From the NCBI GenBank assembly GCA_964636625.1, contig CAZWUL010000002.1, positions 1 through 55,108 of the forward strand: a stretch of 55,108 bases of DNA, written 5' to 3'. The DNA comes from an uncultured Atribacterota bacterium. GTDB lineage: Bacteria > Atribacterota > Phoenicimicrobiia > Phoenicimicrobiales > Stramentimicrobiaceae. Below the pieces are notes generated by a model. It was given only the letters and a program-made list of their open reading frames with translations. It did not search any database and was not told the origin of the DNA. Below, one piece after another: positions 1 through 55,108 of this stretch (positions are counted from its first letter, which is position 1; each line of letters starts with the position of its first letter). Both the position numbers and the translations under genes were made by a program.

Positions 1-18
1 TATGATAAGAGGAACCTG

Positions 19-1173
19 ATGAGAATTTTAATCGTCGGCGCTGGACCGATTGGCTGTTATGCAGCTCAACTATTGAAAAAAATAGGTTATGAGCCTATAT
101 TACTGGAAGAACATCCCAGTGTAGGGAAGCCGGTACAGTGTGCTGGAATTGTATCATCAAAATTAATTTCTACTTTAAAACCTTTTATCTCTGAATCTGC
201 AATTGTGAACCGGATTAACAGTTTTGCCATTAATACTCCATGGACAGAAGAATTTTACCTTAACATTCCAGGAGTCGCCTGTATTTTGAATAGAGAAAAA
301 TTTGATTTAGATATAGGTCAGGGTCTAGATATTCATTTAAAAAGCCGTGTTACTAAAATAGAAAAAGAAGATTCCGGTTATCGTGTTTATACAGAAAAAA
401 GCGAAAGTTTTTTGACAGACCTGCTCATTGGTGCTGATGGTACTGATTCAATTGTTCGTAAATACATGTTTGATAACTATGTAAGTAAATACAAAAATAA
501 TAATAATTTAAAAATAAATTATTATTATGGCATGCAATACCAGATAAAGTTGAAAGAAATGTATCAAGGCATTACCAATGATTCTATAAAGGTGTATTTT
601 GATGATAATATACCTTTCTTTCTCTGGATTATTTTAGAAAATTCCAAAACATTGCGTGTTGGAGTTGTAGGAACATTGCCAGAAAATGCCAAAAAAAAAT
701 TGGATGAATATCTCTACAGAAAAAAGATTAAAGGTGAAATTGTTGATGTTATTGCTGGTAAAATAGCAATTGGTTATATACCTACTTATTATGATAATAT
801 TGCCTTAATAGGAGATGCTGCCTGTCAGACAAAGCCCTTGACTGGAGGTGGAATTTCTTATGGTATTTATTCTGTTCGTATCCTTATTGATTGCATCAAA
901 GAGAATAAATTAGAAGAATACGACTGGAGATGGAAAAAAAAGTTTAGTAAAGAAATTAAATTTGGTTTGAAGGCCAGGAGAATGTATGAAGATTTAGATA
1001 ATGATAATAGAGTAAATCTTTTTCATCTTTTTAAAAAATATTCTAGTTTTATTGAACAGGTCGTTGAATTTGACAATCATTACAGTCTATTTCAAGCAGC
1101 CTTGAATAATCCACAAATATTAGTAGATGCAGGAAAACTTTTAGGAAATTACATGAAAGACATGATAAAATAG
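19..1173 (+). CDS. FAD-dependent oxidoreductase, geranylgeranyl-reductase family
   Basis: 384-aa ORF. N-terminal dinucleotide-binding motif ILIVGAGPIGCYAA...LLEE and a later IALIGDAACQTKPLTGGGI motif, both typical of GGR/FixC-like flavoproteins. Confidence 0.7.
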   Translation: MRILIVGAGPIGCYAAQLLKKIGYEPILLEEHPSVGKPVQCAGIVSSKLISTLKPFISESAIVNRINSFAINTPWTEEFYLNIPGVACILNREKFDLDIGQGLDIHLKSRVTKIEKEDSGYRVYTEKSESFLTDLLIGADGTDSIVRKYMFDNYVSKYKNNNNLKINYYYGMQYQIKLKEMYQGITNDSIKVYFDDNIPFFLWIILENSKTLRVGVVGTLPENAKKKLDEYLYRKKIKGEIVDVIAGKIAIGYIPTYYDNIALIGDAACQTKPLTGGGISYGIYSVRILIDCIKENKLEEYDWRWKKKFSKEIKFGLKARRMYEDLDNDNRVNLFHLFKKYSSFIEQVVEFDNHYSLFQAALNNPQILVDAGKLLGNYMKDMIK

Positions 1174-1235
1174 ATTATGTTTGGATTTAGATTATAATAT
1201 ACCAAGATAGCTAAGATATATAGGAGGGAGATTAT

Positions 1236-2306
1236 ATGAAAGCAATTATATTGTGTGCCGGTAAAGGAACTCGATTAAGACCCCTGACTTATACCAGTGC
1301 AAAGCACCTTATTCCGCTGGCCAATAAACCTGCCCTGGAATATGGAATTGAGAAAATTAAAGATTGCGGGATAAGTGATATTGGAATTATTATAGGCGAG
1401 GAAACCGGAGAAGATATTAAGCGTGAAATAGGAAATGGACAAAAGTGGGGAATTAATATTAGTTACATTATGCAGGAGGAACCGTTAGGGCTGGCACATG
1501 CGGTAAAAGTTGCCAGAGATTTTTTACAGGATGAATCTTTTTTGATGTACCTGGGGGATAATCTTTTGAAAAGTGGTGTTATGCAATATCGCCAGCAATT
1601 TGAGGAAGGAAAGAAACAGGCTTTTGTGCTGCTGACTCATGTTGAGAATCCCCAGGCTTTTGGTGTAGTTGAGCTGAAAGATAAGAAAATTGTACGTATG
1701 ATTGAAAAACCAAAAGACCCGCCAACAGATTTGGCATTAATTGGTGTTTACTTTTTCGATAAGACTATTCATAAAGCCATTGACAATATTAAGCCTTCAG
1801 ATAGGGGAGAATATGAGATTACTGATGCCATTCAATGGCTTGTAGATAATAAGCATGATGTAGAAGCAGAAGTTATTGAAGGATGGTGGAAGGATACTGG
1901 TAAACCGGAAGATATAATTGAAGCCAACCGGTTGATTCTGGAGGACATTCATCGGGATTTAGGGGATGCGATTATTGACAATAAATCAAAGGTGTTTGGT
2001 AGGGTCAATATGGGGAAAAATGCCGAAGTAATTAATTCAACTATATTGGGACCAGTTGTAATTGGTGAAAATGCCAAGATTATAAATTCCTATGTTGGAC
2101 CATTCACCTCTTTATCTGCTGGGGTTAATATCGAAAATAGCGAGATTGAATATAGTGTTATAATGTCCAATACTCATATTGATAGCATTAAATGCAGAAT
2201 GCAGAATTGTCTGATAGGAAAAGATGTGGAAATTTACCGGTCAGAAGAAATGCCCAGGATATATGAATTTGTTCTATCAGATGATAGCAGGATTAGATTA
2301 ATATAG
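1236..2306 (+). CDS. Sugar-1-phosphate nucleotidylyltransferase (long-form glucose-1-phosphate thymidylyltransferase-like, with C-terminal left-handed beta-helix)
   Basis: N-terminal ILCAGKGTRLRPLTYTSAKHLIP signature. C-terminal hexapeptide-like repeats (VINSTILGPVVIGENAKIINSYVGP...). GGAGGG SD 6-7 nt upstream. Confidence 0.8.
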   Translation: MKAIILCAGKGTRLRPLTYTSAKHLIPLANKPALEYGIEKIKDCGISDIGIIIGEETGEDIKREIGNGQKWGINISYIMQEEPLGLAHAVKVARDFLQDESFLMYLGDNLLKSGVMQYRQQFEEGKKQAFVLLTHVENPQAFGVVELKDKKIVRMIEKPKDPPTDLALIGVYFFDKTIHKAIDNIKPSDRGEYEITDAIQWLVDNKHDVEAEVIEGWWKDTGKPEDIIEANRLILEDIHRDLGDAIIDNKSKVFGRVNMGKNAEVINSTILGPVVIGENAKIINSYVGPFTSLSAGVNIENSEIEYSVIMSNTHIDSIKCRMQNCLIGKDVEIYRSEEMPRIYEFVLSDDSRIRLI

Positions 2307-2342
2307 GAATTATTCTAATTTAGAAAAAGTTAAATAACAGTA

Positions 2343-5300
2343 TTAGAATGAAATACCTGTTTGAAAGTGAAAACGGAATTGGGAAGGTCCTGAGAGGGCT
2401 TTTCCAATTCCCACAGTTAGAATAAAAGGATTGCTCTGTGCTTGCTTAAATTTGAAACTTAACTCGGCACCGATAGATGTATTTATTTCAGAAGGAATTT
2501 GTGAAAGCTTGCCTTCCCAGGCCTGTCCTGTATCTATAAAAAGAGAGCCGGATACTCTATCCAAAAAGATTGAAGCCCAGTCAAAACCTATTTTCTTCTC
2601 AACAGTCATAATTGGAAAACGATATTCCAGACTGGCAGAAATTAGATTGTTACCGCTAAAGCTCGAAGCAGAAAAGCCCCTGAGGGGGAAAGAATTATTA
2701 TTTACTGTATTTAAACCAGGGTTGCTTGAATTACCTCCAAGGTAAAACTTCTCCTTTTTATTTAGTCCATCTGTTGAAAAGCCGGCAACTAGGCGAAGTG
2801 CTATCACCTGATTTTGAGCTGGGAGAGGAAAATATTTTCTTCCATCAAATAATATTTTATTGAAAGTTAAATCACTTCCAATTATTTTATTGGCATGTTG
2901 ATAACTCAAAGAGAAGGAAGAACCAATTTCAGGACTGATAGAAGATTGGTAGCTTTCGGTGTCATTATATCTGTAATTAAGAATTAAAGAATTAATCTTT
3001 TTAGAAAAAGTTGTATCACTGTCATTTTCTTCAATATTGTAACTGTATAATTTATTTTGAAAGCCAAGAGAAATATTTTCAGAAAAATAACGTGCTGAGT
3101 CCTGCTGGGAAGTGTATCCTTTTCTGGGAAAATTTAATTTAGCCTGATATATAGAACTGGTATACTCTGCATCAAAAAAGTTTTTTATTTCGTTGTTTTC
3201 CAGCAGAGTTTCGCCCTGCCAGGAGACTGACAAGAATGGTTTTCGTGAATAATCATAAAATTCAATGTCATAATAAAGAGCAGGGCTAAAGACTCCCCAT
3301 GCTAAATTAAATGGAATATTATAGAATTTTAAATAATCTTGAGCCAGGCTGGAAAAACCAAGGTAAAGGTCCTTTGAGGTCAGGGCAAAATAAGGAGTCC
3401 AGTAAGTTGGAGAAATGCTTTCCCAGGAAGAGTAATCTTTGGTTTGATAGGTATAACACAGGGGACGGTTCTCTGTATCACGATGTGTGTTCTCATTCTG
3501 GGTATAATAATCCCGATACAGAGAACCGTCCCCTGTATCTTCTGAATCTTCTACTGGTTTCCAGAGTAGATTATGGGTTTTGGTTAAATGAAGCTCATAG
3601 CCAGAAGCATGGTATTGAATAAAAGCCAGTTCCTGGCCATCTGGTGAAATTGCCGGTTCGAAGGCTCCCGTTATGACATTTGTCAGCCTAAACAGCTGGT
3701 TTTCTTTTATATCACTGGCATACAAGTTGAAGATACCGCTTCGGTCTGAGGAAAAATATATATATCTTCCATCCGGAGACCAGTTCGGACTGATGTCAGT
3801 ATGTTTGTTCCGGGTAATAGCCCTGATGTTTTCTATTTTATTACTTTTATCCAATTCTAAAATATAAATATCTTGATATCCGTCCTTCCACATGGAGAAA
3901 GCTATTTGCTTGCCATCTGGAGACCAGACTGGTTGTGTAACCTGTGTTCCATCATGATAGTCAGTAAGAAATGTCAGGTTATCATCAGTCAGTAATTCTA
4001 CCTGGTAGTCATTATTTTTCTTTAGTGCTTCCAAATAATTATTTTCAAGAGAAAATAAGACAAGATTGTTGCTGCCGGCATGATTCACAACTGCAACAAT
4101 AGTGTTATTAGAAATGTCTGGATGCCAGCTGGGGTCTTTAATTCTCAGCCCCTCGGTAAGCCTTATCTGTTTTCCGGTTTCCAGGTGGTATAAAAAAAGG
4201 TCATGATACTGGTAAAATTCTTCATAATTGAGAAGTTTGGTATAAATGAGGTACTTGTTATCCGGTGATAAGGAATAAGAAGTACCATGACCGGTAGTCC
4301 TGTTAATTATAGTTCTTTCTTCACTTGTTGCAGGATTATAAGTGCGAATAGTGGGGTATAGTTCAATATTAGTGACTTTATAAAGCAAAGACAGTGTATC
4401 AATATTATTGCTTTGCCACCAGCCTGGATTATCAACCCAGTATTTATGGTTTGTTAACTGTTCAGATACTGTAGGTTGACTATAATGATATACTTCTTCC
4501 AGCTGTTTTTGATAATGGCTATATTGCTCGTTTTGCCAATCTTCATACAATTCATCCTGATTAATCCCCAGAACTTTTCGTATAGCCCAGTTCATTCCTA
4601 ATAGCGGATAAGTACAGAATTTCTCACTAACGGCTATCAGCTTTTCTTCACCGTATTTTTGAGCGATATAATGAACCAGAGATTGTCCATAAATATACGG
4701 AGTACTACCACCTGGCCAGGAAGTAAGATATGAGCTTTGTAGTAGTTTTAAATCTTTTTGTGTACCTTCTAAGAAATCAGTGCGCAGATACATTTCATAT
4801 CTGTTGTCTACCAATCTACCACCTGAGCTCCATTTGCTCTCATTATAAATAGCTAATCCTTCAATAGCCCACATTGGTTGAAGGGCATTGGGAGCAATAA
4901 TCTGTCCCAGGAAAAAACGGAGAAAAGTAGTCCCTTTGCTGGTCATATCAAAATGAGCTAAATGGGTATATTCGTGAATTAGTAAAATCTTTAACCAGTT
5001 TTCAAACTTAGTATCAAAGTTTTTAAAATGTGGGGCACTAAGGTTTAATCGAATAACACGATGTGGGAGGACAGAAGCAAAACCATAAACAGAATCACTA
5101 AAGTCTTCCAAAGTAATGGCTATTTTCTTGTTTTTGCGAAAGGGCTCACCAAAATAGGGAGTTATCTGCTGGTAGGTTTCCTCAGCGATATCAATGATAT
5201 CAAAGGCAATATTTTGATAATCAAATGGTCTCTGTATCGGGCTCTTCCCTGGGAAAATTACTAAAAAATGCTTACTTTCGGTTACCTGCCATTCAAGTGA

Positions 5301-5411
5301 TGAGTCATAAGAGCTTGACTGAGCTACAACAGATAAACAGATTATCTGAAATAGAATAAGTATTGTTATTAAAAAAATATAATTAAATTTATTATTTTTT
5401 ATTTTAAACAT
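2343..5411 (-). CDS. Outer-membrane multidomain protein: signal peptide + HExxH (peptidase MA-like) domain + TolB-type PD40 beta-propeller + C-terminal Omp85/surface-antigen-like beta-barrel
   Basis: 1022-aa ORF. Hydrophobic N-terminus ending VVAQS. LLIHEYTHLAH at residues 143-153 (nt 4962-4976 encode HEYTH). PD40-like motifs: SPDNKYLIY, WSPDGKQIAFS, WSPDGRYIYFSSDRSG, ISPDGQELAF. Barrel motif: LGGNSS...FPLRGFSASSFSGNNLISASLEYRFPI. C-terminal ...FQTGISF with terminal Phe. Confidence 0.65.
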   Translation of the reverse strand: MFKIKNNKFNYIFLITILILFQIICLSVVAQSSSYDSSLEWQVTESKHFLVIFPGKSPIQRPFDYQNIAFDIIDIAEETYQQITPYFGEPFRKNKKIAITLEDFSDSVYGFASVLPHRVIRLNLSAPHFKNFDTKFENWLKILLIHEYTHLAHFDMTSKGTTFLRFFLGQIIAPNALQPMWAIEGLAIYNESKWSSGGRLVDNRYEMYLRTDFLEGTQKDLKLLQSSYLTSWPGGSTPYIYGQSLVHYIAQKYGEEKLIAVSEKFCTYPLLGMNWAIRKVLGINQDELYEDWQNEQYSHYQKQLEEVYHYSQPTVSEQLTNHKYWVDNPGWWQSNNIDTLSLLYKVTNIELYPTIRTYNPATSEERTIINRTTGHGTSYSLSPDNKYLIYTKLLNYEEFYQYHDLFLYHLETGKQIRLTEGLRIKDPSWHPDISNNTIVAVVNHAGSNNLVLFSLENNYLEALKKNNDYQVELLTDDNLTFLTDYHDGTQVTQPVWSPDGKQIAFSMWKDGYQDIYILELDKSNKIENIRAITRNKHTDISPNWSPDGRYIYFSSDRSGIFNLYASDIKENQLFRLTNVITGAFEPAISPDGQELAFIQYHASGYELHLTKTHNLLWKPVEDSEDTGDGSLYRDYYTQNENTHRDTENRPLCYTYQTKDYSSWESISPTYWTPYFALTSKDLYLGFSSLAQDYLKFYNIPFNLAWGVFSPALYYDIEFYDYSRKPFLSVSWQGETLLENNEIKNFFDAEYTSSIYQAKLNFPRKGYTSQQDSARYFSENISLGFQNKLYSYNIEENDSDTTFSKKINSLILNYRYNDTESYQSSISPEIGSSFSLSYQHANKIIGSDLTFNKILFDGRKYFPLPAQNQVIALRLVAGFSTDGLNKKEKFYLGGNSSNPGLNTVNNNSFPLRGFSASSFSGNNLISASLEYRFPIMTVEKKIGFDWASIFLDRVSGSLFIDTGQAWEGKLSQIPSEINTSIGAELSFKFKQAQSNPFILTVGIGKALSGPSQFRFHFQTGISF
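3458..3536. repeat. Perfect 22-bp inverted repeat (arms 3458-3479 and 3515-3536, 35-nt spacer) inside the OM-protein CDS
   Basis: acaggggacggttctctgtatc ... gatacagagaaccgtcccctgt. The arms are exact reverse complements, checked base by base. Confidence 0.95.
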
Positions 5412-5509
5412 TTCTGATATTATATTCTCCTGAAGCTATAATCTATATTTACTACTATAACTTGTTTTATAATTCCTTACAATAAAAACAAATAAAAAAT
5501 AGTTATGTC

Positions 5510-5538
5510 TTGGAAACCATATTTATATTAGGTATAAT
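5510..5538 (+). promoter_or_regulatory. Sigma-70-type promoter candidate for the amidohydrolase gene
   Basis: TTGGAA (5510-5515), 17-nt spacer, TATAAT (5533-5538), about 35 nt upstream of the TTG start at 5574. Confidence 0.45.
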
Positions 5539-5573
5539 AAAAATTAATTTAGTACAAAAGGCGGAGGTAAGTT

Positions 5574-6707
5574 TTGGTAGCAAAAAAGGAAAAAAATAGA
5601 AAGAATTTCCCCAGCACAAAAAAGAAAAAATTATTTGATATTTTGTTTTATAGCATAAGTGCAGTAGTTATTCTGGTTCTGCTTTTTATCGGGTTAAGAC
5701 AAAGAGGATTATTACCGTTATGGCTCGATAATCTTCCTTCGAAACAGATTGCAGAAATATCAGAGGAAGTCAAGGAGAGAAGGGCAGGATTTCATATTAT
5801 TAATGCCCATGAGCATGTCCAAAGTGAGGAGAATATTCCTATGCTAAAGAATGCAATGGAGGATTGCCAGGTTGAAAAAATGGTCATACTGGGAACCTCA
5901 GATTTTACTTTTTATCTGGATCCCGACTATGGATTTACTGGATATGATGAAAATAATGAGACTATTATAAAAATCAGCCAGGAATACCCTGATAAATTTG
6001 CAGCCCTGATAACAATGGATCCACGTGATGATGATAAGCTGGAGAAATTAAAAAAATATATGGAAGAAGGAGCAGCAGGAGTAAAATTATATAATGGTCA
6101 TGGCAGTTTTTATGATTTGTTTTTTAACAGTCCGATAGATGAACCAGGTATGATGGAGGTATATGAGTATTGTGAAAAAGAAGGCATCCCTATTTTGCAT
6201 CATATTAACACCGGAAGATTTCTAGAAGAAATGGAACATATTTGTCAGGAGCATCCTGATTTGATACAGATTATTCCACATTTTATGTTATCATCTGGCA
6301 ATTTAACAAGATTGACAAGATTAATGGATACCTATCCAAATCTGTATACTGATATTAGTTTTGGTCATCCTGATTTTCTGGTAGCCGGATTTGGAAGAAT
6401 ATCCAATAATCACCTTGCCTTCAGAGAATTTATGAAAAAGTACCAGGACCGTATAACTTATGGAACAGATTTAGTAGTTACTACCTATATGGCCAAGACA
6501 AGGGCTTATATAAATGATGTCCATTTGGCTTATATGGATTTATTGGAAAAAGATGAATTTACCTTAACAAAAAGTATTTATAATATGATGTCCCGGGATG
6601 CCCGAGAAAGAGTTGATCAGGACAGAGTGTACAGAGGACTAAATTTGGATGACGAAGCTTTGCGGATGATTTATCATGATAATGCAATGAAATTGTTTTT
6701 TCAATAG
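5574..6707 (+). CDS. Membrane-anchored amidohydrolase-family (TIM-barrel metal-dependent hydrolase) protein
   Basis: 377-aa ORF with TTG start after a GGAGGT SD. N-terminal TM helix (LFDILFYSISAVVILVLLFIGL). HxH metal motif (INAHEHV) and later His/Asp residues (HHINTG, TDISFGHPD, YGTD). Confidence 0.6.
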   Translation: MVAKKEKNRKNFPSTKKKKLFDILFYSISAVVILVLLFIGLRQRGLLPLWLDNLPSKQIAEISEEVKERRAGFHIINAHEHVQSEENIPMLKNAMEDCQVEKMVILGTSDFTFYLDPDYGFTGYDENNETIIKISQEYPDKFAALITMDPRDDDKLEKLKKYMEEGAAGVKLYNGHGSFYDLFFNSPIDEPGMMEVYEYCEKEGIPILHHINTGRFLEEMEHICQEHPDLIQIIPHFMLSSGNLTRLTRLMDTYPNLYTDISFGHPDFLVAGFGRISNNHLAFREFMKKYQDRITYGTDLVVTTYMAKTRAYINDVHLAYMDLLEKDEFTLTKSIYNMMSRDARERVDQDRVYRGLNLDDEALRMIYHDNAMKLFFQ

Positions 6708-6770
6708 TTTTCAGTGGTCAGTTTCCGGTTTACAGGTGAAAATACAAAGAATAAAAAGGTGCCAGGTGCA

Positions 6771-6833
6771 AGTTGCAAGTTTCGAGTAAAAACAATTTCC
6801 CAATTTACCAGTTGGCCGGTTTACCAATTAAAA
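6771..6833 (+). repeat. Intergenic direct repeat, copy 1
   Basis: agttgcaagtttcgagt...caatttaccagttggccggtttaccaattaaaa. Matches 6883-6944 at 16/17 nt and 29/33 nt in the two conserved blocks. Confidence 0.85.
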
Positions 6834-6849
6834 CCGTATAGAGTATTTC

Positions 6850-6874
6850 GTATACCGTATAACGTGAAGAAAAA
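6850..6874 (+). repeat. 25-nt dispersed motif gtataccgtataacgtgaagaaaaa (copy A), embedded in tandem TAT(A/T)NCG heptads
   Basis: Identical 25-mer recurs at 29463-29487. Locally preceded by ccgtata gag tatttcg tataccg tataacg. Confidence 0.9.
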
Positions 6875-6882
6875 CAAATAAC

Positions 6883-6944
6883 AGTTGCAAGTTTTGAGTT
6901 GCGAATAATTCAATTTACCAATCGGCTGGTTTACCAATTAAAAA
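6883..6944 (+). repeat. Intergenic direct repeat, copy 2
   Basis: agttgcaagttttgagt...caatttaccaatcggctggtttaccaattaaaa. Offset about 112 nt from copy 1. Confidence 0.85.
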
Positions 6945-7023
6945 AGACAGTTTTAGGTAATTTTGGTTGGTAGATAAACAGATGAAATGATGGGTAGATT
7001 TTATAAAGGGGAACCTATAAAGA

Positions 7024-7962
7024 GTGAATTATATTTTAGTTGCAGGAATTGCTTTTTTTGTTTCATATATCATAACTCCATTTATAGCCCAGGTAGGGAA
7101 AAAACAAAATCTTGTTGACCGGCCTGGTTTTCGCAAAATACATAGTAATTCAATCCCAAATTTGGGAGGAATAGTAATATTTTTTGGTTTTATACTTAGT
7201 ATATTATTTGTTATACCTATTGAAGGCAGGGCAAAAGGGCTGTTAGCAGGAAGTGTGATTATACTTCTTTTAGGTATTATTGATGATATTGCAGATATAA
7301 AGCCGCGATATAAGTTCTTGATTCAGTTAGTACCTGCTTTACTGCTTATAGGCTACCATTATCAAATTATTAACCAATTTATTATTAACCAATTATCATT
7401 TTTGAGTATTCTGGGTTATTTACTTTATCCAATTATGTTATTCTGGATTACCGGGGTAACAAATTCAATCAATCTAATAGATGGTCTGGATGGCTTAGCA
7501 TGCGGGGTTTCAATTATATCCCTGGTTAGTTTTTTTATCTTAGGGGTTATTATTGATGGCAATTTTGAATTATATAACCTTCTGAATATAGCTCTTTTAG
7601 GAAGCATGCTGGCTTTTTTCCGTTATAATTTTTATCCAGCCAAAATGTTCTTAGGTGATTCAGGGAGTACCTTTGCAGGGTATATGCTGGCATCAATTGG
7701 GGGCTTGTGGGTAATAGTATCTGAAAATGCTTTATTTTTAATAGTACCATTAATTGTACTTGCTCTTCCGGTAGGAGATACTATTTTTGCAATTTTTAGG
7801 AGATATAAAAATAAAAAGCCTATTTTTCAGGCAGACCAGGGACATTTGCATCACCGGTTATTAAACAGAGGAATTTCGCACCGGAATGTTGTTTTAATTT
7901 TGTTGGGAATTAATGCATTATGCTGTTTACTGGCATTGGCGATTGTATTGAGTGTTAAATAA
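7024..7962 (+). CDS. Polyprenyl-phosphate N-acetylhexosamine-1-phosphate transferase (glycosyltransferase family 4, WecA/TagO/MraY family)
   Basis: 312-aa polytopic ORF with GTG start. Mg-binding LLGIIDDIADIKP, NSINLIDGLDGLA motif, and GHLHHRLL motif. Confidence 0.85.
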   Translation: MNYILVAGIAFFVSYIITPFIAQVGKKQNLVDRPGFRKIHSNSIPNLGGIVIFFGFILSILFVIPIEGRAKGLLAGSVIILLLGIIDDIADIKPRYKFLIQLVPALLLIGYHYQIINQFIINQLSFLSILGYLLYPIMLFWITGVTNSINLIDGLDGLACGVSIISLVSFFILGVIIDGNFELYNLLNIALLGSMLAFFRYNFYPAKMFLGDSGSTFAGYMLASIGGLWVIVSENALFLIVPLIVLALPVGDTIFAIFRRYKNKKPIFQADQGHLHHRLLNRGISHRNVVLILLGINALCCLLALAIVLSVK

Positions 7963-7964
7963 AA

Positions 7965-8020
7965 ATAGTATCGAGTCAAGAATACAGTAATGAGTAACAA
8001 GTGATGGGTAATAAGCAAAG
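7965..8020 (+). repeat. Intergenic direct repeat, copy 1 (about 56 nt)
   Basis: atagtatcgagtcaagaatacagtaatgagtaa is identical over 33 nt to 8143-8175. The remaining 23 nt differ at 3-4 positions. Confidence 0.9.
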
Positions 8021-8142
8021 ATTAAATATTAATTCTTACAACTAAAAATACCAATCTTCTATTCTTGACTATAAACTAAAAACTATTCTTCTTAAATATT
8101 GCTCTTTTACTAAATACTAACTACCAACGACTAACTACTAAT

Positions 8143-8198
8143 ATAGTATCGAGTCAAGAATACAGTAATGAGTAATAAGTAATGAGTAATAAGCAAAA
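8143..8198 (+). repeat. Intergenic direct repeat, copy 2 (about 56 nt)
   Basis: Same as 7965-8020. An 11-nt inverted match (tattcttgact, 8060-8070) lies between the copies. Confidence 0.9.
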
Positions 8199-8385
8199 GC
8201 AGAATGCAATAATGCAAACATGCAAGAATGGGAACAATACAGTATTGCAACATCCCATCCTTGCAATCTTGCAGCCAAAGATTTTTAGCTTGTTTGTAAA
8301 AGGCTCTTTTAGACCACATATTGTTTGTGAGTTAAGAAAATGCTAAAATCATTTTAGATTTTAAAAATAAAGTAAAAGGCATAAG

Positions 8386-9384
8386 ATGATAAAAAAAACA
8401 AAAGAAAAGATTCTTGTTACAGGTGGAGCTGGGTTTATTGGTTCCCATGTTGTAGATTTGTTTTTAAAAAAGAATTATGAAGTAATTGTTATTGATGACT
8501 TGTCCAGTGGAAATAAGGCAAATCTGAATAAAAATGCAAAATTTTATCAGGTTGATATTAATTCTCCAGAAATAAAAAATATTTTTAAAGAAGAAAATCC
8601 TGATTATATTTGTCATCAAGCAGCACAAATTAGTGTGTCTTATTCTGTCAGAAAACCATCAATTGATTCTCAGCGGAACATAATGGGCTTATTAAATTTA
8701 TTAGAATGTGCATCTGAAAATAAAGTAAAAGGAGTTGTATTTGCTTCTAGCGGGGGCACGGTATACGGAGAACCAGAAAAATTTCCTATAAACGAAAAAG
8801 TTATTTTTAACCCCACTTCTCCTTACGGAATTTCCAAGATGGCTTCAGAGTATTATCTAAGATTTTTTAATAATTATTATAATTTAAATTATATTTCTCT
8901 GCGCTATGCAAATGTCTATGGACCCAGACAGGATCCATATGGTGAAGCTGGTGTTATTGCTATTTTTATCCGTAAAATGATAAATGGAGAAGCACCAACA
9001 ATTAATGGAGATGGTGAATATGTTAGAGATTATGTTTATGTTGAAGATGTAGCAAATGCATGTTTACTCAGTATAAAAAATATGCTAAAATTAGCAGAGT
9101 CATATAATATATATAATAAAAATAGTTTGAAAAATGTCTTTGTTGCTTATAATATTGGCACAGGCGAGGGTGTTTCTGTGAATCAGTTGTTTTCATTTCT
9201 AAGGAAAATAGTTGGTTTTTCTATGCAGGCTAATTATGGGCCACCTCGTCCGGGTGATGTTAGAAGGAATATTCTTGAATGCAGCATGGCAAAAAAGTAT
9301 TTAGGTTGGGAAGCAAAATATAATATCCAAAAGGGTTTACAAAAAACAGTAGAATGGTTTAAACTTGCGAATAATGAAAGATAA
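8386..9384 (+). CDS. NAD-dependent sugar epimerase/dehydratase (UDP-glucose 4-epimerase family)
   Basis: VTGGAGFIGSH Rossmann motif and the SPYGISK (YxxxK) catalytic motif. 332 aa. Confidence 0.8.
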   Translation: MIKKTKEKILVTGGAGFIGSHVVDLFLKKNYEVIVIDDLSSGNKANLNKNAKFYQVDINSPEIKNIFKEENPDYICHQAAQISVSYSVRKPSIDSQRNIMGLLNLLECASENKVKGVVFASSGGTVYGEPEKFPINEKVIFNPTSPYGISKMASEYYLRFFNNYYNLNYISLRYANVYGPRQDPYGEAGVIAIFIRKMINGEAPTINGDGEYVRDYVYVEDVANACLLSIKNMLKLAESYNIYNKNSLKNVFVAYNIGTGEGVSVNQLFSFLRKIVGFSMQANYGPPRPGDVRRNILECSMAKKYLGWEAKYNIQKGLQKTVEWFKLANNER

Positions 9385-9505
9385 AAGTATGAAGGTTTAT
9401 AGTTTAAGCCAAGAGGAATAAAATCAGAGATAACTGTAAATAACTAATATACATAGAAAATTAATTGTATTAAATAATTAAAACCGAGCACTGATAACTA
9501 TTAGA

Positions 9506-11176
9506 TTGTTTTATGAAGTAATTGTGGAGGCACCTTTGGCTGATTGGGTGAGTACAATAGTTAAAATAACGGGAATATTTATTGCCGGATTATTAATGAT
9601 ATTGTTAGGGAAATATAACCATGAAAAAAGGCTTGCTCCCTATTTAAAACTATCTTTACAGGCAATTATTGCCTTTTTAGTTGTGCTTGTTGGAGTCAGG
9701 ATTGAATTTTTAAGAGATTCTTCAGGTGGTTATTGGTACCTGGCCAGCTTTTCAATTCCCATTACAATTATCTGGTTATTAATTATTACTAACTCAGTTG
9801 GTCAAACTGATGAATTAGGAGACATTACTCCCACAATAGTGCTTATAGCTTCTATAACTTTTTTAATCGTATCAATATCTCAACGACAAGGGCTTATAGT
9901 AGCTGAAATATTGTCTATTTTTTTAGCAACTGTCTCATTAGCTATCATATATTTGAGAAAGAATAATATTAAGTTTAAAAATGCCCCCAAAAACCATACA
10001 ATTTACTACATGTTTTTTGGTTTTATGTTAGCCATTATTGCAATAGTGGGAGTACTAAAAAGCACGGCAGCTTTAACATTGTTGACGCCTTTTTTAATTT
10101 TAGGATTTCCAATTATTGATACTTCTTATTCCTTTATTACCGGATATTTAAGGGATGATTATCTGGGAACGATAAATGAAAGCAGACTAAGACAGCAATT
10201 GATAAGCCAGGGATTTTCCCTTAAAGGGGCAAATATGATTATTGTTTTAACCTGCATTTATTTAAGTATTATAGCAGTTGTAATATCAATTAAGGAGGAT
10301 ATCTATCTTTTTACTGTAATGATTTTTTTGGGATACCTATCTTTTTACTGGATAAAACAACAAATTGTTCAAGGTAAAAATATTATTCATATTGACAATA
10401 AAAAGCAGAAGGTAAGATTATTCGGTGTTCCAATTGACAGGATTAGCTGTCAGCAGGCTATAGAAAGGTTGGATGAGTTTGTTTCAAAGAATAAGCCCAG
10501 TTTTGTGGTAACTCCGGATACACTGGCAATTTTACGAGCACGTCGGGATAAAGAATATTTAGGCATTACAAAAAAGGCAGATTTAGTTACCCCCGATGGT
10601 GCAGGTATACTCTGGGCATCTGCAACTTTGGATACGCCATTGATTGAACGAATTACCGGAATTGATTTGATAAATAAAATATGCATTTCAGCAGTGGAAA
10701 AAGGCTACAAACTTTATCTTTTGGGCTCAGAGAGTACGGTAATAGATAGAGCAGTAATAAATTTAAAAGACAGATTTCCAAGAATTAATATAGTTGGATA
10801 TTATCATGGTTATTTTGATAAGATTAATCTGAATAACGACAAAAATAATAAAAGCGAAAAGGATATTATTAAAGAGATACAAGATAAAAAACCAGATTTC
10901 CTATTGGTAGGATTAGGTGTGCCCAAACAAGAGCTATGGATAGCAAAACATAAAGATGAATTGGGAGTTCCTGTATGTATTGGCATTGGAGGAAGCTTTG
11001 ATGTTCTATCAGGGAAAATACCCAGGGCTCCCTTGTGGATGCAAAACCATGGTATGGAATGGATTTTTAGATTAATCAAAGAGCCAAAAAGATTAAAACG
11101 TGTTGTAGCTTTACCTTATTTTATGTGGCTTATTTTTTTAGGAAAGATTGAATTATTTTTCCGAAATGATGGGTAG
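9506..11176 (+). CDS. Fusion protein: degenerate WecA/MraY-like polytopic membrane domain + WecG/TagA/CpsF (GT26) glycosyltransferase domain
   Basis: Residues from about 300 to 556 (VRLFGVPIDRIS...VTPDGAGILWAS...LLVGLGVPKQELWI...GIGGSFDVLSGK) are typical TagA/WecG. The N-terminal ~290 aa aligns by eye to the ORF at 7024 but with the catalytic motifs replaced. The TTG start is uncertain. Confidence 0.7.
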   Translation: MFYEVIVEAPLADWVSTIVKITGIFIAGLLMILLGKYNHEKRLAPYLKLSLQAIIAFLVVLVGVRIEFLRDSSGGYWYLASFSIPITIIWLLIITNSVGQTDELGDITPTIVLIASITFLIVSISQRQGLIVAEILSIFLATVSLAIIYLRKNNIKFKNAPKNHTIYYMFFGFMLAIIAIVGVLKSTAALTLLTPFLILGFPIIDTSYSFITGYLRDDYLGTINESRLRQQLISQGFSLKGANMIIVLTCIYLSIIAVVISIKEDIYLFTVMIFLGYLSFYWIKQQIVQGKNIIHIDNKKQKVRLFGVPIDRISCQQAIERLDEFVSKNKPSFVVTPDTLAILRARRDKEYLGITKKADLVTPDGAGILWASATLDTPLIERITGIDLINKICISAVEKGYKLYLLGSESTVIDRAVINLKDRFPRINIVGYYHGYFDKINLNNDKNNKSEKDIIKEIQDKKPDFLLVGLGVPKQELWIAKHKDELGVPVCIGIGGSFDVLSGKIPRAPLWMQNHGMEWIFRLIKEPKRLKRVVALPYFMWLIFLGKIELFFRNDG

Positions 11177-11572
11177 CAGGCAATAGCCTCAGGGACAATG
11201 CCCTAGTTTTAATCATATTAAAGTTTTAAATACTTAAATATGTATCAAGCCTAAAATTATCTTTAGAAATTTTAATCCAACATTAATTCGCATATTACCT
11301 GTACAACCTTTTGTTTTTTCAATGGTAATATTTTGATAATCGAAAATATAAATTTAATTTTTAATAATATTTGCAATAAATTAGATTGATAATGGAATTA
11401 AATAGTTAGTTTATCTCTATAATTATTAAAAAATGGTAATCAAAAACAAAAATTGCTGCAATGCTGTAATGATGCAATATTAGAAAAGAATTACTAACAT
11501 GATAATGAAAAACCCAATATTGTAATATCTCATCTGGCAATTTTGCAGCTTAAAAAAATTAAAGGATAAAGA

Positions 11573-12070
11573 ATGAAGTTATGGGGAAAAGCGGGGATTG
11601 TTATTCTAACACTGGTAATAGAGCTTGGTTTGGCTAATATATTAGGTTTAAACACAGTAAAGCCTGATTTGTTATTGATTGTTGTAATTTGTATGGCATT
11701 TATTTCAGGTACAGAAGAAGGTACCATAACCGGATTTGCCGGGGGGCTAATAAAAGACGTTTTTTCTGTACATTATTTAGGCATTAATGCTCTGGTTAAG
11801 ACTTTGATTGGTTACATTGCCGGTGTAATAAAAGATAGAATTTTTTCCCAGCATATTATGTGGATCGTCACTATAGCAACTTTTACCTTTACGTTTATTA
11901 ATAATTTAATTATTTATTACTTATTGAATGCCCTTCATACTGGCTATGATTTTACTATTACCCTAAAGGATTTTATCTTGACCCAGGCAATAATTAATAG
12001 TGTCTTATCTCCTTTTATTTTTATTGGAATAAAAAAAGTATTTACCTTTTTAGGTCGTTGGAGTAAATAG
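11573..12070 (+). CDS. mreD: Rod shape-determining protein MreD (probable)
   Basis: 165-aa multi-TM ORF ending 4 nt before the mrdA start. Size, hydrophobicity and position are typical of MreD. Confidence 0.55.
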   Translation: MKLWGKAGIVILTLVIELGLANILGLNTVKPDLLLIVVICMAFISGTEEGTITGFAGGLIKDVFSVHYLGINALVKTLIGYIAGVIKDRIFSQHIMWIVTIATFTFTFINNLIIYYLLNALHTGYDFTITLKDFILTQAIINSVLSPFIFIGIKKVFTFLGRWSK

Positions 12071-12073
12071 CAT

Positions 12074-13876
12074 ATGTTTAACCGAAAAAATACCCAGATA
12101 ACTGGAGATTTTATAAAAAAAAGACTCAATGACTTATTTATAATGATTATTCTTATCTTTGCAATATTATTAGTAAATCTTTGGTATTTACAGATTATAA
12201 AAGGCCATGAGTATGAACAAAGGGCAATTAATAATTGTATCCGCTCTCTGGAAGAAGAAGCACCCAGGGGTGAAGTGTTTGACAAAGATGAAAATTTGTT
12301 AATAACAAATCGTCCTGCAGTTAATTTTACAGTTATTCCAGCTGAAATTGAAGATTACCATTCATTATCATACCAGATAAGTTCGATTATACCATTGGAA
12401 GAATCATACCTAATAAATAAGTTTGAACAGTTAAGTCAGAGGCCTTTTCAGGCCCAGACTATAGTCAGAGGCCTTGAGAAAGAACAGATTATAGCTTTTG
12501 AAGAACAGAAATATAAATATAAAGGTACTCTTTTAACAATTCAACCGGAAAGAAAATATCTCTATCAGGATTTTGCTGCCCATGTACTGGGTTATGTTAA
12601 CGAGATAAGCGAGGAAGAACTCCAATCTTCTAATTATCAGTATCTTTCAGGCGGTGATATTGTAGGGAAAAGTGGTATTGAAAAACATTACGATGCTTAC
12701 CTGCGAGGCAAAAAGGGAAGTAAGGAAGTTGAAGTGGATGCCCTGGGAAGAGAGATTTTAACACTAAAATCTGTAGAACCTGTTGCCGGAAATGATATAT
12801 ATTTGACGCTCGATAGTGAATTGCAGTTATATATTCAAGAATTAATGACCGGATTAAGAGGGGCAGTCATGGTAAGTGAGGCAAGGACTGGAAAGATTCT
12901 GGCCATGATTAGTCAGCCGGGTTATGATCCTAACTTATTTAACCAACAAATATCAATAGAGAAATGGGAAGAAATATCACAGAGTGAAGAGAACATACTT
13001 TGTAACCGTAGCATTCAGGGTGTTTATCCTCCAGGCTCGGTATTTAAATTAATTACCGCTATTGCTGCCCTGGAAGAAGGTGTAGTGGGATTAAATGATA
13101 GAGTATATTGCCCGGGTTATTTTGAATTAGGTAATTTGACTTTTAAGTGTTGGAGAGAAACCGGGCATGGGACCCAGACTTTTCGAGATGCGATTAGCAA
13201 TTCCTGTAATGTATTCTTTTATACTATTGGGCAGAGACTGGGAATTGACAGGCTTAATCATTATGCTACTATGTTTGGTCTGGGTGAAAAAACAGCTATT
13301 GATTTACCGGGAGAATTATCCGGATTAGTTCCTTCCCAGGAATGGAAGAGAAGGGCTTTTAACCAGGTATGGTTTCCAGGGGATACTATAAATCTATCCA
13401 TAGGCCAGGGGTACTTATTAACAACTCCCTTTCAAATCCATAACATGCTTTGTATAATAACCAATGATGGCAATGTCTACAGGCAATTCCATGTTGATAG
13501 AATTGTTTCTCAATCAGGCCAGGTAATAAGAAAGTACGAACCTGAAATTATTAGAAAAGTTGATGTATCAGCTGACACATTTAGAGTAGTTAAAGAAGGA
13601 ATGAAAAAGGTTGTTGAAGAAGGGACTGGATTTAATGCCAGGGTAGAAGGAGTTTCATTGGCTGGTAAGACAGGTACTGCTCAGAATCCTCAGGGAGAAA
13701 ATCATGGATGGTTTGTAGGTTTTGCCCCATATCAAAATCCAGAAATATGTGTAACCGTTTTTGTTGAACATGGTGGGGATGGGAGTCAATCGGCAGCCCC
13801 AATTGCCAGTGATATTATTGAACACTATTTTCGGCAAACCAGTGGACAGGCGGTCCAGCTGAAAGAATTGCAATAA
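12074..13876 (+). CDS. mrdA: Penicillin-binding protein 2 (elongasome transpeptidase)
   Basis: SxxK (GSVFKL), SxN (ISNSCN) and KTG (GKTGTAQ) motifs. N-terminal TM anchor. Followed by rodA. Confidence 0.9.
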   Translation: MFNRKNTQITGDFIKKRLNDLFIMIILIFAILLVNLWYLQIIKGHEYEQRAINNCIRSLEEEAPRGEVFDKDENLLITNRPAVNFTVIPAEIEDYHSLSYQISSIIPLEESYLINKFEQLSQRPFQAQTIVRGLEKEQIIAFEEQKYKYKGTLLTIQPERKYLYQDFAAHVLGYVNEISEEELQSSNYQYLSGGDIVGKSGIEKHYDAYLRGKKGSKEVEVDALGREILTLKSVEPVAGNDIYLTLDSELQLYIQELMTGLRGAVMVSEARTGKILAMISQPGYDPNLFNQQISIEKWEEISQSEENILCNRSIQGVYPPGSVFKLITAIAALEEGVVGLNDRVYCPGYFELGNLTFKCWRETGHGTQTFRDAISNSCNVFFYTIGQRLGIDRLNHYATMFGLGEKTAIDLPGELSGLVPSQEWKRRAFNQVWFPGDTINLSIGQGYLLTTPFQIHNMLCIITNDGNVYRQFHVDRIVSQSGQVIRKYEPEIIRKVDVSADTFRVVKEGMKKVVEEGTGFNARVEGVSLAGKTGTAQNPQGENHGWFVGFAPYQNPEICVTVFVEHGGDGSQSAAPIASDIIEHYFRQTSGQAVQLKELQ

Positions 13877-13896
13877 ATTTGGAAGGATTATAGTAG

Positions 13897-15048
13897 ATGA
13901 GCACAAAAAAAACAACCTCATACGTAGGATTGGGACAGACTCCTGTGAATCGAATATTTAGCCTGTTAAAGCATATTGATTATTCAATTTTTTTTATAGT
14001 ACTGTGTTTATGTTTCATTGGACTTTTAATAATATACAGCACCACCCATATGCAAGCAACAGAAGCGGGCTCTTTGTTTTATGTAAGGCGCCAGTTAATA
14101 TATGTACTGGCTGGAATAGTATTATGTTTTTTAGTATCATCTATTGATTACCATGAAATAGAAAAAATTGCTACACCTCTATATTTTATTGCAGTTATAT
14201 CATTGTTATATGTAATTTTCTTCGGCAAAACAACTGCGGGAGCACGACGATGGATAGTAATTGCCGGATTTGATTTTCAACCATCGGAATTTGCAAAAAT
14301 TGCCTTAATTTGTTTTTTAGCAAATTATTTTTACAAGCAAAGAGAAAAAATACCTTATTTTATATATTTTTCATTACCTTTTTTATTTACTATCATTCCT
14401 ATGCTGTTAATTTTCCGTCAACCTGATCTGGGCAGTTCTATGGTATTTTTGGCAATCTTGTTATGCATGATATTTGTTGCCGGAATAAAATGGAAACATA
14501 TAATAGTGATGTTTTTAATAGGAGTAGCCTCATTTCCGATTTTGTGGTCTTTTCTGAAAGATTATCAAAAGAACAGACTAATCCTTTTTATTAATCCTAA
14601 TCTGGATCCATTAGGTGCCGGATATAATGTGATACAATCAAAAGTAGCTATTGGTTCCGGAGGCTTGTTTGGTCAGGGACTGTTCAGCGGGATACAGAGC
14701 CAGTTAAAATTTTTACCAGCACAGCATACTGATTTTGTTTTTTCAGTGATAGGAGAAGAAATGGGATTTTTTGGCGCATTATTATTGCTGACATTATTTA
14801 TTTTTGTATTGTGGAAAGGAATAAAAATTGCCCAGGATGCTCCGGATTTGCTGGGAACTTTTTTGGCTACCGGGGTAGTTGCTTTTTTGTTTTTCCATAT
14901 CTTTATCAACATTGGTATGGCAATGGGGTTAATACCCGCTACTGGTTTACCTTTGTCATTTATAAGTTATGGTGGAACTTTTATGATAAGTAATTTTATA
15001 GCAATTGGGATATTATTCAGTGTTCATATTAGAAGTATCTTTTCTTAA
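13897..15048 (+). CDS. rodA: Peptidoglycan glycosyltransferase RodA (SEDS family)
   Basis: 383-aa polytopic FtsW/RodA/SpoVE-like sequence (RQPDLGS, HTDFVFSVIGEE, PLSFISYGG), immediately downstream of PBP2. Confidence 0.9.
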   Translation: MSTKKTTSYVGLGQTPVNRIFSLLKHIDYSIFFIVLCLCFIGLLIIYSTTHMQATEAGSLFYVRRQLIYVLAGIVLCFLVSSIDYHEIEKIATPLYFIAVISLLYVIFFGKTTAGARRWIVIAGFDFQPSEFAKIALICFLANYFYKQREKIPYFIYFSLPFLFTIIPMLLIFRQPDLGSSMVFLAILLCMIFVAGIKWKHIIVMFLIGVASFPILWSFLKDYQKNRLILFINPNLDPLGAGYNVIQSKVAIGSGGLFGQGLFSGIQSQLKFLPAQHTDFVFSVIGEEMGFFGALLLLTLFIFVLWKGIKIAQDAPDLLGTFLATGVVAFLFFHIFINIGMAMGLIPATGLPLSFISYGGTFMISNFIAIGILFSVHIRSIFS

Positions 15049-15101
15049 AATAACTGTAATATAAAAAAGGGTTTTAGAGTTGTAGATTTAGAGAGGTTTA
15101 T

Positions 15102-16979
15102 GTGATTAAAAAAACAAGCAAAGAAATAAAGGCAGTACTATTTGAAGAAATATTAAAAAATGTGGAAAAACCGGGAAGATATATTGGGAAGGAATATAAT
15201 GAGATAATAAAAAGTGGTAATGATAAAATGGTAAAAATTGCCCTTGCTTTTCCTGATTTGTATGAAATAGGAATGAGTTATCTTGGTTTTAAGATACTTT
15301 ATGACATTATAAATAGTAGAGATGATGCATTAGCAGAGAGGGTTTTTTCACCGTACAGGGATATGGAAGATTTAATGTTTAAAAAAAAGATTCCATTATT
15401 TTCCCTGGAAAATTATAGACCATTTTCTGATTTTGATATAATAGGTTTTAGCTTACAGCACGAATTATGTTTTACAAATGTACTTCATATGCTTAAGCTG
15501 GGCGATATTGAATTGCATGCTGCTCGACGGGATGAAAAAGCTCCTCTAGTTATTGCAGGAGGTCCATCAGCTTTTAATCCCGAGCCACTGGCGGATTTTA
15601 TTGATATATTTGTACTAGGTGATGGAGAAGAAATAATTCAAGAAATAATTGATATTTATAAATCCTGGTCTATAGATGGGAAGAGTAGAGAAAAAGAAAT
15701 TCTTTTGAAAAGGTTGGATAAATTAACCGGCATTTATGTACCTGCTTTTTATGAAGTAATATATTTTAAAGATGGAACTATAAAATCTTTTCAGCCAAAA
15801 GGGAAAGAAATAAAACAAAAAATAAAGAAACGTATTAAGCTTGATTTGGATTGCAATCATTATCCTGTTTCTCCAATTGTGCCGAATATTGATATCGTGC
15901 ATGACAGAATTACCCTGGAAATATTTCGGGGATGCACTCGAGGATGTCGATTTTGCCAGGCAGGTATGATTTATAGACCGGTCAGAGAACGTACTGAGCA
16001 AAAATTAATGGAAATTGCGGAAAAAAGTCTGGCTAATACCGGTTATGAAGAAATATCATTGTCATCTTTAAGTTCAAGCGATTATAGTAAAATCGATAGC
16101 CTGATTGAAAAATTAGTAAACAAACATTGTGAACAGGGAGTTGGTGTTTCACTTCCGTCTTTGAGGATTGACGGTTTTTCGGTTCAACTAGCCAGGCAAT
16201 CCCAACGAGTTCGGAAAACCGGCCTTACATTTGCACCCGAAGTCGGGACAAACAGAATGAGCAAGACTGTAAATAAAAATGTAACTGAAAATGATTTGTA
16301 CCAAACGGTACAATACGCCTTACAGGAAGGGTGGAAAAGAGTCAAGCTTTATTTTATGATAGGATTGCCGACTGAGACATGGGAGGATATTGAAGGTATT
16401 ATTGGCATGATTAAGAGAGTTGAAAGTATTGGTAAAAGGTTGGCAGGAAAAAAGTTTTCATTGAACATAAGTTTAAATGCTTTTGTGCCAAAAGCTCATA
16501 CACCTTTTCAATGGGTTGGACAGGAAGAAGAAAAATTGTTGCTGGAAAAATATAATTATGTTGCGAAAAGAATTAGAAGCAAAAATATTTCCTATAGTTA
16601 TCCTGATACAAAGTTAAGCATATTAGAGGCGGTTTTTGCCAGGGGGGACAGAAAATTATGCCAGGTTTTGGAAGAGGCCTATAAAATGGGTTGTAAGTTT
16701 GATTCCTGGAGAGAGTATTTTGATTATAATGTCTGGGAGAAAGCATTTCGTAAGTGTAATCTTGATATTTCTTTTTATACCAACAGGGAAAGAAAAAAAG
16801 AAGAAAATCTACCCTGGGATTTGATAGATTGCGGGGTAAGCAAAGAATTTTTGTGGTTAGAATGGCAAAGAGCTCTGCAGGGGATTTCTATAGATGATTG
16901 CCGACTTTCCAGGTGTAATAACTGTGGTTTGCAGGATATTTGCAATAAATTATCTGAAGTGAAAGATAATAAATCATAA
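15102..16979 (+). CDS. Radical SAM protein, TIGR03960-like uncharacterised family with N-terminal B12-binding-like domain
   Basis: CTRGCRFCQAG (CxxxCxxC) cluster motif. About 625 aa. Followed by its usual DUF2344 partner. Confidence 0.75.
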   Translation: MIKKTSKEIKAVLFEEILKNVEKPGRYIGKEYNEIIKSGNDKMVKIALAFPDLYEIGMSYLGFKILYDIINSRDDALAERVFSPYRDMEDLMFKKKIPLFSLENYRPFSDFDIIGFSLQHELCFTNVLHMLKLGDIELHAARRDEKAPLVIAGGPSAFNPEPLADFIDIFVLGDGEEIIQEIIDIYKSWSIDGKSREKEILLKRLDKLTGIYVPAFYEVIYFKDGTIKSFQPKGKEIKQKIKKRIKLDLDCNHYPVSPIVPNIDIVHDRITLEIFRGCTRGCRFCQAGMIYRPVRERTEQKLMEIAEKSLANTGYEEISLSSLSSSDYSKIDSLIEKLVNKHCEQGVGVSLPSLRIDGFSVQLARQSQRVRKTGLTFAPEVGTNRMSKTVNKNVTENDLYQTVQYALQEGWKRVKLYFMIGLPTETWEDIEGIIGMIKRVESIGKRLAGKKFSLNISLNAFVPKAHTPFQWVGQEEEKLLLEKYNYVAKRIRSKNISYSYPDTKLSILEAVFARGDRKLCQVLEEAYKMGCKFDSWREYFDYNVWEKAFRKCNLDISFYTNRERKKEENLPWDLIDCGVSKEFLWLEWQRALQGISIDDCRLSRCNNCGLQDICNKLSEVKDNKS

Positions 16980-17017
16980 GAAAATATATATAATGAATAT
17001 AAAATGTGAGTAATTAG

Positions 17018-17698
17018 ATGTCGTATATATATCGAATAAAATATAGCAAAGTTGGACCTTTGAAATATGTTTCTCACCTGGATTTGAATACATTATTTTG
17101 CCGAACATTGCGGAGAGCTCAAATCCCTTTAGAATTGACACAGGGATTTAATCCCAGGTTCAAAATCTCTTTTGGGCCGGCCTTACCTCTTGGTATTGCC
17201 GGTCGGAATGAAGTTTTGGATATTAGCTTAATCCAAGAGATGGACAACGACTTAATAAAAGAAAAGATAAATAAATTTGCCCCTGAAGGACTTGAGGTAC
17301 AAGATATTATAGCTATTTCTAAGGAAGAGAATAATTTAAGTAAAGCCATAAATCATGCTATTTATATTATTGAGTTAAATGTTAGTGGGTATAGATCTTA
17401 TTTAACCAGAGAAAATTTGAGAAACTGTTTTAAAAATAGCATTGAAAAATATTTAGAGCAAGAAAACATTGTAATCCAAAAAAATACTAAAAAGGGCTTA
17501 AGAGAGGTCAATTTGAGGCCCTACATTGAAAATATGGATATTGTATCATTTCAGGATGACACAGTCCTTATTGAATTGACAGTGGATATACAATATAAGG
17601 GTAGCATTAATCCGGTTTTGATAATCAATGAATTTATTAAAAAGCCGGAGAACAAAGATATTTATATTAATAATATTGCAAGAAAAGAGTTTTTATAG
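17018..17698 (+). CDS. Radical-SAM-linked protein (DUF2344 / TIGR03936-like)
   Basis: 226 aa. N-terminal YRIKYSKVGPLKYVSHLDL...GFNPRFKISFGPALPLG matches my recollection of this family. Adjacent to the radical SAM gene. Confidence 0.65.
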   Translation: MSYIYRIKYSKVGPLKYVSHLDLNTLFCRTLRRAQIPLELTQGFNPRFKISFGPALPLGIAGRNEVLDISLIQEMDNDLIKEKINKFAPEGLEVQDIIAISKEENNLSKAINHAIYIIELNVSGYRSYLTRENLRNCFKNSIEKYLEQENIVIQKNTKKGLREVNLRPYIENMDIVSFQDDTVLIELTVDIQYKGSINPVLIINEFIKKPENKDIYINNIARKEFL

Positions 17699-17789
17699 TA
17701 ATAAGTAATGGTAGAACAAAAACTTTACGAATTCTTATTTCTATTTTATATTTAGTTTAGAAAATAAAGAGAAAGGTGATACCTGAAAA

Positions 17790-19292
17790 ATGGATTACAA
17801 AGGAAAACAGGTTATTATTGATAGTGGCTTAAGTGAAGAACGAGTTGCTATCTTAGAAAATAAAAAATTGGTAGAAATACATATTGAGAGATTGGAAGAC
17901 CGTAAAATAATAGGCAATATTTACAAAGGAAAAGTCATGAATGTTTTGCCGGGAATAGAGGCAGCCTTTATTGATATTGGTATTGATAGAAATGCTTTTC
18001 TACATTTAAACGATTTGGAACAATCTCTCGGAAATCAGAAGGATAAAAAAACCGAAGTTAAAGATATGATTAAAGTAGGCCAGGAAATTGATGTACAGGT
18101 TGTGAAAGAAGCTATACTACCAAAGGGTGCAAGGGTGACAACAAACATAAGTCTGCCTGGACGATACCTTGTACTAATGCCCAATAATAATGGGATTGCT
18201 GTTTCCAGGAGAATTGAACAGGAAGACGAAAAAGAAAGATTAAAAAAGATAATGCAAAGCATTAAGAAAAAAGAATATGGCTTTATTGTCCGAACAGCGG
18301 GAGTAGGGAAAGATGAAAGTGATTTTATTTCTGATATGGATTTATTGGTAAGATTATGGAATAAAATTCAAAAAAGAAGTCGAAAAACCAAAGCACCCAT
18401 GCTTTTACATGAAGACTTGAATTTAACTTACAGGGTTATAAGGGATTTGTTTACAGAAGACATAGATGAGTTTGTAGTTAATTCAGAAAAAGAATATGAA
18501 AAAATAATTGGTTTTCTAGATACACTGCTACTCCTTGATTTGAAGCCACGTGTCTCCTTTTATGAGGGGGATAAGCCAATCTTTGAAGAATTTAATATAG
18601 AAAAAGAAATAAATAAGGCTTTAGAGAAAAAAGTCTGGCTAAAGTGTGGTGGTTATCTGGTCTTTGACGAGGTTGAAGCTTTAACTGTTATTGATGTAAA
18701 TACCGGTAAATATGTCGGTGGCAAAAAGATGAAAAATACAATTTTGAAAACTAATTTACAGGCTGCCGAGGAAATCGCCAGGCAATTACGGTTGAGAGAT
18801 ATTGGCGGTATTATTGTTATTGATTTTATTGATATGGATAACAAGGAAGACCAGGAGAAAGTGATAAAGAAATTAGAAGAAGCCCTTAAAAAGGATAAAA
18901 CCAAGTCTAATATTGTACAGACAACTGAATTGGGGCTGGTGGAAATGACCCGAAAGCGTTCTAAGAGAGATCTGGATTCACTGTTAAAAACATCATGCCC
19001 TTATTGTTCAGGCAATGGCAGAATAATGTCTGCGGAAACAGTTAGTAATCAGGTAATTCATAAGTTAGAAGATTTAAGTAAACATTCCAAGGCAGATGCT
19101 ATTTTATTGGGGGTTCATGCAAAGGTAGAAGAAGAGCTATCTGCCAGTAAAATTATGCTTATTAAACAATTGGAAAGAGAGTACCACAAGGCTATTTATA
19201 TTAAGGTATTAAATGACCTGCATCTGGAAAAAATAAAAGTCATTGCAGTTGGAAGAAAAAAGGAAATAAAAAAGATTGCAAAAATGCTATGA
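17790..19292 (+). CDS. rng: Ribonuclease G/E family endoribonuclease
   Basis: S1 domain (GNIYKGKVMNVLPGIEAAFIDIG), catalytic-core motifs (VIDVNTGKYVG, IIVIDFIDM), and a CPYCSGNG zinc link. Confidence 0.85.
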   Translation: MDYKGKQVIIDSGLSEERVAILENKKLVEIHIERLEDRKIIGNIYKGKVMNVLPGIEAAFIDIGIDRNAFLHLNDLEQSLGNQKDKKTEVKDMIKVGQEIDVQVVKEAILPKGARVTTNISLPGRYLVLMPNNNGIAVSRRIEQEDEKERLKKIMQSIKKKEYGFIVRTAGVGKDESDFISDMDLLVRLWNKIQKRSRKTKAPMLLHEDLNLTYRVIRDLFTEDIDEFVVNSEKEYEKIIGFLDTLLLLDLKPRVSFYEGDKPIFEEFNIEKEINKALEKKVWLKCGGYLVFDEVEALTVIDVNTGKYVGGKKMKNTILKTNLQAAEEIARQLRLRDIGGIIVIDFIDMDNKEDQEKVIKKLEEALKKDKTKSNIVQTTELGLVEMTRKRSKRDLDSLLKTSCPYCSGNGRIMSAETVSNQVIHKLEDLSKHSKADAILLGVHAKVEEELSASKIMLIKQLEREYHKAIYIKVLNDLHLEKIKVIAVGRKKEIKKIAKML

Positions 19293-19353
19293 TCAATAAT
19301 AGAGTCAAGAAATACCTTAAATTGTTAAAGGTTTGCATAACCATAAAAATGAT

Positions 19354-19382
19354 TTGACAGGAATTGTTATATATGATAAATT
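19354..19382 (+). promoter_or_regulatory. Sigma-70-type promoter candidate for rplU-rpmA
   Basis: TTGACA (19354-19359), 17-nt spacer, then TAAATT preceded by TGA (extended -10-like TGATAAATT). Confidence 0.5.
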
Positions 19383-19397
19383 TTATAAGCCAAGTAA

Positions 19398-19449
19398 CGC
19401 ACCGCATAGGTTAAAAAGCTAACAGCTACCTATTTGGGCGATTTTTTTT
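19398..19449 (+). promoter_or_regulatory. rplU 5' leader hairpin followed by a U-run (possible L21-leader-type attenuator)
   Basis: cgcaccgcataggt (19398-19411) pairs with acctatttgggcg (19428-19440), about 12 pairs including one G-U with one bulge and one mismatch. Followed by attttttttg just upstream of the rplU SD AGGAGG. Confidence 0.4.
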
Positions 19450-19471
19450 GAAATTAGGAGGAAATTTCTAA

Positions 19472-19789
19472 ATGCATGCAGTTATAACAACTGGAGGGAA
19501 ACAGTACTTAGTTGAGGAAGGAAATATTATTAAGGTAGAAAAACTCGAAGCAAAAGAAGGCGATAAGGTCAAATTTGATGAAGTATTATTGCTGGAAAAA
19601 GATGGTGAATATCAAATTGGACAACCTTTGGTAAAAAATACTTTTGTAGAAGCAAAAGTTTTAAAACAGGGACGGGATAAAAAAATTGTAGTTTTTAAAT
19701 ATAAACCAAAGAAAAAATATCAAAAGAAAATTGGTCACAGGCAGTCTTTTACGCAAATAAAGATTGAAAAGATTGCTGAAGGTAAATAA
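19472..19789 (+). CDS. rplU: 50S ribosomal protein L21
   Basis: MHAVITTGGKQYLVEEG... is the canonical L21 N-terminus. 105 aa. Confidence 0.95.
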   Translation: MHAVITTGGKQYLVEEGNIIKVEKLEAKEGDKVKFDEVLLLEKDGEYQIGQPLVKNTFVEAKVLKQGRDKKIVVFKYKPKKKYQKKIGHRQSFTQIKIEKIAEGK

Positions 19790-19837
19790 GGGATAAATAA
19801 TTTCAAGCTATAGCTTTTTAAAGAGAGGTGAGATAGT

Positions 19838-20098
19838 ATGGCTCATAAAAAAGGACAGGGTTCGGCAAAGAATGGAAGGGATAGCATATCGAAGCGGCTC
19901 GGAGTCAAAAAATTTGGTGGTCAATTAGTGAGAAGCGGCAATATACTCATCAGACAAAGAGGGACCCGGATATTGCCAGGTAAAAATGTTGGACGCGGAA
20001 ATGATGATACATTATTTGCTTTAATTGACGGTTATGTTGAATTTAAAAACAGAGGCAGCAACAGGAAGCAGGTTTCTGTTAATACAATGGAAAAATAA
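19838..20098 (+). CDS. rpmA: 50S ribosomal protein L27
   Basis: [16 protein letters not shown]...[10 protein letters not shown] is canonical L27. Confidence 0.95.
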
Positions 20099-20120
20099 CA
20101 TTTTTTGAGAAATAATTATA

Positions 20121-20152
20121 CCCTGGGTTTTCGAAAAAACTCAGGGTTTTTT
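20121..20152 (+). terminator. Rho-independent terminator after rpmA
   Basis: ccctgggtttt / aaaactcaggg: 11-bp stem including one G-U, 4-nt loop, then TTTTTT (20147-20152). Confidence 0.8.
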
Positions 20153-20198
20153 ACTATTTAGAGAAAAATATCTTTGACTAATAAATAGAAGGATTATA

Positions 20199-21491
20199 AT
20201 GTTTTCTGATAAAGTTATTATAAATGTAAAAGCAGGCAATGGTGGCAATGGAGCTGTGAGTTTTCGAAGAGAGCGTTTTGTTGATAAAGGCGGACCTGAT
20301 GGTGGTGATGGAGGAAAAGGCGGTAATGTATTTATTCAGGCTGATTCCCATACCAAAACTTTAATTCAGCTTTATCGTAAGCCACATTGTAATGCAGAAG
20401 ATGGAGAAAGCGGAAGAGGGCAGAAAAAAAACGGCAAGGATGGCCAGGATTTGTTTCTTAAAGTGCCATTGGGTACGATAGTAGAGGATATAGAAAAAAA
20501 TAAAGAGCTTGCTGATCTTTCCAGTGCTGGAAATAGGATATGTGTTGCCCGGGGTGGAATTGGAGGAAAAGGAAATTACCGTTTTAGAGGTTCACAAAGA
20601 CAAATTCCAAATTTTGCCCAAAAAGGTGAGCCTGGAGAGGAAATAAAGATTAAGCTGAATCTAAAGCTTATTGCTGATGCTGGTCTTGTTGGATTTCCGA
20701 ATGCTGGCAAATCTACTCTTCTTGCACGAATTTCTGCTGCAAAACCAAAAATCGCCGATTATCCCTTTACCACTATTGAACCTAATTTAGGAGTAGTACG
20801 GGTTGATGAAGAAAATTCCTTTGTGATAGCTGATATTCCAGGTTTAATAAAAGGTGCTCATGCAGGCGTAGGAATGGGAACACGTTTTTTAAAACATATT
20901 GAGAGAACCAAAGTACTGGTACATCTTATTGATGGTTCTCAGGTAAACGCAGAAAACCTTTTTCAAAACTATCAAACTATTGAAAATGAATTGAAACAAT
21001 ATGCACAATTTTTAGAAAAAAAGAAAAAAATAGTGACAATAAATAAGTGTGATTTGCCAGAAGTAGCTGAAAAAAGGACATGGATAAAAAAAGAATTTTT
21101 AAAAAAAGGAATTGAGGTAAGCTTTATTTCAGCCGTTAATGGGCAGGGAATACAGGATTTTATTTATAAGTTGCATCATCTCATTGATATTGAGAATATA
21201 AAAGATGCTGAAAGTGAATTATTACCGAAAAAACAAATAGAGGAAAAGAGAGTGAAACAGTATGAGTATGAGCCCAAATTTTCCATAAAAAAAGAGAATG
21301 AAATATTTATTGTAGAAAGTGAGAAAATCGAAAAGATGATTAATCGGTATGATTTAGATAATTACCAGGCGTTGCAATATGTGCAAAAGATTTTAAAAAG
21401 TATGGGAATAGAAAAAGCACTAAAAAAAAGAGGAATTAATGAAGGCGACCGCGTAAAAATTGGTAATATGTATTTTTACTTTTATTCATAG
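20199..21491 (+). CDS. obg: GTPase Obg/CgtA
   Basis: Glycine-rich Obg fold (GNGGNGAVSFRRE, GGDGGKGG), G-domain GFPNAGKST and DIPGLI, and a C-terminal OCT-like extension. Confidence 0.95.
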   Translation: MFSDKVIINVKAGNGGNGAVSFRRERFVDKGGPDGGDGGKGGNVFIQADSHTKTLIQLYRKPHCNAEDGESGRGQKKNGKDGQDLFLKVPLGTIVEDIEKNKELADLSSAGNRICVARGGIGGKGNYRFRGSQRQIPNFAQKGEPGEEIKIKLNLKLIADAGLVGFPNAGKSTLLARISAAKPKIADYPFTTIEPNLGVVRVDEENSFVIADIPGLIKGAHAGVGMGTRFLKHIERTKVLVHLIDGSQVNAENLFQNYQTIENELKQYAQFLEKKKKIVTINKCDLPEVAEKRTWIKKEFLKKGIEVSFISAVNGQGIQDFIYKLHHLIDIENIKDAESELLPKKQIEEKRVKQYEYEPKFSIKKENEIFIVESEKIEKMINRYDLDNYQALQYVQKILKSMGIEKALKKRGINEGDRVKIGNMYFYFYS

Positions 21492-21584
21492 ATACTGTAT
21501 AATGTTATGTAAAATAAATCCATATCACTGTTATAATAGTTATAATAAAAAATCAATAAAAATCTTTTAATAAGGTGAAAAAAA

Positions 21585-24500
21585 ATGATTTGTTGGTCTG
21601 AATTATTCAAAAAAAATAAGAATAGGCAAATCAAAACTCATTTATTGTTCTGTTCAATTGTTGCCCTGTTAATGGTTTTATTATTAGGAGTAAACAGTCT
21701 TGCTGCAGAAGTGTCCCATGTAGCAGTTTATTATTTTTATAACCAGACGGGTAATGCCGACTTGCAATGGCTGGAAGAAGAATTGGCTGTCTCAATAGGG
21801 CAAGCTCTGTCTAAAATTGAGCACATAAATTATATGCCTCTATCTGAGGTAAATAGGCTAGTTGATTACCAGCAATACCAAAATATGGTCAGCAAGAAAG
21901 ACTCAATGATGTTTGGTGAACTTGCAAATATGCTACAGGTTGATTTGCTCTTTTCCGGAAATTATTTCCAGGGGGAAAAAGACTATATCGATTTGGATTT
22001 ACTAATGTATTTGCCTTCTGAGGGTCATTTAGTTGAATTTCGCAGGATGTCTGACTCATTAGAGAATCTAGCTGATTTAAAAGAAAGAGTAATTAAGATT
22101 ATTTTGCAGGAAGCAGGTATAGACCCCAACAGTGTTTCCTTAGAAAATATTCTAGATGTTATGGATATCTATGAAGATGACAAGATAACCGAAGCAGAGG
22201 TATTTATTATTGAAGAAATTCCCCAGGAAATTAAGCCAGATTCCCAGGATACTTCATTAGCCCAGGAATATTTCGAGAAAGCAACAGAACTGAAGAATAA
22301 AGCTATACTTGAATATGGAGGGGTAGATTACCCCAGTAAACCTTTATGGAATGAGGCAATCCAAAATGCCACGAAAGCAGTGGAAACAGATCCTGATTTT
22401 GCTGAAGGTTATTTTCTATTAAGCGAGATTTACAGAAGAACTAAATGGATTGCTCGAGAAATAGAGAGTCTGGAACAATATATTGCTGCAATAAAGAGAA
22501 CCAATAAACAAATTAGTCCGCAAGATTTTTCGAATTTGCTTACCAGGCTTGCTCATTTAAAATACAATGCCGGGGAGACCGTTACGGCTATAAACTATTT
22601 AGAAGAGGCAATCTCTAATAATTCAAATAATATTGAAGCCAGGAACTACTTAATGGAAATTTATTATGCTACCGGACAGGGAGTAAAGGCATTGCAACAG
22701 GCGGAAGAGATTAAGCGAATTAAACCAGATAGTATCGAATTAGACTGGTTTGCCAGTAGAGCACAGAGAATATCTCGGTATGGTCGAGAGGCTTTCGATA
22801 GTTATGAAAATGGGTACAATTTATATATTGCAAAAAATTATCAGGAAGCCATAAGGTATTTGGAACAAGCTATAAGATTGGCTCCTGGATTCAAGGATGC
22901 CCATTATTATCTTGCACTAAGTTATTATCATTATGGGAATTTAGATGGAGCAATCCGTCACTGGGAGGAATCCATTCGATTGGATTCATTTGATAACCAT
23001 GCCAGGATTTATTTGAATAAAGCTCTGGAAGAACGGGAATATGGCAGGGAAGCTGTCTGGAGTTTTAATCAGGGCTATAAACATTATGTCGCTGGAGAAT
23101 ACGATGATGCTTTAGTTGAATTTAAGGAGTCTACTTATTTAAACCCTAATTTTGAAAAGGCCAGAATGTTTTTAATGCGAACATATTACCATTTAAATCG
23201 GATGGATGAATACGTCGAAGAGAGAAAGAAAATTGGCGAAAATATTGAATTTACTGGAGAGCTGGAGAGAGAATATTACCTGTTAGGTTATGATTTTTAT
23301 TCAATTGAGGATTATAATGTGGCACTGGAAAAATTAAAAGATGCTTTAGAGATAAACCCGGATTATCTAGAGGCAAGATTTTTAATTGCTGAAACTCTTT
23401 ATCAGCTAAAAAATTATCGTGAGGCAAGCATTCATTATAAGTATATAATAGATAATTATCCTGGTAGTAATTATTATGAAAATGCTTTATTAGGAGGCGG
23501 CTGGTGTTCATATTTAGTTGAAGATTACCGGCAATCAGAAGAATACCTTGAGCTGTTAAAAAATAATTTTCCCAAGAGTCCTCTATACCAGGAAGGGTTG
23601 TATAAATTAGGCAGAGTTTATTTTAGCCGGGAGAAATACCAGGAAACCATAAATATCTATGAGGAATTATTGCAATTAGAAAATTTAGAATACGAGTATG
23701 AAGAAATTAATTATATATTAGGTCAGTCCTTTTTCTGGATAGAAGATTATAACAACGCAAAAAGTTTGCTCCTGGACATTATAGAAAATTATCCTAACTT
23801 TCAACAGATAGATGAAGCAAAGTATTACTATAGCTTTGTTTTGTTTAGAGAAGAACAATATACCGAAGCAAAAAATATGTTAGAAGAATTGGTAAAGAAG
23901 GAAAGCAGCAAGGTGAATGCAGAGGCATCTTATCTTTTAGGAAGAACATTGCTTGAACTTAGAGAATATGATAGAGTTATTACGATTAACAGTTCTTTGC
24001 TAAATAAAGAGATAGATGACCATATGATGGAGAGGGTATTATTTGATCTGGGTCTATCATATTCGCGTAAAGGTGATGATAGAGAAGCAATTATCTTTTT
24101 TAATCGTGTTATTAGTGAATTTCCTCAGGGAGAATTAGCTAGATTGAGCCGGACTGAGCTTGCCCAGAGTTATTATCATTTGGGACAATACCAGGATTCA
24201 TTGGATATACTGGAAGATATTACTACTAAAGAAGCATTGGAAATAAGAATTGATGCAGCAAGAAAAATCGGCGATGATGAACTATTGCGTTCAATCTATC
24301 AAGAATTTGAAGAAAGATATCCGGATGATGAACTGCCAGCAGATGATTATTATGCTTTGGCAATTACTCAATTTAACAATGGTGAATTCCGTAAAGCAAT
24401 TGAAACTTTAAAAATTTTAGAAAGTGATGATTTAAGTGAAAGCCTAAGAAGAGAGAATAACTACTGGCTTGGACTAAGTTATTACCGGCTTCAGGAGTAT

Positions 24501-25262
24501 GGGCAGGCGAAAGAGTATTTTCAAAGGAATGATTATTTGGTGGGAGATGATTCTGCTATAAAGTCTCTATATATGCTGGCAGAATCTTGTTACCAGCTTG
24601 AAGAATATTCCAGGGCAATAGAATATTATATTGAATTTTTAGAGAATTATGGCAATAATTCATTAGCAGAAAATGTTTATTACAGTATATCATGGAGTTA
24701 CTTAAACAATAATAATTACCAGGAGGCATTAGCTTCTTTTAATTCCCTGAAAGAAAAATACCCTGATAGTCAATTTGTCGAGGAGAGTTCCTTTTTGACA
24801 GGCAAAATACAATTTTTGCTCTCTGATAACCAAAGTTCCAGGCAGAGCCTGATTAACTTCACTGAAAAATATCCAAACAGTCAGTATCGGGAAGAATCGT
24901 TGTATATTATTGCCCAGGTAAGTTTAGAAGCAGAGCAGTGGATTGATAGTATCCTGTATTTTGAAAGATTGATTAATGAATATCCCAATAGCCGCTATTT
25001 GCCTGGTTCTTTATATGGCCTGTGTCTAAGTTATTACCAAAAACAGGAATACAGTAAAGCTTTAGATGTGGGTGAGAGGTATTTAGACGATTTCTCCCAA
25101 GGAACATTTGTATGTGATATTCTTTATATTACTGCTATTTGTCAGGAGGAATTAGAGAATATAGACAACGCTATAAAACAGTATGAAAAGATTGTTTTTG
25201 ATTGTCCAGAAAGTATTTATGTTGAAAGTGCAAAAAAACAAATTGAATTTTTAAGCAGATAA
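21585..25262 (+). CDS. Giant envelope TPR protein: signal/anchor + TolB-N-terminal-like (COG5616-type) segment + more than 20 TPR/YbgF-BamD-like repeats
   Basis: 1225 aa. Hydrophobic segment LLFCSIVALLMVLLLGV. VAVYYFYNQTGNADLQWLEEELAVSIGQALSKI pattern. Pervasive Y/A/L TPR periodicity (AxxYLEEAI..NP, YYLALSYY, etc.). Confidence 0.7.
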   Translation: MICWSELFKKNKNRQIKTHLLFCSIVALLMVLLLGVNSLAAEVSHVAVYYFYNQTGNADLQWLEEELAVSIGQALSKIEHINYMPLSEVNRLVDYQQYQNMVSKKDSMMFGELANMLQVDLLFSGNYFQGEKDYIDLDLLMYLPSEGHLVEFRRMSDSLENLADLKERVIKIILQEAGIDPNSVSLENILDVMDIYEDDKITEAEVFIIEEIPQEIKPDSQDTSLAQEYFEKATELKNKAILEYGGVDYPSKPLWNEAIQNATKAVETDPDFAEGYFLLSEIYRRTKWIAREIESLEQYIAAIKRTNKQISPQDFSNLLTRLAHLKYNAGETVTAINYLEEAISNNSNNIEARNYLMEIYYATGQGVKALQQAEEIKRIKPDSIELDWFASRAQRISRYGREAFDSYENGYNLYIAKNYQEAIRYLEQAIRLAPGFKDAHYYLALSYYHYGNLDGAIRHWEESIRLDSFDNHARIYLNKALEEREYGREAVWSFNQGYKHYVAGEYDDALVEFKESTYLNPNFEKARMFLMRTYYHLNRMDEYVEERKKIGENIEFTGELEREYYLLGYDFYSIEDYNVALEKLKDALEINPDYLEARFLIAETLYQLKNYREASIHYKYIIDNYPGSNYYENALLGGGWCSYLVEDYRQSEEYLELLKNNFPKSPLYQEGLYKLGRVYFSREKYQETINIYEELLQLENLEYEYEEINYILGQSFFWIEDYNNAKSLLLDIIENYPNFQQIDEAKYYYSFVLFREEQYTEAKNMLEELVKKESSKVNAEASYLLGRTLLELREYDRVITINSSLLNKEIDDHMMERVLFDLGLSYSRKGDDREAIIFFNRVISEFPQGELARLSRTELAQSYYHLGQYQDSLDILEDITTKEALEIRIDAARKIGDDELLRSIYQEFEERYPDDELPADDYYALAITQFNNGEFRKAIETLKILESDDLSESLRRENNYWLGLSYYRLQEYGQAKEYFQRNDYLVGDDSAIKSLYMLAESCYQLEEYSRAIEYYIEFLENYGNNSLAENVYYSISWSYLNNNNYQEALASFNSLKEKYPDSQFVEESSFLTGKIQFLLSDNQSSRQSLINFTEKYPNSQYREESLYIIAQVSLEAEQWIDSILYFERLINEYPNSRYLPGSLYGLCLSYYQKQEYSKALDVGERYLDDFSQGTFVCDILYITAICQEELENIDNAIKQYEKIVFDCPESIYVESAKKQIEFLSR

Positions 25263-25346
25263 TAAAATTTAGGGATTGTAAATAATGATTAAAAAGATTA
25301 ATATTATGAATTGTTTAGATTTATATGAAATAGAGGAGGCAACTTA

Positions 25347-26012
25347 TTGATGTTTGAACTATTTAACAAGGGCGGGTTCTTAATGTATCCGATTTTTTTC
25401 TGTTCTTTGCTAGCGATTGCCATTTTTTTCGAAAGGATGTTTTTTCTCAAAAGCATAAAAACATCAACACGTAAATTTGGAAATCGTATTAGCGATTTAA
25501 TTAGAAAAGGGAACATAAATTTCGCCATTAGTGCCTGTAGAAAAAATATTTCGCCCATATCCCAAATCATTTTAGCAGCATTATTAAAATATGGAAATTC
25601 GAGAGATGAAATAAAAGAGGTAATTGAGGATACTGCTAGACAAGAAGTTGCTGTTTTAGAAAGGAATTTGCCTATTCTGGCAACTATCGCTAACATTGCT
25701 CCGTTATTAGGTCTATTAGGTACAGTTTTTGGTATGATAAAAGCTTTTCAGGTAGTTTCGGTTGTTGGGGTAGGTAATCCTGAAGCCCTGGCGGGGGGGA
25801 TATCGGAAGCCTTATTAACTACTGCTTTTGGGCTCTCGGTGGCTATACCAACTATTGTTGCTTATAATTACCTGGCACATCGCGTGGACAGGCAAATTAA
25901 AGAAATGGAATCAACTTCTATAGAAGTGCTGGAATTGTTGACAATTAAGCAAGATATAAAAGAAGAGAAAGAGGAAGGCGTGAAGTTAAATGAAGTTCTC
26001 TCACACCATTAA
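25347..26012 (+). CDS. MotA/TolQ/ExbB proton-channel family protein
   Basis: Three TM segments. Conserved LGLLGTVFGMIKAF and EALLTTAFGLSVAIP motifs. AGGAGG SD. Confidence 0.85.
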   Translation: MMFELFNKGGFLMYPIFFCSLLAIAIFFERMFFLKSIKTSTRKFGNRISDLIRKGNINFAISACRKNISPISQIILAALLKYGNSRDEIKEVIEDTARQEVAVLERNLPILATIANIAPLLGLLGTVFGMIKAFQVVSVVGVGNPEALAGGISEALLTTAFGLSVAIPTIVAYNYLAHRVDRQIKEMESTSIEVLELLTIKQDIKEEKEEGVKLNEVLSHH

Positions 26013-26400
26013 AAAAAGAATTGGTTTTGATATAACTCCCCTTATCGATGTGGTCTTCTTATTATTGATTTTTTTCATGCTGACCACTACTTTTATAAAT
26101 GTAGAAAGTGGGGTAAAAGTTGATTTACCCACCGGTGATTTCGCAGCAGTTGAAGAAAGGCAAAATATAGTAGTATCTATTACAGAAAACAATGTTCTGT
26201 ACATGAACAATAATCTGGTAGATCCTAACAATCTTACTAGAGAAATAAGAGAGGCACTTGAAAACAATATTGGTAGTATGGTTGTACTGGAAGCAGATCA
26301 AAATATCAGTCATGGAAAGGTAGTAAGGGTGATGGATTTGATTAAAAAAGGTGGAGCTGAGCGAATTGCCATTGCTACCAAACCAATCGAAGGAAATTAA
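25990..26400 (+). CDS. ExbD/TolR biopolymer transport protein
   Basis: 136 aa. DITPLIDVVFLLLIFFM N-terminal TM with conserved Asp. Overlaps the exbB end by 23 nt. Confidence 0.85.
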   Translation: MKFSHTIKKRIGFDITPLIDVVFLLLIFFMLTTTFINVESGVKVDLPTGDFAAVEERQNIVVSITENNVLYMNNNLVDPNNLTREIREALENNIGSMVVLEADQNISHGKVVRVMDLIKKGGAERIAIATKPIEGN

Positions 26401-26462
26401 TAAGCATAACAAAAGGAAAAATAGTTTAGTAAAAATAACTAAAAATTAGGATGATTAATTAA

Positions 26463-27956
26463 TTGAAAAATACTATTGGATATAGAGCAAAAAGAAGAAA
26501 AATCCGTTCCAAGAGTTTTTTGGGACGTTCTTTTTTAATATCGATAATACTTAATATGTTGTTTATATTTGCTTTCAGCAATATAATTACCTTTGATATA
26601 TTTAATCTCCCTCCTGAAGAAGAGCTTCTTGAGGTAACAATGATAGAACTTCCATCTAGTCAAACTCCCGTATCAACAAGACCTGAAATTGTTAGGGAAG
26701 AGCCGCTAGCTGAGATGGATGTAACACCAAAAGTAGAACCAATGTTGCCAGAGCCTGCCAGAATACAGGAGGTAGAAACACAACCACGTATTGAAGAGCA
26801 AGAGATTGCATCAGAAAGTGCTCCTAAGGTTGAGGTAAAAGTACCTGAAATTGAAATACCACCTTCTGAAGAAATTGCTCCCGTAAGAGAAGAAATTACA
26901 GTAAGACAGGATGTTCAAATAGCCGCGAGATCGATTGAACCAACTCTTACCAGCAGAAGAGAAGTTGAGGGAGAAATATTAGAGCAAGGCCAATATGAGA
27001 TGCAGGCGAGATTAGGAGAAGAGGGCAGAGAGCGAATTGAATCAACATATGGTACAGTGGTTACTCCTGGAAAAATTACCAGTTTGCCGGCTTCGGCAGA
27101 TAAGGAATCTCCTTTTGGTAATCGTCCGCTGGCAATAATGATAGATAATGCAAGCTTTGCTCGTCCTCAGAGCGGGCTCGATAAAGCAAATATAGTTTAT
27201 GAAGTCTTAGCAGAAGGTGGAATTACAAGATTCCTGGCGATTTATGCAACTCAGGAAGCTGATAAAGTCGGACCGGTTCGGAGTGCCCGACCTTATTATA
27301 TAACAAAAACTTTGGAACATGATTCTATTTATGTTCATGCTGGAGAAAGCCCTGATGCCGCAAGGTTTATTAGAGAAGAAAGAATAGATGATATTAATGA
27401 GATGATTCATTTTCAGCCATTTTGGAGAACTACAGACCGTAGTGCACCCCATAATTTATATACTTCTACATTTCAATTAAGGGACGAAGCTAAAAGATTA
27501 GGTTATATTGAAATGGTTAACAAAGGAAGCTATCAATTTGAAATCGATAGAGAAGAGTTGCTATCTGGTAAAGAGGTTTCCAAGATAGATATTAGATACC
27601 ACAGTAATTATACAGTTACATATCAGTATGTAGCCGATATACAGGCATATGCTAGATATATTAATGGCCAACCACACCTGGATGCTGAAACTGGTAAACA
27701 GCTAACTGCAAAGAACATAATAATACAGCACAGTGAAAAAAAAGTTATGGATGAAGAGGGAAGGCTGGCTATTGACTTTATTGGAGAAGACAAAGGAATA
27801 ATAATATTCAACGGCAGTTCTGAAGAAATTACCTGGGTAAAAGAAAGTTTAGCCTCAAGAACATTGTTTTATAACAAAGATGGAAACCGACTAGCCATCC
27901 AACCAGGGAATGTATGGATTCAAGTCATTCATCCGGATACACAGATTAACTATTAA
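26463..27956 (+). CDS. TonB/TolA-like membrane anchor + Pro/Glu-rich spacer fused to a DUF3048 (YerB-like) domain
   Basis: TTG start. A basic N-terminus and one TM (SFLISIILNMLFIFAFS). About 120 aa of P/E/V/I-rich linker (PKVEPMLPEPARIQEVETQPRIEEQE...). Then PLAIMIDNASFARPQSGLDKANIVYEVLAEGGITRFLAIY, which I recognise as the DUF3048 signature. Confidence 0.6.
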   Translation: MKNTIGYRAKRRKIRSKSFLGRSFLISIILNMLFIFAFSNIITFDIFNLPPEEELLEVTMIELPSSQTPVSTRPEIVREEPLAEMDVTPKVEPMLPEPARIQEVETQPRIEEQEIASESAPKVEVKVPEIEIPPSEEIAPVREEITVRQDVQIAARSIEPTLTSRREVEGEILEQGQYEMQARLGEEGRERIESTYGTVVTPGKITSLPASADKESPFGNRPLAIMIDNASFARPQSGLDKANIVYEVLAEGGITRFLAIYATQEADKVGPVRSARPYYITKTLEHDSIYVHAGESPDAARFIREERIDDINEMIHFQPFWRTTDRSAPHNLYTSTFQLRDEAKRLGYIEMVNKGSYQFEIDREELLSGKEVSKIDIRYHSNYTVTYQYVADIQAYARYINGQPHLDAETGKQLTAKNIIIQHSEKKVMDEEGRLAIDFIGEDKGIIIFNGSSEEITWVKESLASRTLFYNKDGNRLAIQPGNVWIQVIHPDTQINY

Positions 27957-28150
27957 AATTATAACAGATATCGGGCATGTAGTTTTGAGCCAAAACAAAG
28001 TAAGAAGTAAAAAAGTTTTTTGGTTTTAAGGTTTTATTACAAATATAAAAAAAATGTAAGTTGCAAGTAAAATAAAATAAATAGTAATAAGCAAAAATAC
28101 TGCTAAATCTTTAGAATAGAATAGTATGATATTAGTTTTTATTTAACCAT

Positions 28151-28174
28151 AAAAAACCACCTTCTAAGAAGGTG
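28151..28174 (-). terminator. Orphan rho-independent terminator reading on the minus strand
   Basis: The minus strand reads CACCTTC-TTA-GAAGGTG-G-TTTTTT. There is no U-run on the + strand side, and no minus-strand CDS upstream of it. Confidence 0.6.
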
Positions 28175-28321
28175 TTAGTGATTAAATAAAATGGTTTTAC
28201 CATAAAAAGATTAAAATAAGATAGATGATAATATTTTGCCTGAAGTACAAAGTTGGAAATACTATTACTTAAGTAAAAATTATGGCTAAAGGTATCAATA
28301 AAAAATCGAAAGAAAAAGAGC

Positions 28322-28348
28322 AAAAAAGTCAAACCCCTTTCAGGGGTT
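28322..28348 (-). other. Second minus-strand hairpin with a U-tract (weak terminator or structured RNA element)
   Basis: The minus strand reads AACCCCT-GAA-AGGGGTT-TGAC-TTTTTT. The 4-nt gap before the U-run weakens the terminator call. Confidence 0.35.
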
Positions 28349-28533
28349 CTTAAAGCCGCCCGCTATTGGGGTGTGATATTTACTAATGTTTAATATTAAA
28401 TATGGTTAGAGTTGCTAATTGTTTTACTATCGCAAGAGTTGTTAAATACAATTTTGGCAATCCAATATACTGTTGAGTGTATTATTTAGTTTGTTGCTGA
28501 AAAGGATAAACTTATTAATTAACTAAGTAGGGA

Positions 28534-29436
28534 TTGTATATGGACCATCAGCAGAAATTAATTGAAAAATTTTTGGATTATTTAACTCTTGAAAGAGGGT
28601 TAGCTTATAATACAATTGTCTCTTACCGCTATGATTTATTAAAATATTATAATTTTATTGTTTTAAAAAAACATACCAAATTTCAAACTGTAAATCGCAA
28701 TATTATTAATGAATACTATAATTATTTACGTAATATCGACCTTGGGATTAATTCTATATTCAGGAATTTAGTAGCCCTAAAGATGTTTTACCGGTTTTTA
28801 TTAACTGAAGGATTTATTAAAAATGATTTAACCAATTTAATAGAATTTCCTAAAATACAGAAGAAATTACCCCAGGCACTTAATATAGAAGAATTAGATG
28901 CAATATTAGATGAGAAAAATTTTAGAGGCCTTTTGGGGAAAAGGGACCAGGCTATCATGGAGTTATTATACGCAACGGGAATGAGAGTAACAGAATTAAT
29001 TAGTTTAAATAGGAATGATATTAAATTGGAGCACAGTCTTTTAAAATGTACGGGTAAGGGGAATAAAGAAAGGTGGGTTCCTTTTACAGACAGGGTACAT
29101 GATATTTTGCTTGATTATATAAAGTATATTAGGCCTAAGCTTGAAAAGAAAGAGAATACCAATTTATTATTTTTAAATAATCATGGTAATCCCATTTCTC
29201 GGCAAGGTGTTTTTTATTTAATTAAAAATTATGCAAAAATAGCAGGAATTAAAAAGAAAGTAACCCCACATACTTTTAGGCATACGCTGGCAACACATTT
29301 AATTGAAAATGGTGCAGATTTGAGATCAATTCAAGAATTATTGGGGCACTCTGACATTTCTACCACCCAGGTATATACTCATGTTAGCAGAAAATGGATT
29401 AAAGAAGAATATTTTAAAGCATTTCCGAGAGTATGA
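28534..29436 (+). CDS. xerD: Tyrosine site-specific recombinase XerD/XerC family
   Basis: N-terminal SAM-like domain (FLDYLTLERGLAYNTIVSYRYDL). Catalytic ELLYATGMRVTEL, HTFRHTLATHL and LLGHSDISTTQVYTHV (R-H-R-Y). The start could instead be the ATG at 28540. Confidence 0.85.
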   Translation: MYMDHQQKLIEKFLDYLTLERGLAYNTIVSYRYDLLKYYNFIVLKKHTKFQTVNRNIINEYYNYLRNIDLGINSIFRNLVALKMFYRFLLTEGFIKNDLTNLIEFPKIQKKLPQALNIEELDAILDEKNFRGLLGKRDQAIMELLYATGMRVTELISLNRNDIKLEHSLLKCTGKGNKERWVPFTDRVHDILLDYIKYIRPKLEKKENTNLLFLNNHGNPISRQGVFYLIKNYAKIAGIKKKVTPHTFRHTLATHLIENGADLRSIQELLGHSDISTTQVYTHVSRKWIKEEYFKAFPRV

Positions 29437-29462
29437 AAAAAAGTCCTGGTATAACGTATTCT

Positions 29463-29487
29463 GTATACCGTATAACGTGAAGAAAAA
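29463..29487 (+). repeat. 25-nt dispersed motif gtataccgtataacgtgaagaaaaa (copy B)
   Basis: Identical to 6850-6874. Preceded by tataacg tattctg tataccg tataacg heptads. Lies between xerD and punA. Confidence 0.9.
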
Positions 29488-29553
29488 GAAAATAGAAAGA
29501 TTAAGGGGCAAGATGAAAACGGAAAACTAAAACTTTTAAGTTGGAGGAAAATA

Positions 29554-30381
29554 ATGGAAAACATAATTGAAAGTATTGATGAAAGCATTAAATCAATTCA
29601 GAAATTTAGTGATATAAAGCCTAAAATTGCGATTATACTGGGAACCGGACTCGGGAAATTAGCTGATGATATTGAAGAAAAGGAAATAATACCTTATAAA
29701 AATATTGCTAACTTTCCAATTTCTACAGTGCATGGACACAGTGGAAACCTTGTTTTAGGGAAACTTGAGGAGAAGCAAATTGTTGCTATGCAAGGTAGAT
29801 TTCATTTTTATGAAGGATATAATATGAAGGAAATTACTTTTCCTGTAAGAGTTATAAAAGAATTAGGTGCTAACATTATTATAATTTCAAATGCTGCTGG
29901 TGGTATGAACCGATATTTTAAAAGAGGAGATTTGATGCTTATAACTGATCATATCAATCTTATGGGTGATAATCCTTTAATCGGCCCCAATAATGATAAA
30001 TTAGGTCCGCGTTTCCCGGATATGTCACAAGCATATGATTTAGAATTAATAAAATTGACTGAAAGAGTTTCCCTGGAAGAAGGAATTCCAATACATAAAG
30101 GAGTTTATGCTGGACTACCCGGACCAATGTTAGAGACTCCTGCAGAGTATCGTTTTTTAATAAAAATTGGGGCTGATGCTGTGGGAATGTCAACTATTCC
30201 TGAAGTTATTGCTGCTAATCATATGGGAATGCGAGTACTGGGAATATCCTGTATTACTGATTTGGCAATTGATGGAGTAGTTAAAAAGGTCCAGTTTCAG
30301 GAAATTCTACAGGCTGCTACCAAGTCTGAACCATTAATGACTCGAGTTGTTAGAAAGGTAATAAACAATATTGTTAATTAA
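29554..30381 (+). CDS. punA: Purine nucleoside phosphorylase (PunA / PNP family I; possibly acting on MTA)
   Basis: IAIILGTGLG and GHSGNLVLGKL...MQGRFHFYEGY signatures, plus SNAAGG and VGMSTIPE. Confidence 0.8.
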   Translation: MENIIESIDESIKSIQKFSDIKPKIAIILGTGLGKLADDIEEKEIIPYKNIANFPISTVHGHSGNLVLGKLEEKQIVAMQGRFHFYEGYNMKEITFPVRVIKELGANIIIISNAAGGMNRYFKRGDLMLITDHINLMGDNPLIGPNNDKLGPRFPDMSQAYDLELIKLTERVSLEEGIPIHKGVYAGLPGPMLETPAEYRFLIKIGADAVGMSTIPEVIAANHMGMRVLGISCITDLAIDGVVKKVQFQEILQAATKSEPLMTRVVRKVINNIVN

Positions 30382-30835
30382 TCTAATAAAAGTATCATTA
30401 TTATCAACATTACCAGTATTAGAATTAAGAGGTGCTCTTCCTATTGCCATAAATTATTACAAGTTACCGATTATACCAAGTTACTTATTTGCAGTTTTGG
30501 GAAATATGCTCCCGGCAGTGTTTTTATTACTCTATCTTAAGCCATTTTCGGATTTTTTACGAAAATGGAAATTATTTGATTTGTTTTTTTGCTGGTTATT
30601 TACAAGAACAAGGAGACATGAACCGAGGTATGAGAAATATGGTGCACTATTTTTATTATTTTTTGTATCCATACCTTTGCCAGTTACTGGAGTCTGGACT
30701 GGTTCAGTGGCAGCATTTCTTTTTGGGATCCGTTTTCGATATGCCTTTCCCATGATGGCTGGTGGTGTTATCATTGCTGGCATAATTGTTGCCATGGCTA
30801 ATTTAGGAATTATAAATTTAATTAATGGCCATTAG
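30371..30835 (+). CDS. Small polytopic membrane protein (COG2426-like, putative small export protein)
   Basis: 154 aa with about 4 TM segments. LELRGALPIA N-terminal motif as I recall it for this family. TTG start overlapping the punA end. Confidence 0.5.
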   Translation: MLINLIKVSLLSTLPVLELRGALPIAINYYKLPIIPSYLFAVLGNMLPAVFLLLYLKPFSDFLRKWKLFDLFFCWLFTRTRRHEPRYEKYGALFLLFFVSIPLPVTGVWTGSVAAFLFGIRFRYAFPMMAGGVIIAGIIVAMANLGIINLINGH

Positions 30836-30925
30836 CTATTAGTAGATTAATGAAATATTGTTATTGTTTATTATCAAAAAAGTGATAGAATGTTAATTTT
30901 GTAAGGATAAATTAAGAAAGAAACT

Positions 30926-31978
30926 ATGAGAAAAACTATAGAATGGGAAAATAATAGAGTATTAATGATAGACCAGAGAAAGCTACCTCATACATTTGAA
31001 ATAATAAGCTGTAAAAATCATCATGAGGTGGCTGAGGCAATAAAGGATATGGCTATTAGAGGAGCTCCAGCCATTGGGGCAGCGGCTGCCTATGGAATGG
31101 CCCTGGCAGCTAAGAATATAAGAACAGAGAATATGGAAGATTTTCTGAGAGGATTGGAAGAAGCAAGAAAAGAATTATCTATGACCAGGCCTACTGCAGT
31201 AAATTTATTTTGGGCTTTAGATAGAATTAATAAGATTATTGAAGAAAAAGGATTTTCAGTGGAGGAATTACAAAAAAATATTTTGTCTGAAGCAAAAAAA
31301 ATTGCAAAACAGGATATTGAAGTGAATTTTCTAATTGGAAACAATGGTGTGAAATTATTCGAAGATAATGATATTATTTTAACTCATTGTAATGCAGGTT
31401 CTCTGGCAACTGTATTTTATGGAACTGCTTTAGGTGTTATCAGGTCAGTGTATAAAGAGAAAATTAATATAAGGGTTTTTATCGATGAAACCCGGCCAGT
31501 TCTACAGGGTGCCAGACTAACTGCATGGGAATTACTTTCTGAAAATATACCAGCTACACTAATTTGTGATTCTGTAGCAGGTTTTTTAATGAGCAAAAAA
31601 CAGATAAGCAAGGTAGTAGTTGGTGCTGATAGGATTGCAGCCAATGGAGATGTGGCTAATAAGATTGGAACCTATAGTATTTCAGTGTTAGCAAAAGAAC
31701 ATAACATTCCATTTTATGTTGCTGCACCATTTTCAACAATAGATTTTTCTATAAAGGGAGGGACTGATATACCAATTGAGGAAAGACATAAAAATGAAGT
31801 AATAAATATAATGGGGCAGGTAATAGCGCCAGACGGTATAGATGTTTATAACCCCGCTTTTGACGTTACTCCACACAGAAACATATCTGCGATAATTACC
31901 GAAAAAGGTATAATAGAGCCTCCATTTATACCCAATTTGAGCAGATTAAATAAAAATAATTATGAACAGGAAGTTTGA
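30926..31978 (+). CDS. mtnA: S-methyl-5-thioribose-1-phosphate isomerase
   Basis: IEWENNRVLMIDQRKLP...IKDMAIRGAPAIGAAAAYG...THCNAG...VGADRIAANGDVANKIGTY are canonical MtnA/eIF-2B-like motifs. Confidence 0.85.
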   Translation: MRKTIEWENNRVLMIDQRKLPHTFEIISCKNHHEVAEAIKDMAIRGAPAIGAAAAYGMALAAKNIRTENMEDFLRGLEEARKELSMTRPTAVNLFWALDRINKIIEEKGFSVEELQKNILSEAKKIAKQDIEVNFLIGNNGVKLFEDNDIILTHCNAGSLATVFYGTALGVIRSVYKEKINIRVFIDETRPVLQGARLTAWELLSENIPATLICDSVAGFLMSKKQISKVVVGADRIAANGDVANKIGTYSISVLAKEHNIPFYVAAPFSTIDFSIKGGTDIPIEERHKNEVINIMGQVIAPDGIDVYNPAFDVTPHRNISAIITEKGIIEPPFIPNLSRLNKNNYEQEV

Positions 31979-31987
31979 GGTGAGATA

Positions 31988-33247
31988 ATGCAAAACCCTG
32001 ATACATTTTTAATTACTGGTGGAAAACCACTAAAAGGGAGCGTGGTAATTGATGGAGCAAAAAATTCTGCTCTATCTATAATGGCTGCATGTCTTTTATC
32101 CAGCGATGTAAGCATTTTAGAGAATGTCCCCAGGTTAAAAGATGTATATAGTATGATTGAAGTTATAAAAATCCTTGGTGTAAAAGTTGCATGGGTAGAT
32201 GATACTACTCTTTCTATTAATCCGGACGATTTTAATAATTATGAAGCACCCTATGAGTTGGTTAAGACGATGAGAGCATCTTTTCTGGTTATGGGTCCTT
32301 TATTAGCCAGACTTAGGAAGGCAAAAATATCACTTCCTGGAGGATGTGCTATAGGTGCTCGACCAGTTGATTTCCATTTAAAGGGATTTCGTGTATTAGG
32401 TGCCAATATAACAACTGAAAAAGGTTATATTCAAGCAGAGGCAAATCAGTTAAAGGGAGATGATATTTACCTTGATTTTCCCAGTCTAGGAGCAACAGAA
32501 AATATTATGATGGCTGCTTCTTTAACAGAAGGAACCACTGTCATTGAAAATGCTGCCAAGGATCCTGAGGTTATCGAGCTGGGAAGGTTTTTAAATAAAA
32601 TGGGGGCGAAAATTGAAGGCCTGGGAAATGACATAATAACCATTAAGGGTGTTAAAAAATTAAAGGGTGTGAGATATAAAATTATTCCTGACAGAATAGA
32701 AGCAGGAACATATATGGTTGCTGCTGCTATTACTGGGGGAGATGTTGAAATAAAGAATGTTAATCCTTATTATTTAAAATCATGTATTGTAAAATTAGAA
32801 GAAGCAGGTTTAAATGTAGATATTGATGATGGAATAGCAAATATATCAGACCCTGAAGGAATTAAGTCAGTTGATATTAAAACAATGCCTTTCCCCGGTT
32901 TCCCAACTGATATGCAGGCACAATTTATGGCTTTGATGACCATAGCAAATGGGACAAGCATTATTACGGAAAATGTATTTGAAAATCGCTTTGCACATGC
33001 AGGTGATTTAAGAAGGATGGGAGCAGACATTAAAATAGAAGGTAGAAATAGCATTATAAAAGGAGTAAAAAAACTGAGTGCAGCACCGGTAATGGCTTCT
33101 GACCTAAGGGGTGGGGCTGCGCTGGTATTGGCTGCATTGGTTGCAGAAGGTACGACTGAAATAAGCAGGATTTATCATATTGATAGAGGATATGTTAATC
33201 TGGAAGAAAAATTAAAAGCATTGGGTGCCAATATAAAAAGATATTAA
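31988..33247 (+). CDS. murA: UDP-N-acetylglucosamine 1-carboxyvinyltransferase
   Basis: GAKNSAL and LPGGCAIGARPVDFHL (active-site Cys). 419 aa. Confidence 0.95.
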   Translation: MQNPDTFLITGGKPLKGSVVIDGAKNSALSIMAACLLSSDVSILENVPRLKDVYSMIEVIKILGVKVAWVDDTTLSINPDDFNNYEAPYELVKTMRASFLVMGPLLARLRKAKISLPGGCAIGARPVDFHLKGFRVLGANITTEKGYIQAEANQLKGDDIYLDFPSLGATENIMMAASLTEGTTVIENAAKDPEVIELGRFLNKMGAKIEGLGNDIITIKGVKKLKGVRYKIIPDRIEAGTYMVAAAITGGDVEIKNVNPYYLKSCIVKLEEAGLNVDIDDGIANISDPEGIKSVDIKTMPFPGFPTDMQAQFMALMTIANGTSIITENVFENRFAHAGDLRRMGADIKIEGRNSIIKGVKKLSAAPVMASDLRGGAALVLAALVAEGTTEISRIYHIDRGYVNLEEKLKALGANIKRY

Positions 33248-33382
33248 GAAGAATGTAATAGAAAAATATTACTTATATGGTACAATATTTAAGTAATAAG
33301 TTTATCTTTAGAAATAGAGAAGATTTAGATAGAAGGTAAGATTATACTATGATTAGGGAAAATTGAGGAGGTATCTTTCAAT

Positions 33383-34402
33383 ATGCTGGGAATGGACAAA
33401 AGTTTAGGAATAGATTTGGGAACTGTGAGTGTATTAATATTTCAGAAAGGAGCAGGGATAGTTCTACAAGAACCCTCTGTAGTTTCAATATACAAAGATA
33501 CTGGAAAAGTATTTGCTGTTGGGAAAGATGCCAAGGAGATGTTAGGAAAGACCCCTGGAAATATTATTGCTCTGGAACCAATGAAGGCGGGTGTTATTGC
33601 AGATTATGATGTAACCGAAAAAATGCTGACTTATTTTATAAAAAAAGTATCTTCTAATACAAGACTATTCAGGCCACAAGTTGTAATATGTGTTCCAGCC
33701 GGGGGAACAGAAGTGGAAAAAAGAGCTGTTTTAGAGGCAGCAGTGCAAGCTGGAGCAAAAAAGGCTTACCTGGTTGAAGAATCAATTGCAGCTGCAATTG
33801 GTGCAGGTTTAGATATTAGTGAACCGTATGGGAATATGGTGGTTGACGTAGGAGGAGGTACTACTGATATTGCAGTTATATCACTTGGAGGTATTGTAGA
33901 GAGTGAATCTTTAAGGATTGCTGGAAATAATTTTGATGATGATATTATAAAATATATAAAAAGTAAATACAATTTGATGATAGGAGAAAAAACTGCGGAA
34001 AATTTAAAGAAAGAAATTGGTTCAGCAATGGAGCAGGAACAAGAAATGTACGCGGAAATAAGAGGAAGAGACCTGGTATCAGGTTTGCCAAAAAGTATTG
34101 AGGTGGGTTCATCAGAAGTTTTAGAGGCAATTTCGAAGACTTTAGAGTCTATATTAGATGGAATTAAGATGGTTTTAGAAAGGACTCCTCCAGAGCTGTC
34201 AGCAGATATTGCTGACAAGGGGATGGTCCTTACAGGGGGAGGAGCATTATTGAGAAATTTTGATGTACTACTAACAAAAGTGAATAAAATACCTGCTTAT
34301 GTTGCTGAGAACCCTATATCATGTGTAGCCCTGGGTGCAGGTAAGGTATTAGAACAAATTCATTTGTTAAAGCAGGGATTAATAAGCAGCACACAAAGAT
34401 AA
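33383..34402 (+). CDS. mreB: Rod shape-determining actin homologue MreB
   Basis: LGIDLGTVSVLI, VVDVGGGTTDIAV, GMVLTGGGALL. GAGGAGG SD upstream. Confidence 0.95.
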   Translation: MLGMDKSLGIDLGTVSVLIFQKGAGIVLQEPSVVSIYKDTGKVFAVGKDAKEMLGKTPGNIIALEPMKAGVIADYDVTEKMLTYFIKKVSSNTRLFRPQVVICVPAGGTEVEKRAVLEAAVQAGAKKAYLVEESIAAAIGAGLDISEPYGNMVVDVGGGTTDIAVISLGGIVESESLRIAGNNFDDDIIKYIKSKYNLMIGEKTAENLKKEIGSAMEQEQEMYAEIRGRDLVSGLPKSIEVGSSEVLEAISKTLESILDGIKMVLERTPPELSADIADKGMVLTGGGALLRNFDVLLTKVNKIPAYVAENPISCVALGAGKVLEQIHLLKQGLISSTQR

Positions 34403-34442
34403 TATAATATCTGGGAGGTTCTTAGATATTTTCAGATTAAAT

Positions 34443-36317
34443 ATGATACCTTTTAAGCAAGAAAAAATAAAAATTGGATTAAACAAGGTAATAATTATTC
34501 TTTTATTAATAATATTAACAATATCTGCTGATATTTATGCCAGAGAAGAATTTATTCTATTAGATGAAATAGATTCAGGTATGGAAGGTATTGGTAAAAC
34601 TGTTTTCTCTGGAACAAATGTTGAAGAATTTACTGTTCAGGTAATTGATATAGTAACTGGCGGAGGAATTGATGATACATATATATTGATTAAATTAAGC
34701 GGTGAGAGAATAGAAGAAAACGGTGGAATATCTGCAGGAATGAGCGGTACCCCGATTTATTTTGAGGGGAGATTAGCCGGAGCCATTTCTCATGCCTGGG
34801 AATTGAGTGAACATAATCTATGCCTTGTTACGCCTATAGCAAGAATGACAAAATTATTAGATTATGTTAAACCTGAAAATATGGTTGATATTAATAAAGA
34901 TATCAATACAGATATTGAAGAAGTGTCTATTCTGCTGAATAATAGCTTAAAAGAAAAGGTTATTGAAGAAATTACAGAAAGCAAAAAAAATTTAAATGAT
35001 ATTTTTAGTTATAATAAATTTTATACACTAAAATTTGAATCAATTCAATCGCCTTTATTTATTAATGGTTTTAGCGGGAGAGCAGAAAGAAATATTGAGA
35101 GCATAATAAGCAAACAGTTTGAAAAGGAAATTATCAATGTTTCCAGCTTTCCAAAATATAACTCTATTCCAAGTATTAACCCGGAAGGAAAAGAAATTAT
35201 CCCCGGCTCATCAGTAGGCGTGCAGTTATCAGTTGGAGATACAAATGTTCTAACTATTGGAACAGCTACTTATTGTGAAGATGATTATGTTTTAGCTTTT
35301 GGTCATCCTTTTATGCATTTCGGTGATGTCTCCTATCTTTTTTCTGCAGTATATATATACCACAGTTTTCCCAGTATTTTAATGCCATTTAAGTTAGGTT
35401 TTCCCTATAGATTAGCAGGCATAGTGTTGCAAGACAGGGAAGCAGGTATTTTGGCCCATTTAAACCACTTTCCAAAAATAGTGTCTTGCAGGGTTAATGT
35501 TAGAGATATTGATAAGAATACTGATATTCAAAAAGGAACAAGAATTGTACCACACAACGACCTGGTAGAAAGCATTGTAAGTGCTTTAGTACTACAGTCC
35601 ATAGACCAGGCAATTGACAGGATTGGGCAGGGAACAGCAACTGTTCGCCTGGAACTTCTTGCCGGACAGGTTGACGATAAAATGGTATATGACAATATGT
35701 TCTTTAGTAAAAATGATATTGCCATACAATGTAGTGCTGATTTTGAAGAAATAATGGATTTAGTGATAAATAACTATGGTGAAAAGATTATATTGAATGA
35801 AATAAAAGTTGAAATTGATATAAAAGAAGAGAATAAAAGCGCCATTCTAACTGATGTTAGTATAAACGAAAAAGAGTATTTGCCAGGAGATATCATTGAA
35901 GTAGAACTAACAATTAAGCCATTTAGAAAACCCGAGGAAAGCAAATTTATTAAAATTGAATTACCTGAAAATATGGAAACAGGAGAGGTAATATTAATTA
36001 CCAGAGGAGGTTCTTCCAGGGATACAATTATCGAAAGGGCAATTTCTCATGAAAAAGAAAGATATCTATTAAATGGTTGGGAAGATATTAAAGAGAAATA
36101 CCAGAAAAAAGTTAAGAATAATCAAATTGTTACCGAGCTAATTCCAATAAACGAAATGGAAAGAATGTCATTAACAAATGGAGAAAAAAAAGAGGACTTT
36201 AGTGAAAATAATTTAAAGAAAATTATGGATACCAGCTTTGTTATTGAAGGGTACCATGAAATGTACCTGAGTATTAAAAATGAAAAAAACAAAGATAAGG
36301 ATAGGGCTCATGAGTAA
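34443..36317 (+). CDS. Secreted or anchored peptidase S55 (SpoIVB-like) domain protein without an obvious PDZ
   Basis: N-terminal TM/signal. GIGKTVFSG... and SAGMSGTPIYFEGRLAGAISHAW resemble the SpoIVB GMSGSPI...GAVTHV serine motif. Confidence 0.55.
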   Translation: MIPFKQEKIKIGLNKVIIILLLIILTISADIYAREEFILLDEIDSGMEGIGKTVFSGTNVEEFTVQVIDIVTGGGIDDTYILIKLSGERIEENGGISAGMSGTPIYFEGRLAGAISHAWELSEHNLCLVTPIARMTKLLDYVKPENMVDINKDINTDIEEVSILLNNSLKEKVIEEITESKKNLNDIFSYNKFYTLKFESIQSPLFINGFSGRAERNIESIISKQFEKEIINVSSFPKYNSIPSINPEGKEIIPGSSVGVQLSVGDTNVLTIGTATYCEDDYVLAFGHPFMHFGDVSYLFSAVYIYHSFPSILMPFKLGFPYRLAGIVLQDREAGILAHLNHFPKIVSCRVNVRDIDKNTDIQKGTRIVPHNDLVESIVSALVLQSIDQAIDRIGQGTATVRLELLAGQVDDKMVYDNMFFSKNDIAIQCSADFEEIMDLVINNYGEKIILNEIKVEIDIKEENKSAILTDVSINEKEYLPGDIIEVELTIKPFRKPEESKFIKIELPENMETGEVILITRGGSSRDTIIERAISHEKERYLLNGWEDIKEKYQKKVKNNQIVTELIPINEMERMSLTNGEKKEDFSENNLKKIMDTSFVIEGYHEMYLSIKNEKNKDKDRAHE

Positions 36318-37017
36318 TATAGCAATAATTGCTGCTGCTGGAAATGGAGAAAGATTTAATTATTATCATAGCAAAATGCTGGCAAAGATATTGGATAAAC
36401 CAGTCTTAGCCTATACATTGGACCAGTTTGAAAATTCAGAAGTAATAGATGAAATAGTATTGGTTGTTCACCCAAAAGATTTACAACATATCGAAGATGA
36501 AATTATAAAAAGATATGAGTATACCAAGATAGCTTCCATCGTATTAGGAGGATTAACCAGACAGGAATCAGTGTACTTTGGTTTAAAGTCAATTAAGAAT
36601 AAGGATGGAATTGCATGTATTCATGATGGTGCCAGACCATTGGTAGAAAAGTGGATGATTGAAGAGACTGTAGGAATGATTGACTCTTGTGATGGGGCAA
36701 TTATGGCTATTCCAGTAATTGAAACAATTAAAAAAGTGTTTTTGCAAGATTGCTTGGTCGAAAAAACTGTAAATCGTGATGAATACTGGATTGTGCAAAC
36801 TCCCCAGACCTTTAAGTTAAATTATATAAGAAAATTGTACCAGAAAGCACAAGAGGAAGGATTAAAAACTACCGATGATGCATCAATAGTTGAGCATTTT
36901 GGTGGAGATGTAAAAATCGTTAAGAGTAATAGAGAAAATATTAAGATTACTACTTCTGTCGATATGCTATTAGCAGAAATAATCATGAAAAAACGCTCTA
37001 AACAGAAAAATGATTAA
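36310..37017 (+). CDS. ispD: 2-C-methyl-D-erythritol 4-phosphate cytidylyltransferase
   Basis: MSNIAIIAAAGNGERF motif. I moved the start to the ATG at 36310 (ATGAGTAA overlaps the upstream stop) rather than the ORF-track 36280. Confidence 0.9.
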   Translation: MSNIAIIAAAGNGERFNYYHSKMLAKILDKPVLAYTLDQFENSEVIDEIVLVVHPKDLQHIEDEIIKRYEYTKIASIVLGGLTRQESVYFGLKSIKNKDGIACIHDGARPLVEKWMIEETVGMIDSCDGAIMAIPVIETIKKVFLQDCLVEKTVNRDEYWIVQTPQTFKLNYIRKLYQKAQEEGLKTTDDASIVEHFGGDVKIVKSNRENIKITTSVDMLLAEIIMKKRSKQKND

Positions 37018-37891
37018 ACTTAGAAGTTATGCAAAAATAAATCTTTACCTGGATATAGGGGACAAATTAAATAATGGCTACCATTGCATTGAGACCCTAT
37101 TTCAAACTATCAATTTATTTGATGAAATAACAATAGAAAAATTAAATGAACCGACATATAATATCTATTGCAACAATCCTAAGGTTCCTGATGATAAAAA
37201 CAGTTTAGTTTATAGGGCCATTGAGAGAATTATGGGTGATAATAAATATGGGTTAGCAGTTTGTATTGATAAAAAAATACCTCTTGCTGCAGGATTAGGT
37301 GGAGGTTCATCAAATGTAGCATCTATATTGCAGGGTATCTCAAAGTTATTTAAATTAAATATTAGTAAAAATAAATTGATGTCCATTGCAACTAGCTTAG
37401 GAATGGATATCCCATTTTTCCTGGAAAGAGGAACTGTATATGCCAGTGGAAGAGGAGAAATACTTTTTCCACTAAATTTGAAAGATGATATACCACTAAA
37501 TTTGGTCTTGGTAAATCCTGGTATTGAAATTTCTACAAAATGGGCATACCATACATTTGATGAAGAGAATAAAAATTATTTTAAAAAACAAGATTTGAAT
37601 ATTCTTAAACAGTTAAAACAAAATAATTTGATTTCTTTACCTGAAATAGGTAAATATATATATAATAGATTTGATTCTATAATAAGCAAACAATATCCGG
37701 TAATAGAAGAAATAAAGAAAAAATTAATTGAATCCGGGGCAATTTCCACCACAATTTCCGGGAGTGGCCCAACAGTATATGGGATTTTTGATAATAAAAC
37801 CGAAGCAATTGAAGGTTATAATAAATTGAAAAATAATTATCCTTTTGTTTGCAGAACAACAACTACAAAAGCAAAAAAAATATTTTTTTAA
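37010..37891 (+). CDS. ispE: 4-diphosphocytidyl-2-C-methyl-D-erythritol kinase
   Basis: AKINLYLDI N-terminus and the GHMP kinase motif PLAAGLGGGSSNVA. Overlaps the ispD end by 8 nt. Confidence 0.9.
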   Translation: MIKLRSYAKINLYLDIGDKLNNGYHCIETLFQTINLFDEITIEKLNEPTYNIYCNNPKVPDDKNSLVYRAIERIMGDNKYGLAVCIDKKIPLAAGLGGGSSNVASILQGISKLFKLNISKNKLMSIATSLGMDIPFFLERGTVYASGRGEILFPLNLKDDIPLNLVLVNPGIEISTKWAYHTFDEENKNYFKKQDLNILKQLKQNNLISLPEIGKYIYNRFDSIISKQYPVIEEIKKKLIESGAISTTISGSGPTVYGIFDNKTEAIEGYNKLKNNYPFVCRTTTTKAKKIFF

Positions 37892-37921
37892 GGTTTTTTA
37901 TATAAAAGGGAAGGTAGATAG

Positions 37922-38401
37922 ATGAAAATAGGTTTTGGCTATGACATACATCCACTGAAAAGCGGAGAGAATTTAATTTTAGGCGGAGAACAAATAACTT
38001 TTGAGAAAGGCCTGGAAGGTCATTCTGATGCAGATGTAATAGTGCATGCGCTAATGGATGCTTTGTTAGGTGCCTCCGGTCAGGGTGATATAGGAATATT
38101 ATTTCCGGACAATGACCCAAAATTTAAAGATATCTCAAGTCTGTATTTACTTAAGGAAGTAAAAGAATTGTTAGATTTTAAAAAATATGATATTTGTAAT
38201 ATAGACATTACAGTAGTTTTAGAAAAACCAAAGATTTCAAGGTATTATAGTGCAATTAAAAATAATATCGCTAATATCTTGCAATTACCTTTTGAAAACA
38301 TAAACATCAAATCCTCTACGAATGAAGGATTAGGAATTATTGGTAAAGAGCAGGCAATTGCAGTATTTTGTGTAGTTTTACTTGATAGTGTTAAAACCTG
38401 A
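37922..38401 (+). CDS. ispF: 2-C-methyl-D-erythritol 2,4-cyclodiphosphate synthase
   Basis: IGFGYDIH...GHSDADVIVHALMDALLGA is canonical IspF. Confidence 0.95.
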   Translation: MKIGFGYDIHPLKSGENLILGGEQITFEKGLEGHSDADVIVHALMDALLGASGQGDIGILFPDNDPKFKDISSLYLLKEVKELLDFKKYDICNIDITVVLEKPKISRYYSAIKNNIANILQLPFENINIKSSTNEGLGIIGKEQAIAVFCVVLLDSVKT

Positions 38402-38479
38402 AGGTTATTCATAAGATACAAAAACTGTAACATAAATGCATGTTGCAATATTGTAATTTCAAATATAAGGAGAGATAAA

Positions 38480-38800
38480 ATGAATCAAAAAGACCAGGAA
38501 AATAATAATGGTAATGAAAATCAAAAGCTATATCCGCATCAGTTGCCGCTGACAACCTTGTTTACCTGGTTTATAGGTATTTTAAATGGAAAGGCATGGG
38601 AATACCTGGGGTTGATGATGAATCCTGAAACAAAAGAGATAAACCAGGACTTACAAAAAGCAAAAATATCTATAGATAGCATAGAGTTTTTATTTGAAAA
38701 AATTAAGGACGAACTCGGGAAAGATGATAAATTGCAATTAGAAAACCTTTTGGCAAATTTGCAAATGAATTTTGTTGAAAAAAGTAAAGAGAACAAGTAA
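38480..38800 (+). CDS. DUF1844-like small protein
   Basis: 106 aa. The pattern LFTWFIGILNGKAWEYLGLMMNPETKEINQDLQKAKISIDSIEFLFEK matches my recollection of DUF1844. GGAGAG SD. Confidence 0.5.
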   Translation: MNQKDQENNNGNENQKLYPHQLPLTTLFTWFIGILNGKAWEYLGLMMNPETKEINQDLQKAKISIDSIEFLFEKIKDELGKDDKLQLENLLANLQMNFVEKSKENK

Positions 38801-38877
38801 AAAAAGAGAAGAAGGGAAATTAAAATATTATATATTGCCTTTTATTTAAAGACATATTAAGAAGAAGAGGTGCATTT

Positions 38878-39882
38878 ATGGCTAATCAGTCAAAATGGGA
38901 GAAAGTAAAATATAGCAAAGTTATATTGATTCTGTTTTTTTGTCTTATTTTTGTTTCAACTCCTACCAAAGCCCAGGATGCCAGGTCTTATTATGAAGAT
39001 GGATACCAATATTTTTCTCAGGGAGACTATAAAAAAGCCGAGGAAAGTTATCAGAGAGCCATTGAATTAGACCCTAATTTTGAAGACGCCCACTATTGGT
39101 TAGGAAAAGTATACCGACAATTAGGAGAGTATAATAAAGCTGTTCCTCAATGGATAGAAGTTTTAAAGCTTAACCCCAGAAACCCTTATGCATTCAGATA
39201 CCTTAATGAAAGCTTTCGGGGAACACCACAAGTACAGAGTGGTGATGCTAATGAATATCTTAAAAAAGGTATAGAAATATTAGAAATAACAGATGATGCA
39301 TTTCTAAATAGAAACCAATACAGCAATCTGACATTACTGCAGGTTGTGCCTTATTTTAAAAAGGCAATAGAATTAAAAGAAGATTTAATTGCTTCTCATT
39401 ATTGGCTGGCAGAGGTATATTATGCCTTATCGGAAAAAATAACCTGGCAGTACACATCTATGGCGATTAACAGTTTTGAGAGGGCAATACAAGTGCTGGA
39501 AGAAAATCCAGATCTATCTCAGAAACCATCTGAATATTGGTATTCATATCAGGAATTGATAACAATATTTCAATCATTGGGATTAAATGAAAGAAGAGAT
39601 AATTTATTAAAGAAAATTCAAGAGGTAAAAACAAAACCTTATCGGGAAATTTTGAATAAGGCAGGATATGAAAATTACGGCTATCCAGATAGGATTGAAA
39701 TTATTAGAACCAATGGAGAGGTGATTGAGCTTTGGGAGTATGTCCAGCAGGAGAAGACCTTTAGAGTTGTAGACAAAGAAATAGTGGGTGAAGAGATATA
39801 CTATAATCAACATCCACACGATACAAATCTTATTGAAGAATATATTGAAGAGGAAGTTGTGGATGATGAAGGGGAATTGTAA
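38878..39882 (+). CDS. Secreted TPR-repeat protein with acidic C-terminus
   Basis: Signal-like VILILFFCLIFVSTPTKAQD. TPR units (YKKAEESYQRAIELDPNFEDAHYWLGKVY...). Confidence 0.7.
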   Translation: MANQSKWEKVKYSKVILILFFCLIFVSTPTKAQDARSYYEDGYQYFSQGDYKKAEESYQRAIELDPNFEDAHYWLGKVYRQLGEYNKAVPQWIEVLKLNPRNPYAFRYLNESFRGTPQVQSGDANEYLKKGIEILEITDDAFLNRNQYSNLTLLQVVPYFKKAIELKEDLIASHYWLAEVYYALSEKITWQYTSMAINSFERAIQVLEENPDLSQKPSEYWYSYQELITIFQSLGLNERRDNLLKKIQEVKTKPYREILNKAGYENYGYPDRIEIIRTNGEVIELWEYVQQEKTFRVVDKEIVGEEIYYNQHPHDTNLIEEYIEEEVVDDEGEL

Positions 39883-40498
39883 AGAGAAAAAAGAAGACAA
39901 TAAAAATAATGAAAATGTACGAATCGGTATAATGGGCGGGGTTTTTGATCCCATTCATATAGGCCATCTTTTTACAGCTGAAGAAGCCAGGATAAATTTT
40001 TGCTTGGACAAAGTTATATTTGTGCCCTGTTTAAACCCAACACACAAAAGAAATGATCAGGTTACAGGTATAAGACATCGCTTAAAAATGTCTTATCTGG
40101 CGATTGAGAGCAATCCTTATTTCGAGGTTTCTAAAATCGAAGTAAACCGAGCTGGCCCTTCTTATACTATTGATACTATAAAAGAGTTTCGCAATATTTT
40201 TGGATGGGATGCCAAGATATTTTTTATAACTGGTGCTGATGCATTTTTAGAAATAGAAACATGGTACAAGAAGGAAGAGTTGTTAGCAATGTGTCAATTT
40301 GTGGCTGCAACAAGACCTGGTTATGATTTAAACAAATTGAATAATAATTTTAAAAAGGTTTTAAAAATAATGGAAATTCCACTATTAGCTATTTCATCAA
40401 CTGATATAAGAAACAGAATTAGAAATAATTTAAGCATAAAATATATTGTTGTAGATGGAGTACGAGAATATATATACAAAAATAAGCTATATTCATAA
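39863..40498 (+). CDS. nadD: Nicotinate-nucleotide adenylyltransferase
   Basis: GIMGGVFDPIHIGH motif. The start is placed at an in-frame ATG (39863/39866) near the upstream stop. The ORF-track start at 39788 overlaps the preceding gene. Confidence 0.85.
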   Translation: MMKGNCKEKKEDNKNNENVRIGIMGGVFDPIHIGHLFTAEEARINFCLDKVIFVPCLNPTHKRNDQVTGIRHRLKMSYLAIESNPYFEVSKIEVNRAGPSYTIDTIKEFRNIFGWDAKIFFITGADAFLEIETWYKKEELLAMCQFVAATRPGYDLNKLNNNFKKVLKIMEIPLLAISSTDIRNRIRNNLSIKYIVVDGVREYIYKNKLYS

Positions 40499-40532
40499 AA
40501 TATTATAGGTAGGGGAATAAAGCATTAATATT

Positions 40533-41114
40533 ATGTTTGCAGATTTACAATATATTGATTCTTATTTAAAGAAAAGCATTAGCAAGGAACGTTATCAACA
40601 TTCGTTACAAGTTAGTGTTGTGGCGGCAGAAATAGCAAGCCATTATAGGATATCTGCTGATAAAGCAAAATTATTGGGATTACTCCATGATTGTGCAAAA
40701 GATTTTTCAAAAGATGAGTTACAAAGATTAATAAAAAAATATAATATACGCTTGAACAAGCTTGAGAAAAATATTCCTGGGTTATGGCATGCTTATGTTG
40801 GAGCAGAAATAGCAAGAGATTATTTTAATATTCAAAATCAAGAGTTTCTGGAAGCCATAAAAAGCCATAGTACTGCTTCAAGAAAATTAAAATTATTAGG
40901 AAAAATACTATATGTTTCAGATAAAATAGAACCGGACAGAAAAGATGAAAAATTAAATCGGGTAAGAAAACTGGTTTGGCAAGATATTGATATGGCAATG
41001 TTAGAATTGCTCAACAGTGAATTAAAAAGCTTAATTTGTAGAAAAATAATTATACATCCAGAAACATTGCATACAAGGAACAAATTTTTAGAGGAAAAAG
41101 GTGTTGTTTTGTAG
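40533..41114 (+). CDS. yqeK: HD-domain bis(5'-nucleosyl)-tetraphosphatase YqeK
   Basis: RYQHSLQV...LLHDCAK HD motif. Conserved position after nadD. Confidence 0.8.
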   Translation: MFADLQYIDSYLKKSISKERYQHSLQVSVVAAEIASHYRISADKAKLLGLLHDCAKDFSKDELQRLIKKYNIRLNKLEKNIPGLWHAYVGAEIARDYFNIQNQEFLEAIKSHSTASRKLKLLGKILYVSDKIEPDRKDEKLNRVRKLVWQDIDMAMLELLNSELKSLICRKIIIHPETLHTRNKFLEEKGVVL

Positions 41115-42276
41115 GATGAGCAGATTGGAAAGAAAAAAATCAGTAACAAAAAAAAGTAAAAAGAAATATTTACAAATTGGGATTCTCATTTTACTATTAA
41201 TTGGTTGTTTTGGTTTTTTGTATTTATTCAATATATTTCCTTTTGGTTCAGATATATTAGCCCATGATAGGTTAAATATTCTAGCTGTTGGAACGGATAC
41301 TGTAGATAGTAAAGGCAGGGCAGACACTATATTTGTACTGAGTCTATCACCCAAAACTAAGGATACAATATTATTTTCAATTCCCAGAGATACAAGAGTG
41401 CTGATACCAGACAGAGGAATGGACAAAATTAACCATGCTTTCGCATACGGGGACATTGAATTGCTGGAAGAAACTATTGAAACTTTTATGGGTATACCCA
41501 TTCACTATTATGGTGTAATTGATTTTGATGGCTTTCAATACATTATTGATGCCATAGGTGGTGTTAATATTAATGTTGAAAAAGATATGTATTATGTAGA
41601 TAAAGCAGGTTCATTAAAGATTAATTTACACAGCGGAGAGCAAGTATTAGATGGACAAAAGGCATTGGACTATGTGAGATTCAGATTTGACCCTCTTGGC
41701 GATCTGGGAAGAATACAAAGACAACAAAAATTAATTAATGCAGTGATAGATAAAGTTATGAATTTTGATATAATGGTTAAATTGCCTAATATAGTATCAA
41801 GTCTTACTGAATATATAAAGACGAATATGAACCCCAACGAAATAATATCTCTGGCAAGAATATTAAAGGATATTGATAGGGAAAATATATGGGTTGAAAC
41901 AATACAAGGAGAACCACAATATATTGATAGGGTTAGTTATTTAATTGTTGAACAAGAGAAAGTTAAAACTCGTGTTCAATATTTAATTGAAAATAAACAA
42001 AGAGGTCTGAATGTAGAGGTGCTCAATGGCGCTAAAATTCCCGGCATCGCTCGTAGTGTAGCCAATAAAATGACTGAATTAGGATTTAATGTGGTAAATA
42101 TAGATAATGCCGACAGTTTTGATTATCAAAAAACAGTATTGATTATATATTCAAGAGAAGTAAAAATAGATGATTATGTTAGTCAATACCTGGGTGAAAT
42201 CGATATTATCAGAAAGGAACAGCCACAGAGCGAGGTAGATATGACTATAATAATAGGTAAGAATATGCTATACTAA
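41101..42276 (+). CDS. LytR-CpsA-Psr (LCP) family glycopolymer transferase with C-terminal LytR_C-like domain
   Basis: TM anchor. LNILAVGTD...RADTIFVLSL...INHAFAYG...LDYVRFR. The start may instead be the ATG at 41116. Confidence 0.85.
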   Translation: MLFCRMSRLERKKSVTKKSKKKYLQIGILILLLIGCFGFLYLFNIFPFGSDILAHDRLNILAVGTDTVDSKGRADTIFVLSLSPKTKDTILFSIPRDTRVLIPDRGMDKINHAFAYGDIELLEETIETFMGIPIHYYGVIDFDGFQYIIDAIGGVNINVEKDMYYVDKAGSLKINLHSGEQVLDGQKALDYVRFRFDPLGDLGRIQRQQKLINAVIDKVMNFDIMVKLPNIVSSLTEYIKTNMNPNEIISLARILKDIDRENIWVETIQGEPQYIDRVSYLIVEQEKVKTRVQYLIENKQRGLNVEVLNGAKIPGIARSVANKMTELGFNVVNIDNADSFDYQKTVLIIYSREVKIDDYVSQYLGEIDIIRKEQPQSEVDMTIIIGKNMLY

Positions 42277-42424
42277 ACCATTAAAAACATATGTTATAAG
42301 AGTTACCCTAATGTTCGAACAATACTAAATATTAAATAAAGAGCAAATGTAATAGATATATATTAATTGGTATAATATGTAGTTTATGTTTAAGTAACTA
42401 AAATATGATTAAGGAGCCATATGT

Positions 42425-42772
42425 TTGTTTAAAAATACTAAAGATTTAACCTTGTTCTTTGCCAGGTTATTGGATGAAAAAAAAGCAAAAGATACTGTTA
42501 TACTTGACATAAATAAAATTTCTTTTGTTGCTGATTATTTTATTATAACAACAGCACAATCTCCTGCTCATTTAAAAACTCTTTTAAAAAATATTCTTGA
42601 AAGAAGTGTAGATAAGGGGATTAAAAGAAATATAAGATGCGAAGGAAATCCACAAACTGGATGGGTTTTAATTGATTGTGGCGATGTGGTAATTCATATA
42701 TTCTCTGAAAATAAAAGGAACTATTATAATTTGGAGTATATTTGGCAGGAAGCGAAAAAAATATCTTTGTAG
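42425..42772 (+). CDS. rsfS: Ribosome silencing factor RsfS
   Basis: TTG start 8 nt after AAGGAG. LDEKKAKDTVILDI...DYFIITTA...GWVLIDCGDVVIHIF is canonical RsfS/IojAP. Confidence 0.85.
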   Translation: MFKNTKDLTLFFARLLDEKKAKDTVILDINKISFVADYFIITTAQSPAHLKTLLKNILERSVDKGIKRNIRCEGNPQTGWVLIDCGDVVIHIFSENKRNYYNLEYIWQEAKKISL

Positions 42773-42851
42773 TATTTGGTGTTAGATATTTACTATTTTT
42801 AAAATTATAGTAATAAAAATTAATGTTGAGATATTATGAAGGGGGTCACTT

Positions 42852-43253
42852 ATGAGTGCTGTTAATAAAAATACCGGTCAATGGCTTTTTGGTTTAATTA
42901 TTCTTATTATTGGTGTTATATTTTTGTTGGAAAACCTTTTTGGCTATGAAATATGGGAAAGTGTCTGGTTATTTTGGCCACTCATTTTCATATTATGGGG
43001 ACTGGTAGAAATATTCCAGAAAAAGTCCATTTTTTTTGGTGTAATATTGTTAGCCATCGGTGTAATATTTGTTGCAAAAAATTTCAATATATACTTAATA
43101 TCGGAATCAATATGGAGATTTTGGCCAGTTATAATTATTGCAATTGGAGTGGACCAAGTATTTAAAAAAAGCCAAGCAGGTCATTTTAAGGGAAATATAA
43201 AAAATAGAAAAAATAAAAAAGAAGTGATTGTGCAGGATGATGAAATTATTTAA
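42852..43253 (+). CDS. Small membrane protein with LiaF-N/DUF5668-like repeated TM motif
   Basis: Duplicated IWESVWLFWPLIFILWG / IWRFWPVIIIAIG motifs and a basic C-tail. Confidence 0.45.
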   Translation: MSAVNKNTGQWLFGLIILIIGVIFLLENLFGYEIWESVWLFWPLIFILWGLVEIFQKKSIFFGVILLAIGVIFVAKNFNIYLISESIWRFWPVIIIAIGVDQVFKKSQAGHFKGNIKNRKNKKEVIVQDDEII

Positions 43254-43294
43254 TTTATAAATCATTTTCAAAATATGGTAAATATGGTGATTGC

Positions 43295-43978
43295 ATGATT
43301 GGAACTATTGTAAATAGTTTGACTATTATTATAGGTTGTTTTATAGGTTTAATTCTGAAAGGGCGATTCCCTGATAGATTGCGGATTATACTTTTTCAGG
43401 GGATAGGATTGGCTACATTAATGATTGGAGCTCAAATGGCTATTCAGGGAACAAAAATTTTACCGATTATATTATCTCTAATAATTGGCGGAATAATCGG
43501 AGAGACTATAGATATCGAAAAAAAGCTTGATAAATTAGGTGATAAGATTAAAAGTTTATTTAATAATCAGGAAGGCAAAGAAAGATTTACAGAAGGTTTT
43601 ATTGCTGCCAGTCTGCTTTTTTGTGTTGGCTCTATGGCAGTTATGGGGGCAATTGAAGAAGGAATGAATGGGAACCCGGATATTTTATTAGCAAAATCAG
43701 CATTGGATGGAATATCATCCATAATCTTTGCTGCCTCATTTGGTATAGGGGTTATATTTTCTGCAATTCCGGTTTTTATTTATCAGGGCACTATTACACA
43801 AATTGCTCACTTAATTAAAAACTACATTACCGTTGATATGATTAATGAAATGACTGCCGTTGGAGGAGTATTAATTATTGGATTATCTTTAGGTATTTTA
43901 GAAATAAAAAAAATAAAAGTTGCCAATTTGCTCCCATCTTTATTAATTATACTTATGCTTACACCCCTAAAAATATGA
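43295..43978 (+). CDS. DUF554-family membrane protein
   Basis: MIGTIVNSLTIIIGCFIGLILKGRFPDRL N-terminus, as I recall for YdfK/YqgA-type DUF554 proteins. 227 aa, polytopic. Confidence 0.65.
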   Translation: MIGTIVNSLTIIIGCFIGLILKGRFPDRLRIILFQGIGLATLMIGAQMAIQGTKILPIILSLIIGGIIGETIDIEKKLDKLGDKIKSLFNNQEGKERFTEGFIAASLLFCVGSMAVMGAIEEGMNGNPDILLAKSALDGISSIIFAASFGIGVIFSAIPVFIYQGTITQIAHLIKNYITVDMINEMTAVGGVLIIGLSLGILEIKKIKVANLLPSLLIILMLTPLKI

Positions 43979-44075
43979 AAGAATAAAGAAATTTATATGA
44001 TTAACCGTTATTCTATGAATTTTATAAAGAGTTTTATAAATAATTATTTTGCAGTATGTATGAAGGAGAATCCGT

Positions 44076-45284
44076 ATGGCAAATTATGAATCATTATCTT
44101 ACCTGAACGAATTAGATAAAAAAGAATTAAAAAATAAAAAAGTATTGGTCAGGGTTGATTTTAATGTTCCTTTAAATGAAAATATGCAAGTTAGCGATGA
44201 TACTAGGATTGTTAAGGCTCTGGATACTATAAAATACCTTTTATCAGCAGACTGTACCCTAATTCTTATGAGTCATTTAGGGAGACCAAAAGGAGAAGTT
44301 GTTGATAAGATGAGACTAAAACCTGTTGGAAAATATTTATGTAACCTATTGAATAAAGATATTATTGAGCTTGATGATTGTATCGGACAGCCTGTCACAG
44401 ATGTTGTCTTAAAATCGAAGCCAGGAGACATTATTCTATTGGAAAATTTAAGGTTTCACGCAGAAGAAGAAAAAAATGATATTAATTTTGCAAAAAAACT
44501 TGCTTCAATAGCAGACATATATGTAAATGATGCTTTTGGGGCTGCCCATAGAGCACATGCCTCAACTGCTGGTGTGACTGAATATCTGCCATCTTATGCA
44601 GGTTTTTTGATAGAAAAAGAAGTCAAATCTTTAAATAAATTGCTTAATAATCCTGAAAAACCTTTTGTATCCATAATCGGAGGAGCAAAAGTGTCTGGAA
44701 AAATCGAGATATTAGAGAGTTTAGTAAAAGTATGTGATGTTTTGCTGATTGGAGGAGGTATGGCTTATACTTTTTTAGCTGCAAGGGGATATAATGTAGG
44801 AAAATCTATTTTAGAAAAAGATTTGATTGACTATGTAAAAAAAATAAATGAAAAAGCTGATGAGCAAAACACAGAGGTGATTATTCCAGTAGATTCTGTT
44901 ATGACGAAAGAGTTCAAAGAAAATGCTGAAAGCATAGATTTGCCGGTAGAAAAAATAGAATCTGATATGATAGGAATGGATATTGGCGAATCTACTATTG
45001 AACTGTATAAGGAAAAAATTGATAATGCTAAAACCATTTTTTGGAATGGCCCTTTAGGAGTTTTTGAAATGGAAAAATTTTCCAGAGGCACAAGGCAAAT
45101 TGCCGAAAAAATAGCCAGTTTAGGAAAAAATGTTTTTACAGTTGTTGGAGGAGGGGACTCTATAGCAGCAATTAACAAGATCGGCCTTGCTGATAAAATT
45201 TCACATATTTCAACAGGTGGAGGCGCATCACTGGAGTATTTAGGTGGGAAAAAACTACCCGGGATAGACGCTCTAAAGAAGTAA
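44076..45284 (+). CDS. pgk: Phosphoglycerate kinase
   Basis: VLVRVDFNVPL, SHLGRPKG, GGGDS and STGGGASLE motifs. Confidence 0.95.
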   Translation: MANYESLSYLNELDKKELKNKKVLVRVDFNVPLNENMQVSDDTRIVKALDTIKYLLSADCTLILMSHLGRPKGEVVDKMRLKPVGKYLCNLLNKDIIELDDCIGQPVTDVVLKSKPGDIILLENLRFHAEEEKNDINFAKKLASIADIYVNDAFGAAHRAHASTAGVTEYLPSYAGFLIEKEVKSLNKLLNNPEKPFVSIIGGAKVSGKIEILESLVKVCDVLLIGGGMAYTFLAARGYNVGKSILEKDLIDYVKKINEKADEQNTEVIIPVDSVMTKEFKENAESIDLPVEKIESDMIGMDIGESTIELYKEKIDNAKTIFWNGPLGVFEMEKFSRGTRQIAEKIASLGKNVFTVVGGGDSIAAINKIGLADKISHISTGGGASLEYLGGKKLPGIDALKK

Positions 45285-45361
45285 GGCTTTATAATAAGTT
45301 ACTATTAAAAACAAAGAAAAAACAATACAAGATTGGTTTATAATATAAGAATTAAAAAAAT

Positions 45362-45399
45362 AATAATGGATAGGCAAATGTCTATCCATTATTATTTTA
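45362..45399. terminator. Bidirectional-looking rho-independent terminator after pgk
   Basis: aataatggatag / ctatccattatt: perfect 12-bp stem with 8-nt loop, flanked by an A-run upstream and ATTTTAT downstream. Confidence 0.7.
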
Positions 45400-45505
45400 T
45401 ATAGGAATAAAAGAATATAACCAGCAAAAACCAAATATCGAGAAATATATTTATAAAATTACAAAAATATAAAGAGAGTACCTTTTTTAAAAGTAATGAT
45501 AAAAG

Positions 45506-45533
45506 TTGACAAAGAATATTTATGTTGTATAAT
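45506..45533 (+). promoter_or_regulatory. Consensus sigma-70 promoter of the CsoR-family gene
   Basis: TTGACA (45506-45511), 16-nt spacer, TATAAT (45528-45533). Confidence 0.7.
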
Positions 45534-45537
45534 TTAA

Positions 45538-45554
45538 ATACCCTAGGGGGGTAT
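45538..45554 (+). promoter_or_regulatory. Candidate CsoR/CstR-type operator (pseudo-palindrome ATACCC-TAGGG-GGGTAT)
   Basis: ataccctaggggggtat lies 5 nt downstream of the -10 box. It is the only G/C-tract palindrome in this AT-rich spacer and resembles the reported TACCC...GGGGTA operators of the CsoR family. Confidence 0.6.
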
Positions 45555-45563
45555 AGTAAAATT

Positions 45564-45848
45564 ATGTCAAAACATGAAAATATTAACGAAATTAATAAAA
45601 TAAAAATATTACAGCGTTTGAAAAGAATTGAAGGACAGATTAGGGGAATTCAGGGTATGATACTTGACAATCGCTCATGCGAAGAAATATTAATGCAGGT
45701 GTCAGCAGTAAAATCTGCTTTAAGCCGGGTTAATAAATTGATTTTAGAAGAAAAAGTTAATTCATGTTTTAATTACTCAGAGGAAATCTATCTTCCTCAA
45801 AGTGCCCTGGATGAAATTATTGAATTAATTAACAGGTTTGTAAGATAA
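45564..45848 (+). CDS. CsoR/RcnR/CstR-family (DUF156) metal- or thiol-sensing transcriptional repressor
   Basis: LQRLKRIEGQIRGIQGMILDNRSCEEILMQVSAVKSAL is the family signature. I moved the start to the ATG at 45564, because the ORF-track start at 45522 lies inside the promoter. Confidence 0.8.
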   Translation: MSKHENINEINKIKILQRLKRIEGQIRGIQGMILDNRSCEEILMQVSAVKSALSRVNKLILEEKVNSCFNYSEEIYLPQSALDEIIELINRFVR

Positions 45849-45849
45849 A

Positions 45850-45879
45850 TTGACATAGTTTTATTTTATATCTTATAAT
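45850..45879 (+). promoter_or_regulatory. Sigma-70-type promoter candidate in front of mcsA
   Basis: TTGACA (45850-45855), 18-nt spacer, TATAAT (45874-45879). I saw no GGTCAAA heptad (CtsR box) nearby. Confidence 0.5.
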
Positions 45880-45915
45880 TGTGCGGAAGAAATACCTGGA
45901 AAGAAGGTAAATATT

Positions 45916-46455
45916 ATGTTATGCCAGATGTGTAAAAAAAATGAAGCAACTGTAAAGATAGTTAAAGTTGTTGGTATGGGAAAAACAGAAATTAATGTAT
46001 GTAGCGAATGTGCAAATTACCTTTTGGGTAATACTATATCATCAATTTCTTTTTCTCAAAAAAATTTAAATGAAATATTAGGCAATCTTCTGAATACTTT
46101 TTATAAATATAGTGAGCAAGATAATTATAGTTCTTCTGATATTGAGCTTAAATGTATTAACTGTGGTTTAACATACAATGAATTCGTGAAGACCGGAAAA
46201 CTTGGTTGTAGTAAATGTTACGAAACATTTGCAAGACAAATGAAACCACTTTTAGAACGATTGCATGGGAATAGCGAGCATACCGGGAAAATTCCAGATG
46301 AAATTAAAGCCCATAATGATAGAATTAAAAAAATCAATATAATAAAGGAAGAGTTAAAAAAAGCTATATCTAAAGAAGAATATGAAAAAGCTGCCAAATT
46401 GAGGGATATTATTATTGAGGAAGAAAAAAAAGTTGGAATAAAAGGGAATGAATGA
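45916..46455 (+). CDS. mcsA: Protein arginine kinase activator McsA (UvrB/UvrC-motif zinc-finger protein)
   Basis: CQMCKKNEA...CSECA and CINCG...CSKCY zinc fingers, with a C-terminal UVR motif [13 protein letters not shown]. Confidence 0.85.
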   Translation: MLCQMCKKNEATVKIVKVVGMGKTEINVCSECANYLLGNTISSISFSQKNLNEILGNLLNTFYKYSEQDNYSSSDIELKCINCGLTYNEFVKTGKLGCSKCYETFARQMKPLLERLHGNSEHTGKIPDEIKAHNDRIKKINIIKEELKKAISKEEYEKAAKLRDIIIEEEKKVGIKGNE

Positions 46456-47515
46456 TAATACAGATAAATATATTAAACAATTAAGAGACTCAACATCGCT
46501 TTGGGTTAAAGGGCATGGACCCCAAAATCATATTGTTGTTAGCTCAAGGGTGAGGTTGGCTAGAAATATTAAAGATGTACCATTTCCTTTAAAAGCCAGT
46601 GATGAACAATTAAAAATAGTTTTGAGCCATAGTGAAAAAATTATAAAAGATAATAATTGTTTTGTAGATTTTAAGATTGTTAAACTAAATAATTTAACAT
46701 CAGTACAGAGAAATTTTTTAATTGAAAAACGATTAATAAGCATTGCCTTAGCTTCATTTAATAAACATTATAGTGCCTTTATCTATAACCCTGATGAGGT
46801 TATAAGTATTATGGTAAATGAAGAAGACCATTTCCGAATACAGTGTATGTTACCGGGTTTTCAGCTTCAAAAAGTATGGGATTTGATTAATTGGTATGAT
46901 GATAAGATAGAAAAAGAAGTTAAGTATGCTTTTGATAATTCACAGGGGTTTCTTACCTGTTGTCCGACAAATGCCGGTACTGGATTAAGAGCTTCTGTTA
47001 TGCTTCATTTGCCAGCTTTAATTATTTTAAACCGGATAAATGAGCAGTTAAAGTCAATATCGAATAAAGGGTATGCGGTAAGGGGTTTTTACGGTGAAGG
47101 CTCTGATTTTCATGGAAATCTTTTTCAAGTATCTAATCAGACAACATTAGGTTTAAGCGAAACTGAAATTATCAAACAAATAGAAAATGTTGTGGAGCAG
47201 TTAATTAATAAAGAACAAGAAGCAAGGGAAGAATTGATGGTCGGCGCAAAGAAAAAAATTGAAGACCAGGTTATGCGTTCTTATGGAATTTTAACAAATG
47301 CCAGAATTATATCAACAGCTGAAGCAGTAGACTTATTATCAAATATAAGACTTGGGATTGAAATGGGGATACTTATTAAAATAGGATATGATACTATAAA
47401 TCGCTTAATGACAATAATACAGCCAGGATATCTTCAGTTAACAAAAGGTAAAAAAATGGAGCAAGCTGAAAGGGGCGAAACCAGGGCAAAGCTCATTAGA
47501 GAGTTGTTGGCTTAA
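46448..47515 (+). CDS. mcsB: Protein arginine kinase McsB
   Basis: ATP:guanido phosphotransferase motifs (EEDHFRIQ, CPTNAGTGLRASVMLHLP). Overlaps the mcsA end. Confidence 0.9.
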   Translation: MNDNTDKYIKQLRDSTSLWVKGHGPQNHIVVSSRVRLARNIKDVPFPLKASDEQLKIVLSHSEKIIKDNNCFVDFKIVKLNNLTSVQRNFLIEKRLISIALASFNKHYSAFIYNPDEVISIMVNEEDHFRIQCMLPGFQLQKVWDLINWYDDKIEKEVKYAFDNSQGFLTCCPTNAGTGLRASVMLHLPALIILNRINEQLKSISNKGYAVRGFYGEGSDFHGNLFQVSNQTTLGLSETEIIKQIENVVEQLINKEQEAREELMVGAKKKIEDQVMRSYGILTNARIISTAEAVDLLSNIRLGIEMGILIKIGYDTINRLMTIIQPGYLQLTKGKKMEQAERGETRAKLIRELLA

Positions 47516-47617
47516 TATACTATATTAAATTATAAATCCAGAAAATAAATTTATAATTAATGAAATTTTGATAGATTTGTGATATTAATCTAATAGGGAA
47601 GGATCGGAAGATTAAAA

Positions 47618-50101
47618 ATGTTTAAAAGATATACGGAAAAAGTAAGAAAAGTAATTATGATGGCACAAGAAGAAGCCGTCAATTTAAATCATAATTATAT
47701 TGGTACTGAACATATTTTGGTAGGGTTAGTAAAGGAAAATGAAGGAATTGCTGGGAAGGTGTTGCGAGACGTTGGTGCAGAACCTGATAAAATTGTCGAA
47801 GAAATAGAAAAAATTGTAGGGAAAGGCGAATATCAGGAAGTTAGTGAAATAACATTCACACCCAGAGCCAAAAAAGTCTTGGAGTTAGCATCCCAGGAGG
47901 CCAGTCAATTAGGACAAAATTATATTGGTACTGAACATTTATTAATGGGATTAATTAAAGAAGGTAGCGGTGTAGCTACTAGAATCTTAACTGAAATGGG
48001 TATCGATCTTGATAGTATTTACTCCCAGGTAATGAAAGTATTAATGGAAAGCGGACAATCAGAATCAACAGTTACCGGAGGAAGTATTAGAAAGGATAGC
48101 AAGGTACCTACATTAGATGAATTTGGACGCGATTTAACTGAACTTGCCAAAGAAGATAAATTAGATCCGGTGGTAGGCAGAAACAATGAGATTCAGCGAG
48201 TACTTCAAATACTAAGCCGTAGAAAGAAAAATAATCCTTGTTTAATCGGCGAAGCTGGAGTAGGGAAAACTGCTATTGTTGAAGGGTTGGCACAAAAAAT
48301 TGCCAACCATGATGTCCCGGAAATATTAAAGGGAAAAAGAATCATAAGTTTAGATCTAGCCCTAATAGTTGCTGGAACTAAATATAGAGGGGAATTTGAA
48401 AAAAGGTTAAAGAAGATTGTAAAAGAAGTGCAAAATTCAAATGATGTTATTCTGTTTATTGATGAATTGCACACCTTAGTTGGGGCAGGGGCTGCTGAGG
48501 GGGCTATTGACGCATCAAACATATTGAAACCAGCATTAGCCAGGGGAGAAATACAGGCTATTGGCGCCACAACCACTGACGAATATAGAAAATATATTGA
48601 GAAAGATAAGGCGTTGGAAAGGCGTTTTCAGCCGATATATGTTTTAGAACCATCTATCGAAGAAGCTATTCAAATATTATCAGGTTTACGAGATAAGTAC
48701 GAAGCTCATCACAAACTCACTATTACTGAACAAGCCCTGGTATCAGCAGTAAAATTAGCTGCCAGATATGTTTCAGGGCGATTTTTGCCTGATAAAGCCA
48801 TTGATGTTATTGATGAAGCTTCTTCAAGGGTTAAATTAAAAAATACAGTTTATCCCCCAGATGTAAAAGAAGTTGAAAATCAATTGCTAAAGATTAGAAA
48901 AGAGAAAGAATCTTCTGTTAAATTACAAGAATTTGAAAAAGCGGCAAAATTAAGAGACAAGGAAAGAAAATGCATGGAACGCTACAATGAAATAAAGAAA
49001 GAATGGGAAACAGGTAGGACTAAAGATAAAATTGAAGTAACAGATGAGGATGTAGCAGAGGTAGTGTCCAGCTGGAGCGGTGTTCCTGTGTACTCTATTA
49101 AAGAGGAAGAAACGAAAAAACTTATTCGAATGGAAGAAGAGCTGCATAAGAGAATTGTCGGGCAAGATGAAGCGATAAGTGCAATTTCAAAAGCAGTGCG
49201 TAGGGCTCGTGCTGGAATGAAAGACCCTAAAAGGCCTATTGGTTCTTTTATTTTTCTGGGACCCACTGGAGTTGGCAAAACTGAATTAGCAAGAAGTTTA
49301 GCAGAATTCCTTTTCGGAGACGAAAATGCAATGATTAGTTTGGATATGTCTGAATATATGGAAAAATTTGCAGTATCTCGTTTAGTAGGTGCTCCCCCAG
49401 GATATGTTGGCTATGAAGAAGGTGGTCAGTTAACCGAAAAGGTTAGAAGGCGTCCCTATTCTGTAGTATTGCTTGACGAGATTGAAAAAGCCCACCCAGA
49501 TGTATTTAATATTCTTTTGCAGATATTTGAGGATGGCAGGTTAACCGATGCACAGGGAAGGGTAATAGATTTTAAAAACACGGTCATTATAATGACCTCA
49601 AATGTAGGGGCTACACTAATTAAAAAAGGAAAATCTTTAGGATTCAGAAGTGCTAATGAACCAGTTCAGATGTCATATAAAGATATTAAGGACAGTGTAA
49701 TGGGAGAATTGAATAAAACCTTTAGACCAGAATTCCTCAATCGTATCGATGAAGTGATTGTCTTTAAAAGCTTAACAGAGAATGAGATAAAAGAAATTGC
49801 TGATTTATTGCTTGCAGAAGTTATTGAATTGCTAAATGAACAAAAAATGACAGCAATTATTAAAAAAAGTGCTAAAGATATTTTGGCGAAAGAGGGATAT
49901 GATCCTAACTTTGGAGCAAGACCATTGCGAAGGACAATTGAAAGGTTAGTAGAAAATCCTATTTCTGAAAAAATTCTTGCAGGTGAATTCCAGGAAAATG
50001 ATAATATTGTGATAAAAGGCAAAAAATCTAAAATTGTATTTGAAAAGAGCAAACAGAAAGCTGATATGAAAAATGAGAAAAAAAGCAAGGATAAAAAATA
50101 A
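47618..50101 (+). CDS. clpC: ATP-dependent Clp protease ATP-binding subunit ClpC
   Basis: Two Clp_N repeats, Walker A GEAGVGKT and GPTGVGKT, and the UVR linker [12 protein letters not shown]. 827 aa. Confidence 0.95.
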
Positions 50102-50124
50102 AAGAATTATTTTAATTTTAAAAA

Positions 50125-51495
50125 ATGAAGAGAAATATAAGAGAAATCTTTAAGTGTAAAAATTGTAATTACAAAACCCCACAATGGTTGGGGCGCTGTC
50201 CAAGTTGTGGGGATTGGAATACTTTTGAAAAGTGTGAAAGTACTGTCGAAAAATACACAGGTAGGGAAAATAGCAACCTTGCTAAACCTATTAATTATTT
50301 TAAATTTAATGACGAAATGCAGAGGTATAATTCTGGAATCATAGAATTTGATAGAGTGTTGGGAGGAGGAATAGTGCTGGGTTCACTGGTACTTATTGGA
50401 GGTGAACCTGGTATTGGAAAATCTACTCTGGTTCTACAAGCAGCAAACAATTTTTCTAAAAATGTCGGAAAATCTTTATATGTCACAGCTGAGGAATCGG
50501 TCAGACAAATAAATATGAGGGCAAATCGTTTATCTGTGAATTCGCAAAATTTATTTTTACTTTCAGAAACCGATTTAGAAAAGATAATTGAACAGATACT
50601 CTTTATTAAGCCAAAAATTGCTATTATAGATTCTATTCAGATTATAAATGATAATTCTGTATTATCACCCCCGGGAAGCGTTAATCAGGTTAAAAGCTGC
50701 ACTTCAAAATTAATGGAAGTAGCTAAAAAAAATAGTATTGCCATGATTATTGTAGGGCATGTAACAAAAGGGGGTGCAATTGCGGGGCCGAAAATATTAG
50801 AACACATGGTAGATACAGTATTATACCTTGAAGGAGAAAAATATCACTCATTTAGACTATTAAGAGGCATAAAAAATCGTTTTGGTACAACTAATGAATT
50901 AGGCATATTTCAGATGAAGAATGAAGGATTGGAAGAGGTAAAAAATCCTTCAAAGATGTTACTATCGTCTCGGGCTCAATCTATTCCTGGAACGGTTACT
51001 ACTATAACATTTGAAGGCAGTCGTCCTTTAGCAGTTGAGATTGAAGCATTAGTAAATTCATCTTTTTTAAACAATCCCAGAAGAATAACAACAGGAGTTG
51101 ATTATAATAGGGTTTCTCTAATTATTGCAGTTTTGGAAAATAGATTGGGGTTGCAATTTCAATATAAAGATATCTATGTGAATGCTGCAGGAGGCATTAG
51201 AATCAACGAGCCTGCAATTGACTTGGGAATTGCCTTAGCTATTATTAGTAGTACAAAAGGTTATACTATAGAAATGGACACTGTTGCATTTGGAGAATTA
51301 GGATTAACTGGAGAGCTAAGAGCGGTTGGTATGGCTGAGCAGAGAATAAAGGAAGCACAAAAAATCGGTTATAAGAAAGTAATCATGCCTTTAGAAAATA
51401 CTAGACAATTATCTACTTTTTTTTCTGATAAAATGGAGTTAAATGGTGTTTACAATGTACAAGAGTTAATAGATATAATGAGACATGCTAAGTAA
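50125..51495 (+). CDS. radA: DNA repair protein RadA/Sms
   Basis: CKNCNYKTPQWLGRCPSCGDWNTF zinc finger, GGEPGIGKSTL, KNRFG, and a Lon-like C-terminal domain. Confidence 0.95.
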   Translation: MKRNIREIFKCKNCNYKTPQWLGRCPSCGDWNTFEKCESTVEKYTGRENSNLAKPINYFKFNDEMQRYNSGIIEFDRVLGGGIVLGSLVLIGGEPGIGKSTLVLQAANNFSKNVGKSLYVTAEESVRQINMRANRLSVNSQNLFLLSETDLEKIIEQILFIKPKIAIIDSIQIINDNSVLSPPGSVNQVKSCTSKLMEVAKKNSIAMIIVGHVTKGGAIAGPKILEHMVDTVLYLEGEKYHSFRLLRGIKNRFGTTNELGIFQMKNEGLEEVKNPSKMLLSSRAQSIPGTVTTITFEGSRPLAVEIEALVNSSFLNNPRRITTGVDYNRVSLIIAVLENRLGLQFQYKDIYVNAAGGIRINEPAIDLGIALAIISSTKGYTIEMDTVAFGELGLTGELRAVGMAEQRIKEAQKIGYKKVIMPLENTRQLSTFFSDKMELNGVYNVQELIDIMRHAK

Positions 51496-51546
51496 AATAT
51501 ATTAATATCTTATAAAATAAGGACAGAGTATGATTTCTCAATATTT

Positions 51547-51575
51547 TTGACACAAAATATGGCAAATGATATAAT
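51547..51575 (+). promoter_or_regulatory. Consensus sigma-70 promoter upstream of the PIN/TRAM gene
   Basis: TTGACA (51547-51552), 17-nt spacer, TATAAT (51570-51575). It leaves a leader of about 140 nt. Confidence 0.65.
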
Positions 51576-51718
51576 TTAATTGCTTTTCAATGGTTTAAGA
51601 TAGCTTTTAATCAATTTAATTTATTTTATAAATAAAAAGGAGGTGATTATTACACCAAGTAAAAATAAAAAAAGACACTAATGGACAATTGGACAATTGA
51701 ATAAAGGAGGTACTTATT

Positions 51719-52861
51719 TTGTCAGGAGTGTTAAGGAAAATTTTTTGTATTATTTTTGTTCTGGCAGGTGGTTTTATTGGTTATGAAATATTTCCTGGCA
51801 TAAGATTCATAACAAATTTAGAGTTCTTAATTAATCAAAAATGGCTATTATACATTTTATCATTTATTATAGGTAGTTTTTTTGGATTTATAATATTTAT
51901 ACTAAGTAATAAAAAATTAAGCTCTTTAGGCGAAAGATTCATAACCTTTTTTTTAAAAATACCTACCCAGAATATTCTTTCAGGTGTTGTAGGTTTAATT
52001 GTAGGTTTAATAATTGCAAATTTACTGGCCTACTCATTGTCCTTTATCCCTTTTGTTGGAAATTATTTACCAATAATACTTAATATTTCGCTTGGTTTGT
52101 TAGGAATAATAGTAGGATTAAATAAAAGAGAGGAAAGTGTTAACTTTTATAGGAAGAGTATAGGAAGATTTAAAAAGAGGGACAGAGGAGTTTCGCAATA
52201 TCAACCGAAGATATTAGATACAAGCGTTATCATTGATGGAAGAGTAGCGGACATTTGCCAAACGGATTTTTTGGAGGGAGAATTAATTATACCGAGATTT
52301 GTATTAAATGAACTACAGGCTATAGCAGATTCCTCTGAACCACTAAAAAGAAATCGCGGGAGACGGGGTCTTGATGTATTAAATAGAATAAATAAAATAC
52401 ATACCAACAAAATTAAAATAATTAGTCAGGATTACCCTGATTTAAAAAGTGTTGATACAAAATTAATAAGGCTGGCAAAAGATCTTGATGCAAAAGTTCT
52501 TACAAATGATTATAACCTGAATAAGTTAGCCCAGTTAGAGAATATATCAGTGTTGAATATTAATGACCTTTCTAATGCATTAAAATCAGTTATTTTACCA
52601 GGAGAAGAATTGATAACACAGGTTATTAAAGAAGGAAAGGAATCGGGACAAGGAGTAGCCTATTTAGATGATGGTACCATGATTGTAGTTGAAAATGGTG
52701 TTAAAAACATTGGAGATAAAGTCAAAGTTACAGTGACAAGTATTTTACAGACACCTGCTGGAAGAATGATATTTGGCAGAGTTAAAGAAAAAATAGTAAC
52801 CAGGAAAAATTATGATTCCAGCGATAATAAAAAATTTTATTATAATAAAAAAAATCATTAA
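51719..52861 (+). CDS. PIN/TRAM domain-containing membrane protein (YacL-like)
   Basis: TTG start after AAGGAGG. Four N-terminal TM segments, a PIN core (ILDTSVIIDGR...LTNDYNL), and a C-terminal TRAM-like beta domain. Confidence 0.8.
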   Translation: MSGVLRKIFCIIFVLAGGFIGYEIFPGIRFITNLEFLINQKWLLYILSFIIGSFFGFIIFILSNKKLSSLGERFITFFLKIPTQNILSGVVGLIVGLIIANLLAYSLSFIPFVGNYLPIILNISLGLLGIIVGLNKREESVNFYRKSIGRFKKRDRGVSQYQPKILDTSVIIDGRVADICQTDFLEGELIIPRFVLNELQAIADSSEPLKRNRGRRGLDVLNRINKIHTNKIKIISQDYPDLKSVDTKLIRLAKDLDAKVLTNDYNLNKLAQLENISVLNINDLSNALKSVILPGEELITQVIKEGKESGQGVAYLDDGTMIVVENGVKNIGDKVKVTVTSILQTPAGRMIFGRVKEKIVTRKNYDSSDNKKFYYNKKNH

Positions 52862-52908
52862 AAAATCATAAAATATTGTGGTTATTACTCAAAAATAAGG
52901 AGATTCAA

Positions 52909-54336
52909 TTGGCCTTAAAACTATATAATACATTGAGCGGGAAAAAAGAAGAATTCATTCCTTTGAAAGAGGGAAAAGTTGGAATGTATGTTTGTGGACC
53001 TACTGTTTATGATTATTTTCATATTGGAAATGCCAGGCCCTTTTTAATATTTGAGGTTTTAAGAAGATACTTTAAGTTTAAAAAATATAAGGTGAAATAT
53101 GTTACCAATTTTACTGATATTGATGATAAGGTTATTAAAAAGGCCAATGAACTTGGAATGGAATTTTCAGAAGTTGCAAAGCGATTTATAAAAGAATATT
53201 TCCAGGATGCTGATTGTCTAAATATAGGAAGGGCTGATGTATACCCTCGTGCTACAGAACATATATATGACATAATTGATTTCATACGTGGATTAGAGGA
53301 AAAAGACTATGCCTATTTTGTTGATGGTGATGTCTTTTTTGATGTTAGTCATTATAAGGAATATGGAAAGTTATCGAAACAAAATTTAGATGAGATTAGA
53401 ACTGGAGAAAGAATAGAAGTAGATGTTCGCAAAAAAAATCCCTTTGATTTTGTTTTATGGAAAGAAGCAAAAAAAGGAGAACCTTACTGGGAAAGCCCCT
53501 GGGGCAATGGAAGACCTGGTTGGCATATTGAATGCTCGGTAATGTCTCGGAAGTATCTTGGGGATAGTTTTGATATTCATGCTGGAGGTGCTGATTTAAT
53601 ATTTCCGCACCATGAGAATGAAATTGCCCAGAGTGAGGCTTTAACCGGGAAAATATTTGCAAAATATTGGTTACACAATGGGTATTTGAAAATTGATAAC
53701 AAAAAAATGTCTAAATCACTAGGTAATATTTTAAAAATAAGAGAGCTCTGCCAGAAATATGACGGCTCGGTTATTAGGCATTTTTTACTTTCTGCGCATT
53801 ATAGAAGTCCCCTAAATTTTTCAGAAGAGCAAATTGAGCAATCAAAAAATAGTATGGAAACGTTGAATAATATTATTTACAATATCCAATTTTTAGAAAA
53901 ACAAGGAAATTTAAGTGAACAGACTTGTTCTGAAGATAAAGAACTGTTGAGTATTAAGTCAAAAATGGAAGAAAAATTTTTAAAAGCAATGGATGATGAT
54001 TTAAATACCCCCGTGGCGCTAAGTACTTTATTTTTACTGGCAAAAAGTGTAAATAAATATTTAAATAATAGCAGGGTTAAAAATAATATAGTCATAAGTA
54101 AAATTTTGGATTTTTATGATAAGTACGGTTCACAGATTCTTGGTTTTAAAGACATAGCGAAAAAAGTAGAAGATAATGAAATAAAAAATAAAGATATTGA
54201 GACAATGATTAAAAACAGGGAAATAGCTAGAAAAAATAAAGATTGGAAAACTGCTGACATAATACGGCAGAAATTGAAAAATAAAGGTATTATTTTGGAG
54301 GATACTGCAGAGGGAATACGATGGAAAAACGCTTGA
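52909..54336 (+). CDS. cysS: Cysteine--tRNA ligase
   Basis: HIGN ([11 protein letters not shown]) and KMSKS motifs. The start is placed at the TTG at 52909, 6 nt after AAGGAG, which is in frame with the ORF-track start at 52876. Confidence 0.95.
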
Positions 54337-54434
54337 CTATATTCAAAATGGTAGTCTATAATTGAATAAAATTTTGTAAAAAAGTTATTTAAAAAACAAA
54401 AATAACTCCCGGGTTTTTTAAGAGAGGTGTTTAA

Positions 54435-55070
54435 TTGTCTTCTTTTGTTAAAGAAAAATTTACTGCCTTTCGAAACTGCAATGACCAAATAATAGTAAAT
54501 ATGGCTAATTCCGGTAATTGCTTAGCGGAAGAATATATTATTAATAAGTATAAAAAAATGGTTAAGATGAAGGCGAGGGCTTATTTTCTGATAGGTGCTG
54601 ACAAAGAAGATATAATCCAGGAAGGTATGATTGGTTTATATAAAGCAGTCAGGCACTATGACAGTTTTAAAATGCCTTCTTTTAAGATGTTTGCAGAGGT
54701 TTGTGTCAATAGACAGATTATTACTGCGGTTAAAAAGGCAAGCCGGAAAAAACATAAGCCACTAAACTTTTCTGTATCATTAAATCAGCCTATTTGTTTT
54801 GATAATCCTGACAGGACATTAATAGATATTGTTAATGATATAAATATTAATGATCCAATGGCTCTTTTTATAACCCAAGAAAAATTTAAAGAAATAAAAT
54901 TAAAACTGAAAGAATTACTTTCTAAATTAGAAATAAGAGTACTAGAATCGTATCTTGAAGGCAAAACATACAAGGAAATTGCTTTTGAAATAAACAAAAG
55001 CGTTAAGTCAATTGATAATGCTATACAGAGAATTAAATCAAAATTAGAATTTGATAATAAATTAAATTGA
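54435..55070 (+). CDS. sigH: RNA polymerase sigma factor SigH-like (sigma-70 family, group 3/ECF-like)
   Basis: GNCLAEEYIINKYKKMVKMKARAYFLIGADKEDIIQEGMIGLYKAVRHYD and a C-terminal YKEIAFEINKSVKSIDNAIQRIK region-4 HTH. Firmicutes-like position after cysS. Confidence 0.75.
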   Translation: MSSFVKEKFTAFRNCNDQIIVNMANSGNCLAEEYIINKYKKMVKMKARAYFLIGADKEDIIQEGMIGLYKAVRHYDSFKMPSFKMFAEVCVNRQIITAVKKASRKKHKPLNFSVSLNQPICFDNPDRTLIDIVNDININDPMALFITQEKFKEIKLKLKELLSKLEIRVLESYLEGKTYKEIAFEINKSVKSIDNAIQRIKSKLEFDNKLN

Positions 55071-55108
55071 CTCTAACAAAAAAAACAATTATAATGTTGA
55101 ATGTTGCC

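Follow-up and report, generated by a model that had tools for sequence, protein, structure and literature searches.

A four-gene block in the genome of an uncultured Atribacterota bacterium places the genes for an ExbB/ExbD-type motor between the gene for a 1225-aa TPR protein and that for a membrane-anchored protein ending in a DUF3048 domain, and it raises the question of what such a motor might drive. A preliminary description, made from the sequence, had taken the block for a Tol system whose pieces are redistributed over different polypeptides, and for a proton-motive-force-driven envelope machine of non-canonical architecture. Both parts of this proposal were followed up here by profile searches, structure prediction and comparison of gene neighbourhoods, in the window (the whole 55,108-nucleotide stretch of DNA that was analysed) and in related lineages. 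The second part gained support from the stator domains and from a putative transducer with a foreign C-terminal domain, and the first was largely lost. Taken as a whole, the block resembles the machines by which bacteria energize their outer envelope, and it seems to be a variant of them that has not been described before.

Organization and conservation of the block

The four genes form one operon that is conserved across Atribacterota. They and their features have the following coordinates in the window.

21585..25262, + strand: gene 1, secreted TPR giant, 1225 aa (ORF; TPR, YfiO and YbgF matches)
21585..21704, + strand: signal peptide of the giant, aa 1-40 (read by eye: basic n-region, hydrophobic core, '...NSLA/AE')
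21714..22139, + strand: N-terminal alpha/beta head of the giant, aa ~44-185 (AF2 and Foldseek; TolB-N/LpoB/PelC/GNA1162 fold)
22332..25259, + strand: TPR solenoid, aa ~250-1225, about 21 detectable units (self-built profile; Pfam TPR_2, TPR_6, TPR_16, YfiO)
25350..26012, + strand: gene 2, ExbB/TolQ-type stator subunit, 220 aa from ATG (MotA_ExbB match; alternative TTG start at 25347)
25990..26400, + strand: gene 3, ExbD/TolR-type stator subunit, 136 aa (ExbD match; overlaps exbB by 23 bp)
26463..27956, + strand: gene 4, putative TonB/TolA-like transducer with a DUF3048 (YerB-like) C-terminal domain, 497 aa (ORF, AF2)
26526..26591, + strand: anchor helix, aa 22-43 (S-x3-N-x6-F, SHLS geometry)
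26622..26654, + strand: post-helix block, aa 54-64, 'EELLEVTMIELP', candidate ExbD-binding box (conservation; V58, E62 and P64 invariant)
26595..27107, + strand: disordered Pro/Glu-rich linker, about 176 aa (pLDDT below 55; 11% Pro, 20% Glu)
27108..27953, + strand: DUF3048 + DUF3048_C globular domain, aa 216-497, YerB fold (Pfam, phmmer, Foldseek)

All four ORFs are present and co-directional with short gaps or an overlap, as described before; the second has 221 or 220 aa according to its start (25347/25350), and the successive distances are 87 bp, -23 bp (the overlap) and 62 bp. JS1-type loci have the same order giant-ExbB-ExbD-DUF3048, and so do two lineages beyond that of the window, namely Thermatribacter velox, where an ECF sigma factor, an anti-sigma factor and HtrA are encoded upstream, and the MAG GCA_053938705.1, where the upstream genes are those of AFOR, proB and proA (the two loci are referred to as L008 and L009). 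The genes are tightly spaced or overlapping in both (33, 1 and -44 bp, and 25, -29 and 5 bp), with the DUF3048 gene translationally coupled to, or overlapping, exbD. The block is unbroken in three deep lineages with different upstream genes, and the four-gene linkage, which the preliminary description had proposed to check in relatives, is conserved there. The downstream synteny (xerC, PNP) is likewise conserved, and part of the linkage may therefore be inherited gene order. Cell-wall, shape and division genes surround the block (MreD-PBP2-RodA, XerC, MurA, MreB, and Lgt in T. velox), and none of the four proteins matched the PADLOC models for anti-phage defence motors such as Zorya.

The ExbB/ExbD motor

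Gene 2 matched Pfam MotA_ExbB with E 3.8e-36 and 124.1 bits (cutoff 22.9), and gene 3 matched Pfam ExbD with E 1.4e-30 and 106.5 bits (cutoff 25.4), so that the MotA/TolQ/ExbB channel protein and the ExbD/TolR protein recognized earlier are both above the gathering score; indeed, the MotA_ExbB, ExbD, DUF3048 and TPR calls all proved right in profile searches of the four proteins. Scores on equivalog models were lower than their cutoffs for either subunit: 119.6 bits on TolQ (cutoff 221) and 78.1 bits on ExbB (TIGR02797, cutoff 206.2) for gene 2, which scores better on TolQ than on ExbB models, and 81 bits on TolR (cutoff 127.3) and 58 bits on ExbD (TIGR02803 and TIGR02804, cutoffs 123-153) for gene 3, the periplasmic domain of which is nearer to solved ExbD (44 and 38 bits) than to TolR (33 bits). 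Residues equivalent to T145, T178 (TolQ numbering) and P187 of the ExbB pore and to Ser28 of TM1 have been retained, and solved-motor ExbD and TolR align with the ExbD protein at its transmembrane Asp, in 'TPLIDVVF'; the pore Thr ring, the TM3 Pro and the ExbD/TolR transmembrane Asp are conserved in six loci. By these sequence criteria, the two proteins belong to the MotA/TolQ/ExbB-ExbD/TolR superfamily of 5:2 stators.

Gene 4 as a candidate force transducer

The AF2 model of gene 4 consists of a TM helix (22-43), a disordered region (44-215) and a globular domain (216-497), which bears out the earlier view of a single-TM protein with a Pro/Glu-rich spacer. Its C-terminus had been said to be neither TonB_C nor TolA_III, and this was confirmed: the Pfam search of gene 4 gave no TonB_C or TolA match and identified DUF3048 (E 3.9e-48, 163.8 bits) and DUF3048_C (E 1.2e-29, 103.4 bits; cutoff 25). 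The domain belongs to the DUF3048/YerB family, with YerB (2PSB) matched at E 4.7e-44 in phmmer and at TMt 0.87, rmsd 2.0 A and 35% identity in Foldseek, where no other PDB entry was found at E<0.1. A TonB-like anchor is rare in this family (4 of the 150 best representative clusters); lipoproteins make up 55 of the same 150 clusters, and many DUF3048 proteins carry low-complexity linkers with no motor nearby.

The anchor reads S27-x3-N31-x6-F38 with I42 at the last position, to be compared with the SHLS motif S-x3-H-x6-L-x3-S, and 103 homologues (47-100% identity) all share its residues S23, S27, N31 and F38. The essential His of SHLS is replaced by Asn in all Atribacterota, which counts against a transducer. 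The H20N mutant of E. coli TonB is active. The P0171 cluster of the cultured class Atribacteria (T. velox, Atrimonas thermophila) has S-x3-N as well, and the deeper relatives P0173 and P0176 have a canonical 'ISLIIH', S-x3-H-x6-[L/F]; P0176, which has the best SHLS anchor, lacks an ExbD gene upstream, a further point against the transducer reading. In E. coli, TonB His20 contacts ExbB Trp38 (PMC12215075). The corresponding Trp32/38 position is Ile in the window ExbB, I/V/L in five Asn-anchor loci and Phe in one His-anchor locus, a co-variation of His/Phe versus Asn/aliphatic that amounts to a single independent contrast; the ExbB TM1 Ser is invariant across the loci compared.

Twelve residues after the helix begins the post-helix consensus 'V-[ST]-[LM]-[VI]-E-[LI]-P', and the TonB D-box strand, which binds ExbD, sits about 13 residues after its helix. 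The block resembles E. coli TonB 35-VIELPAPAQP-44 together with the D-box 45-ISVTMVT-51 (PMC12215075), a similarity that is non-random and weak, and the counterpart of the D-box within it is ambiguous in the alignment; by this resemblance in sequence, it may bind ExbD. In the HMM comparison of the anchor region, TolA S18/H22 aligned to S27/N31 and TonB 35-44 to the post-helix block. The TonB/TolA likeness of this region is weak (5-6 bits), and of 3000 random shuffles that preserved composition only 5-7 came up to the real scores, 6-7 in the case of the post-helix block; searching the PDB chains with a profile returned no match, and the NCBIfam TonB model PRK10819 matched gene 4 weakly over residues 25-183 (E 3.7e-4). 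The linker would span ~55 nm when fully extended, which counts against the transducer reading; in A. laminatus, about 7 nm separate the outer layer from the middle one (PMC7736352). All considered, the most fitting reading of gene 4 is that of a TonB/TolA-type force transducer whose output domain has been exchanged.

The TPR giant

The first gene in every block examined encodes a TPR scaffold that is secreted and bears a head of the TolB-N/LpoB type; full-length orthologues of this protein are restricted to Atribacterota (35-100% identity). The N-terminal membrane/signal segment noted earlier is, by our reading of the sequence, a signal peptide of aa 1-40; orthologues have classical SPase-I signals ('LSFA/EE' in L008, 'VFS/QN' in L009), and no lipobox was seen by eye in the signal peptides of the giant. 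The AF2 model of the head, built from a 25-sequence alignment (pLDDT 92.2, pTM 0.88), matched a group of related folds in the PDB with Foldseek probability 1.0, E 1e-4 to 1e-3 and TMq up to 0.66, including PelC (E 1e-4), LpoB (E 1.4e-4) and the TolB N-domains (TMq 0.63-0.66, rmsd 3.4-3.8 A). Pfam gave no match on the head, TolB_N included, and the TolB_N HMM (PF04052) found nothing at E<=10 in the window protein and four orthologues. Since Pfam is silent and LpoB, PelC and GNA1162 match as well as the TolB N-domains do, the TolB-N-like pattern of the preliminary description holds at the level of fold and fails at that of sequence.

More than 20 TPR units of the CpoB/YbgF/BamD kind had been proposed to follow; about 21 were counted, and TIGR02795, BamD and YfiO matches support their kind. 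The whole giant reaches 198.5 bits on TIGR02795 (YbgF/CpoB), a sum over 9 repeated modules of which the best has 70.1 bits. This score is that of the last module (aa 1103-1223), which is of the CpoB/YbgF/BamD type, taken alone (cutoff 90.1; 55 bits on BamD). By these scores the units are of the CpoB/BamD kind, in a protein that is probably not an equivalog.

Tol-Pal and Ton components

In agreement with the preliminary description, the precomputed Pfam annotation of the whole 55-kb window contains no Pal/OmpA protein, free TolB, TonB_C or TonB-dependent receptor, and PD40 occurs only within the Omp85 protein at 2343-5411. The gene of the latter lies 16 kb from the block on the opposite strand and was not found within +/-10 kb of the block in L008 and L009; the block has no linked gene for a TonB-dependent receptor or any other barrel, either in the window or in the flanks of these two loci. 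Reports of Tol-Pal are limited to Gracilicutes, and the 'OMP-TolB-like' proteins are a widespread class of their own (PMC12204202), to which the Omp85-PD40 protein belongs. For an Atribacterota host, the missing Pal and TolB are therefore expected and do not point to rearrangement.

Comparison with known systems

By analogy of architecture, the closest precedent appears to be the vWA-domain 'motor-driven force transducers', with the layout TMH(SHLS)-linker-vWA downstream of TPR and tolQR-like genes (Williams-Jones et al. 2025, PMC12204202, section 8). Both have a TPR gene first, then the motor, then a transducer composed of a TM helix with an SHLS-like motif, a disordered linker and a globular C-terminal domain unrelated to TonB/TolA. 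The present block differs in its DUF3048/YerB instead of vWA domain, in a single ExbD gene where the precedent has a heterologous pair, in the Asn that replaces the anchor His in Atribacterota, and in a TPR protein that is a 1200-aa giant with a TolB-N/LpoB-type head. The hosts differ as well: the vWA type is known from Proteobacteria, PVC and Bacteroidetes, the present one from Atribacterota, a phylum of the Terrabacteria.

With E. coli ExbB-ExbD-TonB (PMC12215075) the block shares a 5:2-type stator with conserved pore residues, a partner helix with Ser-x3-(His/Asn) spacing, soon after which comes a conserved segment weakly resembling TonB 35-51, and a disordered linker rich in Pro, but it lacks TonB_C and a linked TonB-dependent receptor (window, L008/L009 flanks), has an aliphatic residue at the ExbB Trp38 position, and its ExbB and ExbD are under the equivalog cutoffs. 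Features in common with Tol-Pal are the TolQ-like motor, the TolB-N-like fold, a TPR protein of CpoB type encoded in the same operon, and a setting among genes for housekeeping and the cell envelope; in contrast, Pal, periplasmic TolB and TolA domain III are absent from the window, and the TPR protein, not a lipoprotein, leads the operon and is ten times the size of the TIGR02795 YbgF/CpoB domain model (119 positions).

Proposed function and alternative explanations

We consider it probable that the operon encodes a proton-motive-force-driven trans-envelope machine that works on the Ton/Tol principle with a different output, likely in a Tol-like housekeeping role. The face of the anchor helix that carries Ser27 and Asn31 would dock at the ExbB pentamer's rim, where it would meet Ser19/Ile23 of TM1, and the conserved strand after the helix would bind the periplasmic ExbD dimer; proton flow would turn ExbD and pull on the linker, and force or a conformational change would pass to whatever the DUF3048 domain holds. 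The partner of this domain is most likely the TPR giant encoded in the operon, or else something that the giant organizes in the peptidoglycan or outer membrane, and the role is most likely envelope maintenance or division and not TonB-box-dependent nutrient import. The Tol-like purpose is suggested by the CpoB/BamD-type TPR modules, by the better scores of ExbB on TolQ models and by the cell-wall, shape and division genes nearby.

Alternatively, protein 4 could be a passive membrane-anchored YerB-like exoprotein with incidental polar residues in its helix, and ExbB/ExbD would serve a canonical TonB or other partner encoded elsewhere; according to PMC12204202, which cites Dodsworth 2013, TonB has been reported in Atribacteria. 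Most DUF3048 proteins are indeed lipoproteins or merely anchored, many with linkers in motor-free surroundings, and P0176 does not adjoin ExbBD. We regard this as unlikely, however, given three polar residues on one helix face that keep the SHLS spacing and are invariant across the phylum, the canonical S-x3-H of the deeper relatives, the matched change of the ExbB contact residue, the coupling or overlap with exbD in L008 and L009, and the persistence of the block despite rearranged flanks. The same transducer might also have a Ton-like purpose, its DUF3048 domain engaging an outer-membrane transporter or gate, possibly a non-TBDT one, for import or export across the Atribacterota outer membrane, with the giant as an accessory comparable to the TPR protein of the vWA-type clusters. 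The affinity of the ExbD periplasmic domain to solved ExbD is consistent with this, as are the TPR genes that accompany other motor-transducer clusters and the proposal of ancestral Ton systems that are widespread among the diderm Terrabacteria (PMC12204202, section 11), but a gene 4 without TonB_C, the lack of a linked TonB-dependent receptor or barrel gene and the setting of the operon amid housekeeping and not uptake genes make such a purpose quite unlikely.

The redistributed Tol system of the preliminary description would be a divergent true Tol-Pal consisting of TolQ, TolR, TolA::DUF3048, a TolB-N::CpoB fusion and a TolB propeller on the Omp85 barrel. It would accommodate the preference of ExbB for TolQ models, the YbgF/CpoB-type modules, the TolB-N-like fold and the PD40-Omp85 protein in the window, but every Tol equivalog score is under its cutoff, the motor falling below the ExbB/ExbD cutoffs as well, and the fold of the head is generic, equally near LpoB and PelC, with the TolB_N HMM silent. 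Furthermore, the Omp85-PD40 gene is unlinked in other lineages and belongs to a family of its own, and Tol-Pal is known only from Gracilicutes (PMC12204202). Membership in the Tol-Pal family is largely refuted by the sub-cutoff Tol scores, the missing TolB_N match and the absence of a Pal or OmpA-like gene from the window, and we hold this alternative to be very improbable.

Within the preferred reading of a motor-driven machine with a swapped output domain, a bolder version, which we think unlikely, is that Atribacterota and a related lineage use the module as a Pal-independent functional counterpart of Tol, in which the motor would pull the giant via the YerB-like domain and the giant would be a periplasmic scaffold joining CpoB-like and LpoB-like parts. 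If this were true, the thousands of DUF3048/YerB lipoproteins of monoderm Firmicutes and Actinobacteria would descend from, or be related to, an envelope domain that receives force, having themselves no motor, and this orphan family would gain its first functional context. The C-terminal 280 residues of gene 4 have the same fold as B. subtilis YerB (2PSB), with both Pfam domains above the cutoff; proteins of the YerB type are monoderm lipoproteins some 350 aa long that have no motor in their vicinity, whereas here a TonB-like anchor and linker carry the domain, and its gene immediately follows those of ExbBD.

Organization of the four-gene block

By sequence and predicted structure, the block most likely encodes an energy-transduction module of the Ton/Tol type, with a YerB-like domain in place of the C-terminal domain of TonB/TolA, and the module is co-encoded with a giant TPR scaffold. 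ORF calls place all four genes on the plus strand, at the coordinates that the preliminary description had assigned to them:

21585-25262, +, giant gene, ORF of 1225 aa
25350-26012, +, ExbB gene, ORF of 220 aa from ATG; TTG at 25347
25990-26400, +, ExbD gene, ORF of 136 aa
26463-27956, +, protein 4 gene (DUF3048), ORF of 497 aa

The first and second genes lie 87 bp apart, the second and third overlap by 23 bp, and the third and fourth lie 62 bp apart. Pfam agrees with the domains previously claimed for three of the products, namely MotA_ExbB (E 3.8e-36) in the ExbB protein, ExbD (E 1.4e-30) in the ExbD protein, and DUF3048 (E 3.9e-48), accompanied by DUF3048_C (E 1.2e-29), in protein 4. The C-terminus of protein 4 is indeed neither TonB_C nor TolA, as no such model matches this protein.

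The promoter scan gave an outcome not above that of shuffles, its site 5' of the giant gene (21475-21503) scoring 10/12. The terminator scan found no convincing plus-strand terminator within the block. Its sole plus-strand match there, a terminator-like hairpin with a T-run at 26505-26527, lies within the first 65 nt of the protein 4 coding region, overlaps the codons for the basic segment RSKSFLGRS, and is probably a chance match. No Rfam RNA element was matched in 19-30 kb of the window. Two other identities of the block were rejected: a defence system, for which PADLOC gave no matches, and a gliding/T9SS apparatus, for which the GltE and PorW models scored well under cutoff.

Conservation of the block in Atribacterota

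Homologues found for protein 4 and the giant bear the names Atribacterota or Caldatribacteriota; the giant has full-length orthologues (35-100% identity) in Atribacterota only, the remainder being generic TPR similarity. The four-gene linkage, for which the preliminary description had proposed a neighbourhood comparison, is kept in three further JS1-type loci, in Thermatribacter velox and in the MAG GCA_053938705.1. Since the whole neighbourhood of the JS1-type loci is syntenic (L21-L27-Obg upstream, XerC-PNP downstream), the gene order there says little on its own. The giant, ExbB, ExbD and DUF3048 genes are also contiguous in T. velox (complete genome CP121689.1) and the MAG, with gaps of 25, -29 and 5 bp in one and of 33, 1 and -44 bp in the other, despite differing upstream genes: ECF sigma, anti-sigma, HtrA and others in T. 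velox, where lgt, xerC and PNP lie downstream, and AFOR, aldolase, proB and proA in the MAG. Pairwise identities among the window, T. velox and MAG lineages (PNP 55-64%, protein 4 35-37%, and the giant 26-27%, spanning the full length for the window versus the MAG) indicate that the three are mutually distant, with the MAG lineage and the class Atribacteria roughly equally far from the window organism.

The T. velox flanks at 18-3495 (ECF sigma, zf-HC2 anti-sigma, HtrA protease) and 11452-12219 (lgt, directly after the block) of the extracted locus constitute an envelope-stress and lipoprotein context. In the window, a 578-bp non-coding gap (27957-28533) separates the DUF3048 gene from a xerC-like gene; it contains two minus-strand terminator-like hairpins (28349-28331 and 28174-28158) and a 66-aa minus-strand ORF (28132-28332), and has no Rfam match. 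The gap is specific to close relatives of the window organism, because in one JS1-type locus (L003), the MAG and T. velox the DUF3048 gene and the one after it abut or overlap.

Protein 4 and its membrane anchor

In the AF2 model, protein 4 consists of a helix (residues 22-43), a disordered stretch (44-215, where pLDDT stays under 55) and a globular domain predicted with confidence (216-497). The globular domain matches the B. subtilis DUF3048 lipoprotein YerB (2PSB; TMt 0.87, rmsd 2.0 A, 35% identity), and Foldseek found nothing else close to it among PDB structures. The linker of ~176 residues (20% Glu, 11% Pro) would measure ~55 nm when fully extended, far longer than the space of roughly 7 nm measured in the envelope of A. 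laminatus (PMC7736352).

The published TonB/TolA anchor motif is Ser-x3-His-x6-Leu-x3-Ser; in E. coli structures, TonB Ser16 and His20 contact ExbB Ser34 and Trp38, and the TonB D-box 45-ISVTMVT-51 binds ExbD (PMC12215075). The anchor of protein 4 reads S27-x3-N31-x6-F38, and thus differs from the canonical motif by an Asn at the key His position. Across 103 homologues the invariant anchor positions are G21, S23, F24, S27, N31, F38 and F44, and early in the linker invariance is confined to V58, E62, P64, P69 and P74. A post-helix block, 'EELLEVTMIELP', starts 12 residues past the helix. The anchor-region HMM aligned TolA 'KRAIIISAVLHVILFA' with S18 on S27 and H22 on N31, and TonB 'VIELPAPAQP' on the post-helix block. 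A search of PDB chains with the anchor profile gave no matches. In an explicit shuffle test, only 5-7 of 3000 full shuffles reached the real TonB/TolA scores; in the block-wise control, 7/3000 reached the TonB score and 37/3000 the TolA score. The resemblance of the anchor region to TonB/TolA is weak but not random.

The ExbB/ExbD motor

The window ExbB retains the equivalents of TolQ T145, T178 and P187 as well as the TM1 Ser, and the window ExbD retains the TM Asp. ExbB scores 119.6 bits with TolQ models versus 78.1 bits with ExbB models, and ExbD 81 bits with TolR models versus 58 bits with ExbD models, all below cutoff; the nearest solved chains are TolQ for the former and ExbD for the latter. 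The motor is neither clearly Tol nor clearly Ton. When ExbB and the anchor were compared between the window (25350-26012) and the five other loci, the TM1 position of ExbB equivalent to Trp38/Trp32 was found to be aliphatic (Ile, Ile, Val, Val and Leu) wherever the transducer has Asn, which is the case at five loci, and Phe in the MAG, the one locus with a His transducer. This aliphatic/Asn versus Phe/His pattern is expected if the two residues touch, and it points, as a single contrast, to possible co-variation at the motor-transducer interface.

Distribution of the anchor-linker architecture in the DUF3048 family

Searched exhaustively, a set of 1.84 billion representatives yielded 7,491 representative DUF3048 clusters at E<=1e-3. 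Among the best 150 of these, 55 have a lipobox and only four combine a TonB-like anchor with a long linker. Two of the four carry Asn anchors (P0061 from JS1, and P0171 from T. velox and Atrimonas) and two carry canonical His anchors (P0173, 'ISLIIHVL', and P0176, 'AISLIIHTLILLAF'). The P0176 gene (796-2886 on a JGI 3300009529 contig) encodes the canonical SHLS anchor, a 329-aa Glu/Lys-rich linker and DUF3048; upstream of it lies a divergent xylose-isomerase-like TIM-barrel gene, with no ExbD. P0176 is an unlinked member of the TonB-like anchor-linker-DUF3048 architecture, and many tonB genes likewise do not adjoin a motor (PMC12204202). Genome contigs searched with P0173 returned only an unrelated YerB-like locus of Bacilli.

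Other recurrent architectures comprise a signal peptide with a conserved helical N-terminal extension of ~250-350 aa ('YFELRDT..L') and a TM segment with repeated PEGA-like beta modules; the proteins showing these architectures are P0214, P0242, P0253, P0260, P0270, P0288, P0290, P0303 and P0307; P0234, P0235 and P0286. The N-terminal parts of the family have diversified several times. DUF3048 has one crystal structure, and functional data were not found in the literature on DUF3048 and YerB.

The giant TPR protein

Pfam TPR and YfiO/BamD matches are dense in the giant, and a self-built profile counts ~21 TPR units, in line with the more than 20 proposed earlier. On TIGR02795 (YbgF/CpoB) it scores 198.5 bits as the sum of nine modules, of which the best gets 70.1 bits on its own versus a cutoff of 90.1, and therefore the repeats are of the CpoB/BamD kind and the giant is not a CpoB equivalog. 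Its N-terminus has a signal peptide of SPase-I type without a lipobox (read from the sequence), for which reason the giant would be a soluble periplasmic scaffold.

The similarity to the TolB N-terminal domain claimed for this N-terminus was recovered at the level of fold. Profile-HMM searches of this N-terminus, in the giant and in five orthologues, against Pfam and NCBIfam gave no match to TolB_N and no other significant match, with a marginal CsgG match (E 0.057) in one orthologue, and a profile of the domain against PDB sequences gave chance matches only. The AF2 model built with 25 orthologues (pLDDT 92.2, pTM 0.88) was placed by Foldseek, at E-values of 1e-4 to 1e-3, in a fold common to PelC, LpoB, GNA1162, CT253, FlgT and the TolB N-terminal domain (TMq 0.63-0.66, rmsd 3.4-3.8 A for TolB). 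Because the latter is among the matches, the original motif recognition was right as to fold; the fold is not TolB-specific.

Relation to Tol-Pal and other energy-transduction systems

The preliminary description had interpreted the block as part of a Tol system redistributed over different polypeptides. Its underlying observations stand: window annotation revealed no genes for Pal/OmpA, free TolB, TonB_C or a TonB-dependent receptor in the 55,108 nt, and its one PD40 propeller belongs to the Omp85 protein encoded at 2343-5411 (minus strand). Tol-Pal is reported solely in Gracilicutes, is unreported for the clade of Atribacterota, and OMP-TolB-like barrels form a separate, widespread family (PMC12204202), so that there is no basis for a scattered Tol system. 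The Omp85-PD40 protein fits this 'OMP-TolB-like' class (PMC12204202), and its gene is not near the block in T. velox or the MAG. This 1022-aa protein has an Omp85 barrel at 743-1022, the propeller at ~430-600 and a sub-threshold Peptidase_MA_2 region at 138-294.

Among described systems, the vWA-domain transducers come closest to the proposed Ton/Tol-type module; in PVC bacteria and others, their genes lie 3' of tolQR-like genes and a TPR gene (PMC12204202, section 8). PMC12204202, citing Dodsworth 2013, states that TonB occurs in Atribacteria; TonB/ExbB is unmentioned in two descriptions of the Atribacterota envelope (PMC7736352, PMC13408713) and in the paper on the isolation of T. velox (PMC11227167). 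The supplements of PMC12204202 mention neither Atribacter nor DUF3048, and nothing relevant to the block was found in literature mentioning DUF3048. With low confidence, we favour a role in envelope maintenance over nutrient import, because protein 4 lacks TonB_C and no receptor is linked, the giant has CpoB/BamD-type TPR modules and an LpoB/TolB-N-like head domain, and genes for the cell wall and division surround the block.

Ton and Tol are the two well-studied routes by which inner-membrane energy reaches the outer envelope. A third type, with vWA-domain output, was proposed as late as 2025 (PMC12204202). If our reading is true, YerB/DUF3048 output would be a fourth, widening the set of known ExbBD-driven machines and providing a large orphan family with a hypothesis that can be tested. 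It would also offer a handle on the envelope biology of Atribacterota, an abundant subsurface phylum. Their envelope is unusual and three-layered (PMC7736352, PMC13408713). The natural Asn-for-His anchor and non-aromatic ExbB contact residue would then be a ready-made test of the signalling network proposed in Ton/Tol motors, from Ser/His to Ser/Trp to Pro (PMC12215075).

Other genes of the window

A Peptidase_S55 (SpoIVB-type) gene at 34443-36317 directly follows mreB and is kept in two of the JS1-type loci (L003 and L004); Atribacterota are described as non-sporulating. At ~45916-50101, this diderm organism has a stress operon of the Firmicutes type, encoding a McsA-like UVR protein, the McsB arginine kinase and ClpC and followed by RadA.
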